DNA of 61,573 nt. Source: Chloroflexia bacterium. GTDB taxonomy: Bacteria > Chloroflexota > Chloroflexia > QHBQ01 > JAICKM01. Location of the stretch: assembly GCA_035693165.1 (NCBI GenBank), contig DASSGZ010000649.1, positions 1 to 61,573 on the forward strand, given 5' to 3'. Below are positions 1 to 61,573 of this stretch, in pieces. Position 1 is the first letter of the stretch; each line of letters opens with the position of its first letter. A program made the position numbers and the translations under genes. The notes beneath the pieces are model-generated. The model made no database searches. It saw only the letters and a program-made list of their open reading frames with translations, and was not told the DNA's origin.

Positions 1-151
1 GCGTTGGGCAGCCACTTGGTGGCGGTGATCCAGCCGTGGGCGGAGTGCGACGCCCGCCGGCGTCCCCGGCACTCACGCCGTCGAACAGGGACGGCACAGC
101 AGAAAGGGTGCCGCCGCCCGGTAAGTGCGTGAGCCAACGGCGGTTCATGGG

Positions 152-290
152 CACCGCAGAGACGCAGAGGACGCAGAGATCATTAAACCAAATTGAGTTT
201 AAGCTCCTTCCGGCCTACCGAGTCGGTAAAGTAGGCTGACTCTTGATCTAACCATATCCGAATCTCTGCGTCCTCTGCGCCTCTGCGGTG
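152..290. repeat. Inverted repeat with 29-bp arms (CACCGCAGAGACGCAGAGGACGCAGAGAT and its complement, 1 mismatch) around an 81-bp spacer; family F1 (GCAGAG/GCGAAG triplet hairpins)
   Basis: Arms read at 152-180 and 262-290. Related units occur at 31643-31745 and 33224-33296. Confidence 0.85.
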
Positions 291-338
291 CCTATACGTG
301 GCTGCCAGGCGCTACCGGTTGCGGGCGCGGGGGCTTTC

Positions 339-347
339 TGCTATGCT
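339..347 (+). promoter_or_regulatory. Candidate extended -10 promoter (TGCTATGCT) for the 420..962 gene
   Basis: TGn-TAnnnT motif about 75 nt upstream of the start. The same TGCTATnnT box follows the other two F1 hairpins. Confidence 0.35.
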
Positions 348-419
348 TAGACCACGCGGATTCGCGCTCCGGCATCCCGGCAACCGGGCGGCGGACCTCA
401 GAAGGAAGGGGATCAACTT

Positions 420-962
420 ATGGCCGCATTGGCCGATGAACTTCGCGAACATGGCACCGCGATACTCGATGAATTGATGCACCGCGCTCCGCAGGAGTTG
501 AAGGGCACCCTGTACGACGAAATGAACAAGCAGAAAATCCTCCGCGCGCGCTACGCGAACGTGCTGGAAGTCATCACCGATTATGTGCAGACGCAGGATG
601 TGGCTCTGTTCCGCCAGCATCATATCATCATCTTCATGCAGCGCTACTATCTCGACATCGACGCCGGGAACCCGCTCACGCCCCGCTTGATCAACTGGCG
701 CACGCGGGAAATCGAGCGCTCAGTCAATATGTATCTAGAGGTGCTCAAGCAGTTCACCTCGCCGAAGTACCATACCCAGTTGGAGACGATCTTCGGCTCC
801 GTGCGCCTGCTGATCCACCAGATGGGCACCTTCTTGCTGGTGAACATCGATAAGCTCAAAGACCGCATCCCGCGCGTGAAGATGGCCGGGATCGAATACG
901 GACCCGACAGCTCCTTCGATATCGATCCGCAACACTGGCCGCGCGTCGGCAGCCAGACCTGA
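420..962 (+). CDS. Hypothetical cytoplasmic protein (180 aa), no family recognised
   Basis: ATG preceded by GAAGGAAGGGG. G/C-rich third codon positions. The antisense ORFs are Arg/Pro-rich shadows. Confidence 0.65.
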   Translation: MAALADELREHGTAILDELMHRAPQELKGTLYDEMNKQKILRARYANVLEVITDYVQTQDVALFRQHHIIIFMQRYYLDIDAGNPLTPRLINWRTREIERSVNMYLEVLKQFTSPKYHTQLETIFGSVRLLIHQMGTFLLVNIDKLKDRIPRVKMAGIEYGPDSSFDIDPQHWPRVGSQT

Positions 963-988
963 TCGCAGGCGATAGGCGGTAACAAGCA

Positions 989-1016
989 AACGGCCGGACC
1001 CGAGGGTCCGGCCGTT
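989..1016. terminator. GC-rich hairpin between convergent genes (AACGGCCGGACCC-GA-GGGTCCGGCCGTT)
   Basis: 13-bp perfect stem read directly. No strong U-tract. Confidence 0.45.
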
Positions 1017-1183
1017 GCCGTTGGCGCTGCCGCCGGTGAGTCCGGCGGCGCGGTGGGCGGGCACCATCCGATCAGAGATCGCAGGCGCCCGTAGTGCGGT
1101 AGGTGTCGCGCGACCGGCGCGGGGCCGATCGCGCGGGTGGGGGTTCAGGGGCGGCACACGGAGCGCCGTCCCTGGACCTGGGG

Positions 1184-4100
1184 TTACGGGTTCTTGCCGG
1201 CAGCCGGCTGCGCAGGGGCGCAGGCGTTCGGGAAGAACGTCTGGGAGGCCACCTTGCTGACCTGGCCGCGGGTGATGTTGTTGAAAGGCCGATAGTAGAG
1301 GCCGGGGCACGGCTCGCCGGGGCCACCGCAGGTGTAGCCGTTGATCACGCCGTGCAGCGACAACCGCTCGATGAACACATAGAACGGGTTGGCCGCGGGC
1401 ACGTCGCGGAACGTCTGGCCGGTGGGCGTCTCGTTGTAGCCGGCGGCGTTAGCGTCGATCTTGGCGAGCTGGCCACGCGTGACGGGCAGTTCCCAGCGGA
1501 AGCAGGGGGTCCCGGTCGGGCAGTTGGCTGCCGTATCGTAGCCGCTGATCGCCCCCGTCGCCGCCAGCCGCTCGATGTAGACATAGAACGGGTTGCTGGC
1601 GGGCACGTCGGTGAACGTCTGGCCGGTCACGGTGGCGTTCAGCCCGGCGGAGTTGGCGATGATCTTCGACACCTGGCCGCGGGTCACGTCGTTCGTCCAG
1701 CGGAAGGTGTTGTCGCTATAGCCGCTGATGATGCCGCGGCAATAGAGGCACTGGATGTACTGGTAGAACGGGTTGAACTCATCCACGTCCGTAAACGGCA
1801 GCGGGCAGTTCACCGGGGTGCTGGTCGCCGTCGGCGGCGCGCTGGTCGCCGTAGCCGCAGGCGCGGTGGCCGTCGGCGGAACCGTGGTCGCGGTCGCCGT
1901 GGATCCCGGCGGAACCGTCGGCGGCACGGCTGTGTCGGTCGCGGTCGGCGGCACGGCGGTGCTGGTCACCGTCGGCGGCACAGCGGTGTTGGTCGCGGTC
2001 GGCGGCGCGCTGGTCACCGTCGGCGTCGGCGTGCCGTTGGGGCAGGTCGCGGTGATGGTTACGGTGACGTCATCGACCCACCAGCCGGTGGCGGCCACCG
2101 ACGAGTCGTTGGCTTCGCGGAAGCGGAAGCGCACGTTGTTCTGGCCGGCATAACTCATCAGGTTGACCTGGACGTTGACGAAGCTACCGGTCGAACCGAT
2201 GGTACCGCTCCAGGCCTGGCGCCCGCCGATCGGGCTGCCGAAGCTAGTGGAGATGGTAGAGTTATAGCCGCCGGTGATGAAGGTCGGCACGGTCGTGGAC
2301 CAGGTGCTGCCACCGTCGGTCGAGAATTCCAGCACGCCTCCGTCGAACGTGTTCTCCAGGGCCACGCGGTGCCAGAAGGACAGCACGGCGCTGGTGGCGC
2401 CGGCCGGGACGGCGAAACCGTTGGTCAATTCCAGCCGCTGGTCGGAGATGTTGTTACGGTCGGGTGCAAAGGCGCTTTGGGTGCCGCTGTGTTTGTCGGT
2501 GGTGACGGCGGCCCAGCCGCAGCCGCCGGGCGCGCAGGTAGCCACCGCCGAGGCGAAGCCGCCTAGCCCCGTCTCAAACCCTTCGCTCACGGGCGTCAGC
2601 AGCACGCACGGCGTGGATGTGGCCGTCGGGGTCGAGGTGGACGTCTGAGTCGGCGTGGCCGTCGGCGGGGTGCCGGTCACGGTCGGCGTGGGCGTGCCGA
2701 GGGTACAGCCGGGGAACTTGAAGTTGCCGATGCGAGTCTTCCAGTTGAAGCTGCTATTGGTTGCGTAGTACTCGCTGGTATACCAGAAGGTGCAGTCGTC
2801 GACCGGGTCGACGGTGATGTCGCTGTAGTCGCCCCAGCGGCTGCCGGTGCCGGTCTGGCTGCCCGCGCCGGCGAACAGCGTGGCTTCGCCTTGAGCCAGT
2901 TGGTTCAGCGGGTCGCCGACCAGCCGCCCGGCGTAGCGGATCTCCGGGTGGATGCTGGCGCTCGACGCGCTGAAGCCGACGGCCAGGTTACCCTGCGTGT
3001 CCTGGGCGGCGCTCGCCATCCAGCGCCAGGTGGTATCGGGCTGGTAGGTGCTTTCCTGATGGACCGTCACGGGGCCGGCGGTGACGTTGCGCAGCTCGAA
3101 CCAGCGCACGCCGGCCACGCCGCTGCTGCTCACCGTGTAGTTGCCCACCAGCGACTCGTGCGTGCCGAAGTTGCGATAGGCCAGCCGGAACATCAGCCGG
3201 TCGGCGATGGCATCGAGGGCCGTGCTCGGCGCCAACTGGGGCACACAGGCGCGGGTGGTGGGGCAGAGCAGGGTGAAGGGCGCGGCGGTCGGCGAGGCAA
3301 ACGTCGTCCAGGTGGAGTTAGCCGGCGTGGCGAAGTCCACATGGAAGTGGTAGGTGTCGTAGTTGCCGGTGGTGCCGGGGAAGGCGACGAAGCTGTTGGG
3401 CGCGCCCGCCGGGGGCAGCGTCGAGCCGTCGAGGTCCGCCGGCAGGATCGGGTCGACGTTGCTGCCCATGGGGGCGTTCAACGTGATAAAGGTAGCGGCC
3501 TGCCCGGCGAGCATCTTGGCGCGGTCAAACGCGAACGGCTGCGGGCCGAGATAGGCCGTGCCGCTGGAGTTGAAGATGTTCATGCTCATGTAATAGGCAT
3601 CCGGCCAGACGCCCAGGTGCGGGTAGTCGAAGAAGTTGCTGCCCAGGTGGAACCCGTAGCGGTAGTAGCTGCCGGTCGCATCGCTGGTTTGCGAGATCGC
3701 GATGCACTCATCGGTGATGGTGCTGCCGCCCGCGAACTGGCTAATCAGCCAGCGGTTGGCGATCTGGTCGTAGAGCACGACAGGGTCGCCCGCGCCGCCG
3801 GTTTCGCAGACGCCGCCGAAGCCGCTCCAGAGGGTCGCGATGCCGACCGGGCCGAACACCGATGCGCCGGTGGTCTTATTCCAGACCTGCACGCCCTCGT
3901 TGACCATCTGGACATACTGGGTGGCGCCGACTTCGCCGTTGGTGTCGGGCGGGGCGCAGTTGCAGCCCACGCCGGGGAAACCGATGCCGTCGAAGTTGAG
4001 AATGGTGCCGGGCATGGCCAGCGGCGCCAGCAGGCTCTGCACCACCGTGTCCACGCCGTTCTTGTGATTGAGGGCTAGCGCCCAGTTGGGGGGCGCTTCC

Positions 4101-4351
4101 TTCTCTTTCTCACCCTTGGTGACGACGGGGGGAATCGAACGCAGCGCCGGCGAGGTGTCGTTGTGGTAGGAGGCGGTCTGCACCATGCCGTTCGCCAGAT
4201 TCGTCACGGCGCCGGTGCTGGTCACGGCATTGGTCGCGCCGGCCTTAAATGGCGCGGCGGCCAGGGTGCCATTGACCATCGTGCCCAGGCCCAGCACGGT
4301 CAGCAGCGCCACACACGCCGCCGCTAAGTACCGCCAGGTACTTTTCTTCAT
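1184..4351 (-). CDS. Secreted cell-surface protein, paralog A. Order: signal peptide, ~500-aa Cys-containing N-terminal domain of unknown function, Thr/Pro linker, ~190-aa MAM/jelly-roll-like domain with an Asp-box (STDGGSTW), Thr/Pro linker, three C-terminal SLH domains
   Basis: N-terminus [31 protein letters not shown] signatures FTDV..NPFY..GIISGY..TRGQ occur three times. RBS GGAATGGAG upstream. Confidence 0.9.
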   Translation of the reverse strand: MKKSTWRYLAAACVALLTVLGLGTMVNGTLAAAPFKAGATNAVTSTGAVTNLANGMVQTASYHNDTSPALRSIPPVVTKGEKEKEAPPNWALALNHKNGVDTVVQSLLAPLAMPGTILNFDGIGFPGVGCNCAPPDTNGEVGATQYVQMVNEGVQVWNKTTGASVFGPVGIATLWSGFGGVCETGGAGDPVVLYDQIANRWLISQFAGGSTITDECIAISQTSDATGSYYRYGFHLGSNFFDYPHLGVWPDAYYMSMNIFNSSGTAYLGPQPFAFDRAKMLAGQAATFITLNAPMGSNVDPILPADLDGSTLPPAGAPNSFVAFPGTTGNYDTYHFHVDFATPANSTWTTFASPTAAPFTLLCPTTRACVPQLAPSTALDAIADRLMFRLAYRNFGTHESLVGNYTVSSSGVAGVRWFELRNVTAGPVTVHQESTYQPDTTWRWMASAAQDTQGNLAVGFSASSASIHPEIRYAGRLVGDPLNQLAQGEATLFAGAGSQTGTGSRWGDYSDITVDPVDDCTFWYTSEYYATNSSFNWKTRIGNFKFPGCTLGTPTPTVTGTPPTATPTQTSTSTPTATSTPCVLLTPVSEGFETGLGGFASAVATCAPGGCGWAAVTTDKHSGTQSAFAPDRNNISDQRLELTNGFAVPAGATSAVLSFWHRVALENTFDGGVLEFSTDGGSTWSTTVPTFITGGYNSTISTSFGSPIGGRQAWSGTIGSTGSFVNVQVNLMSYAGQNNVRFRFREANDSSVAATGWWVDDVTVTITATCPNGTPTPTVTSAPPTATNTAVPPTVTSTAVPPTATDTAVPPTVPPGSTATATTVPPTATAPAATATSAPPTATSTPVNCPLPFTDVDEFNPFYQYIQCLYCRGIISGYSDNTFRWTNDVTRGQVSKIIANSAGLNATVTGQTFTDVPASNPFYVYIERLAATGAISGYDTAANCPTGTPCFRWELPVTRGQLAKIDANAAGYNETPTGQTFRDVPAANPFYVFIERLSLHGVINGYTCGGPGEPCPGLYYRPFNNITRGQVSKVASQTFFPNACAPAQPAAGKNP

Positions 4352-4655
4352 GAGTCTCCATTCCTTTCAAAAAGTCCCATGTCCCAGAGGCAAGACGTAG
4401 GTGAGAGCGGGTCTCTGCCTCCGTTGGTACACAAACCGCCGGTAGGCGGCATCAGGAATTCCCGGCCCGGCAGGCCAGACGGCGCGGAGTAGCGCGAGGG
4501 ATCTCCAGCAGGCTCCTTTCTTGTCCCGTGCTTCCGGAAGGCATACAGGATCTTATCACCCGTCCGCGGCCTGGTGGACGGCGGACGCGTCTATCGAAAA
4601 GCCCAGCGAAGGCGCCAACTCGATTTGGATAACCGTTTATCCGGAAGATATATAC

Positions 4656-4685
4656 ATTATAGTCGGCTACTGCTGAGACTGTCAA
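4656..4685 (-). promoter_or_regulatory. Consensus sigma70-type promoter for paralog A: TTGACA, 18 nt, TATAAT
   Basis: The minus strand reads TTGACAgtctcagcagtagccgacTATAAT. This implies a ~300-nt 5' leader. Confidence 0.65.
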
Positions 4686-4727
4686 CTCAATATACAGCGG
4701 ATAGTAGCCGCGCTTCGCATAGCCCTT

Positions 4728-4757
4728 TAGTACCATGCTCCTAGTACGATGGTACTA
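4728..4757. promoter_or_regulatory. Inverted repeat TAGTACCAT-12 nt-ATGGTACTA with a third CTAGTAC in the spacer, upstream of the paralog A -35
   Basis: Perfect 9-bp arms read directly. AT-rich TAGTAC boxes in a GC-rich genome. Confidence 0.5.
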
Positions 4758-4842
4758 GCGGCCGCGCGGATGACGAGGATCGCCGTGAGGATTGCGCCCC
4801 GGCTCATGGAGCCGGCGGCATCCCGAGGGGATGAATTGAGGC

Positions 4843-4880
4843 GGCGGGGGCCGATCCTCCGCGAAAGATCGGCCCCCGCC
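4843..4880 (-). terminator. Hairpin terminator downstream of paralog B (14-bp perfect stem GGCGGGGGCCGATC / GATCGGCCCCCGCC)
   Basis: Lies 14 nt past the paralog B stop on the minus strand. Confidence 0.6.
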
Positions 4881-4893
4881 TGGTCAAAGCGGG

Positions 4894-7800
4894 TTAAGGT
4901 GTGCGCACGGATATCTGCGCGGGCGCGCAGTTCAGCGGGAAGAAGGTCTGCGCCGCGACCTTGCTGACCTGGCCGCGGGTGATGTTCGCGTTGGGCCGGA
5001 AGTAGAGACCGGGGCAGGGCTCGCCCGCCGCGCCGCAGGTGTAGCCGTTGATCACCCCATGCAGCGACAGCCGCTCGATGAACACATAGAACGGGCTGGC
5101 CGCGGGCACGTCGTTGAACGTCTGGCCGCTGGGCGTCTCGTTATAGCCGGCGGCATTGGCGTCGATCTTGGCGAGTTGGCCGCGCGTCACGGCCAGTTCG
5201 GGCCGGAAGCAGGGCACCCCCGTCGGGCAGTTGGCCGCCGTGTTGTAGCCGCTGATCGCGCCGGTCGCCACCAACCGCCCGATGAACACGAAGAACGGGC
5301 TGCCCGGCGGCACGTCGGTGAAGGTTTGCGTGGTGATGGTGGCGTTGAGGCCCGCCGCGTTGGCGATGATCTTCGACACCTGGCCGCGCGTCACATCGGC
5401 GCTCCAGCGGAAGGTGTTGTCGCTGTAGCCGGAGATGATGCCGCGGCAGTAGAGGCACTGGATGTACTGGTAGAACGGGTTGAACTGGTCCACGTCCGTG
5501 AACGGTAGCGGGCAGTTCACCGCCGGCGTCGCCGTCGCCGTGGGCGTACGGGTCGGGGGCACCGGAGTGCGCGTGCGGGTCGCCGTGGGCGTGGGCGTAT
5601 TCGTGCAAGGCGTGCGGATCGTGACGCTGACGTCATCAACCCACCAGCCGGTGGCGACCGCCGACGTATCGTTGGCCTCACGGAAGCGGAAACGCAGGTT
5701 GCTCTGCCCGGCATAGGCTATCAGGTCCACCTGGACGTTGACGAAGTTGCCGGTGGAGCCAATGGTGCCGCTCCAGGCGTGTCGCCCGGCGATCGGGCTG
5801 CTGAACCCGCTGGAGATGGTGGCGTTGTAGCCGCCGCTGATGAACGTGGGATCGCTGGTGGTCCAGGTGGCGCCGTTATTGGTGGAGAACTCCAGCACGC
5901 CGCCGTCATAGCCGTTCTCCAGGGCCACGCGGTGCCAGAAGGAAAGCACGGCGCTGGTGGCGGTGGCCGGGATGCTGAGGCCGCTGCTCAACTCCAACCG
6001 TTGGTCCGAGATATTGGCGAGGTCCGGGGCATAGGCCGCATGCGTGCCGCCGTGTTTGTCGCTGGTGACGGTGGTCCAGCCGCAGCCACCGGGCACGCAG
6101 GTGGCGACCGCTGAGGCAAAGCCCCCCAGCCCGCTCTCAAAGCCTTCCGTCAGCGGCGTCGTATTCACGGCGCAGGCCGTCGGCGTGGCGGTCGGCGTCC
6201 GGGTGGCGGTGGGCGGGGTGCCGGTCACGGTCGCGGTCGGCGTGCTGAGGCTGCAGCCGGGGAACTTGAACGCCCCGATGCGCGTGCGCCAGCCCACGGA
6301 GCTGGTGGTCGGCAGATACTGGTTCACGTACCAGAAGGTGCAGTCGTCCACCGGGTCAACCGTCATGTCGGTGTAATCGCCCCAGCGGGCCGAGCCGGTT
6401 TGCGAGCCGGTGCCTTCGATGAGCGAGGCTTCGCCCTGCGGCATCTGGCTCAGCGGATCGCTCGCCAGCCGCCCGGTGTAGCGGATGCTGGGGAAGACGG
6501 TGGTGCTGGACGCGCTATAGCCCAGGGCCATGTTGCCGTTGGCGTCCATGGCAATGCTGCCCATCCAGCGATGGATGCCGTCGGTGAGTCCGGGCGCATA
6601 CGTACTTTGCTGGTAGATAACGGGGCTGCTGTTCGGGCTGCGCAGTTCATACCAGCGCACCCCGGCCACCTGGCCGCTCGGCCCGGTCCCCGCATCCACG
6701 GACTGGTTGGTCACCAGCGACTCGTAGGTGCCCATGTTACGGTAGGCCAGCCGGAACAGCGGGCGCTGGCGGATCGATTGAATATCCACCTTCTGCGACG
6801 TCATGGGCTGCGGGATGCAGTCGCGCGAGCCGGGCGAGCAGGGGAAAGCAGAGTTGAAGGGCGCGGTGGGCAGGGTATTCGCCAGCACGAAGGTGGAGTT
6901 CGCCGGGGTCCCGAAGTCGACGTGGAACTTCCAGAGCGTGAGGGCATCCTGCGGCGCGCCGTAGGGCCCGTTGTTGTCCATCGAGCCGACAAAGTACTCC
7001 GGGTTGCCGGCGGGCGGCAGCGTCATACCGTCCAGGTCGGCGGGCAACAGGCCGTCGCCGACGGTATAGGCCGGGCTGGGCGGCACGAGGAAGGAAAGCA
7101 GTTGCGGGTTCGGATTGCCGGCCAGCATCTGGGCACGGTTGGCTGCGTAGGCGCCGACGCCCTGGAAGACGCTGGGGTTACCGGCGAATTCGCGCGTGCT
7201 GATGTAGTAGGCATCCGGCCCCATGCCGTACTTGGGATAATCCGGGAAGTGCGTACCGGTCGAGAACGCCCACCGGTAATAGGCCCCGGTCGGATCGGCG
7301 GTTTGCGACAGGGCCACGCAGTTATAGTAGTTGGGCCCGCTGGCGGTGAACTGGCTCAGCAACCAGCGGTCGGCCAGTTGGTCGTAGAGTACGATCGGAT
7401 CGCCGGCGTTCTCGACCTGGCACGGGCCGCCAAAGCCGGCCCACAGGGTATTGTTGGCCGCCGGCCCATAGAGCGACGTGCCCGTCTTGCTGAAGATCTG
7501 GAAGCTCAGGTTGGTCATGACCACGTAGTGGTTGCGCCCCACCTCGCCGTTGGGATCGGGCGGCGAGACACTCGACAGGTTGCCCGGCCCATCGAAGTTG
7601 ACACCGGGCGTGGGCATGGCGAGCGCGCCCAGCAGCTTCTGGACTGCGGAATCCAGTTCTTTGGGGCTGCGGCCGGCGCGGGCCGGCAGATCGCGATTTT
7701 CGTTCTCGCGCAATTGCCCCGTGCCGGGCGCAACCGGGGCGATGCTGCGTAACGGGGGCGACACGTCGAACTGGACCGCGGTGCGCACCCCTTCGTAGAC

Positions 7801-7941
7801 GCCCGTGATGGGCGCGTCGGCGGCGCCGGCGGCTCGCGCCCCCGATGAATCCCCGCTGCGCCAGGCCAACCCGGCCAGGATCACCACCGCCACGGTCAAA
7901 ACTACCCAGACACTTATGCGATGCCGAAGCTGGAGTATCAT
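4894..7941 (-). CDS. Secreted cell-surface protein, paralog B (divergent copy). Same architecture as A: unknown N-terminal domain, MAM-like domain, three SLH domains
   Basis: Signal/TM segment VWVVLTVAVVILAGLAW. Shared motifs [48 protein letters not shown] triple present. RBS AGGAAGGA. Confidence 0.9.
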   Translation of the reverse strand: MILQLRHRISVWVVLTVAVVILAGLAWRSGDSSGARAAGAADAPITGVYEGVRTAVQFDVSPPLRSIAPVAPGTGQLRENENRDLPARAGRSPKELDSAVQKLLGALAMPTPGVNFDGPGNLSSVSPPDPNGEVGRNHYVVMTNLSFQIFSKTGTSLYGPAANNTLWAGFGGPCQVENAGDPIVLYDQLADRWLLSQFTASGPNYYNCVALSQTADPTGAYYRWAFSTGTHFPDYPKYGMGPDAYYISTREFAGNPSVFQGVGAYAANRAQMLAGNPNPQLLSFLVPPSPAYTVGDGLLPADLDGMTLPPAGNPEYFVGSMDNNGPYGAPQDALTLWKFHVDFGTPANSTFVLANTLPTAPFNSAFPCSPGSRDCIPQPMTSQKVDIQSIRQRPLFRLAYRNMGTYESLVTNQSVDAGTGPSGQVAGVRWYELRSPNSSPVIYQQSTYAPGLTDGIHRWMGSIAMDANGNMALGYSASSTTVFPSIRYTGRLASDPLSQMPQGEASLIEGTGSQTGSARWGDYTDMTVDPVDDCTFWYVNQYLPTTSSVGWRTRIGAFKFPGCSLSTPTATVTGTPPTATRTPTATPTACAVNTTPLTEGFESGLGGFASAVATCVPGGCGWTTVTSDKHGGTHAAYAPDLANISDQRLELSSGLSIPATATSAVLSFWHRVALENGYDGGVLEFSTNNGATWTTSDPTFISGGYNATISSGFSSPIAGRHAWSGTIGSTGNFVNVQVDLIAYAGQSNLRFRFREANDTSAVATGWWVDDVSVTIRTPCTNTPTPTATRTRTPVPPTRTPTATATPAVNCPLPFTDVDQFNPFYQYIQCLYCRGIISGYSDNTFRWSADVTRGQVSKIIANAAGLNATITTQTFTDVPPGSPFFVFIGRLVATGAISGYNTAANCPTGVPCFRPELAVTRGQLAKIDANAAGYNETPSGQTFNDVPAASPFYVFIERLSLHGVINGYTCGAAGEPCPGLYFRPNANITRGQVSKVAAQTFFPLNCAPAQISVRTP

Positions 7942-8187
7942 ATGTGCTTTTTTCCTTCCTGAGATCTAGAGTGGCAGGTCACAGGTGGCGCGCACCGTCC
8001 GCTACGCGGTGCAGAAGCAGCCCCAATAACGATAAAGCGGTATGTCCCCTGAGAGTTACCATCGCCAACGAGGCGGGTGAGCCGGCAGGCGTGGAGTGTG
8101 CCGGATTGTGGAAGGTAGATCGTTTGCGCGGAGTGTGTCGATAGAGACGGGATACAACAAAGCGCCGTTGGACGCGAAGACCGGATT

Positions 8188-8217
8188 AGTATAATCTTTA
8201 CAGGCTTTTACCGTCAA
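8188..8217 (-). promoter_or_regulatory. Promoter for paralog B: TTGACG, 18 nt, TATACT
   Basis: The minus strand reads TTGACGgtaaaagcctgtaaagatTATACT. This implies a ~240-nt leader. Confidence 0.55.
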
Positions 8218-8269
8218 GACCAGCGCGAGGAGCCGGGCGCCGCAGGGCATCGATGCCGGCGACGGGCAG

Positions 8270-8304
8270 GGCAGGGCGCGATTCGGGTAGAATCGCGCCC
8301 TGCC
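8270..8304. terminator. 14-bp perfect hairpin (GGCAGGGCGCGATT-CGGGTAG-AATCGCGCCCTGCC) between paralog C and the paralog B promoter; resembles repeat family F5
   Basis: Stem read directly. Lies downstream of the paralog C stop. Confidence 0.5.
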
Positions 8305-8358
8305 GAGACTCTTTTCCTACGGGCCGGGAGGCGCTGGGCGCGCCCCCGGCAGATCAGG

Positions 8359-11300
8359 TTAGCGGGTCGGGCGCACGGGCACCTGGCCCGGCGCGCAGTT
8401 CAGCGGGAAGAACGTCTGGGACGCCACCTTGCTGACCTGGCCGCGGGTGATGTTGGCAAACGGGCGGAAGTAGAAGCCGGGGCACGGTTCGCCGGGCCCG
8501 CCGCAGGTGTAGCCGCTGATCACCCCGTGCAGCGCCAGCCGTTCGATGTAGACATAGAATGGGTTGGCCGCAGGCACGTCCACGAAGCTCTGCGTGGTCG
8601 GGCCGGGCGTCTCGTTGTAGCCCGCCGCGTTGGCGTCGATCTTGGCGAGTTGGCCGCGCGTCACGGCCAGTTCGGGCCGGAAGCAGGGCACCCCCGTCGG
8701 GCAGTTCGCCGCGGTGTCGTAGCCGTTGATGTAGCCATGGCCCGCCAGCCGTCCGATGTAGACATAGAACGGGCTGCCCGGCGGCACGTCGGTGAACATC
8801 TGGCCGCTGACCGCGTCGGTGAGGCCGGCGGAGTTGGCGATGATCTTGGCGACCTGGCCGCGCGTCACGTCGGCGGTCCAGCGGAAGGTGTTGTCGCTGT
8901 AGCCGGAGATGATGCCGCGGCAGTAGAGGCACTGGATGTACTGGTAGAACGGGTTGAACTGGTCCACGTCCGTGAACGGCAGCGGGCAGTTCACCGGCGT
9001 CGCCGTCGCGGCGGGCGCGGTGGCCGTGGCCGGAACAGTGGTCGCCGTTGCGGGCACCGTCGTGGCCGTGGCAGTCGCCGTCGCACCGGCCGGCGCCGTA
9101 GCCGTGCTGCTAGGCGGCACCACGGTCGTGTTGGTGGCGGTCGGCGGCACGGCGGTATCCGTCGGCGTCGCCGTGTTCGTCGGCACCGGCGTGTCCGTCG
9201 GCGTGTTCGTCGGCGTATTGGTCGCCGTAGCCGTATCCGTCGGCGTGTTCGTCACCGTCGGCGTGTTGGTTGGCGTATTGGTCGCCGTAGCCGTATCCGT
9301 CGGCGTATTGGTGGCTGTTGCCGTGTTGGTTGGCGTGCTGGTGGCCGTGGCCGTGTCCGTCGGCGTATTGGTGGCTGTTGCCGTGTTGGTCGGCGTGTTG
9401 GTCGCCGTGGCTGTGTTGGTCGGCGTGGCCGTGTTGGTCGGCGTGTTGGTCACCGTGGGTGTCGCGGTGGCCGGCGGGCAGGTGAACTGCACCGTATCGA
9501 TGCCGATGTAATCCGAACGCGCGCCGGTCGGGCCGCCGTTCTCGACGAAGTAGCGGAAGGCGAGCCGGCCCGTGGTGGGCGCCCCGATCCCGCTCAAGGT
9601 CACGGTGTACTGCGTCCAGGTATTCGGGTAGCCGCTGGTGGTGTAGGTGGGGTTGATGTCGAGCAGGAGCGTGGTGAAGTCGCCGACGCTGGTGGTCGTG
9701 CTGCCCACATTGGTGCTGCTGCCGTTCGTGCTCATGCGCACCTGCAGCCGGTCCGGGTATGCCGGCGAGTCGACCGTCCGCGTCCAGAAGGTCAGTTGGG
9801 CGCCGTTTTGCAACAACAGCGGCGCGGTCAGCAGCCAGTTGCTGATCGTCCCAGTGCCCGCGGTGTTGTTGAAGTTGGTGCCGATGTAGGCGTTGGTGGC
9901 GCCGGCTTGCGCGGGGAAGACGGTTGGATTGCCCTGGAACCACCCCGTCGTGCCCACCGGGTTGCTGTTGTTCTGCATGAACCAGCCCGGCAAGTTGGCG
10001 ATGTCGTTAAAGCCCTCGGTCTGGCTGCAGACCGGGTTGGGGGTATTGGTGGCGGTGGGCGTCCTGGTCGCCGTGTTCGTGGGCGTGGCGGTCGGCGGGG
10101 TGCCGGTGGCCGTCGGCGTCGCGGTGGCGGCAGCGCAGCCGGGGAACTTGAAGTTACCGATGCGGGTTTTCCAGTTACTGGTGCTCGTGGTGGCGTAATA
10201 CTCGGTCGTGTACCAGAAGGTGCAGTCGTCCACGGGGTCGACGGTCAGGTCGCTGTAGTCGCCCCAGCGCCCGCCCGCGCTGGTCTGGCTGCCGGTGCCG
10301 GCGAAGAGCGTGGCTTCGCCCTGGGCCAGTTGGTTCAGCGGGTCGCCCACCAGCCGCCCGGCGTAGCGGATCTGGGGGTTGATACTTGCGCTCGACGCAC
10401 TGAAGCCGACGGCCAGGTTGCCCTGTGTGTCCTGGGCCGCGCTGGCCATCCAGCGCCACGTGGTGTCAGGCTGGTAGGTGCTTTCCTGGAACACCGTCAT
10501 CGGCCCGGCGGTGACGTTGCGCAGCTCGAACCAGCGCACGCCGGCCACGCCGCCGCTGCTGACGGTGTAGTTGCCGATCAGCGACTCATGCGTGCCGAAG
10601 TTGCGATAGGCCAGCCGGAACATCAGCCGGTCGGCCAGGGAGTCGAGCTTTTGAGTGGTCCCCGCCTGGGGCACACAGAGGGAGTTAGTCGTACATAACT
10701 GCGTGAAGGGCGCGGCTGCGGGGGCGGCAAACACGGTCCAGGTGGAGTTGGCCGGCGTAGCCCAGTCCACGTGGAAGTGGTAGGTGTCGTAGTTGCCGGT
10801 GTCGGGGAAGGCGACGAAGCTGTTGGGCGCACCCGCCGGGGGCAGGGTCGAGCCGTCCAGGTCCGCTGGCAAGAGCGGAGCGAAGCTGCTGCCCATGGGA
10901 GCTGTCAGCGTAACGAAGCCGGCGGGCTGCCCGGCGAGCATCTGGGCGCGGTCGAAGGCGAACGGCTGCGGGCCGAGATAGCTGGTGCCCGCCGCGTTGA
11001 ACACGTTCATGCTCATGTAATAGGCGTCGGGCCAGACGCCCAGGTGCGGATAGTCGAAGAAGTTGGACCCCAGGTGGAACCCGTAGCGATACCAGGATCC
11101 GGTGGCGTCGCTGGTCGTCGAGATGGCGATGCACTCGTCGGTGATCGGAACATTACCGGTCGGACTGGCGAATTGCGAGACGAGCCAGCGGTTGGCGAGC
11201 TGGTCGTAGAGCACGACCGGGTCGCCGAAGCCGCCATTCTGGCAGGCGCCGCCGAAGCCGCTCCAGAGCGTGGAAATGCCCACCGGGCCCAGCACCGAGA

Positions 11301-11778
11301 CGCCGGTGGTCTTATTCCAGACCTGCACGCCCTCGTTGACCATCTGGACATACTGGGTGGCGCCGACTTCGCCGTTGGTATCGGGCGGGGTGCAGTTACA
11401 GCCCACGCCGGGATAGCCGATGCCGTCAAAGTTGAGGATGGTGCCGGGCATGGTCAGTGGGGCCAGCAGGCTCTGCACCACCGTGTCCACGCCATCTTTA
11501 TGCTTGAGGACCACCGCCCAGTTGCGGGGTGCTTCCTTCTCGGTTTCGGGCTTGGCGGCCACGGGCGGGATCGAGCGCAACGCGGGCGAGGTGTCGTTGT
11601 GGTAGGACGACACGGCCACCATGCCGTTCGCCAGGTTCTGGCCGCGGGCGGAGGTATTCCCCCCGCTGCCGGTGATGGGTGCGGCGGCCAGGGTGCCGTT
11701 GACCATCGTGCCCAGGCCCAGCACGGTCAGCAGCGCCACACACGCCGCCGCTAAGTACCGCCAGGTACTTTTCTTCAT
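8359..11778 (-). CDS. Secreted cell-surface protein, paralog C. The N-terminal domain is close to A, the middle domain is different (choice-of-anchor-J-like, tentative), the Thr-rich repeat linker is very long, and three SLH domains follow
   Basis: The first 34 aa are identical to A. Motifs [19 protein letters not shown] and [21 protein letters not shown] triple present. Confidence 0.9.
9000..9480 (-). repeat. Coding tandem repeats ([10 protein letters not shown] / [10 protein letters not shown] units) forming the Thr/Pro/Asn/Ala linker of paralog C
   Basis: Near-identical GTCGGCGTATTGGTGGCTGTTGCCGTGTTGGT blocks recur on the plus strand. Confidence 0.85.
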
Positions 11779-12091
11779 GAGTCTCCATTCCTTCCTTTAA
11801 GGTAAGTCAAGCGATCAGGGAACTGCGAACAGTAAGGGGGTGCCCCAATAAAGCGAAGCTACAATGATTGCGGGTATACAAATCTGCGTCGCGAGGCGTC
11901 CGTGGGCACAAGCGGACGGCGGGGAGTAGCGCAGGCGCTCTCCGGCAGACTCCTTTGCGGCCGCCTACCCGCCAAGAGGTAGGTTCGGGCCGGTTACCCA
12001 GACGCCATTCTGCCTTGCCAGATGCAGACATGAGGGGAGGCCGGGGGATATGCAAGAAGTAGGGAACAGACACAACGGTAGAGACTACTGA

Positions 12092-12121
12092 ATCATAGCG
12101 CAGGAACGATTGCGCGGTCAA
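12092..12121 (-). promoter_or_regulatory. Promoter for paralog C: TTGACC, 18 nt, TATGAT
   Basis: The minus strand reads TTGACCgcgcaatcgttcctgcgcTATGAT. This implies a ~305-nt leader. Confidence 0.55.
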
Positions 12122-12132
12122 GAAAAATCGAC

Positions 12133-12170
12133 TAGTACTAATGCCAATTTCGAACCACCAATTAGTACTA
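12133..12170. promoter_or_regulatory. Two copies of the palindrome TAGTACTA within a 10-bp-arm inverted repeat (TAGTACTAAT-18 nt-ATTAGTACTA), just upstream of the paralog C -35
   Basis: Read directly. Same TAGTAC half-site as upstream of paralog A. Confidence 0.5.
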
Positions 12171-12323
12171 TCCTGCATGCTGGTAAGGGCCAGGGCACGA
12201 GGCGATGCGGGCGTACCGGACGGGCGCGCCCACCGGGGGATCGGCGGCGGACGGTGCGGCCGCGGGGCAACAAAAAGCGCCACCCCCGCGCAGAGGGGTG
12301 GCGCCTGGCGAGCCGGGCCGCGG

Positions 12324-13580
12324 CTACGGCGTGGGCGTGGCCGTCGGAAGCATCGGATCGGGCACGGTCACGACCGGCTCCGGGCTGCCGCTGGGCGACG
12401 GAGTCACGGTCGCCGCGGCAGTCGTGGTCGCTGCTGCGGTGGTGGTCGCCATCGGCGTCGTAGTGGCCTCCGCCGTGGTGGTCGCCATCGGCGAGGTGGT
12501 CGCCGTCACGGTGCCGCCCGGCATCACTGTTTCGCTCGGCGACGGGCTGGCCTCCGGTTCGGCAGTGCCGGTCGCCTCCGCGGTGCCGGTCGGGACGGCG
12601 GTACCGGGCGTGCCGGTGACAGCGAACGTGGGTTGGACGGTCGCGGCCGGGGTGCCGGTGTTGCAGTTGCCCGCGCCCTTGTAGCGCCAGTCGTAATAGT
12701 GCTGGCCGATGTTCGCCATCTCGACCTGCCAGCCGTCCGGGTTGGTCGGCACGTAGGTGAGCGCGCGCCGCTCGTACATCTGGATCATCACCGGCGTCAG
12801 ATTGCCGGCGATGGTGGCCTTGGTCCAGTAGGCTTCGCTGATCGGGCGCCCGCTGGCATAGAACCAGGGATTGATCACCTGGGTATTGGTAATCGTGTCG
12901 TTCATGTACACCGGGCCGGTCTGATTCAGGAAGTCCCAGAAGACCTTCGGGATGTTGTGCTTGGTCACCGTATCGAAGTAGGCATTCACGGTCCCGCTGA
13001 TGACGTTCATGGGCGGGTTATCGCTCACGTTGCCGTCATGATCGATGGTCTCGGTCACGCCCTGGCCGGTGCGGTCGTCGGCGAAATGGTCGCCCAGGGT
13101 CGTATTGCTGACCTTTTGCATCGCCCAGTAAGTGGGCGCGTTGGTGTCGCCGGGATCCCCCGTCGTGGGGATGCACGCGGGATAGCGGGTCACATATTCG
13201 TTGGTCCCCACCTGCATGCGCCCCGAAATCAGTTCCACCGTGAGCAGGCCATTGGTCACGTAGAAGGGATCGTTGGGGTTGCCCGCCGGATTATTTAACT
13301 CCATGCGGCTCTTGTCGAAATATTGCACCAGGCGCGTCCCGCCCTGCAAATCGCGCACCTCTTCGATCAAGCCGGGGGTGTTCGGTGACGGGCCCCAGAA
13401 CCAGGTCCGGTTGACGGTATGGTTGGCGACGGGAAAATCGGTGCGCGCCCACACGCCGCGGAATGCCGGGTCGGCAAATGGGATCGGTTCGGCGGCGGCC
13501 GTGGCGGTGGCAAAGTGCATCCCGACAAACAAAGCCGGCACGCTCAGCAGGGACACCCCCGCCAGCACGCGTCGTTTCAT
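12324..13580 (-). CDS. Secreted protein of unknown function with a C-terminal Thr/Pro/Ala-rich tail and no SLH
   Basis: Start moved to the internal ATG (MKRRVLAGVSLLSVPALFVG, signal-like) behind AAGGAGG. The ORF-track start at 13700 lacks an RBS. Confidence 0.8.
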   Translation of the reverse strand: MKRRVLAGVSLLSVPALFVGMHFATATAAAEPIPFADPAFRGVWARTDFPVANHTVNRTWFWGPSPNTPGLIEEVRDLQGGTRLVQYFDKSRMELNNPAGNPNDPFYVTNGLLTVELISGRMQVGTNEYVTRYPACIPTTGDPGDTNAPTYWAMQKVSNTTLGDHFADDRTGQGVTETIDHDGNVSDNPPMNVISGTVNAYFDTVTKHNIPKVFWDFLNQTGPVYMNDTITNTQVINPWFYASGRPISEAYWTKATIAGNLTPVMIQMYERRALTYVPTNPDGWQVEMANIGQHYYDWRYKGAGNCNTGTPAATVQPTFAVTGTPGTAVPTGTAEATGTAEPEASPSPSETVMPGGTVTATTSPMATTTAEATTTPMATTTAAATTTAAATVTPSPSGSPEPVVTVPDPMLPTATPTP

Positions 13581-13938
13581 GGTAGTCACAGTTTCGTTCC
13601 TCCTTGCGCTGTTATACCGAAAAGGGATTTGGGCGACTCCCAAAACTGCTGCACCAGCACGGGTCGTCGCGGCATGCACCAGGAGAGCGCGGAAGTACAC
13701 CCGCAGTCCTGGCTCCCTATCGGGTTAAACGGCAAGCAAGTTGCGTACCACATCCGCTAGTAGCCGCCGGTTGAAGGAACGAAATTGTGCAAAAGGCAGC
13801 CACATCCACACCATTGAGCCGCTACCGGAAGTCGCAGTGCTCTACCCGATCTGTGCTGAATAAGCGAAGTCAAGTATTACGAGAAGCTGTGATTCTGCTA
13901 ATTGTCTACCACAGATCTTCACAGCTTTTTCATGTTGC

Positions 13939-13956
13939 ATTGCTATACTTAGCAAT
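13939..13956. promoter_or_regulatory. Palindrome ATTGCTA-TACT-TAGCAAT overlapping a weak TTGCAT/TATGAT promoter-like pair in the low-GC spacer
   Basis: Read directly. The hexamer spacing (15 nt) is suboptimal. Confidence 0.3.
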
Positions 13957-14088
13957 ATGATCTTATGACTTCACTACCCTGTTTCTAGCCTGATTCAGGA
14001 TGCAAGATGCCTATAGCTTGCGTCTCAGGTTCTGAATCATGCGAGTTGGATAGGCAACGAGCAAACCTACTGGGATAAAGATCCGGCT

Positions 14089-14481
14089 ATGAAAGAACGG
14101 CTTACGAATGATCAGATCGCGCTTCTAACTATCGACCTGTTGCTCTTCGCAGGCGGTGCGCTTGCCCACTCGGGCGTAGCGATTCCCCTCGGGTTCGGTA
14201 CCTGGGTAGAACCTGTGATTGTGCCTGCAGCAATTGTCGAAGGAGCGGGCGCGGTGGGCCTGGCGGCTACCCTGCTGGGTATCGCAAGCCGCAACGCCTG
14301 GGCGGCGTCGCTTGCGTGGTGGGTCCTCTGGTACTGCTTCGCAGGAGTGCTCTGGGGCATGGCGCGGCTTGCGATGAGCTCTATCCCGGCAGCCCGCACT
14401 GTCACGAACGATTTCCTGCACATTGCCATGACCTTGGTGACCACGATTACACTCGTGCGAATAGCAAGTCGGCGCGATTGA
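14089..14481 (+). CDS. Small integral membrane protein (about 4 TM), unknown function
   Basis: Hydrophobic segments. Lower GC than the surroundings. Weak RBS. Confidence 0.6.
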   Translation: MKERLTNDQIALLTIDLLLFAGGALAHSGVAIPLGFGTWVEPVIVPAAIVEGAGAVGLAATLLGIASRNAWAASLAWWVLWYCFAGVLWGMARLAMSSIPAARTVTNDFLHIAMTLVTTITLVRIASRRD

Positions 14482-14502
14482 ACCGACTAAAGGAGTTAAG
14501 CC

Positions 14503-14892
14503 ATGAACAACCCAAGCGCACTATCCCTGGCCGCCAAGCTGACCATAATCGGCCTGCTTATCGCAGCCGCCGGCATCTCCACCCTGTTTCTCACCAATAG
14601 CGTTAACGTACCGGCCATCCCGGTAGGACCGATCCTCCTGCTGCTGACGGCCGGGCTGGTGGCGCTGGGACCGTGGCGGTGGACGCCCGTTGTCGGCATC
14701 GCCCTGTCGGTCGCGCTACTTGTCGGCGCCTTTATAGCGCCCGGCTTATTCGATCGCCTGAGCAACCCGGCCCAGCTAGGCGGATTCGCCGGCACAGCGA
14801 TCCAGATGCTGGGAATCATGATAGCTATCGTCGCCGGCACCTTCGCCACTGTGCAGAATTATCAACCCCGGACCTCCGCCACGAACACATAG
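14503..14892 (+). CDS. Small integral membrane protein (about 4 TM), unknown function
   Basis: AAAGGAG RBS 7 nt upstream of the ATG. Hydrophobic segments. Confidence 0.7.
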   Translation: MNNPSALSLAAKLTIIGLLIAAAGISTLFLTNSVNVPAIPVGPILLLLTAGLVALGPWRWTPVVGIALSVALLVGAFIAPGLFDRLSNPAQLGGFAGTAIQMLGIMIAIVAGTFATVQNYQPRTSATNT

Positions 14893-14997
14893 TCGGCGAT
14901 AAAAATAGCTGCGCCGGCCAGTCGTGACCGGCGCAGCCCCAGGGTAATTGACGTGTAGTGCGGCGCAGCCCCAGGCAGCACAATACCTCGCACGCGG

Positions 14998-15888
14998 CTA
15001 CTTGCCCGCCAACCGCGCCACCACCGGCGCGAAGTTCTCCACCTGGGTGTCGGAAATCTGGATATAGGAGAAGCCGTAGCGCGCCCGCTCGTCTTCCAGG
15101 GCCACGACCGCCTGATCGATGGTCAGCGGGCGCTTGGGGATGGGTGGCCCGCCCGCTTGCTGGGCGAGCGGCGCGGGGCTGTCGGACACGGCGATATCGT
15201 AGCGCGTCTGGCACAATTCGATCCCGGCGAACCGGTCGCCCGCCGCCGCGCGGATCCATCCCACCTTTTCGTCCAGCGATACGTCCGTGGGATCCGGCCC
15301 CTGGGGCGTGTATTTGAGTGTAGGCGCGATCATCTGCGCTTCCCGCGCGGCAAAGGTCAGCATCCGTTTGCCGCTGCTGCCGACGAAGATCGGCGGGTGG
15401 GGCTGCTGCACCGGTCTGGGCAGGCCCGGCAGATCCTTCACCGAATAATAGCTGCCGCTGAACGAGACCCGATCCTCGGTAAACAGCCGCTTGATCAGCC
15501 GCAACGCCTCTTCGAAGCGCGACACGCGCACGCCGGGCGGGTCGAAGGGCAGGCCCAGTTGCTCATACTCGCCATGGCCCACTCCGGCGCCCAGGCCCAA
15601 CTCGAAGCGCCCGCCCGACAGCACATCGAGCGTGGCGGCCTCGCGCGCCAGGATCACCGGGTGCCGGTAGTCGTTGGCGAAGACGTAGCTGCCGACGCGC
15701 AGCGTAGTAGTGGCCGTGGCCGCCGTCGCCAGCGCCGCGATCGGCGCCAGCCCGCCCAGCGAGGGCCGGTCGGGCATCAGCAACGTCGCGTAGCCGAGCG
15801 CCTCGGCCCGCCGCGCCAGGTCGATCCAGCCGTCGCGTCCGCGGCCCATGCCGCTGCTCACCACGCCAAAGCGAAACGGATTGGGCAT
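14998..15888 (-). CDS. LLM-class (luciferase-like) flavin/F420-dependent oxidoreductase
   Basis: MPNPFRFGV..., LGYATLLMPDR, GRFELGLGAG motifs. Start moved to the ATG behind GAAGGAGGA. Confidence 0.8.
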   Translation of the reverse strand: MPNPFRFGVVSSGMGRGRDGWIDLARRAEALGYATLLMPDRPSLGGLAPIAALATAATATTTLRVGSYVFANDYRHPVILAREAATLDVLSGGRFELGLGAGVGHGEYEQLGLPFDPPGVRVSRFEEALRLIKRLFTEDRVSFSGSYYSVKDLPGLPRPVQQPHPPIFVGSSGKRMLTFAAREAQMIAPTLKYTPQGPDPTDVSLDEKVGWIRAAAGDRFAGIELCQTRYDIAVSDSPAPLAQQAGGPPIPKRPLTIDQAVVALEDERARYGFSYIQISDTQVENFAPVVARLAGK

Positions 15889-16056
15889 TCTCGTATCCTC
15901 CTTCACAGAAAGAGATCGAACATTCTCGTATCAACCCTTATAGACTATGGATACGCCCGCGGCGCTGGAAAAGCATCACGCAGCCGCAGCATCACGCCGC
16001 CCGCCGGCGCAGGCGGCGACGATTCACAGCACAGCAAAGACCTTGCCGCCCGGCGG

Positions 16057-16086
16057 TTGACAAACGCGCGGGCCATCGGCTACGAT
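16057..16086 (+). promoter_or_regulatory. Promoter TTGACA, 18 nt, TACGAT upstream of osmC-like gene
   Basis: Read directly: TTGACAaacgcgcgggccatcggcTACGAT. Confidence 0.55.
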
Positions 16087-16134
16087 TAGAGGCCAGGGTG
16101 AAAACCACCCGCAAAGAAAGGCTAGTTCAGGGAA

Positions 16135-16668
16135 ATGGACGCGACTACTGTTACCTACACGCCGCAGCCGCCGCAGGGCGGGCCGGCGGAATCGCTGGCC
16201 GCCGCGCTGGCCGAACCGCTCTTGACCGGCCCCCACGTGGGCGAAGCTGTCGTCAACCTGCAAGATCCCGCCGGGATGACCTTCCGGGCCGTGCCGCCGT
16301 CGGGCCACGAGGTGATCATCGACACCGACCCCAGCCACGGCGGGCGGAGCAGCGGACCGGAGCCGCTGGAATTGCTGCTGCTGGCGCTGGCGGGCTGCAC
16401 CGGCATCGACGTGATGTCGATCATGCGCAAGAAGCGCCAGGTGGTGACCGATTACCGCATCCGCGTGGCCGCCGAGCAGCGCCAGGAACACCCGCAGATC
16501 TACACGCGCATCGTGGTGCAGCACATCCTCAGCGGCCCCCATCTCGACCCGGCGGCGGTCGCCCGCTCGGTGGAGTTGTCGGCCTACAAATATTGCCCGG
16601 TCAGCGCCATGCTCGGCAAGGCGTGCGAACTCACCCACCAGTACCGCATCGTGACCACCGGCTTGTAA
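16135..16668 (+). CDS. OsmC/Ohr-family peroxiredoxin-like protein
   Basis: GPEPLELLLLALAGCTGIDVMSIMRKKRQ and C-terminal YKYCPVS motifs typical of the OsmC family. Confidence 0.8.
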   Translation: MDATTVTYTPQPPQGGPAESLAAALAEPLLTGPHVGEAVVNLQDPAGMTFRAVPPSGHEVIIDTDPSHGGRSSGPEPLELLLLALAGCTGIDVMSIMRKKRQVVTDYRIRVAAEQRQEHPQIYTRIVVQHILSGPHLDPAAVARSVELSAYKYCPVSAMLGKACELTHQYRIVTTGL

Positions 16669-16697
16669 ATCGGGGCCGAATCTGGTACAATTAGGGC

Positions 16698-17168
16698 GTG
16701 AGCAAGCGTGAGGACGGTCGCCGGGACCTTGCGGTGAACCGCAAAGCGTTCCACGACTATAGTATCGAAGAAACCCTGGAAGCCGGCCTGGTGCTGGTGG
16801 GGTCCGAGATCAAGTCCTTGCGCGATGGCAAAGCGAACCTGCGCGAGAGCTATGTGCGCGTGGAGGGCGGCGAAGCCTGGTTGATCAATGCCCACATCGG
16901 GGCCTACCCCCAGGGGGGCACACACTTCAACCACGAGCCGTTGCGGCGGCGCAAGCTGCTGTTGCACGGGAACGAGATCATCTATTTGCGGGCGAAGGTC
17001 GAGCAAAAGGGGTTGACCCTGGTGCCGTTGCGCATCTATCTGGCGCGCGGCAAGGCCAAACTGGAGATCGCCGTCGCCCGCGGGAAAAAGCTCTACGACA
17101 AGCGCGAGGCCCTGGCCGAGCGCGATGCCCGGCGCGACATGGAACGTGCCGTGCGGGGCAAAGCCTGA
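16698..17168 (+). CDS. smpB: SsrA-binding protein SmpB
   Basis: NRKAFHDYSIEETLEAGLVLVGSEIKSLR...HEPLRRRKLLLH, and a tmRNA gene immediately downstream. GTG start. Confidence 0.95.
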   Translation: MSKREDGRRDLAVNRKAFHDYSIEETLEAGLVLVGSEIKSLRDGKANLRESYVRVEGGEAWLINAHIGAYPQGGTHFNHEPLRRRKLLLHGNEIIYLRAKVEQKGLTLVPLRIYLARGKAKLEIAVARGKKLYDKREALAERDARRDMERAVRGKA

Positions 17169-17182
17169 TACAGGCGCCACCT

Positions 17183-17539
17183 GGGGATGCATGGCTTCGA
17201 CAGGGGGCGAGGTTAGGTAATTGCAAGCCGAGGCGCTCTCACCTCGTGAATCCAGAGCAAACAACAACCGGCAAACAGCCTGTTGCTCTCGCTGCCTAGT
17301 ACCAACTAGCTCCGGCGACGTCCGCCCGTTCTCTTCCTGGTAGAACGGATCCGGGCGCCATGAACCAGGATGCTGCCGCGGGGACCGCCTGATAACCGCG
17401 ACAAAAGACCATCGGGCTGGCGAACCGGCTCTCCGTCCGTGGAGGTCCGGTGAGTGACTCAAATATACGCGGACTAAGCTTGTAGCATATTATCGGCTGA
17501 GCTTTCTGGACGGGGGTTCGATTCCCCCCATCTCCACCA
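17183..17539 (+). ncRNA. ssrA: tmRNA (SsrA), one-piece
   Basis: 5' GGGGAUGCAUGGCUUCGAC pairs with the 3' CAUCUCCACCA end and includes a G3:U wobble. T-arm GGGGGUUCGAUUCCCCC. The tag ORF ends ...GKQPVALAA with TAG at 17297-17299. Confidence 0.93.
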
Positions 17540-17543
17540 TCCG

Positions 17544-17585
17544 AAAAGCCGGTTGCGCCCCACACGAGGCGCCGCCGGCTTTTTG
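17544..17585 (+). terminator. Rho-independent terminator after tmRNA (AAAAGCCGG...CCGGCUUUUU)
   Basis: Imperfect GC-rich stem followed by TTTTT. Confidence 0.8.
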
Positions 17586-17741
17586 CTTGTCCGGCGGGAG
17601 TGTAAGCCGGATTCCAGGCGCAAGGGCAGACTTTCCCTATAATAGATTGTGGAACGGCTTACCAGGTTACGACTGGGAGATATGTGGTAGGCTGCCGTCC
17701 TGGATTACGTGCGAGAGAGGAAGGAAACTGTGGTTATTACG

Positions 17742-18332
17742 ATGGATCGCTTCGCGCAGGGTATGACCTTTGAGGAATACGTGGCGCAAATGAGCGAGAA
17801 CCGCGACAAGTTTATGGCGAACTACGAGAAGGTCCAGATCAGCGCCGCCGACCGGGCGGGCATCTGCGGTATCGGCGTGCCGTTGAACGTGCTGATCCTG
17901 ACCGAGGATTGGTGCGGCGACGCGCTCACCTATGTGCCCGTGCTGGGGCGGTTGGCGGCCTGCGCCGGCAACTGGAACCTGCGCATCTTCAAACGCGACG
18001 AGAACCTCGACCTGGCCGACCAGTACCTCAACTTCGGCAAGTTTCGCTCGGTGCCGGTCGTCGTCTTCTTCGACGAGCAGATGCATGAACTGGGCCGCTT
18101 CATCGAGCGCCCGGCAGCCGTCAACCGCGAGCGCCAGCAGGTGATCGACGCCATCGCCCGCGAGCACGTCGAAGTCCAGCCGGGGCTGCGCTACAACGAC
18201 CAGAGCGACGCCGGCAAAGATCGGCTGGCCGGGCCGTTGCGCGAACTGCGCCTGAGCCGTCAGGCCGCGTGGGAACAGGCCGCCATCGACGAGGTTTGCG
18301 CCGCGCTGGCAAACGTCCGCGCCGCCGCCTGA
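17742..18332 (+). CDS. Thioredoxin-fold family protein (WCGD motif)
   Basis: LTEDWCGDALTYVPVLGRLA. The start is ambiguous: ATG 17742, GTG 17730 or GTG 17709. Confidence 0.75.
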   Translation: MDRFAQGMTFEEYVAQMSENRDKFMANYEKVQISAADRAGICGIGVPLNVLILTEDWCGDALTYVPVLGRLAACAGNWNLRIFKRDENLDLADQYLNFGKFRSVPVVVFFDEQMHELGRFIERPAAVNRERQQVIDAIAREHVEVQPGLRYNDQSDAGKDRLAGPLRELRLSRQAAWEQAAIDEVCAALANVRAAA

Positions 18333-18360
18333 TCTCGCGCAGCCGCGTCAAGCCTGCACC

Positions 18361-18395
18361 GATGCCGCCTACCCCCGGCAGGCGGCATCTTTTTG
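18361..18395 (+). terminator. Rho-independent terminator (GATGCCGCC...GGCGGCATC then TTTTT)
   Basis: 9-bp stem plus T-run, 29 nt after the stop. Confidence 0.75.
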
Positions 18396-18410
18396 CCGCC
18401 GATTTGCCCG

Positions 18411-18514
18411 TGCAGGGACCGGTTTCAGCCCGGTCCGCCCGATAGAATCGTGTACGGGCGGATTTCAAACCGGCCCGCGCGCCTGGCGCTGTAGGGGCCG
18501 GTTTCAAACCGGCT
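18411..18514. repeat. Three tandemly spaced copies of repeat family F2 (TGTAGGGGCCGGTTTCAAACCGGCC-type hairpin)
   Basis: Copies at 18411-18436, 18451-18476 and 18490-18514. Further copies at 26203-26232 and 59118-59147. Confidence 0.85.
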
Positions 18515-18557
18515 CATCGCCCATCGATCCCCTGGGCTGTGCGAAAGGAGACATCCC

Positions 18558-19049
18558 GTGGCCGACAAACCCCTTCCCACCGCGCAGGTGCTGACCATGC
18601 TTGCCGCCGCGCCACCCCGCATCGCCGCGCTGACCGCCGGGCGCGACCCCGCGCAACTGCGGGCCCGCCCCGCCGCCGAGGAGTGGTCCGCCAACGAGGT
18701 GCTGGCCCATCTGCGCGCGTGTGCCGACATGTGGGGCAACTGCATCATGGCGATGATCGCCGAGGACAGGCCGACCCTGCGCGCCGTCAACCCCCGGACG
18801 TGGATCGACAAAACGGACTATCTCGAACAGGCATTTCAGCCTTCGCTGGATGCCTTTACGACGCAGCGCGCCGAGCTATTGGCTGTCCTGGAGCCGTTGC
18901 CGCCCGAAGGGTGGGCACGGAGAGCGACCGTGACCGGGGCGGGCAAGGCCCTCGAACGGACGGTGCGGTTCTATGCGCAGTGGCTCGCGACGCACGAACG
19001 GCCGCACCTGAAGCAGATCGGACGCATCGTGAACGCGCTGCCCAGGTAG
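18558..19049 (+). CDS. DinB-family (four-helix metal-binding) protein
   Basis: EWSANEVLAHL...HERPHLKQI. GTG start behind AAAGGAG. Confidence 0.75.
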   Translation: MADKPLPTAQVLTMLAAAPPRIAALTAGRDPAQLRARPAAEEWSANEVLAHLRACADMWGNCIMAMIAEDRPTLRAVNPRTWIDKTDYLEQAFQPSLDAFTTQRAELLAVLEPLPPEGWARRATVTGAGKALERTVRFYAQWLATHERPHLKQIGRIVNALPR

Positions 19050-19092
19050 CGCCGACTACCGATCCGAATCGCGGGGTATGTCGCTCGGTGGG

Positions 19093-20295
19093 CTAGCGGT
19101 GGGCGAAGAAGGCGCGCAGGCGGGCCAGAGCCTCGTCCAGCACGGGCACGGGGGCCGAGCCGTAGGACAGGCGCAGATGCCCCGCCCCCGCCGCGCCGAA
19201 GGCCGTGCCCGGTATGGTCAGTACGCCGGCCTCGCGGATCAAGAGCGGCGCCAGTTCGTCCACCGGCGGGCCATCGAGCACGCGCACGAAGGCGAAGATC
19301 GAGCCGAAGGTCTCCTGCCAGTGCAATTGGGGGATGGCGGCCAGCCCGGTCGCCAGCGCCGCTCGGCGCGTCGCAAGTTCGGCGCGTTGGGCGGCCAGCA
19401 GCGGATAGTAGTCCGAGTCGAGCGCGGCGGCCACAGCCCGCTGGCTGATCACCGGGGCGCAGATGACCAGCGTGTCATGCACCTTGAGCGCGGGCCCGGC
19501 CACCTCCGGCGGGGCGAACAGGTAGCCGACGCGCCAGCCGGCCATGCCGAAGCTCTTGGAGAAGCTGCCCACCGTGACCACATGGGGCCGCAGCGCCGGG
19601 TCGGCGGCCAGCGAGTAGTGCCGCGCCGCGCCGAAAACGAAGTACTCGTAGGTCTCGTCCACGATGATGGTGACGTTCCGCGCGGCCAGTTCGCGGGCGC
19701 AGGCGACGAGCGCCGCCGGATCGGCCACCGCGCCGGTCGGGTTGCTGGGCGTGGTCAGCACCACTGCGCGGGTCGCGGGCGTGATGTGCGGCGCCAGCCG
19801 CTCCCACGTCAGTTGGAAGCCGTCGTCGGGCGAGAGGGGCGCCTCCACGCTGGTCAGCCCGCAGAGATGCGCGGTCATCTCATGGTTGAAGTAGTAGGGC
19901 GAGGGCAGGACGACCGTATCGCCCGGATCGGTGCAGGTGAGCAGGGCCAGCGCGATGGCCTGGTTGCCGCCTGCGGTGACGATGATCTCGCGCTCCGGGT
20001 CGACGGCGATCCCGGCGGCGCGGTGCCACTTGCGGGCGATGGCCGCGCGCAACTCCGGCAGCCCGGCGTCGGGGCTGTAGGTATGCGTGGCGGGATCGGC
20101 CAGCGCGGCGCGCGCCGCTTCCAGCGCGGCGGGCGGCGGCGGAAACGCGGCCACCCCTTGCCCCAGGCTGATCACCGCGCGCCCCGCGGCCCGTTGCGCT
20201 GCCGCCACCGCCTCCAGGTGGTCGATGATCGGCGTCGCGGTCGTCTGCACTCGTCTGGATACGTACACCGGCTCTTGCGCCTCCTCTAAAAACAA
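19093..20295 (-). CDS. PLP-dependent aminotransferase, class I/II
   Basis: SFSKSFGMAGWRVGY lysine motif, TTPSNPTG, DETYEYF. Confidence 0.88.
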   Translation of the reverse strand: MFLEEAQEPVYVSRRVQTTATPIIDHLEAVAAAQRAAGRAVISLGQGVAAFPPPPAALEAARAALADPATHTYSPDAGLPELRAAIARKWHRAAGIAVDPEREIIVTAGGNQAIALALLTCTDPGDTVVLPSPYYFNHEMTAHLCGLTSVEAPLSPDDGFQLTWERLAPHITPATRAVVLTTPSNPTGAVADPAALVACARELAARNVTIIVDETYEYFVFGAARHYSLAADPALRPHVVTVGSFSKSFGMAGWRVGYLFAPPEVAGPALKVHDTLVICAPVISQRAVAAALDSDYYPLLAAQRAELATRRAALATGLAAIPQLHWQETFGSIFAFVRVLDGPPVDELAPLLIREAGVLTIPGTAFGAAGAGHLRLSYGSAPVPVLDEALARLRAFFAHR

Positions 20296-20345
20296 AAAGT
20301 CGCGCCGCCCGCGCGACCTGACTCCTCACCGGTTACCACCGCCCC

Positions 20346-20441
20346 GGCGACGAGACTCTTCGCGCCGCTCAGAGTGACAACGGCCCCGACGCCCGCTGCA
20401 CGGCGACGAGACTCTTCGCGCCGCTCAGAGTGACAACGGCC
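20346..20441. repeat. Two direct 40-bp copies (period 56) of repeat family F3 (GGCGACGAGACTCTTCGCGCCGCTCAGAGTGACAACGGCC)
   Basis: Identical copies at 20346-20385 and 20402-20441. An inverted pair lies at 48277-48352. Confidence 0.9.
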
Positions 20442-20460
20442 TAACACACCCCTTTGCAAA

Positions 20461-20491
20461 ACTGACCACTGACCACCGACCACTGACCACT
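20461..20491. repeat. Heptanucleotide tandem array (ACTGACC/ACCGACC, about 4.5 units), family F4
   Basis: Read directly. The reverse-complement array (GGTCAGT)n is at 61243-61272. Confidence 0.85.
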
Positions 20492-20496
20492 CGTCG

Positions 20497-22389
20497 CTAC
20501 CAGCGGACGCGGACATCGCCCTTGCGGCGGGTGACGCGGACCTCGTCAAGGTGTTCGAGGAAGGGCACGGCGTATTTGCGCGTGGTGTTGAACAGGTCGC
20601 GCAGGTCGGCCACGGCGATGCTGCCCCGCGTGTCGATCACGTCCAGCACGCGGGCTACCATGCGGTCGTAGGTGGCGCGGTCGTAGTAAATATCGCCGCT
20701 CACCTTGACCAGGTCGCCGCGGTCGAGCAGCGCCGCCGTCACCTCGGGATCGAGGCCCACGTCGGCGGGGTCGGGCGGACTCGTCGGGTCGGCGGCGAAG
20801 GCGGCCTGCAGGCGGCGCACCTGCTCGGCCTGCGCGGGCGTGAACTGCACGGTGTGTTCGGGCAGGCGGAAGGTGGTCGGGTCTTCGGCCAGTACGCCGG
20901 TGGCGACGGCGCGCGCCACCACGGCGCTGTAGACCTTGGGGGTGAGACCCAGGCGGCTCTTGAGTTCTTCCTTGCTCGGCCCCCGGCGCAGCGGGTACTG
21001 CGCGTGGTAGCGGCCCACCGCCTCGCGCATCCGGCCGACCAACGCGTTCCAGGCTCCCAGGCTCATAATCAGCGCGGTCGGCGGGGGCAGGGTATCGGTG
21101 CCTTCGGCGGGCGGCGCGCCCAGGCGGACGACATCGCCGCTCGCCAGCGTGGCGGCCAGAGCGGCGCGCCCGGCGTCGGCGGGCAGCCCGGTCGCCTCCA
21201 GGGCCGCCTTAACCTCGCGCGCTTCGCCGCCCAGCGCCTGCACCAGCAGTTCCTCCGGTGTGCCGCGCTCGCGCGTTTCCAGCGCCCGCAAGGTCGCCGA
21301 ATCGAACCGCCGGTGGCGGCGCGGCTGCGCGTCGATGACGATCCCGCCGCCGAGGGTCAGCGAGGGCGACGCCTGGCGCAGGATGAAGCGGTCGCCCTTC
21401 ACCACGGCCACCGGCTCGGCCAGGCGCAGCGTCACCCAGCCCGCGTGGCCCGGCTCCAGCTTCTCGGTGTCCAGCAGCGTCACGCGGCACGAGCTTTCGG
21501 CGGCGCCCGCGAAGAAGTCGAGCAGGGCGTTTTGGGCCAGGGGCTTGGGCGCATCGGCCAGCAGGTGCAGGCGGGCGTCGATGCGCACGGTGGGTTGCAG
21601 CCAGCCCGGCGTCGTCACCACCTGTCCGCGCCGCAGATCCTCCACGGCCAGCCCGCCCAGGTTCACGGCCACCCGGCTGCCGGGCGCCGCCGTCTCGGTC
21701 TTGTGCTTGTGGCTTTGCAGGCCGCGCACCCGGCTGTGCAGCCCGCCGGGCACCACCTCGACCTCCTGCCCGATCTGCAGGCTGCCGTCGTTCAGCGTGC
21801 CGGTGACGACGGTGCCGAAGCCCGCCACGCTGAACACGCGGTCGATGGGCAGGCGCGGGTGGCCCTTGTCGAGCCGGGGCGTGGTCCCGGCCAGCAGCGT
21901 GGCGATCGCCGCCTTGAGCTCCGGCAATCCCTCGCCCGTGCGGGCCGACACGGCGACCAGCGGCGCCCCGGCCAGCGTCGTGCCAGCCAGCCGGTCGCGC
22001 ACTTCTTCCCGCACCAGGTCGAGCCAGTCGGCATCCACCAGGTCGCGCTTGGTCAGCACGACCAGGCCGCGCTCCACGCCCAGCAGATCCAGGATGTTGA
22101 GGTGCTCATCCGTCTGGGGCATCGGCCCCTCGTCGGCGGCGATCACCAGCAGCGCGGCGTCGATCCCGCCCACGCCCGCCAGCATGTTCTTGATGAAGCG
22201 CTCGTGGCCCGGCACGTCGACAATCGAAACCTCGGGTCCGCCCGGCAAGCGAAGCCAGGCGAAGCCGAGGTCGATGGTCATTTCCCGTTCTTTTTCTTCT
22301 TGCAAGCGATCCGGATCGATCCCGGTCAGCGCCTTAACCAGCGTGGATTTGCCGTGGTCGACGTGACCGGCGGTGCCCAGTACATACAT
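20497..22389 (-). CDS. selB: Selenocysteine-specific elongation factor SelB
   Basis: [45 protein letters not shown]-domain, ~630 aa with winged-helix-type C-terminal extension. Confidence 0.88.
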
Positions 22390-22392
22390 GCC

Positions 22393-23697
22393 CTAGGACA
22401 GTCCGGGCGCGCGCAGCATCATATAGGCGATGAGCACGAACAGTTGCACAATCGCCGCGGCACCGCCCGCCATGATCGCCTGGTTCTGAGTGATGCGATA
22501 CAGGCGCTGGGTAAACAGCAGGGTCAGGTAGGTCGTCCAGCCCAGCGCCCCCAGCCAGACCAGGAACACCAGGATGAACGGCGCTTTGATCGCGATCAGG
22601 GCGAAGATGACGACAAAGCCGAGCATGCGCGGCAGTTCGAGATAGGGATAGGTGTTCAAGGCCACCTGGAACTCGCCGTGGCCCAGCACGGTCTCGCCCA
22701 CGGCCTGAATCGCCAGCGCGACGAAGGGCAGTTCCAGCAACCCGAGCGCCAGCAGGCCGAAGGTGCCCAGCACCAGGCTGCCGGTGCTGCTGGTCAGGAT
22801 CGGGATGCCGCCGTTGACCAGGTTGTCGATCAGGAACAAGATGACCGGCACCAGCGTGATGCCGAGCTGCATGCGGATCAGTTGCGACCGCGGGATCGTG
22901 GGCCGCTCTTCGAGGTTCATCAGCGGTGAGCTCACCTCGCCCTCGGTGAACCCGGCCACCTTGGTCAGCGTGCCCATGGGGTTGAAGGCCATCTGCACGA
23001 CCGGCATCGGCACATCTTCGACCAGCAGATCTTCGACCCGCGTGCCGGGGACGGCGCGCATGCGCGCATCCAGGATGCTACGGGTCAGGTCGTCGAAATC
23101 CTTGATGTCCGAGGTATAGAAAAACCCGGACTTGGCGCCCAGCCCGGCCAGCAGCGAATAGACGATATGCTCGGGCGAGAGCGGCGCCCCGGCATATTGC
23201 ACGAAGACGACGTAGCGGTCGCCCGGCAGAGCCATCGAGTGCAGCTTGACGATGCGTTGCCAGGGCAGCGTCCGCCAGCGCACGAACTCGGTCACAGCCA
23301 GACCGTCCGAGCGCACTTCCAGGCTGGGTAGAGCGTCGGCGATCAGCGCCCCGGCGACCACGCTGAACAGCAAACTGGCGAAAGCCGTGATCAGCAGCAA
23401 CACGCTGTAGACGCTGAAATTGGACAGCAACTGGACGAAGCGCCCCAGCGTGTTGACCAGGTTCAGCACGCTGAGCAAAATCAGAGCATAGCCCACCAGC
23501 CGCAACGGCAGCCAGAAGCGGGTCGGGTAGCGGAACCGCTGGCCCTTCTCGGCGGCGGCGGAAGCGGCAGCGCCCGGATATCCGGGCACCACGTACGTCG
23601 GCCCCACGGGGGCGCTAGGAGTACCCACGCGGCGCGGCATGGTCTTAGAAGCACCCGCCGCCACCGGCGCGGGCTTCTTGCGGAATAATGTAGGCAC
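22393..23697 (-). CDS. Polytopic integral membrane protein, unknown function (about 9 TM). Its stop lies 3 nt from the selB start
   Basis: GTG start behind AAAGGAGGG. Multiple hydrophobic spans. Confidence 0.8.
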   Translation of the reverse strand: MPTLFRKKPAPVAAGASKTMPRRVGTPSAPVGPTYVVPGYPGAAASAAAEKGQRFRYPTRFWLPLRLVGYALILLSVLNLVNTLGRFVQLLSNFSVYSVLLLITAFASLLFSVVAGALIADALPSLEVRSDGLAVTEFVRWRTLPWQRIVKLHSMALPGDRYVVFVQYAGAPLSPEHIVYSLLAGLGAKSGFFYTSDIKDFDDLTRSILDARMRAVPGTRVEDLLVEDVPMPVVQMAFNPMGTLTKVAGFTEGEVSSPLMNLEERPTIPRSQLIRMQLGITLVPVILFLIDNLVNGGIPILTSSTGSLVLGTFGLLALGLLELPFVALAIQAVGETVLGHGEFQVALNTYPYLELPRMLGFVVIFALIAIKAPFILVFLVWLGALGWTTYLTLLFTQRLYRITQNQAIMAGGAAAIVQLFVLIAYMMLRAPGLS

Positions 23698-23750
23698 GGG
23701 GATCCCTCCTTTGTCGGACCGGGCGGACTCCGGTCGTCCTTAATCCCTTC

Positions 23751-23780
23751 AGTTTATCATGAGCTTACCGCATTTGGCAA
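23751..23780 (-). promoter_or_regulatory. Promoter TTGCCA, 18 nt, TAAACT for the membrane-protein/selB operon
   Basis: The minus strand reads TTGCCAaatgcggtaagctcatgaTAAACT. Confidence 0.45.
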
Positions 23781-23974
23781 TAGCCCATTTGGGTCAGATG
23801 GGCCTGGGAAGAGTGCGCCGGCCCGGTGTGCGGCGCGGGATGCCATCCCACATCACATCAACGAAAATACCTTCACGAAGCCTTCATCACAGGTGCAATC
23901 CGCCGGCTAGACCGCCCGCCCAAGCCGCCGCAGGTGCCGGGGATCGCCCCGATGTGGAAGGGGCCTGCCAAATG

Positions 23975-23983
23975 TGGTACAAT
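23975..23983 (+). promoter_or_regulatory. Extended -10 (TGGTACAAT) upstream of the XPB-like helicase
   Basis: Read directly. Weak -35. Confidence 0.4.
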
Positions 23984-24121
23984 ACGATGCTGCCCTTTGG
24001 GGCGCGCGCCGGATAGCTTGCTACGATGCGATCTGCCACGGTGCGGATCACATAATGCGCCTGGCCCATGTAACGGCGCACCGATCCGGCGCGAATGTTC
24101 AAGGAAAACGAGGTCTCCCGC

Positions 24122-26170
24122 ATGCCCTACAACCCGGCCAATCCGCTCATCGTGCAAAGTGATCGCTCGATCTTGCTGGAAGTCGATAACCCGCTCTACG
24201 AGGCGGCCCGCGACGACCTGGCGCGCTTCGCCGAACTGGAGAAGAGTCCCGAACACATCCATACCTACCGCGTCACGCCGCTGTCGCTGTGGAACGCCGC
24301 CGCCTCGGGATCAACCGCCGCCGAAATCGTCGCCGCGCTGACCCGCTACAGCAAGTTCGACCTGCCCGGCAACGTCCTCGCCGACATCGAAGACTACGTC
24401 GCCCGCTTTGGCCGGGTCAAGCTGCTGGTGGATGATGCGGGGCGGCTGGTGCTGCGCTCGACGGACACGCTACTCATTACCGAGATCCAGCGCAACTCGC
24501 ACACGCGGCTCTTCCTGCGCGGGCGGATCGACGACCAGACGCTGGAAGTCGACCCGGCAGCGCGCGGGCATATCAAGCAGGCGCTGGTCGAGTTCGGCTA
24601 TCCGGCGGAGGACCTGGCGGGCTATGTTGACGGCGAGGAACTCAGCTTCGAGTTGCGCCCGGTGACCACCGGCGGCGAGCCGTTCGATCTGCGCCACTAC
24701 CAGCGCGACTCGGTCGGCGCCTTCTGGGCGGGCGGCAGCAGCCAGGGCGGCAGCGGCGTGATCGTGCTGCCCTGCGGCGCGGGCAAGACGGTGGTCGGCA
24801 TGGGCGCCATGGAAAAGGTCCAGGCGCGCACGCTCATCCTGGCCCCCAGCACCTCGGCGGTGCGCCAGTGGATCCGCGAACTGCTCGATAAGACGACGTT
24901 GACGGCGGACCAGGTGGGCGAGTACACGGGCGAGCACAAAGAGATCCGCCCGGTGACGGTGACCACCTACCAGATCATGACCTACCGGCCCTTCACAGTG
25001 AACGAAACGACAGGCGAACTGGGCGAGTTCCCGCACTTCCAACTGTTCACCAACCACAACTGGGGCCTGATCATCTACGACGAGGTCCATCTGCTGCCCG
25101 CACCGGTGTTCCGCGTCACCGCCGAGATCCAGGCCCGCCGCCGCCTCGGCCTCACCGCCACCCTGGTGCGCGAGGACGGGCGCGAGGAAGATGTCTTCTC
25201 GCTGATCGGGCCGAAGAAGTTCGACGTGCCCTGGAAAGATCTGGAACAGCAGGGCTGGATCGCCACCGCCGAGTGCGCGGAGATCCGCATCAAACTGCTG
25301 CCCAGCGAGCGCCTGGACTACGTCATGGCCGAGGACTCGCGCATCAAGTACCGCATCGCCGCCGAGAACCCGCTCAAGTTGGATGTGCTGATGGCCCTGG
25401 TCGAGCAGCACCGCGACGACAATGTGCTGGTCATCGGGCAGTATATCGAGCAGTTGAAGCAGATCGCCGCCCAGTTGCAGGCCCCGCTGATCACCGGCAA
25501 GACGCCGAACCACGAGCGCGAAACGCTCTACCGCGATTTCCGCGAGGGGCGCATCAAGCTGCTGGTGGTCTCCAAGGTGGCGAACTTCGCCATCGACCTG
25601 CCCGACGCCAACGTGGCGATCCAGGTGTCAGGGACGTTCGGCTCGCGCCAGGAAGAAGCCCAGCGGCTGGGCCGTATCCTGCGACCCAAGGCCGACGGCG
25701 GCCCGGCGCATTTCTACACGCTGGTCACGCGCGACACCAAGGACCAGGACTTTTCGGCCAATCGCCAGCTCTTCTTGACCGAACAGGGCTACCGCTATAC
25801 AATCATGGACGCGCACGACATCGTGCCCGACGTGGAGGCCAAGGTGGCCGCGGAACAGCGCCTGCTGGAGCAGGAGGGCGCCGATGCGTTGCGCGCGCGG
25901 GCACAAGAGCGCCGCAAGGCGCTGCTGAACGGCAGCGAGGACGGGGACGACGAGGACGGCGCGCCGCGCAACGGGCGCAAGGCGGCCACCACCGCCCCGG
26001 CGCCCGCCGACGGCACGAAGAAACGCCGGGGCCGCCCGCCGAAGGTCCGGCCCGAGACCGTTCAGGCGAGCGATGCACCCGCGCCCGCCACGAACGGCGC
26101 CACCCCGCACGCCGGGGGCAACGGCACCGGATCCGAGCGGAGCCGGGGCAGCCTGCGCCTGGTCAAATAG
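24122..26170 (+). CDS. XPB/ERCC3-type SF2 DNA helicase with a C-terminal basic tail containing an AT-hook-like KKRRGRPPKV
   Basis: N-terminus PLIVQSDRSILLEVDNPLYEAARDDLARFAELEKSPEHIHTYRVTPLSLWNA as in bacterial/archaeal XPB. GAGKT Walker A, DEVH box. Alternative ATG at 24095. Confidence 0.85.
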   Translation: MPYNPANPLIVQSDRSILLEVDNPLYEAARDDLARFAELEKSPEHIHTYRVTPLSLWNAAASGSTAAEIVAALTRYSKFDLPGNVLADIEDYVARFGRVKLLVDDAGRLVLRSTDTLLITEIQRNSHTRLFLRGRIDDQTLEVDPAARGHIKQALVEFGYPAEDLAGYVDGEELSFELRPVTTGGEPFDLRHYQRDSVGAFWAGGSSQGGSGVIVLPCGAGKTVVGMGAMEKVQARTLILAPSTSAVRQWIRELLDKTTLTADQVGEYTGEHKEIRPVTVTTYQIMTYRPFTVNETTGELGEFPHFQLFTNHNWGLIIYDEVHLLPAPVFRVTAEIQARRRLGLTATLVREDGREEDVFSLIGPKKFDVPWKDLEQQGWIATAECAEIRIKLLPSERLDYVMAEDSRIKYRIAAENPLKLDVLMALVEQHRDDNVLVIGQYIEQLKQIAAQLQAPLITGKTPNHERETLYRDFREGRIKLLVVSKVANFAIDLPDANVAIQVSGTFGSRQEEAQRLGRILRPKADGGPAHFYTLVTRDTKDQDFSANRQLFLTEQGYRYTIMDAHDIVPDVEAKVAAEQRLLEQEGADALRARAQERRKALLNGSEDGDDEDGAPRNGRKAATTAPAPADGTKKRRGRPPKVRPETVQASDAPAPATNGATPHAGGNGTGSERSRGSLRLVK

Positions 26171-26202
26171 CGGCGGCAAGCCGCAGCGGCGCTTATTCGG
26201 CG

Positions 26203-26232
26203 GTGTAGGGGCCGGTTGCAAACCGGCCCGCC
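26203..26232. repeat. Family F2 repeat copy (GTGTAGGGGCCGGTTGCAAACCGGCCCGCC)
   Basis: Read directly. Confidence 0.8.
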
Positions 26233-26279
26233 GCGGCAGCACGGTAGGGACTGCTAGCCCAATCCAGAGGAGGAAAGCT

Positions 26280-27650
<1,371 letters not shown>

Positions 27651-27688
27651 ATCCGCCGGGCTGACCGACTATCGCAAAGGAGACTGCG

Positions 27689-28921
27689 ATGCGCCGCGGT
27701 GAAGATTTGATGGAAAGCTGGCAGTGGGACCGTGAGATGGGCCTGGATGCCGAGGTAATTGCGGCGGGACGCCGGCAAATCGCCGCCGCGCTCGATACGC
27801 TGGAGACGCTCCTCGACAACCCTAGCGCCCGCACGAATGATCTGTATTCCGCCGGTTTCAGGCTGTCGATGGGACAAGGGGTGGTGGGCCTGCTGCCGGA
27901 GGATCGGGCGCGCGCCGAAGCCCTCTATCGCCGCGTCTTTGCCGCGGGAGGCGCGGGCAGCCGGTATATGCAGGAGGGATTGCTCTTGCTGCTCGCGGCC
28001 ACGGAAGATGCGGCGTCCATTCCCTTCTGGCTGGAAATCGTCGATTGGAACCGGCCCCGCGACCAGGCTGGGGCGATCCGGCGCCGGATCGCCCCGGCGG
28101 CGCTGGCCCGGCTCGCCGCCCGGCGGAATGTGCCGGAGGCATATGCTGCGCTGCGGACGCTGCTCCACCACCCGCATCCGGAAGTCCGCGCCTTGAGCGC
28201 CCGCGACCTGAGCCGCGCCTACTGGGAAGTCGAACGCCCCCTGCCCCCAGAGGTGGCCGACGAACTGGCGGACCTGGCGCTGCATGACAAAGACTTTATG
28301 CCCCGCTTCGAGGCGCGAGAGGCGCTCCACGCCGCCGGGCTGCCCCTGTCGCCGGGCAACCTCGGCGGCAGCTACACCTTTAAGGTCAAACCGCGCCGCA
28401 CCACCGGGATCAACCGCACGATTGAAGTGCTCTCCCAGCAAAGCCTGGACGATCTCCATCTTGCCATCCAGGACGCCTTCGACTGGGACAACGATCACCT
28501 GTACTCGTTCTATCTGACCACCGGCGCGAACCGCGACGATTACGAGATCGCCTGCGCCATGGCGGAGGGCGACTGGTCCGGCAGCCCATTCCTCCAAATC
28601 GGCGCCCTTGGCGATGGGCCGGAGCCTGCGGGGAGCGCGAACGGCGACGAGGACGACGAAGCCGGGGGTGGCCCGCTGACGACCGCCGATGCCGTGATCG
28701 GTGCGCTGGGTCTGGGCCTCAAGCACAAATTCATCTACCTGTTCGACTACGGGGATCAGAACGAGTTCGAGGTTCAGGTGGTGAGCATCCAAGCGCACGC
28801 CGCGCCCGGCGACTACCCGCGCATCGTCGCCAGTGAGGGGAAAGCGCCCGCGCAATATGCGGTGTGGGACGACGAGGAGGACGAGGGCTACGAGGACGGC
28901 GACGACTCGGACGATGCGTGA
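27689..28921 (+). CDS. Fusion protein: HEAT-like N-terminal repeats plus a C-terminal pRiA4b ORF-3-like (PRiA4_ORF3) domain and an acidic tail
   Basis: LDDLHLAIQDAFDWDNDHLYSFYL...KFIYLFDYGDQNEF signature. AAAGGAG RBS. Confidence 0.7.
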   Translation: MRRGEDLMESWQWDREMGLDAEVIAAGRRQIAAALDTLETLLDNPSARTNDLYSAGFRLSMGQGVVGLLPEDRARAEALYRRVFAAGGAGSRYMQEGLLLLLAATEDAASIPFWLEIVDWNRPRDQAGAIRRRIAPAALARLAARRNVPEAYAALRTLLHHPHPEVRALSARDLSRAYWEVERPLPPEVADELADLALHDKDFMPRFEAREALHAAGLPLSPGNLGGSYTFKVKPRRTTGINRTIEVLSQQSLDDLHLAIQDAFDWDNDHLYSFYLTTGANRDDYEIACAMAEGDWSGSPFLQIGALGDGPEPAGSANGDEDDEAGGGPLTTADAVIGALGLGLKHKFIYLFDYGDQNEFEVQVVSIQAHAAPGDYPRIVASEGKAPAQYAVWDDEEDEGYEDGDDSDDA

Positions 28922-29793
28922 GCGCCGCTGTCCCCGCTGATGTGCTGACCCTGGCGGGCGGGCTGCTGCGGCTGAGCACGCTGCCCGCCGGGCTGCTGCT
29001 GGGGGGCGGCGCGGGAGCCGGGCTGTTGCTGCGGCACCTGGGCCGCGACCCCGGCGCCGTCGCGCAGGCCGGGCGCCGCCTGGCCCGCCCGCTGCTGCTG
29101 ATCCTGATCGTCGCGCTGGTGCCGCTGGCCGTGGTCGAGACGCTGCAACAGACCGGCGCGCCGTTAGACGCGGCCTTGCTGACCGATCTGCTGCCCTACA
29201 TGCTGGGGAACACGTTGTTCGGCGTGGTCTGGGCGGCGCACGCGGCGATCCTGAGCGTGCTCTGGGCGCGCCTGCGCGCCGGGCATGCACCGGGCCTGGT
29301 GGGGGCGCTGGCCTTGCTGGTGGCCTGGCCGCAACTGGGCCACCTGGCGCCCAACTTCGCCATCCTGGACCCGGACACGCTGCTGGAGCTGGGCTGGCTG
29401 GGTGTGCACCGCGCCGGGGCCGCGCTCTGGCCCGGTACGCTGGCCGTGTTGCTGGCCTGGAGCCGGGCCGGGGGTCCCGCTCAGCGGCCCTGGGGCGCGG
29501 CGTTCTTCCGGCTGGCCTTGCCGGGCGCCGGGCTGTTGCTCGGCGGGGCGGCGGGCGTGCTGCTGGACCATGGCGGCGTGGCGACGCTCACCGGGGGCAC
29601 GCTGTTCGGCAGCCTGGTGCTGATTAAAATTGTGCTGCTGCTCGCTCTGCTCGGCCTGGGCGCCTGGCATTTCCGGCGCTACCGGGGTGCCGCCGCGCCC
29701 ACCCGCGGCACGCTGGCGGCGGAGGTGGCCGTCGCCGGGGCCGCCGTCGCCCTGGGCGCGATTCTGGGCGTGCTGCCGAGTCCCGGCAGCTAA
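28918..29793 (+). CDS. Integral membrane protein, CopD-like (tentative)
   Basis: GTG start overlapping the upstream stop (GTGA). About 8 hydrophobic spans. The ORF-track N-terminal Arg/Gly stretch is discarded. Confidence 0.55.
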   Translation: MSAAVPADVLTLAGGLLRLSTLPAGLLLGGGAGAGLLLRHLGRDPGAVAQAGRRLARPLLLILIVALVPLAVVETLQQTGAPLDAALLTDLLPYMLGNTLFGVVWAAHAAILSVLWARLRAGHAPGLVGALALLVAWPQLGHLAPNFAILDPDTLLELGWLGVHRAGAALWPGTLAVLLAWSRAGGPAQRPWGAAFFRLALPGAGLLLGGAAGVLLDHGGVATLTGGTLFGSLVLIKIVLLLALLGLGAWHFRRYRGAAAPTRGTLAAEVAVAGAAVALGAILGVLPSPGS

Positions 29794-29821
29794 CCCGCCT
29801 TGCTGGAGCCGGTTTGTGCCT

Positions 29822-31009
29822 ATGTTCTCCAAGCGCACCACCTGGAACCTCACCGGCAATGCCTGGGCCGCCCTGGCCGCGCGCAAGCGCGCGGCCGGTA
29901 CGTCGCTGCTGGACCTGACCGAGTCCAATCCCACCCGCTGCGGCTTCGACTACCGGGACGCGGGCCTGGATGCCCTGGCCGATCCGGCAGCCGTGCAGTA
30001 CCGGCCCGCCCCGCGGGGGCTGCCGGACGCCCGCGCCGCCGTCGCCGCCTATTACGCCACGCACGGCCTGGCCGTCGATCCCGAATCGGTGATCCTGACG
30101 GCCAGCACCAGCGAGGGCTACAGCTACCTGTTCAAGCTGCTGGCCGACCCCGGCGACGACGTGCTGGCCCCCCTACCCAGCTACCCGCTGTTCGAGTACC
30201 TGGCCCAACTCGACGGCGTGCGCCTGGCGCCCTACCCGCTGCGCTACGACGGCGCCTGGTTTATCGACTTCCCGGCCCTGGAGGCGGCAATCACTCCGCG
30301 CACGCGCGCCGTCATCGTCGTCCACCCCAACAACCCGACCGGGGCCTTCCTGAAGCAGGACGAACTCGCCCGCCTCGTGGTGATCTGCCGGGCGCACGAC
30401 CTGGCGCTGATCTGCGACGAGGTCTTCCTCGACTACGCCTACGGTCCTGACCCGGCGCGCGCCCCCTCGCTGGTGGCCGGCGGTGAGGTGCTGACCTGCA
30501 CGCTGAGCGGGCTATCCAAGCTGGCCGGGCTGCCGCAGGTCAAGCTGAGCTGGATCGTGCTGACCGGCCCCCCGGCCCTGCAAGCAGCGGCCCTGGCCCG
30601 CGCCGAGGTCATCGCCGACACCTACCTGTCGGTGAGCACGCCGGTGCAACTGGCGCTCCCGGCGCTGCTGGGCAACGGCGCCGCGCTGCGCGCCCGGATC
30701 CAGGCACGCATCACCGCGAACCGCCGGGCGCTCGATGCCGCGCTGGCCGGCGACTTGCCGCTGCGCGCCTTGCCCGCCGAGGGTGGCTGGTATGCCACGG
30801 TGCAGGTGCCCGCGATCTTGAGTGAAGAAGCCTGGGCACTGGCCCTGCTGACCGAAGACGATCTGCTGGTACACCCCGGCTACTTTTTCGACTTCCCGTT
30901 TGGCTGCCTGCTGGTGCTCAGCCTGCTCCCGCCGCCGGACGTGTTCGCCGCGGGTGTGGCGCGCCTGATGCGCCGGGTAGCGGCGGTCTCAGCAGCGGAA
31001 GATCGGTGA
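29822..31009 (+). CDS. PLP-dependent aminotransferase (alanine/aspartate transaminase-like)
   Basis: MFSKRTTWNLTGN...LLDLTESNPT, HPNNPTG, LSGLSKLAGLPQVKLSW. Internal ATG chosen. Confidence 0.85.
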   Translation: MFSKRTTWNLTGNAWAALAARKRAAGTSLLDLTESNPTRCGFDYRDAGLDALADPAAVQYRPAPRGLPDARAAVAAYYATHGLAVDPESVILTASTSEGYSYLFKLLADPGDDVLAPLPSYPLFEYLAQLDGVRLAPYPLRYDGAWFIDFPALEAAITPRTRAVIVVHPNNPTGAFLKQDELARLVVICRAHDLALICDEVFLDYAYGPDPARAPSLVAGGEVLTCTLSGLSKLAGLPQVKLSWIVLTGPPALQAAALARAEVIADTYLSVSTPVQLALPALLGNGAALRARIQARITANRRALDAALAGDLPLRALPAEGGWYATVQVPAILSEEAWALALLTEDDLLVHPGYFFDFPFGCLLVLSLLPPPDVFAAGVARLMRRVAAVSAAEDR

Positions 31010-31033
31010 CTCGCTAGTGCAAAGGAGAATCCC

Positions 31034-31627
31034 ATGAGCGCAACTTCCCCGGTACCGCAATCCGTGATCGACGAATTCGTCGGCGTGGCGCACGGCGACT
31101 TCCAGCGGTTGCAAGAACTGCTCGTCGAGTACCCCGCCGTGCTCAACGGCGACGCCACCTGGCACGAAACGGCCATCGAGGCCGCCGCGCAGATGGGCCG
31201 GGTCGATATAGTCGAATATCTGCTGGCGGCGGGCGCGCCCCTCGACATCTGTACAGCGGCCATGCTCGGGCGTCGCGCGGATGTCGCCGCCGCCCTGGAC
31301 GCCGACCCCGCCGCCGCCCACGCCACCGGCGCGCACGGCATCCCCGTGCTCTACTACCCGGCCATCGCCAACCACCCGGCCATCGCCGAAGATCTGCTGG
31401 CGCGGGGCGCCGAGGTGAATGCAGGCGCGGGCGGCAATACGCCGCTGCATGGCGCGGCCATGTTCGGGCAGCCGGAGATGGCCGCCTGGCTGCTGGCCCA
31501 CGGCGCCGACCCGGCAGCCCGCGACTACAACGGCAAGACCCCGCTGGAAGTCGCCCTGGACAGCAACCAGGCGGCCGTCGCCGATCTCCTCCGCGCCCAC
31601 TCCCCCGCGCCGGGCAACGAAGTGTGA
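31034..31627 (+). CDS. Ankyrin-repeat protein
   Basis: GNTPLHGAAMFGQPEMAAWLLAHGADPAARDYNGKTPLEVA. AAAGGAG RBS. Confidence 0.88.
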   Translation: MSATSPVPQSVIDEFVGVAHGDFQRLQELLVEYPAVLNGDATWHETAIEAAAQMGRVDIVEYLLAAGAPLDICTAAMLGRRADVAAALDADPAAAHATGAHGIPVLYYPAIANHPAIAEDLLARGAEVNAGAGGNTPLHGAAMFGQPEMAAWLLAHGADPAARDYNGKTPLEVALDSNQAAVADLLRAHSPAPGNEV

Positions 31628-31642
31628 GCGGCGGTTTATGCT

Positions 31643-31745
31643 CACCGCCGAGGCGCAGAGGACGCAGAGATTCCAAATTTCAGCGCGAAGACGCGAAGGA
31701 CGCGAAGATTATTGATACAAGTTTTATTCTTCGCGTCTTCGCACT
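31643..31745. repeat. Composite F1 element: a GCAGAG-type unit followed by a GCGAAG-type hairpin (GCGAAGACGCGAAG...CTTCGCGTCTTCGC)
   Basis: Read directly. Confidence 0.85.
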
Positions 31746-31793
31746 GAGGATAGCCCCGTATCCCGGCGGCGCATAGCATCCGGCGGGCGCGTT

Positions 31794-31802
31794 TGCTATA
31801 AT
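31794..31802 (+). promoter_or_regulatory. Extended -10 TGCTATAAT upstream of the DUF2236-like gene
   Basis: Perfect TGnTATAAT about 50 nt after the F1 hairpin. Confidence 0.5.
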
Positions 31803-31988
31803 TACCCTGTATATCCTGGGGCCGGCCATCCCCGGCCCGCGTAACTTCGCCCGCGCTACCCGGCATCCACAAAGCAGGTTGCGTAAGCAGTGGCTGCGGG
31901 GCACCTTAGCGCTACCCCCGGTGCGGCTGACGGCACAGGAACTGGGGGAATCGCGCAACGACGACCCATCTGAACAGGGAGAACGGCT

Positions 31989-33167
31989 GTGAAATATACC
32001 GACGAGTTTCTGGATGCGCTGCGCCAGGAGGGCGACCCGCTGGCCGACCGCGTGATCGCCGAGGTCCACGCCACGGGGGCGGTGGGCGCGGTCAACGCGG
32101 TGCTGCGGCAACTCATGGAGAACGACCAGCCGATCCCGGAAAACCTGCCGCCCCTGGTCCACGAGTACCTGCGCATTACCGACAACCCGCCGGCCTGGAT
32201 GGACCCGGCGCGTATGGCGCGGGCCAACGGCTTCTTCGAGAGCCACGGCATGCATATCAGCCTGGTCATGTCCACGGCAGGCATGATCGAATGCTACGCC
32301 GCGCGCAAGGCCGTCAAGGTGCTCGACTTCACCCATCAACTGGATCACCCGCAGCGCCGCATGGCCGAGACGGCGCAATTCTGCCTGCACATGATGAGCC
32401 CGCAGGCCTTCGCCCCGAACGGCAAATTCATCCCCGCCACGCAGAAGGTGCGCCTGATGCACGCTGCCTTCCGCCACCTGATCCTGCAAAGCGGGCGCTG
32501 GCCGCTGGACGAATTGGGCGTGCCGATCTGCCAGGAAGATCTGCTGGGCGCGTTACTGTTGTTCAGCACCGAGGTGCTCACCGGCCTGGAGCGGCTGGAA
32601 GTGCCGGCCACGCCGCAGGAAGCCGACGACTACTATTATGTCTGGCGTGTCGTCGGCGAGATGATGGGCATCCGCCCCGACGCCATTCCCGAAACACTGG
32701 CCGAGGCACAAGCACTCAACGCCGTGCTGCGCGCGCGCCATTTCGGCCCGTCGGACGAAGGCCGGCGCCTCACCAAGTGCCTGCTCGACATGTACGACGA
32801 CTTGATCCCCGGCGAGATGGTCGACGGTATCATGCCCGCCCTGGTGCGCATCATCACCGGCGACCAGATCGCCGACTGGATGGGCGTGCCGCGCAACGGC
32901 TGGAGCTGGGTGGCGCGCGGACTGATGCGCTTCAGCGCGGCGCTCGAAGAGCTACAGGACGATAACCACCTGGTGCGTGGCGTGCTGGACAAGGCCGAGT
33001 GGGCTATCGTCAACGGCCAGTTCCTGGTGCTCAACGGGCGGCGCAAGATCCACTACGAGATCCCCGACGAACTGCGCATCGCCTGGAAGCTGGACGAACC
33101 GGCCCAGCCGATCACGCGCTGCCCCTATCACCACGAAGCCCCCGCGCTCGACGCGACCAAAGGCTAG
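31989..33167 (+). CDS. MpaB/DUF2236-family oxygenase-like protein (tentative)
   Basis: GDPLADRVI...; KVRLMHAAFRHL block. GTG start behind GGGAGAA. Confidence 0.6.
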   Translation: MKYTDEFLDALRQEGDPLADRVIAEVHATGAVGAVNAVLRQLMENDQPIPENLPPLVHEYLRITDNPPAWMDPARMARANGFFESHGMHISLVMSTAGMIECYAARKAVKVLDFTHQLDHPQRRMAETAQFCLHMMSPQAFAPNGKFIPATQKVRLMHAAFRHLILQSGRWPLDELGVPICQEDLLGALLLFSTEVLTGLERLEVPATPQEADDYYYVWRVVGEMMGIRPDAIPETLAEAQALNAVLRARHFGPSDEGRRLTKCLLDMYDDLIPGEMVDGIMPALVRIITGDQIADWMGVPRNGWSWVARGLMRFSAALEELQDDNHLVRGVLDKAEWAIVNGQFLVLNGRRKIHYEIPDELRIAWKLDEPAQPITRCPYHHEAPALDATKG

Positions 33168-33223
33168 CCGCCGCCCCTCCCGGCCTGCGCCTGCATACAT
33201 TTCATCACAAGCGGTGTAGCTTT

Positions 33224-33296
33224 ACCGCGAAGACGCGAAGTGCGCGAAGATTAGCACCAGTATAAACAATCTTTGCGTGCTGCGCGCCTTCGCGGT
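33224..33296. repeat. F1 element, GCGAAG type, imperfect 29-bp arms
   Basis: ACCGCGAAGACGCGAAGTGCGCGAAGATT ... AATCTTTGCGTGCTGCGCGCCTTCGCGGT. Confidence 0.8.
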
Positions 33297-33327
33297 GCAT
33301 TTGTGCACGGATGTCAAATGCCGATTC

Positions 33328-33357
33328 TTGACACTGTGCGCGGATAGGTGCTATAAT
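33328..33357 (+). promoter_or_regulatory. Consensus promoter TTGACA, 18 nt, TATAAT heading the sbcD / giant-protein cluster
   Basis: Read directly: TTGACActgtgcgcggataggtgcTATAAT. Confidence 0.65.
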
Positions 33358-33454
33358 CGCCTGTATACTCAACATAATGTGAGCCGGCGTGCCGGGGGCT
33401 GTCCTGTGTGCCTGGCGCCGCCGGAAACCCGCCCACCCACGGAAAGCACACCAG

Positions 33455-34690
33455 ATGATCCGTATCCTGCACCTGGCCGACATACACCTGGGTATGGAAA
33501 ATTACGGCCGGGTGGACCCGGCGACCGGCCTGTCCAGCCGCCTGGGCGATTTCCTCGCCAGCCTCGACACCGCGCTCGACTACGCCATCGACCATGCGTT
33601 TGACCTGGTGTTGTTGGCCGGGGATGTCTACAAGAACCGCGACCCCAGCCCCACCATCCAGCGCGAGTTTGCCCGCCGCATCCACCGCCTGTCCGCCGCG
33701 GGCATCCCCACTTTTCTGCTGGTCGGCAACCACGACCTGCCGAATACCTGGGCCCGCGCGCACACGGTCGAGATCTTCGACACGCTGGCCGTGCCCAATG
33801 TCTGGGTGGCGCGCAAGCCCGGCGTCGTCCAGATCCCCACGGCGCACGGGCCTGTGCAAATCGCCGCCCTGCCCTGGGTCACACACCACACTCTGCTGAC
33901 CAAGGACGAGTATCGCAGCTATTCGCACCGCGAACTCAACGGCATCCTGGCCGATAAGGTCGAAGCCTTGATCGACGGTATGATCGACGAGCTCGACCGC
34001 GCCCTCCCCGCCATCTTCACCGCGCACGCGGCCATCGACATCGCCAAGACCTCGTCGGAGCACAGCATGATGCTCGGCGACGACCTGGTGCTGCCGCTGA
34101 GCCTGGTGGCCCGCCCGGAGTTCGACTATGTGGCGCTGGGCCACGTGCATAAGTACCAGGTGTTGCACAAGCACCCGCTGGTGGTCTATCCCGGCAGCCT
34201 CGAACGCATTGACTTCGGCGAAGAGCGCGACCCCAAGGGCTTTGTGACGGTCACGCTCGACGAGACCTGCCCGCGCGGCGAGCGAGCCATGGCGCACGAG
34301 TTTCACGAGGCGGGCGCGCGGCGCTTCCTGACGGTGGAAGTGCATACCAACGGCGGCAATCCCAATGAAACCGTCCTTCGCAAGCTCGCCGCGCGGGCCG
34401 ACGATATTCGCGGGTCCATCGTCCGGGTTGTGATCAAAACCACGGCGGAGCAAGAATCGCTGCTGCGCGACGACGAGATCCGTAAGGCGCTGAGCGAGGC
34501 GGCATATATTGCCTCGGTCAGCCGCGAAGTGGACGCGCCGCAACGCACCCGGCTGGGCGGGCACGCCATCGAGCAACTGACCACCCGCCAGATCCTGGAA
34601 CTATACTGCGCCAGCGCCAAGATCGCGCCGGACCGCACGGCGACCCTGCTGAAATATGCGGACGAGTTGATAGGCGACCCGGCCGAGTGA
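33455..34690 (+). CDS. sbcD: Mre11/SbcD-family metallophosphoesterase nuclease
   Basis: MIRILHLADIHLG, LLAGDVY, LVGNHD, GHVH motifs. Internal ATG chosen. Confidence 0.85.
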   Translation: MIRILHLADIHLGMENYGRVDPATGLSSRLGDFLASLDTALDYAIDHAFDLVLLAGDVYKNRDPSPTIQREFARRIHRLSAAGIPTFLLVGNHDLPNTWARAHTVEIFDTLAVPNVWVARKPGVVQIPTAHGPVQIAALPWVTHHTLLTKDEYRSYSHRELNGILADKVEALIDGMIDELDRALPAIFTAHAAIDIAKTSSEHSMMLGDDLVLPLSLVARPEFDYVALGHVHKYQVLHKHPLVVYPGSLERIDFGEERDPKGFVTVTLDETCPRGERAMAHEFHEAGARRFLTVEVHTNGGNPNETVLRKLAARADDIRGSIVRVVIKTTAEQESLLRDDEIRKALSEAAYIASVSREVDAPQRTRLGGHAIEQLTTRQILELYCASAKIAPDRTATLLKYADELIGDPAE

Positions 34691-34723
34691 CGTGCGGCGC
34701 GTGGCGCTTCCTGAAACGGTACC

Positions 34724-37700
34724 TTGCCCATGGCTGATCGCTCGCTGAGCAATATAACCCTGCAGGACGCCTACAGCCGCGCGCAAGCCGCGCTCGAAGG
34801 CGGCGACAGCCCCCGCGCTGTCGCCATCACCCAGCACATCCTGCGCTATTATCCCCAGTATATCGACGCCTACCGCCTGCTGGGCGAGGCCTACCTGGAG
34901 TTGGGCCGGCCCGAGGAAGCGATGCGCTTCTTCACCCACGTGCTCAACGCCGACCCCCAGAACGTGCTGGCCCACATTGGCCGCGCCATTATCGCCGAAG
35001 ACCACCACCAGGTCGACATCGCCATCGACGAGTACGAGCGCGCCTTTGAGATCGATCCGAGCATCACCGAACTGCGCGGCGAGTTGCTGCGGCTCTACGC
35101 CATCCGCTACGGCAGCGCGGGCGCCGCGATCCGCACCACGCCGAGCGGTCTGGCCTATGTCCACCTGCGCGCCGGGCTGCGCGACGCGGCCATCAGCGAA
35201 CTCGGCTATGTGGCCCAGGTGCGCCCCGACCGCTGGGATGTCGAGGTGGCGCTGGCCGAGGCCCTCTGGCGCAACGAGCAGTTGGACGAGTGCGCCGCCG
35301 TCGCCGGGGATATCCTGGCCGGCCACCCGGCCTGCGTGAAGTGCAAGTGGCTGCTGGGCTACCTTCATTGGAGCAGCGGGCGCACCGAGAGCGGGCGGCA
35401 ATACCTGATGGACGCCGTGGCCCTCGACCCGGCCTACCGCATCGCCAATGCCGTCTGGGACGCCACGCCCTGGCCCGTGGACCGGCGCATCACCCGCGCG
35501 CAAACCGCCATGGTGCCCGGCTGGACGCAAGAGGAACTGGTCGGCAGCGACCTGGACATCAGCGTGGCGCTGCCGCCGGAACCGCCTGCCTCTAAAGAGG
35601 CACCCGCCGCGCCTGGCGGATCGCGCCGCGTGACTCAGAAATTCGACACCCGCCCGCCCCTGCCCGGTGAGTCGCGCCGCGTGACTCAGAAATTCGACAC
35701 CCGCCCGCCCCTGCCCGGCCAGACCTCCGAACTGACCCCCGCGGAAGAAGTCCCGGCCCCGCCCGCGGCGGCCGCGGAAGCGCTGGAGTGGGACAGTATC
35801 CTGAGCAGCCCGGATGCGCCCGCCCCCTTCGACCTCGACTGGTTGGACGACTGGGCCGCCGCCGCCGAAACCACCCCCGCTGCGCCCGCGCAATCGGCCC
35901 ACGCCACGCTGGAGTTCGAGGCAATCGCGCCTCCCGCCGCCGAGGATAGCGCCCCCCCGCCGGACACGCTGGTCGTCACGCCCGCGCCGGAAGCCGCATC
36001 GCTCGCCATGCCGGTGGAGGCATCAGAGCCGGAAGCCGCTGCGGGCGCCGTGGCAGCAGAAGTAACGGCGCCGGAAGCCCCCCTCCCCCTGGCCGGAGCG
36101 GCAGCAGCAACGGCGCCGGAAGCCCCCCTGGCCGAAGTGGCAGCAGCAGCGGAGCCGGAAGCCGCGCTGGTCGAAACTGATGGTATCACCGAGCAAGAAG
36201 CCACCGAGATCGCAGTGTTCCCGGTCTCGCCTGCCGAGGCCGCGCCTGCCGGGCCGCCCGCGGATGAGGCCGGGTTGCCCGCCGCCGAGCCGGACGGCTT
36301 CCTGGCGTGGCTCAGCGAACCTGCGACAGGCGCGCCGCAAGCGGAGGAGATCGAGGCAGGACCGGCCGAGGATATAGCGGAGGCCAGTGACGCCGCCGAG
36401 TCGCCCGCGGCCCAGGCCGGCATGTTCCCCGCCTGGCTGGACGAACAGCCCGCAGATTCCGGCGCCGCCCCCCCCGCCGAGGGCGAAGACGCGGCGGTAC
36501 CGATCACGGAGTCGTCCTCCGCGCAGCCCAGCATGTTCCCTGAGTGGATGGGTGCGCCGGCCAATGGCGTGCAAGAAGCCGTCCCGGCGGAGAGCGCCGC
36601 CGGCGAGGCAACTGCTAATGTTGTAGAAGCAGCCGCCCCGGCAGAGAGCGCCGCCGATGTGGCCGCAGCGGAGCCGGCGGATCAAGCTGAAGCCGGCGTC
36701 CCGGCGCCCGCCCGGCATCAGGTCGTCCACCTCTTCCCGGCCTGGCTGGAAGAAGCTACGAGCGACGACGAAGACGAGTCGGACCTGGAGATGCTGCCCG
36801 CCTGGATGCGCGAGGCCGGCCCGCTCGAAGCCGGCACCCCGGCTGCAGCAGCCGAGACGACAGCAGATGCGCAAGTCGCCTCGGCGGACGCCGCCATCCC
36901 GACCGAGCACGCCGAGGAGGCCGTGCCCGCCGCGCCTGTCCCGGCGGACGCCCTCAGCTTGATCACCGCCGAGCAGGAAGCGCCGGCGATACTCACCGGC
37001 GAGGAACCCGTCGCCAGGGTAGCGGGGGATCAGGAAGTACCACCAGCGATCTCCCCGGAGGAACCGACTCCGTTTGCAGCGGCGGCGCAAGAGGACGGCG
37101 CGGATATGATGGTCCCGGCGCCCACCGAAGCGGCATCCGCAGATGAAAGTCCGCTGATTGGCGAACCCGCGCTGCCGATTATGGAGCCGGCCCTGGCGGA
37201 AGCCGAAGCAGGCGCGCCCGCCCAGGTCGAGATCATAGTGGCCGAGTCCGGGGCCGAAAGCGAACCGGCCGCCGTGGCCGCGAGTGACCCGGACGCCGCT
37301 ATCCTGCCCGACGATCTGTTCCCGGCCTGGCTGGAGGAGATCGAGCGCAGCGCAGCGACCGGCGCAACCGAAGCCCAAGCGGCCGGGGCCACGGCGCCGG
37401 AAACGACTGCTGAGGAAGCAGCGCCGGCAATGGCCACCCCGCCGGAAGCGAGTACCGAGGAAGCAGCGCCGGTAATGGCCGCCGCAGTGCCGGAAGCCCT
37501 GCCGGCTGAGGAGCCGCAGGCCGGCGTGCCGGAAGCGATGTCTGCGGACGACGTGCAGGCCAGTGCGGCCCCGCCCGAAGCGATGCCTGCTGAGGACGCG
37601 CAGGCGAATGAGGCCGCGCCCGAAGCGCTGCCTGCCGCGGACATACAGGCGAGTACTGTCGCACCGGAAAACGTACCGGCTCAGGGCGTGCCGGCCAATG

Positions 37701-40700
37701 ATGTTGCGCCGGAAGACGTGCCGGCTCAGGGCGTGCCGGCGAATGATGTTGCGCCGGAAGCGCTGCCCGCCGCAGACGCGGACTTTATAGTCGAACCGGC
37801 CACCCCACCGTCCGCAACGGCTGCCACGTCCGAACCCGGTCCTGCGGCGATGGCCGGCGCGGACCGCGTGACGGAGTCTGCGGCGCAGCTTTCTCCCAGC
37901 GAAGACGAGACGTTTCCGGCCTGGATGAGCGAGACCGGCGCGGCCAGTTTGCCGGTGGTTGTCGCGCCTGATGTGCCGGAAGCCGAAAGCGCCGAATCGG
38001 CGGATCGCGAACCGGCCCCTGCGGCGCCTCCCGCGCCGGTGGCCTCCGCGGAGGCCACCGGGATCGCGGCGTCCGCGCCGGGCGATATGCCGCAACCGGA
38101 GATCGACGCGAGTGCAGCGGCGGAAACCGCGTCGGCACAAGAGGCGGCCCCCGAGACGCCGGCAACGGAAGCGAGTGTGCTGCCGGACTGGCTCACCGAA
38201 GCAGTGAACGTGCAGACGCCGGAGGCGACCGGTGCCCCCACGCCGCTGGCGCTCGATGAAGAAACCCTGTTCGCCGCCGACCACACGCTGGGCGGACAGG
38301 CCGGCGAGATCCCCATCGCCGACGACCTCTTCCCCGCGTGGTTGGAGGCCGGCCCTTCCGGCGCGCTGGACGGCGGCGAACTACCGCCCCCGCTTGCGGC
38401 TCAGGTTCCGCCTGAAACGCCGGTTCGGGAAGACAACTCATTGCCACCGATGGTCGCGGCGGAGGATGCCGCCTTCCCCGCTGGGCAAGATGCTGCGGCA
38501 TCTGCACAACCGGCCGGCTTTGCAGAGGCGGCGGGCACACCGGACACGACGAGCACAGCGCAAGCTGCGGCGCCGGGCCTGGCCGCGGGCAGCGCCGAGC
38601 ACATCCCCGCCCCACCTGACACCAGCAAAGAGGCGGACGCGTTCCCGGCGTGGATGGCCGGCTCGTGGTTTGAGGTCGCGGTCGCCCCGGCGCCCGGCGA
38701 GCCCAGCGCGGAACCGCTGGTGATTGTGCCGGAGAGTGCGATAGAGTCCTCCACGGAACCGGCGCCGCCGGTCGAGGCCGGGGCGAACCTCCCGGCGACC
38801 GAGGCCGCCCAGGCCGCCACGCCGGAGGCAGCAGGTGAGGCCTCGGTCGCCGAAGCGGCAGCAGCGGAGAATGAGCTAATCGGGGCGCCGGGCTTCGTCG
38901 TGGCCGGCGATTCGGCGCCGGTCGTGAGCTACTCCGCCGAGGCCACGCCGGAAGCCGCCGACCCGCTGCACGAGGAGATCCTCGATTGGCCGGCGGCCGC
39001 CGAGGGCAGCCCGGATGCTGCCGAAGCCGATCATCCCACCGAACCGGACCCGACGCCGGAAGAGACCGCCGCGCCACCGGTCCTTGCCGCAGCCGCCGAA
39101 CCGCACGATATGCACCCCAGCGAGTCCGCGCCGGACGCCGCAGCGGCGGCGGACACCGAAAGCGCCGGACTGGTGTCGCCCCATGCGGCCGAAGCCGAGG
39201 GCCCGGCCCTATCCGTACTGGCCGGCCCCGAGCCGGGCGTTGGCGCCCCCTCTACCCCCGGCAGTGCCCCCGCAGATGCCGCCGCTGCGCCGCCGGTAGA
39301 TGCCGCCGCCGGAGAAGCCATCGCGGAAACCGCCGCCCCGGCGCCGGATGCGTCTGCCGGGACAGCGGAATCGAGGCCGGCCCCCGCCCTACTCCCCGCG
39401 TTAGATCATTTTGCCAAAGTGGGCTATAATCATGCCGACGACTCACAGGTTCCAGACGACACGGCAGCACCCGGCCCCCCGCTCACCCCGGCAGGCACGA
39501 CCGGCGCCGATGCCGGACCTGGCGAGCGACCGGCAGCCGTCGAAGCCGGTCACCTGCCCGATGGAGCGGTGGAGCATGGCGCGCCCGCCGCAGGCCAAGC
39601 AGCTTTCGCGACCTCAGAGGAGGACAACATGGCTCCAAGCTACAAGGAAGACGACGATCAAGAGCGCCAGTTCGACTTCGACTGGGATCGCGATGCTCTG
39701 CCCGACTATCTCAAGCCCTTCCTCATGAATGAGACTCCCGGCCAGCCGGGACAACCGCCAGCGCCCGCCGCGCCGGCCGGTCCCACGGCCGGCGCCGCGC
39801 CGCCCGCAGGCCGGCCCATGCCGCCCGCGCCGGGGGCCGGGGGCCCAGGGAGCAACGACTTTAACCTGGATCTGGATAACATTCAGCCGTTTGATTTCGG
39901 GGCCCCGCCCCCGGCGCCGTCGCCCGGCCCCGCCACGCCGATCCGGCCGCTGTCCGCAACCCCGCCGCCAGTGGCCCCACCGCCGCAACAGTCGCCGGGT
40001 GGATTCAACGAGAGCGATTTCGGCGGTGTGCAGCCCTTTAACTTCGGCGCGCCCGCCGGCCCAGGGGGCGGCGATGAGTTCGATTTCGGCAGCGAAGCGC
40101 TGCCATCGTGGTTAGGATCGGGTGGCAACGCCGGCCCCGCGTTCAGTTTCGACACGTCCGCCGGCCCGCAGGCCACCGAGCCGGCGCCGGGGCCTGATTT
40201 AAGCAGTCCGGGGATTCCCGATTGGCTGCGCACCCCGGAAACGGAGACGCCCCAGGCCGCCCGGCCCGGTCCGGCCGCGCCCCCGCCCCCGGCCGCGCCC
40301 GGCGGCGACTTCGACTTTGGCAGCGAGGCGCTGCCGTCCTGGTTGAGCGCGAGCGCCGCGCCGGCCCCGCCCGCCGCGAACGATTTCGGCGATGTGCAGC
40401 CCTTTGACTTCGGTGCCCCCGCGGGCCAGGGCCAGCCCCAGCCCTTCGACTTCGGCGCCCCCGCGGGCGGTCAGGGCCAGCCGCAACCCTTTGACTTCGG
40501 CGCCATGGCCGGCGGCGGCCCGCAGCCGTTTAACTTCGGCGCGCCCGCCACTCCCGAGCGCGGCCCCGCCCCGGCCCCGTCGCAGGAGTTTGACCTGGGC
40601 GGCGTCCAGCCATTTGATTTCGGTGCCCCGGCCACGCCTGCGCCGCCCGCCGCGCAAAGTACACCCGGTGGGCCGGCCCCAGGCGGCGACTTTGACTTTG

Positions 40701-43700
40701 GCGGCATCCAGCCGTTTGATTTCGGCGGCACCGCCGCGCAGGCAGGCGAAAGCGCCGCGCCGCAGGCAGCCGGGGCGCCCGGCGAGTTTGATTTCAGTAT
40801 GGTCGAGTCGTTCGACTTCCGGGGTCCCGGCGCCACGCCGTCCGCGGGCGGCGCCAATGACTTTGATTTCGGGGGCGTCCAGCCGTTTGACTTCGGCGGG
40901 GCACCGGCCGGCGGCGAGATGGCGGGCGATGTGAGCGATGTCGATGACTTTATCGACTTCCTGAGCGTGGGCGCGGGCAACGCCGCGCCTGCCGTGCCCG
41001 CGCCCGACGAGTTCGCCTTCGACCTGGGCGGCGACGTGCAGCCCTTCTCGCTGGAAGGCATGGGGTTGGGCAGCACGCCCGGCGCCCCCAGCCCGGCCTT
41101 CGGCGCGCCCCCCGCGCCCGGCCCGGCCTTCAGCGCCCCGCCCGCGCCCATGGCCGGCGCGCCGGCAGGCGGCGTGCGGCTGCCCGCGGGCCCCGGTCCC
41201 GAGGAGATGGGCAGCCTGGCCGGCGACGAATTCAGCTTCGAGCCGTTCATGTTTGATGCCGCGGGCGGCGCCGCCCCGCCCGCTCCGTCCGCCCCGCCGG
41301 CCTTCAACCAGGCGCCCGCCATGCCCACGTCGCCCTTCAATCCGGGGTCGGCATTTGCGAACCGCGCGCCGGCGGATGTGCCGCCCGGCCTGGAGGATCT
41401 GCCCGATCTCCAGCCCTTCTCGTTCGAGGGCCTGGATGCGACCGGCGATCAGGGCTATGGGTTTGACTCCGGCGCCGGGGGCCAATCCTTTGGCCGGCGC
41501 GCGACCGATCGCGGGGAAACCAGCCGTAGCGGCATGGCCTTCAACCTGGAAGAAGAAACCAACGCCCCCGCCGGGGATGTGCATAGCTTCTCGTGGCAGC
41601 GCCGCAGCACGCCGGCCCGCGAACCGGCCCATGCCCCGGAGGCGCCCGAGACCGCTGGATCTATCTTCGCCAAGGCGCGCAAGCGCAAGGAGGAGCTGGA
41701 ACAAACCCTGCGCCAGGAGGCGGAAGCGCGCGGCGAGGTCTACACGCCCCCGCCGGTGGCCGCGAACCTGCACCCGGAGGAAGCCGCAGAATTGAGTTAC
41801 TGGCCCAATCTGGACGAAGAAGAGGCTGTGGCGAGCGCGCCGGCCCAACCGGCGGTCCAACCCTTTGACTTTACCGCCGTGGCCGGTCCCACGCCCGCCG
41901 ATGTCGCCCAGGATATGGCGAGCCTGCAACTGGCGCCGTTCGAGTTCGAGGAAGAAGGCCCGCCCGCCGCCGGATCGCCGACTATCCAGTTGCCGGAGGA
42001 AAGCGCGCAAGCGAGCGCCCAGGCCCCCGCGGCGCCCCAGTTCGCCGCCGACCAGACAATCCAGGTGCCGTTGCAGGATCAGGCCGGCCTGGAGGCCGGC
42101 GCCCCGGCCATGCCCGAGCCGTTTGCCTTTGAGGCCGCGGAGATCCCTGCCGAAATCCAGCCCTTCTCGTTCGATCTGGGCGCAGAGGCGCAGGCCGCGC
42201 CCGCCGAGGCGCAAGCCGCCTCGCCGCCTGCCGAACCCTTTGCCTTTGAAGCCCCGGAACCCGGCGCCGCCCCGGTTGAACCGTTCGCCTTCGAGGTCCC
42301 GGCCGGCGGTCCCACCGCCGTCCAACCCTTCACTTTCGAAGCCCAGGAAGGCCCGCCGCCGGCTGTCGAACCGTTCACGTTTGAGGTCCAGGAAAGCGCC
42401 GCCGCCACCGCCGAACCTTTTGCCTTTGAGCCGGAGGCCGGCGAGGCTGCGCCTGTCCAGCCCTTCAGTTTCGAGGCCCAGGAAACCGAAGCGGCCGCCG
42501 TCCAGCCCTTCAGTTTCGAGACCCAGGAAAGCGAAGCGGCCGCCATCGAGCCCTTCAGTTTCGAGACCCAGGAAACCGAAGCGGTGGCTGTCCAGCCCTT
42601 CACCTTCGAGGCCCCCGAGGCCGGCGCGCCGGTGGAGCCGTTCGTCTTTGACACCGCCGCTCCGGCGGAATCTGCCGCGCAAGCCGCGCCCGTTACTGCC
42701 GAGGCCCCCGAGGCTGCCGCGCCCGCAGTGGAACCCTTCGCCTTCGATATGACCGAAGCGCCGGAGGCTCCCGCCGTCGAGCCGTTCACCTTCGACATGG
42801 CGGAGAGCGTTGCGCCGCCCACCTTCGAGCCCGCGGAACCGAGTGCCGCGGCGCCGCAGGCGGAAGCCGCCCCGCAGGAAGCCGCAGCGGGCGAATTGCT
42901 CTGGAGTATCCCCGTCGCCGAAGCGGGTAACGCACCCACGGCGGAAGCCACCGCCACCGGCGGCTTCGGCGAGGAAGTGGCGCCCGGCGAATTCGACTTC
43001 AGCGGCCTCCAGCCGTTTGACCTTGGGGCGCTGGACCTCACGCCCGAAGAACGCGCCTACCTCACCGGCGAGGCAGCCGCCGCCGAGGCGGCGCCCGCTG
43101 AGGTAAGTGCGCAGGCGCCCGCCGAACCCGCCGCCGTCGCGGCGCCGGAGGAGCCGGCGGGGATTCCCGAACTCCAGTTGCAGCAGACCGAACCCGCCGG
43201 CCCCATCGAGCCGTTCAGCTTCGATATGACTGAGTTTGAGCCGCCCGCCGCCGAACCGCCCGCGATGGACCTGGGCGGGGTGCCGCCCGCCGAGGCGCCC
43301 GGCTACGAGGCCGGCGCGCCCACGGCCACGGTCGAACCGGTCGAGTTCGGCATGAGCGAGGCGAGCGAAGCCGCCACGGTCGAGCCGTTCGAGTTCGACA
43401 CGGAAGCCGCCGCGCCCGCGCCCGCCGAGCCGTTCCAGTTCGAGCCGTTCCAGTTCGAGCCGGAAGCGCCGCCCGCGCCGGAGCCGGTCGAGATCGAGGC
43501 AGAGGCCACCGAAGACGAAGCGGCGCTACCGTTCAGCTTCGAGGCCTCCGCCGAGCCGGCCGTCACGCACTACGAAACCACGACGCGCACCGGTACCGGG
43601 CCGCTGGCCGCCGAAACCTGGGCGGAAATTCCGGCCGCCGGCGCCTTCGACTTCAGCGGGGTCGAGATGGACCAGGCACCCACCGAACCCGCCGTGGCCG

Positions 43701-44224
43701 AGGCGCCCGAACCCGCCGTCGCCCAGGCGCCTGAACCCGTCGTCGCGCAGGCGCCTGAAGCGCCCGCCGCCGAGGCGCCCGTGGAAACCCCCGCGCCGGT
43801 GCCCCCGGCCCCTGTGGCCGAGGCGCCTGCCCCTAAAGAGGCATCGAAAGAGGCACCGGTGGCCGCCCAACCGGCCCCGGTCCCGGTCGCGCCGCCCGCG
43901 CCGGCGGGGGGCTCCATCGACGACCTGGCCCGCCATCTGCGCGAGAACCCGGACGACACCGCCGGGCGCCTGGCCCTGGCGATCGGCTACGAGCAACGCG
44001 ACGACATCTCGCGCGCCGCCGAGCAATATCGCCTGCTGATCAAGGGCCGCAATGTGCCGGAAAATCTGCTCGACATCGTGACGGGCAACCTGCGCGATCT
44101 GGTCGAGGCCCAGCCCGATAATCCATCCTTACATCGCCTGCTGGGCGACGCCTACATGAAACAGGGCCAGTACCAGATGGCAATCGCCCAGTACAACTGG
44201 TTGCTGACCAAGGGCACACGCTAG
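34724..44224 (+). CDS. Giant (3,166 aa) acidic low-complexity protein with TPR-like N-terminal (~270 aa) and C-terminal (~100 aa) caps; no family recognised
   Basis: Single uninterrupted frame with G/C-rich third positions. TPR-like YIDAYRLLGEAYLELGRPEEAMRFF and LLGDAYMKQGQYQMAIAQY. Start is TTG 34724 or ATG 34730. Confidence 0.85.
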   Translation: MPMADRSLSNITLQDAYSRAQAALEGGDSPRAVAITQHILRYYPQYIDAYRLLGEAYLELGRPEEAMRFFTHVLNADPQNVLAHIGRAIIAEDHHQVDIAIDEYERAFEIDPSITELRGELLRLYAIRYGSAGAAIRTTPSGLAYVHLRAGLRDAAISELGYVAQVRPDRWDVEVALAEALWRNEQLDECAAVAGDILAGHPACVKCKWLLGYLHWSSGRTESGRQYLMDAVALDPAYRIANAVWDATPWPVDRRITRAQTAMVPGWTQEELVGSDLDISVALPPEPPASKEAPAAPGGSRRVTQKFDTRPPLPGESRRVTQKFDTRPPLPGQTSELTPAEEVPAPPAAAAEALEWDSILSSPDAPAPFDLDWLDDWAAAAETTPAAPAQSAHATLEFEAIAPPAAEDSAPPPDTLVVTPAPEAASLAMPVEASEPEAAAGAVAAEVTAPEAPLPLAGAAAATAPEAPLAEVAAAAEPEAALVETDGITEQEATEIAVFPVSPAEAAPAGPPADEAGLPAAEPDGFLAWLSEPATGAPQAEEIEAGPAEDIAEASDAAESPAAQAGMFPAWLDEQPADSGAAPPAEGEDAAVPITESSSAQPSMFPEWMGAPANGVQEAVPAESAAGEATANVVEAAAPAESAADVAAAEPADQAEAGVPAPARHQVVHLFPAWLEEATSDDEDESDLEMLPAWMREAGPLEAGTPAAAAETTADAQVASADAAIPTEHAEEAVPAAPVPADALSLITAEQEAPAILTGEEPVARVAGDQEVPPAISPEEPTPFAAAAQEDGADMMVPAPTEAASADESPLIGEPALPIMEPALAEAEAGAPAQVEIIVAESGAESEPAAVAASDPDAAILPDDLFPAWLEEIERSAATGATEAQAAGATAPETTAEEAAPAMATPPEASTEEAAPVMAAAVPEALPAEEPQAGVPEAMSADDVQASAAPPEAMPAEDAQANEAAPEALPAADIQASTVAPENVPAQGVPANDVAPEDVPAQGVPANDVAPEALPAADADFIVEPATPPSATAATSEPGPAAMAGADRVTESAAQLSPSEDETFPAWMSETGAASLPVVVAPDVPEAESAESADREPAPAAPPAPVASAEATGIAASAPGDMPQPEIDASAAAETASAQEAAPETPATEASVLPDWLTEAVNVQTPEATGAPTPLALDEETLFAADHTLGGQAGEIPIADDLFPAWLEAGPSGALDGGELPPPLAAQVPPETPVREDNSLPPMVAAEDAAFPAGQDAAASAQPAGFAEAAGTPDTTSTAQAAAPGLAAGSAEHIPAPPDTSKEADAFPAWMAGSWFEVAVAPAPGEPSAEPLVIVPESAIESSTEPAPPVEAGANLPATEAAQAATPEAAGEASVAEAAAAENELIGAPGFVVAGDSAPVVSYSAEATPEAADPLHEEILDWPAAAEGSPDAAEADHPTEPDPTPEETAAPPVLAAAAEPHDMHPSESAPDAAAAADTESAGLVSPHAAEAEGPALSVLAGPEPGVGAPSTPGSAPADAAAAPPVDAAAGEAIAETAAPAPDASAGTAESRPAPALLPALDHFAKVGYNHADDSQVPDDTAAPGPPLTPAGTTGADAGPGERPAAVEAGHLPDGAVEHGAPAAGQAAFATSEEDNMAPSYKEDDDQERQFDFDWDRDALPDYLKPFLMNETPGQPGQPPAPAAPAGPTAGAAPPAGRPMPPAPGAGGPGSNDFNLDLDNIQPFDFGAPPPAPSPGPATPIRPLSATPPPVAPPPQQSPGGFNESDFGGVQPFNFGAPAGPGGGDEFDFGSEALPSWLGSGGNAGPAFSFDTSAGPQATEPAPGPDLSSPGIPDWLRTPETETPQAARPGPAAPPPPAAPGGDFDFGSEALPSWLSASAAPAPPAANDFGDVQPFDFGAPAGQGQPQPFDFGAPAGGQGQPQPFDFGAMAGGGPQPFNFGAPATPERGPAPAPSQEFDLGGVQPFDFGAPATPAPPAAQSTPGGPAPGGDFDFGGIQPFDFGGTAAQAGESAAPQAAGAPGEFDFSMVESFDFRGPGATPSAGGANDFDFGGVQPFDFGGAPAGGEMAGDVSDVDDFIDFLSVGAGNAAPAVPAPDEFAFDLGGDVQPFSLEGMGLGSTPGAPSPAFGAPPAPGPAFSAPPAPMAGAPAGGVRLPAGPGPEEMGSLAGDEFSFEPFMFDAAGGAAPPAPSAPPAFNQAPAMPTSPFNPGSAFANRAPADVPPGLEDLPDLQPFSFEGLDATGDQGYGFDSGAGGQSFGRRATDRGETSRSGMAFNLEEETNAPAGDVHSFSWQRRSTPAREPAHAPEAPETAGSIFAKARKRKEELEQTLRQEAEARGEVYTPPPVAANLHPEEAAELSYWPNLDEEEAVASAPAQPAVQPFDFTAVAGPTPADVAQDMASLQLAPFEFEEEGPPAAGSPTIQLPEESAQASAQAPAAPQFAADQTIQVPLQDQAGLEAGAPAMPEPFAFEAAEIPAEIQPFSFDLGAEAQAAPAEAQAASPPAEPFAFEAPEPGAAPVEPFAFEVPAGGPTAVQPFTFEAQEGPPPAVEPFTFEVQESAAATAEPFAFEPEAGEAAPVQPFSFEAQETEAAAVQPFSFETQESEAAAIEPFSFETQETEAVAVQPFTFEAPEAGAPVEPFVFDTAAPAESAAQAAPVTAEAPEAAAPAVEPFAFDMTEAPEAPAVEPFTFDMAESVAPPTFEPAEPSAAAPQAEAAPQEAAAGELLWSIPVAEAGNAPTAEATATGGFGEEVAPGEFDFSGLQPFDLGALDLTPEERAYLTGEAAAAEAAPAEVSAQAPAEPAAVAAPEEPAGIPELQLQQTEPAGPIEPFSFDMTEFEPPAAEPPAMDLGGVPPAEAPGYEAGAPTATVEPVEFGMSEASEAATVEPFEFDTEAAAPAPAEPFQFEPFQFEPEAPPAPEPVEIEAEATEDEAALPFSFEASAEPAVTHYETTTRTGTGPLAAETWAEIPAAGAFDFSGVEMDQAPTEPAVAEAPEPAVAQAPEPVVAQAPEAPAAEAPVETPAPVPPAPVAEAPAPKEASKEAPVAAQPAPVPVAPPAPAGGSIDDLARHLRENPDDTAGRLALAIGYEQRDDISRAAEQYRLLIKGRNVPENLLDIVTGNLRDLVEAQPDNPSLHRLLGDAYMKQGQYQMAIAQYNWLLTKGTR
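35621..35722 (+). repeat. Near-perfect 51-bp tandem duplication inside the giant gene (SRRVTQKFDTRPPLPG x2)
   Basis: The copies start at 35621 and 35672. The 48 nt encoding SRRVTQKFDTRPPLPG are identical and only the trailing codon differs (GAG vs CAG). Confidence 0.95.
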
Positions 44225-44233
44225 GGGACTGTA

Positions 44234-44725
44234 ATGCCTGATCGAACTACCGGCCCCGAGGGCGGCATCGCCGACCTGAGCATGGCCGACATCACCGCCG
44301 TCGACCGGCCCACGCTGGGGCCGGCGGCCGCGGTGGCCGCGTTCCGCGCGATCCGGCTCGGCGCTCTGGGCACCGTGGCCGGGTCGGGCCTGAACGGTGC
44401 CGTCTACCTGGCCGGGCGCCGCTGGGCGCAGAGCCTGACCTTCACCACCCCGGCCGATCTGTTTCGCACGCTGGCCGAACTCCGCCTGGGGGTGCCGCGC
44501 GTCGTGAACCAGAGCGCTGACAGCATCGAAATCGAACTGGCGGAAACTCTGAGCGCCGCGGGCTTGCCCGCCGTGGGCGAGCCGTTGTGCCACTTCGAGG
44601 CCGGGTTTCTGGCGGGCGCGCTGGCTACGCTGACCGGCAAGCGCGTCCAGGTGCGCGAAACGACCTGTTGGGGCACCGGCGGGCACCGGTGCGTCTTTGT
44701 CGCAAAACTCGAACCCCGCACGTGA
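44234..44725 (+). CDS. V4R (4-vinyl-reductase-type) domain protein
   Basis: CHFEAGFLAGALATLTGKRVQVRETTCWGTGGHRCVF Cys pattern. Begins 9 nt after the giant gene, behind AGGGGA. Confidence 0.75.
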   Translation: MPDRTTGPEGGIADLSMADITAVDRPTLGPAAAVAAFRAIRLGALGTVAGSGLNGAVYLAGRRWAQSLTFTTPADLFRTLAELRLGVPRVVNQSADSIEIELAETLSAAGLPAVGEPLCHFEAGFLAGALATLTGKRVQVRETTCWGTGGHRCVFVAKLEPRT

Positions 44726-44772
44726 CCGGGCGGGGTTCCGCTTAATCTGGTAGCCTACGGGAGGGCAACTGA

Positions 44773-45120
44773 GTGAGGAAAATCGTCGAAGATCTGATTC
44801 GCATCGACGGCGTAATCGGCGGCCTGCTGGTGGGCAAAGACGGCCTGGTGGTGTCGAGCACCCTGCTGGAAGATGAAGATGCCGAGGTCCTGGGCGCGAT
44901 GTCCGCCGCCATGTTCGGGACCATCGCCAAGGCCGCCGAGCGGATCGGCGTGGGGGCTCTGCGCGACACGATCATCGAAGCCGCCGAGGGATCGATCCAG
45001 TTAATCGAGGCCGAGGATCTCATCCTTGTCGTGATCACCGAGCGGGGCGTGAACCTGGGTATGATTCGGATCGAGATGCGCAAAGCCGCCAAGCGCGTCC
45101 GTGAAGAAATCCCGATGTAG
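44773..45120 (+). CDS. Roadblock/LC7 (MglB-like) domain protein
   Basis: IDGVIGGLLVGKDGLVVSS...EDLILVVITERGVNLGMIR. GTG start behind GGGAGGG. Confidence 0.82.
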   Translation: MRKIVEDLIRIDGVIGGLLVGKDGLVVSSTLLEDEDAEVLGAMSAAMFGTIAKAAERIGVGALRDTIIEAAEGSIQLIEAEDLILVVITERGVNLGMIRIEMRKAAKRVREEIPM

Positions 45121-45170
45121 CCGGGGCACCGCGCACCATACCTGACCCTACTTGAAGGAGTTTTATCGCT

Positions 45171-45620
45171 TTGGAACGTACGCTTATTATCCTGAAACCC
45201 GACGCCGTGCAGCGGGGCCTGGCCGGCGAGATCCTGAACCGGCTGGAGCGCCGGGGCTTGAAGATCGCCGGCATGAAGATGATGCAGGTCAGCCCCGAAC
45301 TGGCGAAAGAACACTATGCCGAGCATGTCGGCAAGCCCTTCTATAACGGCCTGATCGAGTATATCACCTCCTCGCCGGTGGTCGTGCTGGTGCTGGAGGG
45401 CAAGAACGCCGTCGCCATTTCGCGCAGCACCATCGGCGCCACCAATCCGGCCAACGCCGCCCCCGGCACCATCCGCGCCGACCTGGCCGTCGAGACGGGC
45501 CGCAACCTCATCCACGGGTCTGCCGACCCGGAAGCCGCCGCCCGCGAAGTGAGCCTCTGGTTCAAGGACGACGAACTGACCTCGTGGCCGCGCGATACCG
45601 ACCGCTGGATCCAGGAGTAA
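45171..45620 (+). CDS. ndk: Nucleoside diphosphate kinase
   Basis: ERTLIILKPDAVQRGL...NLIHGSAD. TTG start behind GAAGGAG. Confidence 0.93.
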   Translation: MERTLIILKPDAVQRGLAGEILNRLERRGLKIAGMKMMQVSPELAKEHYAEHVGKPFYNGLIEYITSSPVVVLVLEGKNAVAISRSTIGATNPANAAPGTIRADLAVETGRNLIHGSADPEAAAREVSLWFKDDELTSWPRDTDRWIQE

Positions 45621-45630
45621 GCCCGCCCCG

Positions 45631-47832
45631 GTGACCACGAACTCTGTGCCGGCCCCGCCCGCGGGAGAGACCCTCGTGGCGCGGGGCCGGCGCGCCGCAC
45701 TTGCTCGCCTGTCCCCCCGCACGCATCCGGACCTGTTCATCGCCGCCGGCATCTTTGCCGCGGCGCTGCTGGCGCGCGCCTGGGGCGTCCAGTGGTCCCT
45801 GCCCTACGTGGGCCATGTGGACGAGCCGAAGATCGTCGACTCGGGCGTGCAGATCGTCAAGACGGGCGATCTGAATCCCCACCTGTTCATCTGGCCGTCA
45901 TTGGTCATCTACATCCAGGCGCTGATCTACAAGCTCAATCTACTGTGGGGCACCTGGCGCGGCTACTACGTGGGGCCGCAGTCGCTGCCCGACCAGAACC
46001 ACATCTTCGCCCTGGCGCCCGGCCTCTACCTCTGGGGGCGCACCTTCAGCGCGCTGGTGGGCGCCGCCGCCGTGACCGGTTGCTTCGCGCTGGGCCGGGC
46101 CATGTTCGGGCGCGCGGCAGGCATCCTGGCGGCCTTCCTGCTGCTGACCTCGCCGCTGCACGTCGAATACTCGCACTACCTTGTCACCGACGTGACGGTA
46201 GGCGCCTGCGGGTTGCTGGCGCTGGCCCTCGCCTGGCGGCTGGCGACGCACCCCGGTCGCCGCGTCGCCCTGCTGGCCGGGGCCGCCGTGGGCCTCTGCA
46301 CGGCGGCCAAATACAACGGCCTCTATATCGCCCTGCCGGTGGGCATCGCCTGGCTGCTGGCCTGGCGGCGGCTCCATCGCGGCGATCCCCGCCCGGCCAC
46401 GAGCGGGCGCTGGCTGCTCGTCGCGCTGGGCATGGTAGTCGCCGCCGCCGCCGTCTTCCTGATCACCAACCCCTACGTGATCCTCGACTGGACCCACTGG
46501 TCGCGCGGCTTCGTCTTCCAGGTCAACGCCTACCTGCCCGCGAACACCGTGGGCCAGATCGCCACGGCCTTCGGCAAACAGGTGGACGCCCTCTGGACCA
46601 CCGATACGGCCCTGCTGGCGGCGGGGCTGGCCGGCAGCCTGGTGCTGCTGGTCGAGGCGATCCGCCAGCGGCGCAGCAATGCGAATCTGGTGCGCGCCGC
46701 CTGGCTGCTGCTGCCCTTCCCGCTCGCCTACACGCTCGCCATGAGCCGCTTCACCGAGATCTTCGAGCGCAACCTGATCATCACCCTGCCCTTTGTCTGC
46801 CTCGCCTTCGGCTACGGCGCCGCCCGCGTGGCGGAGGTCGTCGCGCCGCGCCTGCCGTCGCGGGCGCGGGTCGCATGGGCGGTGCCCGCCGTGGCCGCCA
46901 TCCTGGGACTGCTGGTGGTCGCGGAACCCGCCCGCCGGGTGTTCAATTTTGACGAGTATATGGGCAAGACCGAGAGCCGCAACGCCGCCTGGGCCTGGCT
47001 GCAGGGCGAGCTGCGCGCCGGGCACCGCGCCGCGGTGGAGTTGCACACGCTGCAAACCTGTGCGCCGCCGCCCTGGAATTGCCCCGCGCCCGATGTCCTG
47101 GCGCCCAATACCCCGCTCACCGAGCACCCGCCGATCTGGTACGCCAACCACGGCTACGATTATGTGCTGCTCGTCGGGCAGGAGATCGCTTACGTGGGCA
47201 ACCCCGACAAGGAGGGTCGCCGCCCGCCCGCCCAACTGGCGCCCTACCTGGCCTTGCCCGAAGTGCGCCGCTTTGCCGGGGACGCCGAGAACGGCAAAGG
47301 CCCAACCGTCCGCGTGCTACGCGTGCTCGATAGCCTGCAGACGATCCTGGGCGTGACCCCCAGCGGGGCGCACTTCGGCCCGGTCGCCGAACTGTGGGGC
47401 TACAACCTCGCGCCGCTGCCCACGGCGGGCGTCGCCTACGACCCATCCGCCGCGCCGCCGCCGGCCAAGGCCTACCGGCCCGGCGCCGCCGCCGGGGTCA
47501 CGCTCTACTGGCGCGCGCTGCCCGGCGCGGCCACCACGCCGGGCAACTGGACCGTGGCGCTGCACCTGAACGACCGCACCGGCAAAACGGTTGCCCAGGT
47601 CGATGTGCAGCCCATCAGCAGCGGCCATATCCGCCCCGTCAGCGACTGGTACGCCAACGAGTTCCTGGTCGGGGCCTATAACATCCCCCTGCCCCCGACG
47701 CTGGCCCCCGGCGCCTACAACCTGACCCTGGCGCTCTACAACGCCCCCACCGGCCCCGGTCTCCCGGTGGAGCAGACCGGCCAGGCCCCGGCCCCCGTCC
47801 TCGACCTCGGCACGATCCAGGTCACACCGTAG
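45631..47832 (+). CDS. GT-C fold membrane glycosyltransferase, family 39 (PMT/ArnT-like), with a ~250-aa C-terminal soluble domain
   Basis: About 11 TM spans. Acidic VDEPK in the first loop after TM1. GTG start 10 nt after ndk. Confidence 0.65.
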   Translation: MTTNSVPAPPAGETLVARGRRAALARLSPRTHPDLFIAAGIFAAALLARAWGVQWSLPYVGHVDEPKIVDSGVQIVKTGDLNPHLFIWPSLVIYIQALIYKLNLLWGTWRGYYVGPQSLPDQNHIFALAPGLYLWGRTFSALVGAAAVTGCFALGRAMFGRAAGILAAFLLLTSPLHVEYSHYLVTDVTVGACGLLALALAWRLATHPGRRVALLAGAAVGLCTAAKYNGLYIALPVGIAWLLAWRRLHRGDPRPATSGRWLLVALGMVVAAAAVFLITNPYVILDWTHWSRGFVFQVNAYLPANTVGQIATAFGKQVDALWTTDTALLAAGLAGSLVLLVEAIRQRRSNANLVRAAWLLLPFPLAYTLAMSRFTEIFERNLIITLPFVCLAFGYGAARVAEVVAPRLPSRARVAWAVPAVAAILGLLVVAEPARRVFNFDEYMGKTESRNAAWAWLQGELRAGHRAAVELHTLQTCAPPPWNCPAPDVLAPNTPLTEHPPIWYANHGYDYVLLVGQEIAYVGNPDKEGRRPPAQLAPYLALPEVRRFAGDAENGKGPTVRVLRVLDSLQTILGVTPSGAHFGPVAELWGYNLAPLPTAGVAYDPSAAPPPAKAYRPGAAAGVTLYWRALPGAATTPGNWTVALHLNDRTGKTVAQVDVQPISSGHIRPVSDWYANEFLVGAYNIPLPPTLAPGAYNLTLALYNAPTGPGLPVEQTGQAPAPVLDLGTIQVTP

Positions 47833-47899
47833 CCGGGCGCCTGGATCTGTAGGGTTGCGCGTATTATCGTGGCGTTACCCCGGAGATCGGGGTAAGAGG

Positions 47900-48004
47900 G
47901 GCAGGCGCGATCAATCGCGCCGCTACGCACGAGGCGTATCACTCTGCGCCACCGGGCCGTTATCTAGGCATATTTCGTAGCGGCGCGATTGATCGCGCCT
48001 GCCG
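47900..48004. repeat. Perfect 28-bp inverted repeat (GGCAGGCGCGATCAATCGCGCCGCTACG / complement) around a 49-nt spacer; family F5
   Basis: Arms at 47900-47927 and 47977-48004. Each arm contains its own GCGCGA-TCAA-TCGCGC hairpin. Confidence 0.9.
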
Positions 48005-48045
48005 CCTCACCGGGATGCTGGGATTGCATCCCACAGGAGGGTCGG

Positions 48046-48255
48046 ATGAACCAGCCTCCGCAACTCACCGCGATTATTGAGCGCCAGGACAACGCCTACA
48101 TTGCGCTATGCCCGGAACTCGATATCGCCAGCCAGGGTGACACGGTTGAGGAAGCGCGCCGTAATCTCGCCGAAGCGCTGGAGTTGTTCTTTGCGGTTGC
48201 CGATGCTGGCGAAGTGGCGCTCCGGCTGGGAGCGCATCCCCTTGAGGGTGAATGA
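48046..48255 (+). CDS. hicB: HicB-family (UPF0150) antitoxin-like protein, 69 aa
   Basis: LTAIIERQDNAYIALCPELDIASQGDTVEEARRNLAEALELFF. ATG behind AGGAGGG. Confidence 0.75.
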   Translation: MNQPPQLTAIIERQDNAYIALCPELDIASQGDTVEEARRNLAEALELFFAVADAGEVALRLGAHPLEGE

Positions 48256-48276
48256 GTATCGCTTTCTGGTCTTCCT

Positions 48277-48352
48277 TGTCATGCTGAACGTAGTGAAGCA
48301 TCTCGTCTTGTACCCCGACGGGACGAGACTCTTCGCTGCGCTCAGAGTGACA
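48277..48352. repeat. Inverted pair of F3 units (TGTCATGCTGAACGTAGTGAAGCATCTCGTC / GACGAGACTCTTCGCTGCGCTCAGAGTGACA)
   Basis: 31-bp imperfect arms with a 14-nt loop. Confidence 0.85.
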
Positions 48353-48430
48353 AGGGCCACTCCCAGCCGTTCTGAGCCTGCGCCGGTCAGGCCGCAGTAG
48401 CCCGTCGATTCCAACACGACAATAGAGAGG

Positions 48431-48451
48431 CCGCACCCGGAACGGGTGCGG
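48431..48451 (-). terminator. Hairpin (CCGCACCC-GGAAC-GGGTGCGG) followed by a U-rich tract on the minus strand, downstream of the S8 protease gene
   Basis: 8-bp stem. The minus strand continues UCUCUAUUGUCGUGUU. Confidence 0.5.
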
Positions 48452-48508
48452 TCTCGTCGTTGGCCGGCTGGGGCGGAGCGGCGCGCAAGGCGCCGCCCCG
48501 CCGGGGCG

Positions 48509-50935
48509 TTACGGGTTGCGGAGCGCAGCCTGGCTGGGCGCGCAGTTCAGCGGGAAGAAGGTTTGCGAGGCTACCTTGCTCACCTGCCCGCGGGTGATGT
48601 TGGCGTTGGGCCGGTAGTAGACTCCTGGGCAGGGCTCGCCGGGGCCGCCGCAGGTGTAGCCGCTGATCACGCCGTGCAGCGACAGCCGCTCGATGAACAC
48701 ATAGAACGGGTTGGCCGCGGGCACGTCGGCGAACGTCTGGCCGCTGGGCGTCTCGTTATAGCCGGCGGCGTTGGCGTCGATCTTGGCGAGCTGGCCGCGC
48801 GTCACCGGCAGTTCCCAGCGGAAGCAGGGCACGCCCGACGGGCAGTTGGCCGCCGTATCGTAGCCGCTGATCGCCCCCGTCGCCGCCAGTCGCTCGATGT
48901 AGACGTAGAACGGGTTGCTGGCGGGCACGTCGGTGAACGTCTGGCCGCTGACGGCCGCGTTCAGCCCCGCGGAGTTGGCGATGATCTTCGACACCTGGCC
49001 GCGGGTCACGTCCACGCCCCAGCGGAAGGTGTTGTCGCTATAGCCGCTGATGATGCCCCGGCAGTAGAGACACTGGATGTACTGGTAGAACGGGTTGAAG
49101 GAGTCCACGTCGGTGAACGGCAGCGGGCAGTTCACCGGGGTGGCCGTGGCGGCGGGCGCGGTCGGGGTGGCCGTCGCACCGGCCGGCGGCGTAACCGTCG
49201 GCGGAGCCGGGGTGGTCGTCGCCGCGACGCCGGTGGGCGTCTCCGTCGCGGTCGCCGGCAGCGCGGTCGCGGTCGCCGGCGGCACGGTGACCGTCGGTGG
49301 GACGGCGGTATGGGTGGCCGTCGGCGGCACGGCGGTGGCCGTGGCCGTGGCGGTCGGCGGAGTGCCGGTCACAGTCGGCGTGGGGGTGGCGGCACCGTTG
49401 ACGGCGGCCAGCGCGTCGATCCGCCCGTAGCCAAAGTGGTTGTTCGGGATCGTGGTGTAGGGAATACCGCCGCAGGACGTGGCGCCCGTCGTAACCAGCA
49501 CGGTCGGGTTCGCCGTCTGCTCCAGCAGCGCCTTCGTGGCGGCGATCTGGCGCACCAGATCGGGCCGGGCCGACCAGAGCAGGGCCACCACGCCGACGAC
49601 GTGCGGCCCGGCCATCGAGGTGCCCGACAGGCTGGCGTAGCTCGTCGTGCCCGAGTAGTAGGCGGAGCGCACATTCACGCCGGGCGCCGAAATGTCGGGC
49701 TTGCGCCGGTTGGAACCGTCTACCGTCACCGGGCCGCGGCTGCTGAAGCTCGCCAGGGTGTTGCTGCTGTTGTAGGCACCGGTGCTGAACGCCGCGCTGT
49801 AGATGGCGGGCGGATCGCTGACGGAGGAGCAGGAACTGCCGCTGTTACCCGCCGACGCCTCGACGAAGATGCCGGACGCCTCCGTACTTTCGACGATCGT
49901 CTGTAGGGTCGTGGCCGCGCACCCCTCACTGGTGGGGCAACCCCAACTGTTGTTCATCACATGCGGGCGCCGGGCCGGGTCCGGGTTTTGACCGTTCAGA
50001 TCGTATGGTGCTATGAAGAACTGGAAACACTCGGTATACGTGGCCGGGGTGCCGTTGCCCTGGTCCATGTTGCGGCAGCCGATCCACTTGGCGCCGGGGG
50101 CCACGCCGATCTGATTCCCGCCACCGTCGTCGCCGATCACGGTGCCGGTGGTATGGGTGCCGTGCCCGTCATCGTCGCAGGGGAACGGCGAGTTGGCGCC
50201 GCAGATGCCCCCGCCGCTGTGGACGGAGTCATGCCAGTTGTAGTTGTGGTCGGCGGTGGTGCCGTTCCAGCCGCGATAATGGCCCTTGAGGGCCGCGTGG
50301 TCCCAGAGCATGCCGGTGTCCTGGTTGGCGATAACGATGCCTTGGCCGGTATAACCCAGCGCCCAGACCGCCGGCGCGTTCACATTCGCCACGCCCCACT
50401 CGACCGCGCCCGGCACCGCCGGGGCCGTGCTCTCGCCCTGCGGCGCGCGCACCGGGTCGCTGATGCCGGCGAAGGGCGCGTTGGACTCGATGGCGCGCAC
50501 ATCGTCGCGCGCGGCCAGCGCGTCGATCAGGGCGCGGTCGCCGGTGGTCATAATGACGTTCGCCACCCAGAACGACTGGTAGGTGCGGCCCTGGGCGCGC
50601 AGGAACGCCTGGAGCGGGCCCTGCGTGCGCGCCGCCGTGTCGCGCAGGGTGTTATAGACAAACCAGCCGCGCGCATCCTGGTCGCGCATGTTGTACGCGC
50701 TGCTCAGGTCGGCCTGCTCGGCCAGCAGAATCACGATCGGGGCGCTGGCGCCGTTCGCGGTGGCGCGCAACACCTCGGGGGCAATCGTGACCGGCCCGCG
50801 CGCCGCGGGCGCCACCTGGCCGGCGGCCAGGCCCGGCGAAATCATGCCGGCCAGATCGAACACGGACAGCGCCAGCAAGGCCGTCAGCGCCCACGCGGCG
50901 AATGCCCGCCGCCGGAGTCGTAGGGGTCCCTTCAT
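48509..50935 (-). CDS. Secreted subtilisin-family (S8) serine protease with I9-like propeptide, Thr/Pro linker and three C-terminal SLH domains
   Basis: Catalytic motifs NQDTG, HGTHTTG, SGTSMAGPH. The SLH cassette is almost identical to paralogs A-C. Start moved to MKGPLRLRRRAF behind GGAAGGAG. Confidence 0.9.
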   Translation of the reverse strand: MKGPLRLRRRAFAAWALTALLALSVFDLAGMISPGLAAGQVAPAARGPVTIAPEVLRATANGASAPIVILLAEQADLSSAYNMRDQDARGWFVYNTLRDTAARTQGPLQAFLRAQGRTYQSFWVANVIMTTGDRALIDALAARDDVRAIESNAPFAGISDPVRAPQGESTAPAVPGAVEWGVANVNAPAVWALGYTGQGIVIANQDTGMLWDHAALKGHYRGWNGTTADHNYNWHDSVHSGGGICGANSPFPCDDDGHGTHTTGTVIGDDGGGNQIGVAPGAKWIGCRNMDQGNGTPATYTECFQFFIAPYDLNGQNPDPARRPHVMNNSWGCPTSEGCAATTLQTIVESTEASGIFVEASAGNSGSSCSSVSDPPAIYSAAFSTGAYNSSNTLASFSSRGPVTVDGSNRRKPDISAPGVNVRSAYYSGTTSYASLSGTSMAGPHVVGVVALLWSARPDLVRQIAATKALLEQTANPTVLVTTGATSCGGIPYTTIPNNHFGYGRIDALAAVNGAATPTPTVTGTPPTATATATAVPPTATHTAVPPTVTVPPATATALPATATETPTGVAATTTPAPPTVTPPAGATATPTAPAATATPVNCPLPFTDVDSFNPFYQYIQCLYCRGIISGYSDNTFRWGVDVTRGQVSKIIANSAGLNAAVSGQTFTDVPASNPFYVYIERLAATGAISGYDTAANCPSGVPCFRWELPVTRGQLAKIDANAAGYNETPSGQTFADVPAANPFYVFIERLSLHGVISGYTCGGPGEPCPGVYYRPNANITRGQVSKVASQTFFPLNCAPSQAALRNP

Positions 50936-51059
50936 TACGGTTTGTGTTACTCCTTCCCTGTGATAAAACCGGAACCGATAGATCGCCGCACAACGGGGAT
51001 TTAGGGCTGTCCCGAATGGGCCGCGGCAGGCAGACAAACTGCGCGGGACATAGGCGCAT

Positions 51060-51087
51060 ATTATATGAAATACCCTGCACCTGTCAA
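51060..51087 (-). promoter_or_regulatory. Consensus promoter TTGACA, 16 nt, TATAAT for the S8 protease gene
   Basis: The minus strand reads TTGACAggtgcagggtatttcaTATAAT. Confidence 0.6.
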
Positions 51088-51150
51088 ATGTCGGGCTCGG
51101 CCTGGCGGTCCCTGGCCGGAATTGTCGGGAATTGGGACAAAATCACCATC

Positions 51151-51179
51151 TTGACAGGCGTATATAAAGGGTATATCAT
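51151..51179 (+). promoter_or_regulatory. Promoter TTGACA, 17 nt, TATCAT for rny (~200-nt leader)
   Basis: Read directly: TTGACAggcgtatataaagggtaTATCAT. Confidence 0.6.
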
Positions 51180-51384
51180 GGTAGCCAAATCATGCTGCCA
51201 CACCTTACCATCGGCGTGGCGGCAACGGGTTCGCATGTAGTCAGGGCCGGCACCCCAGGCAGCCGCCGGTTTGCCTGCCGGGCACGTATCCAGCGGATAC
51301 GCCGTTCGGGACCGGACGCGGTCCTGCTTCGTTATCACCGCCTTAGTCCATCGAACCTTAAAAACTGCATAGGAGGAGTAACAG

Positions 51385-52959
51385 ATGCCAGATCTCATCT
51401 GGTGGGGTATCACCGTGTTACTGCTGGTGGTGGAAGCCATCGGGATAGCGGTCTACCTCACCCGAAAGACGGCGGCCGCGACGCAGCAACAGATCGCTCT
51501 CGTCGAAAAAGACGCGGCCGGCCGCATCCGCCAGGCACAAGAGGAGACCCAACGCGCCCAGGAAGACGCAAAGACCCGGCAAAAAGAGATGGTGCTGCAA
51601 GCGCAGGAAGAGCGACTACGCATGCGCACCGAGATCGAAGCCGAGTTCCGCGACCAGCGAGTCCAGCTCCAGACCATGGAGCAGCGGCTCCAGCGCAAGG
51701 AAGAAACGCTCGACCGCAAGATCGAGGCGCTGGATAGCCGGGAACGCAAGATCCAGGCGCGGGAGAAAGAAAGCGAGCAAGTCAAAGCGCAGCTCGAAAA
51801 CGCCCAGCAAGAACAGCAACGCACCCTGGAACGCATCGCCGGGATGTCCGCCGAGGAGGCGGCCGCCCGCCTGATGCAGCAGGTCGAGCAAGAAGTCGCG
51901 CAAGATGTCGCTCGCCGCGCACGGGAACTTGAGCTACAACTCAAGGAAGAAGCCGATATCCGGGCGCGCAAGGTTATCTCCATTGCCATTGCGCGCGCAG
52001 CGTCGGACTATGTGCCCGAAATCACCGTCACGACGGTCCCGCTGCCGAACGAAGAAATGAAAGGCCGCATCATCGGCCGGGAGGGGCGCAACATCCGCGC
52101 CATCGAACGGGCCACCGGGGTCGACCTGATCATCGATGAAACACCAGAATCCATCACGTTGTCGGCCTTCGACCCGGTGCGCCGGGAAGTTGCCCGGCGC
52201 ACCCTGCAAAAACTGATCGCCGACGGGCGCATCCACCCCGCGCGCGTCGAAGAAGTGGTCGCCAAAGTCCAGCAGGAGATGGATGTCCATATCCGCGAAG
52301 AAGGCGAACGGGCGGCCTACGAGGCCAATGTCCAGGGCCTGCACCCGGATCTGATCAAACTGCTGGGCCGGCTTTCCTTCCGGACCAGCTACGGCCAGAA
52401 CCAGTTGCACCACGCCATCGAGTCGTCGCGCATCGCCGCGGCGATTGCCGCGGAAATCGGGGCGGATATCAACGTCGCCAAAACGGCTACGCTGCTCCAC
52501 GATATCGGCAAGGCCGTCGACCACGAGGTCGAGGGACCGCACGCCTTAATCGGGGCCGATATCGCCCGGCGGTTGGGCCGGTCACAGAAAATCGTGCACG
52601 CCATCGCCGCCCACCACTCCGAGGAAGAGCCGCAAACGGTCGAAGCCTGGATCGTCCAGGCCGCCGATGCGCTCTCCGGGGGCCGGCCCGGCGCCCGCCG
52701 CGACAGTGTGGAACACTACACCAAGCGGCTCGAAGCGCTGGAGGGGGTCGCCAATTCGTTCGAGGGAGTCGAGCGGTCGTATGCGATCCAGGCCGGACGC
52801 GAAGTCCGCATCCTGGTCAAACCCGATCGTATCGACGATCTCGGCGCGATGCGCCTGGCCCGCGACATCGTGAAGAAGATCGAGGAAACCCTTGAATATC
52901 CCGGTCAAATCAAAGTGACTGTTATCCGCGAGACACGGGCCGTCGACTTTGCCAAGTAA
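51385..52959 (+). CDS. rny: Ribonuclease Y
   Basis: N-terminal TM, long charged coiled region, KH ([23 protein letters not shown]) and HD ([12 protein letters not shown]) domains. Confidence 0.93.
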
Positions 52960-53209
52960 CCCGGCTCCGGTTTCGGCTACTCTCCGCCGCCGCCCCTGCG
53001 GTCGGGGCGCGGTGGCGGAGGGGGGTTCAGGGGTCCGCCGTAGGAGGCCGGCACACCCCATCAGTACACCAGGGCACCCGCCATCGACCAGTGAACTGCG
53101 CGTTAACCTCTTCTTCGTTTCCCCGCCCCCACCGGCTGCCGCCGCGTGGGTTGTATCCACCACCGGCGGGCCGGCACTGACCGGCTGTGCAAAGGAGCAG
53201 TGTAAATCT

Positions 53210-53689
53210 ATGGGCCGTATCTACGATGACCTCAACCTCAAAGACATCAAGATCGAACCCGGTGTTCGTTTCCCTCCCGAACCCGACACCGAAAGCCGGA
53301 GGGCCTCGACACTCAAGCTGGAGACTCCTATGGACCGGACCCACGAGACCCTGCGCGCCGTCCCCCTGCAGCCCCTGCATAGTGCGCCCAGCCTGGATGG
53401 CGCCCTGGAAGCCCCCGACGAGGGGGAAGAAGTCTTAAAGGTATCCGCGCATTCGCGCCCCAGCGCCGTGGCCGGCGCCATCGCCGGGGTCGTCCGCCAC
53501 GCCGGCCGGGCCGAGGTGCAGGCGATCGGGGCGGGCGCCACCAACCAGGCGATCAAAGCAGTCGCGATTGCCCGTGATTATCTGACCCCCGACGGCATCG
53601 ACATCGTCTGCGTGCCGGCGTTCATCGACGTCACCATCGCGAACGAAGAGCGGACCGCCATTCGCCTGGTGATCGAGCGGCGCGGCTAA
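53210..53689 (+). CDS. spoVS: SpoVS-family protein with an N-terminal extension
   Basis: LKVSAHSRPSAVAGAIAGVV...AIGAGATNQAIKAVAIARDYL...VCVPAFIDV..EERTAIRLVIE. No in-frame ATG/GTG/TTG lies closer than MDRTHE (53330), so the extension is at least 35 aa. Confidence 0.8.
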   Translation: MGRIYDDLNLKDIKIEPGVRFPPEPDTESRRASTLKLETPMDRTHETLRAVPLQPLHSAPSLDGALEAPDEGEEVLKVSAHSRPSAVAGAIAGVVRHAGRAEVQAIGAGATNQAIKAVAIARDYLTPDGIDIVCVPAFIDVTIANEERTAIRLVIERRG

Positions 53690-53829
53690 GCCCCGCATCG
53701 CACCCACCCGGATCCCGTGTACCGGTATAGTGCCTCCTGTGCCGGTCGCCGGATCCTGAGTAAACCCCGCCCTTGCGGTCTCCCCGCCAGGCCGGGGTTT
53801 TTGTTTTGCCGCTAGCCGAAAGGATTCTC

Positions 53830-54681
53830 ATGGGCAAACTCGATCTGCATACCCACACGACCGCTTCCGATGGGCGCCTGGCGCCCGCCGCGCTGGTAGC
53901 CCTGGCGGGCCAGGTCGACGTCACCACCCTCGCCATCACCGACCACGACACGACGGATGGCCTGGCCGAAGCCCGCGCGGCGGCCGGCGCGGCGGGGGTC
54001 GAGATCATCACCGGCATCGAGTTCGGCTGCGATATGCCGCACGGCGAGGTCCACATGCTCGGCTACCTGTTTGACGCCACGCACCCGGCGCTGCGGGCGC
54101 GCCTGGCCTGGCTGCGCGAGGGCCGCGTCGAGCGCGGGCGGGCGATGGTCGCCAAGCTCAACGCCCTGGGGCTGCCGATCCGCTGGGAGCGCGTGCAGGC
54201 GATCGCCGGCGCCGGCTCGGTGGGCCGGCCCCATGTGGCCCAGGCGCTGATCGAGGCCGGGGTGGTCGCCGACACCAACGAGGCGTTCAGCCGCTACCTG
54301 GCCTGGGGCGGCCCGGCCTATGTGCCCCGCCGCCGCCTCACCCCGCCCGATGTGATCGCCCTGATCCGCGAGGCGGGCGGCGTCGTCTCGCTGGCCCACC
54401 CGGCGCACATCCCCGATCTCGAAGCCCAGCTCGCGCCCCTGGCCGCAGCCGGGTTGGCCGGGCTGGAAACCTACTACGGTGAATACGATGCCCCGACCGT
54501 CACCTGGCTGGCCGGGCTGGCCGCGCGCTTCAACCTGGTGCCCACCGGCGGCAGCGACTACCATGCCCGCGAAATCAAGGACCACGCCATGCTCGGCGCC
54601 GGCCCGCCCGTGCCGCTCGACACCGTCGCCCGCCTGCGCGAACGCTTGCCGGCAGCCGCCATCCCGGAGGCCCAGCCATGA
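53830..54681 (+). CDS. PHP-domain metal-dependent phosphoesterase (TrpH/YciV-like)
   Basis: MGKLDLHTHTTASDG...AITDHDT...SLAHP...GGSDYH. Confidence 0.85.
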   Translation: MGKLDLHTHTTASDGRLAPAALVALAGQVDVTTLAITDHDTTDGLAEARAAAGAAGVEIITGIEFGCDMPHGEVHMLGYLFDATHPALRARLAWLREGRVERGRAMVAKLNALGLPIRWERVQAIAGAGSVGRPHVAQALIEAGVVADTNEAFSRYLAWGGPAYVPRRRLTPPDVIALIREAGGVVSLAHPAHIPDLEAQLAPLAAAGLAGLETYYGEYDAPTVTWLAGLAARFNLVPTGGSDYHAREIKDHAMLGAGPPVPLDTVARLRERLPAAAIPEAQP

Positions 54682-55190
54682 CCCTGCCCGCCCACGACTA
54701 CCTGGAAACCCGCGGCATCCCCCATGAGCGGCGCAGCTTCCCCGTCGAGATCGAGAAGGGCGCCGCCTCGGTGGCCCGCGCGCTCGGCTTCCGCGAGCGC
54801 CAGATGGTCAAGACGCTGATCTTTGAAACCGACCAGGGGGAAAGGGTGTTGATCATGCTGGGCGGCGACCAGAACGCCATCTCCGGCCATCTCAAGAAGG
54901 CCCTCGGGTCGCGCAACATCCGCATGGCGAGTCCGGAAGCGGTCATCGCGACGACGGGCTATGCCATCGGCTCTATTCCGCCCTTCCACTGGCAGCCCGC
55001 CGGCTTTCGCTCGTTCCTGGAAGAATCGCTGCTGGCCGAGCCGATCCTGGGCGTGGGCGCCGGGCAATGGGGCGAGGAAATCCTGATCACGCCGGCCCAC
55101 CTGATCGCCGCCACCGGCGCCCAGGTGGTGAACCTGACCGATCGCGACCGCCCTGTCGTTCCGGTGGACTCCGGCCCCGCCGCGGGCTGA
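54678..55190 (+). CDS. YbaK/EbsC-family aminoacyl-tRNA deacylase-like protein
   Basis: ATGA overlap with the upstream gene. MVKTLIFE...GYAIGSIPPF pattern. Confidence 0.7.
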   Translation: MTLPAHDYLETRGIPHERRSFPVEIEKGAASVARALGFRERQMVKTLIFETDQGERVLIMLGGDQNAISGHLKKALGSRNIRMASPEAVIATTGYAIGSIPPFHWQPAGFRSFLEESLLAEPILGVGAGQWGEEILITPAHLIAATGAQVVNLTDRDRPVVPVDSGPAAG

Positions 55191-55225
55191 CGCCTCGGCG
55201 CCGGGCCACGCAGATCCCCGTTAAT

Positions 55226-55264
55226 AAAAGAGCGCGATCCCTGTCGGGGGATCGCGCTCTTTTT
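55226..55264. terminator. Bidirectional rho-independent terminator (AAAAGAGCGCGATCCC-TGTC-GGGGATCGCGCTCTTTT)
   Basis: Perfect stem flanked by an A-run and a T-run between convergent genes. Confidence 0.85.
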
Positions 55265-55281
55265 GTGCCTGAGACCCGCGG

Positions 55282-58275
55282 TTACGGGTTGCCCAGCGCG
55301 AGGTAGACGATTTTGGCGACCTGGCCGCGCGTGGCTTCGCGTTCGGACCGGAAGGTGCCGTCGGCGTAGCCGGAGATGATGCCGTGGCCGTAAGCCGTCT
55401 CGATGTAGCTGTAGAAGGGGTGGCCGGGCGGCACGTCGCTGAAGTGGCCCACCGCCGGGTTGGCTAACGGCCAGCCCTGGGCCAGCACCACGATCTTGCA
55501 GATCTGGCCCCGGCTCACGTTGGCCGAGGGGTGGAAGGTGCCGTCGGCGTAGCCGGAGATGATGCCGTGGGCGTAGGCCGTCTCGATATAATTGTAGAAA
55601 GGATGGCCCGGCGGCACGTCGCTGAAGTGGCCCTGGGCCGGACTCGCCAGCGGCCAGCCGTTGCTCAAGACCACCACTTTGGAGAGTTGGCCGCGCGTCA
55701 TGTTGGCGCCGGGGCGGTAGGTGCCGTCGGCGTAGCCGGAGATCACGTTGCGGCACGCCAGGTAGGTGACGGGTGTGTAGAAGTAGTCGGCCGGGTGCAC
55801 GTCGCTGAAGGTGATGGCGCAGGGGCCGGGTGTGGGCGTGTGGGTGGGCGCCGGGGTGGCCGTGGGCACGCCGCCGATGGGCGTCGGCGTGGGCGTGGCG
55901 AAGATGCCGCCGCAGGCCACCGCGTCAATCGAGGTCAGCACGATGCCGTTGTAGCCGCCGGTCGCCAGCAGCAGGTGGCCATTGCTGGCGTAGGCCGCGG
56001 CCAGGGTGCGCCGCGCGGTCGCCAGCGGCGCCAGCGGGGCCCATTCGCCGGTGGCCGGGTTATAGCGTTCGCCGCTAGCCTGGGGAGTGAACCAGCCGCC
56101 GCCGAACACGTACAGGTAGCCGCCGCAGGGCAGACCGCTGTCCAGCCCGATGGCCGCCGCGCCGCCGCGCGGGGTTTGCAGCGGCGCGCCCTGGCTCCAG
56201 CTATTGCTCGCCGGATCATAAATCTGCACCGTCGCCAGGTCGACCGGCGCGGTCACGTTGGTGATCCCGCCGATGGCGTAGATGCGCCCGTTGACCGCGG
56301 CGGCGGCCAGGAAGACCCGCGCCGTCGGCATGTCGGCGCCGCGTGACCAGCGCGTGCCCGCGGGCTGGGCCGGGTCGTAGATATACACCGTGCGCGTGCT
56401 GGTGACGTTGTCCGAGCCGCCGATGACATAGAGCTTGCCGCCCAGCCCCACGACCCCGGCGCCGTAGCGCGGCGCGGGCAGCGGGTCGCTGCTGACGATG
56501 GTGGCGCCGTCGGTGGGCGGGTGGTAGGTCTGCAACACGCTCACGGCAGTGTTGCCGTTAAAGCCGCCCGGTAAGTAAATCGTGTCACCCAGCAGCCCGG
56601 CGCCCACGTTGCTTACCGGCAGCAGCAGGGACCGTCGCGGCGTCCAACTGTCGGCCCGCGCGTCGTACTCCTCGATCGGCAGGTCCATGTCGTTGTTGGT
56701 GGTCACGCCGCCCAGCAGGTAGACGCGCCCGTTGGCCGGGTAATCGACCATGGCGTGGCGCTGGCGCGGTTCCGGCAACGGGTGCCGCTGGACCTGGCTG
56801 CCGTTAAAGGTGGTGAACTGCGCGGTGCCGTAGTAGTTGCACGATCCGCTGCTCTGGGCGCTGGCCGTCACCACCACCACATCGGCCTCGCCTGCCTGCG
56901 ACGTGGTGGGGATGGTCACCTGCACCGTCACGCTGATGCCCGCGCCCGGCGCCATGACCCCGGTGTGCTGCGGCGATACCGTCGTCGGCCAGGAGTTCCC
57001 CGCGGTCGTCAGATTGAAACTGGTGGCCGTGCCGCTCTGGTTATAGAGGCTGGTGGTGTAGGTCTTGACGCTGCCCGCCGTGCCCGACGCCGACCCCGAA
57101 TCGGGCACGAAGTCGGCGCCGGTGGAGTTGAGCAGGGTGGTCAGGCGCACGCTTTCGCCCAGCGGGAAGGCCGGGTTGGTCGATTGCACCGTCAGCGTGG
57201 TGACGTTGGTCGAGCCGATGGGCGACCCCGGCGGCACGTTCACCACCACCTCGAACGGCACGCTGAGACCGGGCGAGATCACCCCGGTGTCGAGGGGAGC
57301 CACCGTCGAATGGAACAGCGGGTTGCTATCCACCACCGCAAGGCTGAAGGCGACGCCCACCGTGGCCGGGTTGACGACCCGCCCGTTGAAGACGGCGTTG
57401 TTGCATCCGGCGATGTTCGCCGTCTGGTTGCCGGGGTTGACCAGGGCCACGAAGCGCACCGCGCGGCCCGCATTAAGCGCGCTCTCCTCGAAGCTGTACA
57501 TGATGCCCGTCGTTTGCGCGTAGTTCTGGATGCCGACCGTCGCGCTCGTGCCCGTGGCGCGCAGCCCATCGACCGCGGCGTACTCGAAGTCGATCTGGTT
57601 GCTGTTTTCGTGGAACTGGATCTCAAACGTGACCGAGCCGTTCTCGTGATAGAACCCGACATTGCGCCACTCCACCAGGAAGGTGCGCGTGGGGGCCGTG
57701 CCGATCACGTCGGTGTAGACGCCGCCGGACGCCGGGCTGTCCGGGATCACCAGGTCGTCCCAGAACGGAGCGATCAGCGCCGGCGGGGCCACGGCATTGG
57801 GCAGCCGCAAGTTCGTCCAGCAATCGACAGTATCGCAGTAACCCTGCGGGATATAGGCGATACCGTTGGCGTCGAGGGTCAGCGTGAACGAGGTGCGGTC
57901 GTAGATCGTCACGGCGAACGGCAGGGTAATGGTCTGGGTCACCTCGTCACCGGTCATATCGGGCAGCACATTGCCGGCGGCGATGTAGTTGTACGCCGGG
58001 CCGTTCGGCTCGGTGTTGTCGCTGACCATGTAGCCGTAGGCGTCCGGCCCGACCTGGCGCAGCGGGGTCGCGGTGCTCTGGCCGGGCATGTCCTGGGCGG
58101 CGAGCGGCGGGCGCGGCGGGACATCCTGCGGTTTGGGCGGGCGGGTGGGGGCCGCCGCGGCGGACAGCGGGGCGCCCATGGCCGCCTCGCGGCCCCCGGC
58201 GGCGGCGAACACGGCCAGGACCAGCAAGACAGCCGCGAGGAGCATCCCGCCCCACAGCATGCCGCGATTACGCAT
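55282..58275 (-). CDS. Secreted Kelch-repeat beta-propeller protein with an N-terminal unknown domain, Ig-like repeats and three C-terminal SLH domains (a divergent SLH lineage)
   Basis: Repeated ...GG..G......V..YDP....W... Kelch-like blades. SLH FSDVPPGHPFY..GIISGYADGTF..TRGQ occurs three times. Start at MRNRGMLWGG behind GGAAGGAG. Confidence 0.85.
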   Translation of the reverse strand: MRNRGMLWGGMLLAAVLLVLAVFAAAGGREAAMGAPLSAAAAPTRPPKPQDVPPRPPLAAQDMPGQSTATPLRQVGPDAYGYMVSDNTEPNGPAYNYIAAGNVLPDMTGDEVTQTITLPFAVTIYDRTSFTLTLDANGIAYIPQGYCDTVDCWTNLRLPNAVAPPALIAPFWDDLVIPDSPASGGVYTDVIGTAPTRTFLVEWRNVGFYHENGSVTFEIQFHENSNQIDFEYAAVDGLRATGTSATVGIQNYAQTTGIMYSFEESALNAGRAVRFVALVNPGNQTANIAGCNNAVFNGRVVNPATVGVAFSLAVVDSNPLFHSTVAPLDTGVISPGLSVPFEVVVNVPPGSPIGSTNVTTLTVQSTNPAFPLGESVRLTTLLNSTGADFVPDSGSASGTAGSVKTYTTSLYNQSGTATSFNLTTAGNSWPTTVSPQHTGVMAPGAGISVTVQVTIPTTSQAGEADVVVVTASAQSSGSCNYYGTAQFTTFNGSQVQRHPLPEPRQRHAMVDYPANGRVYLLGGVTTNNDMDLPIEEYDARADSWTPRRSLLLPVSNVGAGLLGDTIYLPGGFNGNTAVSVLQTYHPPTDGATIVSSDPLPAPRYGAGVVGLGGKLYVIGGSDNVTSTRTVYIYDPAQPAGTRWSRGADMPTARVFLAAAAVNGRIYAIGGITNVTAPVDLATVQIYDPASNSWSQGAPLQTPRGGAAAIGLDSGLPCGGYLYVFGGGWFTPQASGERYNPATGEWAPLAPLATARRTLAAAYASNGHLLLATGGYNGIVLTSIDAVACGGIFATPTPTPIGGVPTATPAPTHTPTPGPCAITFSDVHPADYFYTPVTYLACRNVISGYADGTYRPGANMTRGQLSKVVVLSNGWPLASPAQGHFSDVPPGHPFYNYIETAYAHGIISGYADGTFHPSANVSRGQICKIVVLAQGWPLANPAVGHFSDVPPGHPFYSYIETAYGHGIISGYADGTFRSEREATRGQVAKIVYLALGNP

Positions 58276-58451
58276 CTTCAGCTCCTTCCAGACAGGAGGG
58301 TGGGGATGAGACCACCCGAGAGGGAACAACGACGGCACGGGTTGCGTTGCGCGGTGGCCTCGGTGGAGGCGCGGATGGCGCCGGGCGGCGCCAATTGCAA
58401 CTAGCTAGAGTATACCAAATCAAACGCGCGGGCGGGAGGGCAAACGGCGAC

Positions 58452-58477
58452 GGCCCCGGTCTGCCGGAGCCGGGGCC
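58452..58477 (-). terminator. Hairpin GGCCCCGG...CCGGGGCC downstream of the 58504..58962 gene
   Basis: 8-bp stem. Weak U tract. Confidence 0.4.
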
Positions 58478-58503
58478 GCAATGCACGAGAGGAACGCCGG
58501 AGG

Positions 58504-58962
58504 CTAGCGCAGGCCGGCGGGCCGGCTGCTCAGGCCGCGCCCGGTGCCGGCGGCGGGGCGCATCTTTTCGAGTTGTTGCGTGGTGTACTGGGCGCTGATG
58601 AACATGCGCGAGGGCAGCCAGCGGGCCAGGGCATGCGAAATCTGCGGGCCATAGGCCGCCTTGCGCAACTTCTCCAGAAATTGCGCCAGCTCCTGATTAT
58701 CCATCTCCGAGAACGCGGTCTGGTTGCTCTCGAACATCCGCTGGACGAGGCGCCAGACATCGAGCGCCTGCCGCGTATCGGTGGAGCCGTACCCGGCGAG
58801 CGCGCCGCTCTCCGTTTGCGCGAGCGCATCGCGCACCACTTCTAACCGCGCCGCGGGCCGCAGGCCGCGCCCGCCTTCCGAAAGCAAGCCCAACGCGCAA
58901 AGCTGGTTCAGGCCGCGCGCCAGCTCGCCCGCGATCACATGGGCATCCGTCCGGGTTGTCAT
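58504..58962 (-). CDS. Hypothetical protein (152 aa)
   Basis: ATG behind AGGAAGGA. Coding-like third-position bias. Confidence 0.65.
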   Translation of the reverse strand: MTTRTDAHVIAGELARGLNQLCALGLLSEGGRGLRPAARLEVVRDALAQTESGALAGYGSTDTRQALDVWRLVQRMFESNQTAFSEMDNQELAQFLEKLRKAAYGPQISHALARWLPSRMFISAQYTTQQLEKMRPAAGTGRGLSSRPAGLR

Positions 58963-59117
58963 CCGCCGTTCCTTCCTGTGCTGCGAGTGATCTGCAAATA
59001 CCCCGCGCAGCCAGCCGGCGTGGGGGGTCCGCTCTTAAGTGTAGCAGACCGCGACAAAGCAGGCAATAGCCTATTGGTACCAAGTAGATCCTAGAAATTG
59101 GCTATTGTAATTGGGCG

Positions 59118-59147
59118 TTGTAGGACCCGGTTGCAAACCGGCCCGCC
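59118..59147. repeat. Family F2 repeat copy (TTGTAGGACCCGGTTGCAAACCGGCCCGCC)
   Basis: Read directly. Confidence 0.8.
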
Positions 59148-59232
59148 GCCCCGTGGACTCACGGTGGGAACGATGCGGCGGGGCGGCTCCCACGCGGAAG
59201 CCGCCCCCGCCAGGGTGTGGTGCCGGATAGCG

Positions 59233-61098
59233 CTAGCTACCGAGCGAGCCGCTGCCTCCGCTGGAGGTCGACGGCCCCATCGACATCGATTCGCCGGTGG
59301 GCTGCTGGCCCAGGTTCATGTCGGTCGTGGAGACGGCGGGTAGCCCGACCTCCTGGCCCGGATCGCCGGTGGCCGCGCCGCCGACGCCCTTGCCCTGCTC
59401 CAGATTGCCCATAGCGCCGCTGCCGGATGCGCCGCCGGTCGGGCTGCCCCACCCGCCGGTGCCGCCGGCCATACCGGGCGTGGTGCCCCGCTCTTCGTCA
59501 ATCGGGCGCACCGACTCGTCCTGCATGCCGCCGGAGACGGCCCCGGTCGTCTGGGCCGGCGTGCCCGCGCCCACGGCGCTACCGGTCGCGCCGCTGCCGC
59601 CGGTTGTGTCGCCGGGCGTGCTGCCGGTGGTGCCGCCGGTCTGCGCGGCGGCGCTGCTGCCGCGGTCCACGGAGCCGGCGCCGCTATCCGTGCCGGAGGT
59701 GCCGGTCGTCGGGTAGGACGTGCCCGCATTGCCGCTGCTCGCCCCGCCGGGCGTCTCGCCGGGGGTTATCCCGTAGCCCTCGTAGCCGGCGGCTTCATTG
59801 GAGTAGAGCGAAGGGCCGGTCACGCCCGCCGTATCCGTGCCCGCGATGCTCGCGGTGCCGGTGGGCGCGCCCGCCCCGGTCAGGCCGCTGCCGCCGGTGG
59901 CGTTATCGGGTTGGTTGGCGCCGGCGGGCGTGTTGCGCACGGCGCCCTGTTGGCTACCCCCACCGGAGGTGGAGTCCAGCCCGGCGGCGGCCCCGCTGTC
60001 CATCGCCACGCCGGTCGCATTATCGGCGGTGGCCCCGCTCCCGGTATCGCCGCCCGCCGACCCCGCGTTGGTGTCGGAGAAGCCGGTGGCGCCCGGTTCC
60101 GGCACGATGTCCGTGCCGGCGTAGTTGTGATGCGACCCGGAGACCGGCATGGGCGGCCCGGCGCCGGCGGTTTCGTCGACCGGGGGCACGCCGAAGCCGT
60201 GCTGGGCTTCGCCGCTGTGGACGCTCAGGTCGCGTGAATCGGCGCCGATATCCCCGGCCTGCGACGGCAAACTGGCGTTGGCGCCGCCCGGCCCCATCGA
60301 TCCGATGATTGTCTCTTCGCCCGGCACCGGGGTTTCCTGGCCCATGCTGCCGCTGCGCAAGGAGCCGCCGAGCGACCCGCTGCCGGCGCCGCCGGTGGCA
60401 TATTCGCCGCCGCCTTCCGAGCCGCCCTGCATTGCGCCCGAACGCGACATGGGCGCGGCATCGTGGGGGCCGGTCGCCCCGGTCATACCGGCGGCGGCCG
60501 CCGAGGCCATGCTCGCGGCGCCCGCCGCGCTTACGCCGCTCGTGACCCCGCTGCCGCTCTGCCCGGCGCGCATGGAACTGGGGCTGACCGTGCCCGCATT
60601 CCCGGCGCCCATACTCTCACTGGTCGCGCCCTGCCCGCCGGTGCCGCCGGCCTGCGCCTGGGCGCCGGTCTGCGCCTGGGCGGCCTCGCCCTCGGTGCCT
60701 TCGGCCAGCCGCTTGAATTTCTCCAGGTCGGCCTCCACGCTGCGCGACATCTCGTGCGTCACCGTGTCGAGCACGCCCTCAAACCAGTTCGGGTGGTACT
60801 CGATCACCACCTGCATCATGGTCACATTGCCCTGCTCGGCCAGGTTCACCGCGCCCGCGTTTTCCTCGCCCTCGACCGAGCGCCACGTCACCGAGCGGTT
60901 GGGCACCAGACCCACGACTCGAGCATCCCACTCGCGGTTGCGCAGGCCCACCTTGGCCTTCCAATGATAGGTATCGTCGCTCACCTTCGTGACCGACTCC
61001 ACATGGCTCATGAAGCGCGGAAAGTTTTCAAAATCGGTCCACAGGGCATATACGGTACTGACTGGGGCATTGACCACCAGTTCTTTCTCAACCCGCAT
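59233..61098 (-). CDS. SRPBCC (cyclase/dehydrase-type) domain protein with a ~470-aa Gly/Ser/Thr/Ala-rich low-complexity tail
   Basis: MRVEKELVVNAPVSTVYALWTDFENFPRFMSHVESV.... GAGGAGG RBS. Confidence 0.8.
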   Translation of the reverse strand: MRVEKELVVNAPVSTVYALWTDFENFPRFMSHVESVTKVSDDTYHWKAKVGLRNREWDARVVGLVPNRSVTWRSVEGEENAGAVNLAEQGNVTMMQVVIEYHPNWFEGVLDTVTHEMSRSVEADLEKFKRLAEGTEGEAAQAQTGAQAQAGGTGGQGATSESMGAGNAGTVSPSSMRAGQSGSGVTSGVSAAGAASMASAAAAGMTGATGPHDAAPMSRSGAMQGGSEGGGEYATGGAGSGSLGGSLRSGSMGQETPVPGEETIIGSMGPGGANASLPSQAGDIGADSRDLSVHSGEAQHGFGVPPVDETAGAGPPMPVSGSHHNYAGTDIVPEPGATGFSDTNAGSAGGDTGSGATADNATGVAMDSGAAAGLDSTSGGGSQQGAVRNTPAGANQPDNATGGSGLTGAGAPTGTASIAGTDTAGVTGPSLYSNEAAGYEGYGITPGETPGGASSGNAGTSYPTTGTSGTDSGAGSVDRGSSAAAQTGGTTGSTPGDTTGGSGATGSAVGAGTPAQTTGAVSGGMQDESVRPIDEERGTTPGMAGGTGGWGSPTGGASGSGAMGNLEQGKGVGGAATGDPGQEVGLPAVSTTDMNLGQQPTGESMSMGPSTSSGGSGSLGS

Positions 61099-61242
61099 TT
61101 GGAACCTCCTCGTTCAGTTTGGCAGGTGCCGTCTCCGGCCAGTGCCCTCTGCGGAAGGTCGCCCACCGGCGGCATGCCCGCGTCACTGGCCCTGATGCCG
61201 CCGTGTGAGCAAGAAACATGCCTATCCGAGTGCTGAGTACAA

Positions 61243-61272
61243 GTGGTCAGCGGTCAGTGGTCAGTGGTCAGC
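61243..61272. repeat. Heptanucleotide tandem array (GGTCAGY)n, family F4, overlapping the 3' end of the GNAT gene
   Basis: GTGGTCAGCGGTCAGTGGTCAGTGGTCAGC read directly. Confidence 0.85.
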
Positions 61273-61573
61273 GCGGCGAAGGATTCGCGAGTGATGGCGT
61301 AGCGGGCTACGCCGAGGCCGTAGTGCTGGGCGAGACCCTGGTATTCCATGCCGAGCTTTTCCATGACGCGGGTGGAGGCGCGGTTGGTGGGGACGGCCAC
61401 GGCGACGATGCGCGGCAGGTGCAGTTGCTCGAAGCCGAAGTGCAGGCAGGCGCGCGCCGCCTCGGTCGCCAGGCCCTGACCCCAGTACGGCTCGTCAAGC
61501 AGGTAGGCCACCTCGACCTCGTCCGTCTCCTCCAGCGGGAACAGCCCGGCCTGCCCGATCAGCGCGCCGGTCG
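61254..61573 (-). CDS. GNAT-family N-acetyltransferase (RimJ/RimL-like), 5'-truncated by the window edge
   Basis: ...VAYLLDEPYWGQGLATEAARACLHFGFEQLHLPRIVAVAVPTNRASTRVMEKLGM. The frame stays open to the window end. Confidence 0.8.
   Translation of the reverse strand, partial: TGALIGQAGLFPLEETDEVEVAYLLDEPYWGQGLATEAARACLHFGFEQLHLPRIVAVAVPTNRASTRVMEKLGMEYQGLAQHYGLGVARYAITRESFAALTTDH

Follow-up and report, generated by a model that had tools for sequence, protein, structure and literature searches.

Are the two small genes that follow a giant gene in a Chloroflexia genome a regulatory pair for a small GTPase? The stretch analysed, referred to here as the window, comprises 61,573 nucleotides (contig DASSGZ010000649.1 of assembly GCA_035693165.1). 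Directly behind a gene for a giant protein, it carries one gene for a V4R-domain protein and one for a Roadblock/LC7 protein. A first-pass annotation had noted a relation between V4R and the TRAPP subunit Bet3, which is indeed published (PMC2253512), and had proposed that the two proteins are a TRAPP- or MglB-like regulatory pair tied to the giant.

The gene row in the window

Both genes belong to a tight row on the forward strand. A sigma-70-type promoter-like site (TTGACA-18-TATAAT with TG, 33328..33357) lies ahead of the row and matched the consensus at 12 of 12 positions. It was the sole strong match within 33000–48600, where shuffled sequences averaged 0.7, and is a putative promoter. The first gene (33389..34690) encodes an SbcD/Mre11-type metallophosphoesterase (Pfam Metallophos, E 2e-16; NCBIfam TIGR00619 sbcd, 155.9 bits, cut-off 77.65). 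Its stop codon is 33 nt from the start of the giant gene (34724..44224), whose product of 3166 aa has Pfam TPR matches at both ends. The V4R gene (44234..44725, 163 aa) starts with ATG 9 nt past the giant stop codon and has AGGGGA upstream; the Roadblock gene (44773..45120, 115 aa) starts with GTG 47 nt past the V4R stop codon and has GGGAGGG upstream. The reading frames, and the ribosome-binding site claimed for each, were exactly as first annotated. Both domain assignments were also right, with scores above the Pfam cut-offs for V4R (PF02830, E 3e-21, 75.7 bits, cut-off 31, residues 99–158) and Roadblock/LC7 (PF03259 Robl_LC7, E 3e-15, 56.2 bits, cut-off 23). After 50 nt follows, as annotated, the nucleoside diphosphate kinase gene ndk (45171..45620; PF00334, E 5e-57; NF001908, 202 bits, cut-off 155), and 10 nt further the last gene of the row, for a PMT-family (GT-C) membrane glycosyltransferase (45631..47832; PF02366, PF13231).

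The V4R and Roadblock genes had a GC3 of 0.81–0.87, the same as the real genes around them, and both start codons were kept in orthologues. They were confirmed as real genes, far beyond chance. A terminator-like hairpin (44673–44692) lies inside the V4R coding sequence and was treated as a chance occurrence.

The window encodes no Ras-like GTPase, as the first-pass annotation had noted. Pfam scans of approximately 35 likely genes found SelB (20497–22389, reverse strand) as the only GTPase, and tblastn with MglA and H-Ras gave no match at E ≤ 1. Likewise, no MglA/Ras homologue was detected within ±10 kb of 121 loci (1.19 Mb of flanking sequence). The MglA query had been validated against PDB 6hjh.

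A giant–Roadblock–ndk gene unit throughout the class Chloroflexia

Synteny was assessed in 80 independently sampled metagenome loci retrieved with a Roadblock profile, and counts refer to the testable loci (71 for the giant and V4R, 70 for ndk). The C-terminal TPR of a giant was encoded directly upstream of Roadblock at 70 of the 71 loci, and ndk was located downstream at 63 of 70. The same order was present in Chloroflexus (GCA_000516515), a Kouleothrix-type contig, Kallotenue (GCA_000526415) and a Herpetosiphonaceae MAG. The giant gene, a minimal Roadblock gene and ndk form a gene unit throughout the class Chloroflexia. No published description of this neighbourhood of an orphan Roadblock gene was found in the literature searched, nor was anything specific found there on a Roadblock/V4R operon, a Roadblock–ndk link or Roadblock proteins in Chloroflexia. 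The gaps between the giant and Roadblock genes were typically 18–150 nt, with a few of several hundred nucleotides (maximum 620 nt). Those of 288–620 nt (loci L058, L102, L106–108 and L112) held just short ORFs of non-coding appearance; a translated sequence common to the gaps of L102, L106 and L108 suggests a repeated intergenic element. Between Roadblock and ndk the gap was up to 375 nt, in Chloroflexus.

Outside this unit, the genes differed completely between orders. The metallophosphoesterase gene was also found upstream of the giant at locus L031, and was not found there in the Kouleothrix, Chloroflexus, Herpetosiphonaceae and Kallotenue loci. The glycosyltransferase gene was kept in close relatives of the window lineage and was not found at the same position in those four groups. 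A stand-alone receiver gene preceded the giant in the Herpetosiphonaceae MAG only.

Such reshuffling bears on whether the row merely shares a transcript. The genes could lack a shared function, ndk being a housekeeping gene and the Roadblock and V4R proteins unrelated small regulators, with the order kept by drift in a slowly rearranging region. The wholly different flanks, the absence of ndk downstream at 7 of 70 loci and the gain and loss of V4R between lineages would all fit this explanation. We nevertheless consider it unlikely, since the adjacency of giant and Roadblock at all but one of the testable loci, despite reshuffled surroundings, is a signature of selection for linkage. Moreover, the Roadblock protein is unusually conserved for one of 115 aa: across the class it showed 65–70% identity, with 41 of 115 columns invariant, and NDK was less conserved (58–64%). 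Judged from synteny, the Roadblock gene is the fixed partner of the giant gene and ndk in the sense of co-inheritance, not of binding. As a housekeeping gene, ndk may be a passive neighbour.

Pfam recognised TPRs of the giant at residues 17–88 and 3122–3162 only. The TPR caps comprise approximately residues 1–250 at the N-terminal end and approximately the last 100 residues at the C-terminal end. The middle is rich in Ala, Pro and Glu and contains approximately 35 PFx[FL] and 12 PhiPxWPhi short motifs. Acidic PFSL/PFxF motifs are arrayed along this disordered region, and PFSL[DE][DE]LGL was repeated 7–26 times per giant in every giant examined. The N and C caps shared approximately 40% and 37% identity, respectively, with those of the Kouleothrix, Chloroflexus, Herpetosiphonaceae and Kallotenue giants; at both caps the giants were, by sequence comparison, orthologous across Chloroflexia. 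Their length varied within Chloroflexus (1739 aa versus 1198 aa), and repeat number varied between close strains. The polar hubs HubP and FimV are large, acidic and repetitive, and their ends resemble TPRs. The giant is likewise very large and acidic, with tandem short-motif repeats and TPR modules, a likeness that is an analogy only; membership of the HubP/FimV family was rejected, since Pfam detected neither LysM nor a FimV C-terminal motif.

Distribution and relatives of the V4R protein

V4R was present at 5 of the 71 loci and at none of the 64 loci with a Roadblock identity below 75%. Between the giant and Roadblock genes, it is limited to one uncultured, mostly soil-derived Chloroflexia subclade. 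Close relatives of the window cleanly lacked it (L043 and L042, Roadblock 94%; L031 and L045, 84%), and the more distant L020 and L028 carried it. No V4R remnants were found in L043 and L031; in L043, an unrelated sequence that contains a direct repeat takes its place. This pattern indicates that at least two sublineages of the V4R-bearing subclade have since lost V4R, and the gene is, as far as the sequences tell, an optional accessory that was gained recently and has been lost more than once. The proposed tie to the giant thus held for Roadblock and not for V4R: the order giant–V4R–Roadblock occurred only in a narrow subclade, whereas giant–Roadblock–ndk was class-wide. Because V4R is missing from 66 of the 71 loci and from close relatives, Roadblock works without it. 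Its patchy occurrence, as an optional gene of one soil lineage, also means that V4R and Roadblock are not a conserved GTPase-regulating pair.

The V4R orthologue group comprised approximately 30 clusters among 5.8 billion proteins, all from Chloroflexia. Since word-indexed homologue searches with V4R returned only this group, an exhaustive profile search was needed to examine V4R–Roadblock pairing at a distance. In a genome-collection scan, the V4R profile retrieved five Chloroflexia MAGs and one Omnitrophota V4R-GGDEF protein, and no orthologue from a named cultured organism. Among the 50 nearest V4R relatives scanned, 7 had GGDEF, 5 HisKA, 4 SpoIIE and 2 sigma-54 activator domains; one was a protein kinase with TPR and one had a Robl_LC7 domain. 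The nearest stand-alone relative (38% identity) was encoded in an operon with STAS, anti-sigma kinase, PP2C and TPR proteins. None of the nearest stand-alone relatives (L121–L123) had a Roadblock neighbour, and the proteins flanking another relative, P0158, had no Pfam match. Beyond the orthologue clade, a Robl_LC7 domain was present in just 1 of 147 listed V4R representatives. An archaeal Roadblock–V4R fusion protein exists (P0171/P0298) and demonstrates that the two domains can work together; it adjoins SMC, not a GTPase.

Residues C119, E142, C145 and C153 of V4R align with the C..E..C..C positions of PoxR and CapR, a correspondence at the level of alignment only. Among 21 orthologues the three cysteines were invariant and E142 was conserved in at least 90%. 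In MopR the corresponding positions are Zn ligands, as they are in PoxR (PMC10933270); in V4R domains of the PoxR/MopR type, these Zn-binding residues tether the beta-sheet to the helix. The window protein lacks the CxxC pair that the nearest relatives have ahead of a 'GLP' motif, and may for this reason differ from them in its chemistry. The AlphaFold2 model was of moderate confidence (pLDDT 68). Its top Foldseek matches were MJ1460 V4R, YslB, MopR/PoxR, Bet3/TRAPPC3 and H-NOX; for Bet3/TRAPPC3, TM-scores were 0.50–0.61, similar to or lower than those of the prokaryotic V4R proteins, and E-values were worse. The window protein thus shares its Pfam family, the aligned C..E..C..C residues and its best structural matches with phenol-binding, Zn-stabilised PoxR/MopR/DmpR and with MJ1460 and YslB, and its nearest relatives are likewise input domains of signalling proteins. 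Unlike PoxR/MopR/DmpR, it stands alone with no output domain in cis, and it has 10–20% identity to solved structures. In sequence and predicted fold it looks like a sensor-type protein rather than a TRAPP-like subunit, and by analogy it may bind a hydrophobic or aromatic ligand in an internal pocket.

These observations also bear on the original proposal, according to which V4R and Roadblock would form a heteromeric TRAPP- or Ragulator/MglB-like GEF/GAP, recruited to the giant, for a GTPase encoded elsewhere. In its favour, the two genes lie side by side and probably share a transcript, V4R and Bet3 are homologues, Roadblock resembles MglB and LAMTOR2 in fold, the domains are fused in an archaeal protein, and Chloroflexi encode MglA (groups 1 and 5) and Rup GTPases (PMC4316618). 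The window proteins have the same two folds as TRAPP (Bet3/TRAPPC3) and Ragulator (LAMTOR2), but the locus lacks a longin-type or other TRAPP subunit in the window and a linked GTPase in the window or, for Ras/MglA, the flanks, and V4R itself is optional. MJ1460, YslB and MopR/PoxR scored at least as well as Bet3 against the V4R model, the relatives closest in sequence are sensor modules, and both the SMC neighbour of the archaeal fusion and the rarity of Roadblock domains among V4R proteins argue against the proposal. In Asgard archaea too, genes for the Roadblock and TRAPP folds do not, as a rule, share an operon with a GTPase gene (PMC10933270). We regard the heteromeric regulator as quite improbable and infer that V4R and Roadblock do not form a pair dedicated to GTPase regulation in the manner of TRAPP or MglB.

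The orphan Roadblock protein and its possible partners

The AlphaFold2 model of Roadblock (pLDDT 91.5) had the alpha-beta-alpha sandwich fold of the superfamily, with helices at residues 2–9, 34–58 and 95–112 and strands at 14–21, 26–29, 65–70, 73–80 and 83–90. TM-scores were 0.84–0.91 to Asgard Roadblock, Streptomyces avermitilis 3kye, MglB and LAMTOR2. The invariant charged residues sit on alpha1, alpha2 and alpha3, which fits conserved partners on both Roadblock faces. The best sequence and structure matches were Asgard Roadblock proteins (7f8m, phmmer E 4e-9; 9jue, TM 0.90), followed in sequence by CvnB5 (3leq, E 4e-6), MglB (E 8e-4) and MglC (7ct3, E 0.029), the similarity to the last two being weak. 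Actinobacterial conservons have the order cvnA (sensor kinase), cvnB (Roadblock), cvnC (DUF742) and cvnD (GTPase). The similarity to CvnB5 is at the fold or family level only, and conservon membership was rejected, as the neighbours are a TPR giant and ndk instead of CvnA, CvnC and CvnD.

The polarity module of Myxococcus xanthus includes the Roadblock proteins MglB, which serves as the GAP for MglA, and MglC, an adaptor that lacks GAP activity and binds both MglB and RomR, a proline-rich protein. Could the window protein be a true MglB-type GAP that acts on the MglA of its organism and is simply encoded apart from it? Its predicted fold had a TM-score of 0.88–0.91 to M. xanthus MglB, the phmmer match to MglB points the same way, and orthologues are annotated by JGI as 'predicted regulator of Ras-like GTPase activity'. 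However, the protein is nearer in sequence to Asgard Roadblock and CvnB5 than to MglB, and it ends at residue 115, three residues past alpha3, leaving no room for a C-terminal extension, whereas MglB PDB chains have 160–167 aa. The extra MglB residues form a C-terminal segment that contacts MglA. The host class of Chloroflexus glides and carries mglBA elsewhere: in C. aurantiacus, a Roadblock-motif gene (MglB) lies immediately upstream of the MglA gene in a separate mglBA operon (PMC3000849), and the orthologue of the window protein is encoded next to the giant, where no mglA was found up to 10 kb away. Since MglA there has its own MglB, the window-type Roadblock is an orphan paralogue and probably not the cognate GAP, and we consider the GAP explanation very unlikely.

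Orphan MglB-family genes are Roadblock genes that lack an MglA-family neighbour up to four genes away; they account for 328 of 749 members, none characterised as of 2014 (Wuichet and Sogaard-Andersen, PMC4316618). The window gene fits this definition, with no mglA-family gene coupled to it in the window or in the flanks of the 121 loci, and adds the class-wide giant and ndk neighbourhood. Like MglC, its product is a single Roadblock/LC7 domain of similar size (MglC PDB chain 120 aa), and by analogy it probably works with a large protein that contains a long stretch of disorder, much as MglC works with RomR. The fixed partner gene encodes a TPR-capped giant rather than a response regulator, and no RomR-like gene was seen at the loci examined.

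The reading that we consider probable is that Roadblock is an orphan adaptor linked to the giant, which would be a multivalent scaffold of PFSL motifs, and that V4R adds an optional input that senses a ligand. Roadblock would form the usual homodimeric platform and work physically with the giant, docking at its TPR caps or repeated motifs. As an MglC/LAMTOR-type adaptor, it would connect the scaffold with a partner whose gene lies elsewhere, most plausibly a small GTPase of the MglA or Rup families at other Chloroflexi loci. ndk would be co-expressed and could supply GTP locally. V4R would be a Zn-stabilised pocket protein that, upon binding a hydrophobic or aromatic ligand, modulates Roadblock/scaffold assembly in trans; its relatives would act likewise in cis on GGDEF, histidine-kinase, PP2C and sigma-54 output modules.

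A bolder form of this reading, to which we give little credence, is that the giant is a multivalent scaffold whose motifs are recognised by several kinds of small partner, the class-wide PFSL[DE][DE]LGL array recruiting many Roadblock dimers. This would be a Ragulator-like platform that concentrates unlinked MglA/Rup, with NDK giving GTP on the spot. The V4R pocket, which takes phenolic ligands in PoxR/MopR, might then bind the aromatic PhiPxWPhi peptide motifs (e.g., FPAWL, LPSWL) and not a free metabolite. This second class of motif would have arisen in giants of the V4R-bearing subclade: the window giant has 12 copies and the L020/L028 lineage 5, and none was found in the examined parts of the V4R-less giants L031, L032, L034, L035, L036 and L038. 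The co-occurrence is only a lead, because it probably reflects a single evolutionary gain. If true, scaffold, Roadblock and V4R would be a bacterial analogue of eukaryotic assemblies of a scaffold, Roadblock and Bet3-fold proteins.

The adjacency of V4R and Roadblock in the window is no justification for a proto-TRAPP or proto-Ragulator reading. The archaeal Roadblock–V4R fusion beside SMC is rare, and a small but real lead for the prokaryotic history of eukaryotic trafficking folds. Orphan Roadblock proteins account for nearly half the prokaryotic MglB family and, MglC apart, have to our knowledge no known function; the window type has an invariant, class-wide genomic partner. In these gliding filamentous bacteria, whose polarity control is poorly understood, the conserved short-motif array on a TPR-capped giant offers a specific hypothesis, open to testing, about the binding partner of an orphan Roadblock protein.

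Gene row in the window

The gene calls and coordinates of the first-pass annotation proved right. The 3166-aa giant gene (34724–44224, +) stopped at 44224, and the V4R ORF (163 aa, 44234–44725, +) began 9 nt past this stop, preceded by AGGGGA. The Roadblock ORF (115 aa, 44773–45120, +) had a GTG start 47 nt past the V4R stop, with GGGAGGG upstream. Fifty nt beyond Roadblock, ndk started (45171–45620, +), followed after a further 10 nt by a PMT-family glycosyltransferase gene (45631–47832, +). The giant, V4R, Roadblock and ndk were all coding by codon-position GC. The domain assignments also held, with Pfam matches above cut-off for V4R (PF02830, E 3e-21, 75.7 bits vs 31) and Robl_LC7 (PF03259, E 3e-15, 56.2 bits vs 23); the two proteins are members of these Pfam families. 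The ndk product matched NDK with E 5e-57. In the giant, Pfam detected TPR repeats at both ends only (residues 17–88 and 3122–3162).

An SbcD-subfamily nuclease gene (33389–34690, +; TIGR00619, 156 bits vs cut-off 77.65) ended 33 nt 5' of the giant. The position next to an SbcD gene is usually occupied by sbcC; no SbcC followed here, and the giant sat there instead. The same order was observed in L031, a close V4R-less relative, but not in other Chloroflexia orders. Since a promoter-like site with perfect sigma-70 consensus (TTGACA-18-TATAAT, 33328–33357, +) lay ahead of the SbcD-type gene and no convincing terminator was found between the genes of the row, it is plausible from the sequence that the six genes share one transcript.

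The window was rich in cell-surface proteins, as it encoded three consecutive SLH-domain paralogues of approximately 1000–1140 aa (1184–4351, 4894–7941 and 8359–11778, all −), an SLH-bearing S8 protease (48509–51037, −) and an SLH-Kelch protein (55282–58338, −). Two of the three paralogues also had weak MAM/Reelin-like matches below cut-off. A 434-aa protein (22393–23697, −) matched Yip1 marginally (PF04893, 28.9 bits vs cut-off 28.6), a family of Rab-interacting membrane proteins in eukaryotes. Its gene was directly upstream of SelB, the selenocysteine elongation factor (20497–22389, −).

Giant, Roadblock and ndk across Chloroflexia

All identical or near-identical copies of the locus came from metagenome contigs or MAGs that carry a Chloroflexia label. 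The order TPR giant, Roadblock, ndk, without V4R, was present in a Chloroflexus genome (GCA_000516515), a Kouleothrix-type contig, GCA_000526415 (which we take to be Kallotenue from its JAGA01 accession) and a Herpetosiphonaceae MAG, with annotated giant-to-Roadblock gaps of 32–44 nt. The giants were orthologous, with approximately 40% identity over the N-terminal 250 aa and 37% over the C-terminal 100 aa, while the middle was unalignable. Because the genes flanking the trio differed entirely between orders, the giant–Roadblock linkage itself is the conserved feature.

For a census, JGI metagenome contigs were scanned with a Roadblock profile, yielding 80 loci not selected for V4R. Features were scored by scripted tblastn, and loci with at least 400 nt upstream were considered testable upstream. 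The C-terminal TPR of the giant was directly upstream of Roadblock in 70 of 71 testable loci, supporting the proposed Roadblock–scaffold link. At the sole giant-less locus V4R lay upstream, and the sequence ended before the expected giant start. Downstream, ndk followed Roadblock in 63/70 testable loci; this linkage is not absolute, since four loci (L046, L067, L089 and L113) had no ndk despite several kb of downstream sequence.

In some lineages the giant–Roadblock spacer had grown to 222–620 nt and was apparently non-coding (L102 8640–9126, L106 310–930, L108 1440–2061, L043 2600–2815). Similar translated sequence was common to the first three (e.g. GARAACP.RRDAGGTPALPGAW), an indication of a repeated element. 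Immediately 5' of the giant, the Herpetosiphonaceae MAG (L036) had a stand-alone receiver-domain gene (3102–3488) and an HNH gene (2557–3090), and an HNH gene likewise preceded the Kallotenue giant (L038, 5974–6495). The receiver gene recalls the RomR-type partners of Roadblock proteins.

Each giant examined contained 7–26 copies of an acidic motif with the core PFSL[DE][DE]LGL, typically (D/E)P(D/E)(L/M)(K/T)PFSL(E/S)(D/E)LGL(S/T)xEE. The motif was class-wide (giants of L032, L034, L035, L036 and L038 included). In Chloroflexus it formed near-perfect 34-aa tandem repeats whose copy number varied by strain, the giants being 1739 aa (L034, 4738–9957) vs 1198 aa (L035, 6361–9957) long. In the window clade it had drifted to PFxF forms (QPFDFG, EPFAFE), with 35 PFx[FL] copies. 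Conservation of a motif throughout the class, amid sequence that does not otherwise align, strongly hints at a partner that binds peptides; the obvious candidates would be the TPR caps and the invariant Roadblock dimer.

An orphan Roadblock protein

The claim that the window encodes no Ras-like GTPase was borne out by Pfam scans and tblastn. Among the likely genes over all 61.5 kb, SelB was the sole GTPase picked up by Pfam, and tblastn of the window with MglA and H-Ras queries gave no match. No MglA/Ras homologue was detected within ±10 kb at any of 121 loci (1.19 Mb in total). The MglA query was validated by its full-length match to PDB 6hjh (429 bits), so the Chloroflexus MglA (53% identical) would have been caught. 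In C. aurantiacus, MglA comes with a Roadblock-motif gene of its own, directly 5' of it (PMC3000849, table 2). The GTPases of Chloroflexi include Rup and MglA of groups 1 and 5, and 328 of the 749 genes in the MglB family are uncharacterised, orphan genes (PMC4316618). The window Roadblock is one of these orphans, yet with a fixed partner gene.

The Roadblock protein matched 229 clusters, with 65–70% identity in Chloroflexus, Kouleothrix, Herpetosiphonaceae and other Chloroflexia, and 41 of its 115 columns were invariant. Its AF2 model (pLDDT 91.5) had the full alpha-beta-alpha Roadblock fold, and Foldseek matched it to Asgard Roadblock3 9jue (TM 0.90), S. avermitilis 3kye, Thorarchaeota 7f8m, LAMTOR2 and M. 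xanthus MglB (TM 0.88–0.91). By sequence, Asgard Roadblocks were nearest (E 4e-9), then CvnB5 (E 4e-6), with weaker matches to MglB (E 8e-4) and MglC (E 0.03). The chain stopped three residues past alpha3 and thus leaves no room for an MglB-like C-terminal segment (MglB, 160–167 aa). With this extension excluded and no coupling to mglA, an MglB identity failed, as did a conservon CvnB identity, whose characteristic neighbour genes were all absent. Invariant charged residues in alpha1 (R2, E6, R10), alpha2 (E35, D36, E38, K53, R57) and alpha3 (R103, R108) suggest that both faces of the fold may have conserved partners.

V4R as a probable accessory sensor

The V4R orthologue group comprised approximately 30 clusters among 5.8 billion proteins. 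Wherever context was visible, down to 57% V4R identity, the order was giant, V4R, Roadblock, ndk. In the census, V4R was upstream of Roadblock in 5/71 loci, and in none of the 64 with Roadblock identity <75%. Close relatives also lacked it: L031 and L045 (Roadblock 84%, ndk 78%) had a 70-nt spacer instead, and L043 and L042 (Roadblock 94%) an unrelated spacer with a direct repeat (38 nt in L043). In L020 and L028, which are more distantly related (Roadblock 82–83%, ndk 66–67%), V4R was present at 57–58% identity. Most simply, V4R would have been gained once in the window's subclade and then lost at least twice. A second giant motif, PhiPxWPhi (FPAWL, LPSWL, IPDWL), occurred 12 times in the window giant and 5 times in the L020/L028 lineage. 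It was seen only in V4R-bearing lineages (window giant, L010, L020, L028), and not in the examined parts of the V4R-less giants L031, L032, L034, L035, L036 and L038; the co-occurrence probably stems from a single evolutionary event. The part of the first-pass interpretation that made V4R and Roadblock a GTPase-regulating pair is unsupported; the Roadblock–scaffold link is supported.

The V4R AF2 model was of moderate confidence (pLDDT 68; residues 1–29 disordered). Foldseek ranked prokaryotic V4Rs first among matches to MJ1460 V4R, B. subtilis YslB, MopR/PoxR/DmpR sensor domains, Bet3/TRAPPC3, H-NOX and BcsD (all TM 0.45–0.62), and the predicted fold is the expected V4R/Bet3/H-NOX superfold. 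C119, E142, C145 and C153 lined up with the C..E..C..C of PoxR/CapR, positions that are the Zn ligands in MopR. Among orthologues the three cysteines were invariant and E142 nearly so (at least 90%). For PoxR, Zn ligation by these positions has been described (PMC10933270).

Searched exhaustively with a profile, 1.84 billion representatives yielded 694 relatives at E<1e-3 but only 5 at E<1e-30. When the next-best 50 were scanned, approximately 20 were stand-alone; fusions were to GGDEF (7), Thioredoxin (6), HisKA (5), SpoIIE (PP2C; 4), Sigma-54 activator (2), Ser/Thr kinase with TPR (1) and Robl_LC7 (1). The Omnitrophota match was a V4R-GGDEF fusion. The closest stand-alone relative (38% identity) was encoded in a STAS/anti-sigma kinase/PP2C/TPR partner-switching operon. 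At that locus (L121, 4432–11053) it lay between nitrogenase-like genes (NifH-like and two Oxidored_nitro, one with PCP_red) and the STAS/anti-sigma kinase/SpoIIE/TPR set, which suggests that this relative takes part in tetrapyrrole- or redox-linked sensing. The nearest relatives had an additional CxxC ahead of the 'GLP' motif; the window clade has lost this CxxC. The fold matches, the aligned Zn-ligand positions and the fusions and operons of relatives point to an input module for ligand or redox sensing rather than a structural subunit of the TRAPP type. TRAPP membership failed, as the partner subunits were absent from the window and V4R resembled prokaryotic V4R proteins more than Bet3.

One archaeal protein (P0171/P0298, 282 aa) combined an N-terminal Roadblock (27% identity to the window protein) with a C-terminal V4R (35%), which demonstrates that cooperation between these folds is possible. 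Such a fusion was seen once among the 147 listed representatives outside the orthologue clade. The gene, with S27e, S24e, Spt4 and Rpb7 among its neighbours, was directly upstream of SMC, not a GTPase, in two different contexts (L119 8001–8849, L120 803–1651; a 36-nt gap in one, an overlap in the other).

The best-supported reading is a scaffold–Roadblock adaptor unit with an optional V4R sensor. Mechanistically, scaffold and orphan Roadblock adaptor would form one class-wide unit together with ndk, its closest functional parallel being MglC or LAMTOR-type adaptors that act on a disordered scaffold, and V4R would be a trans-acting sensor limited to one subclade. Literature searches found no published description of the giant–Roadblock–ndk/V4R neighbourhood. 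V4R, with which the finding began, is accessory; the conserved giant–Roadblock–ndk unit and its PFSL motif array make ideas on what orphan Roadblocks do testable.
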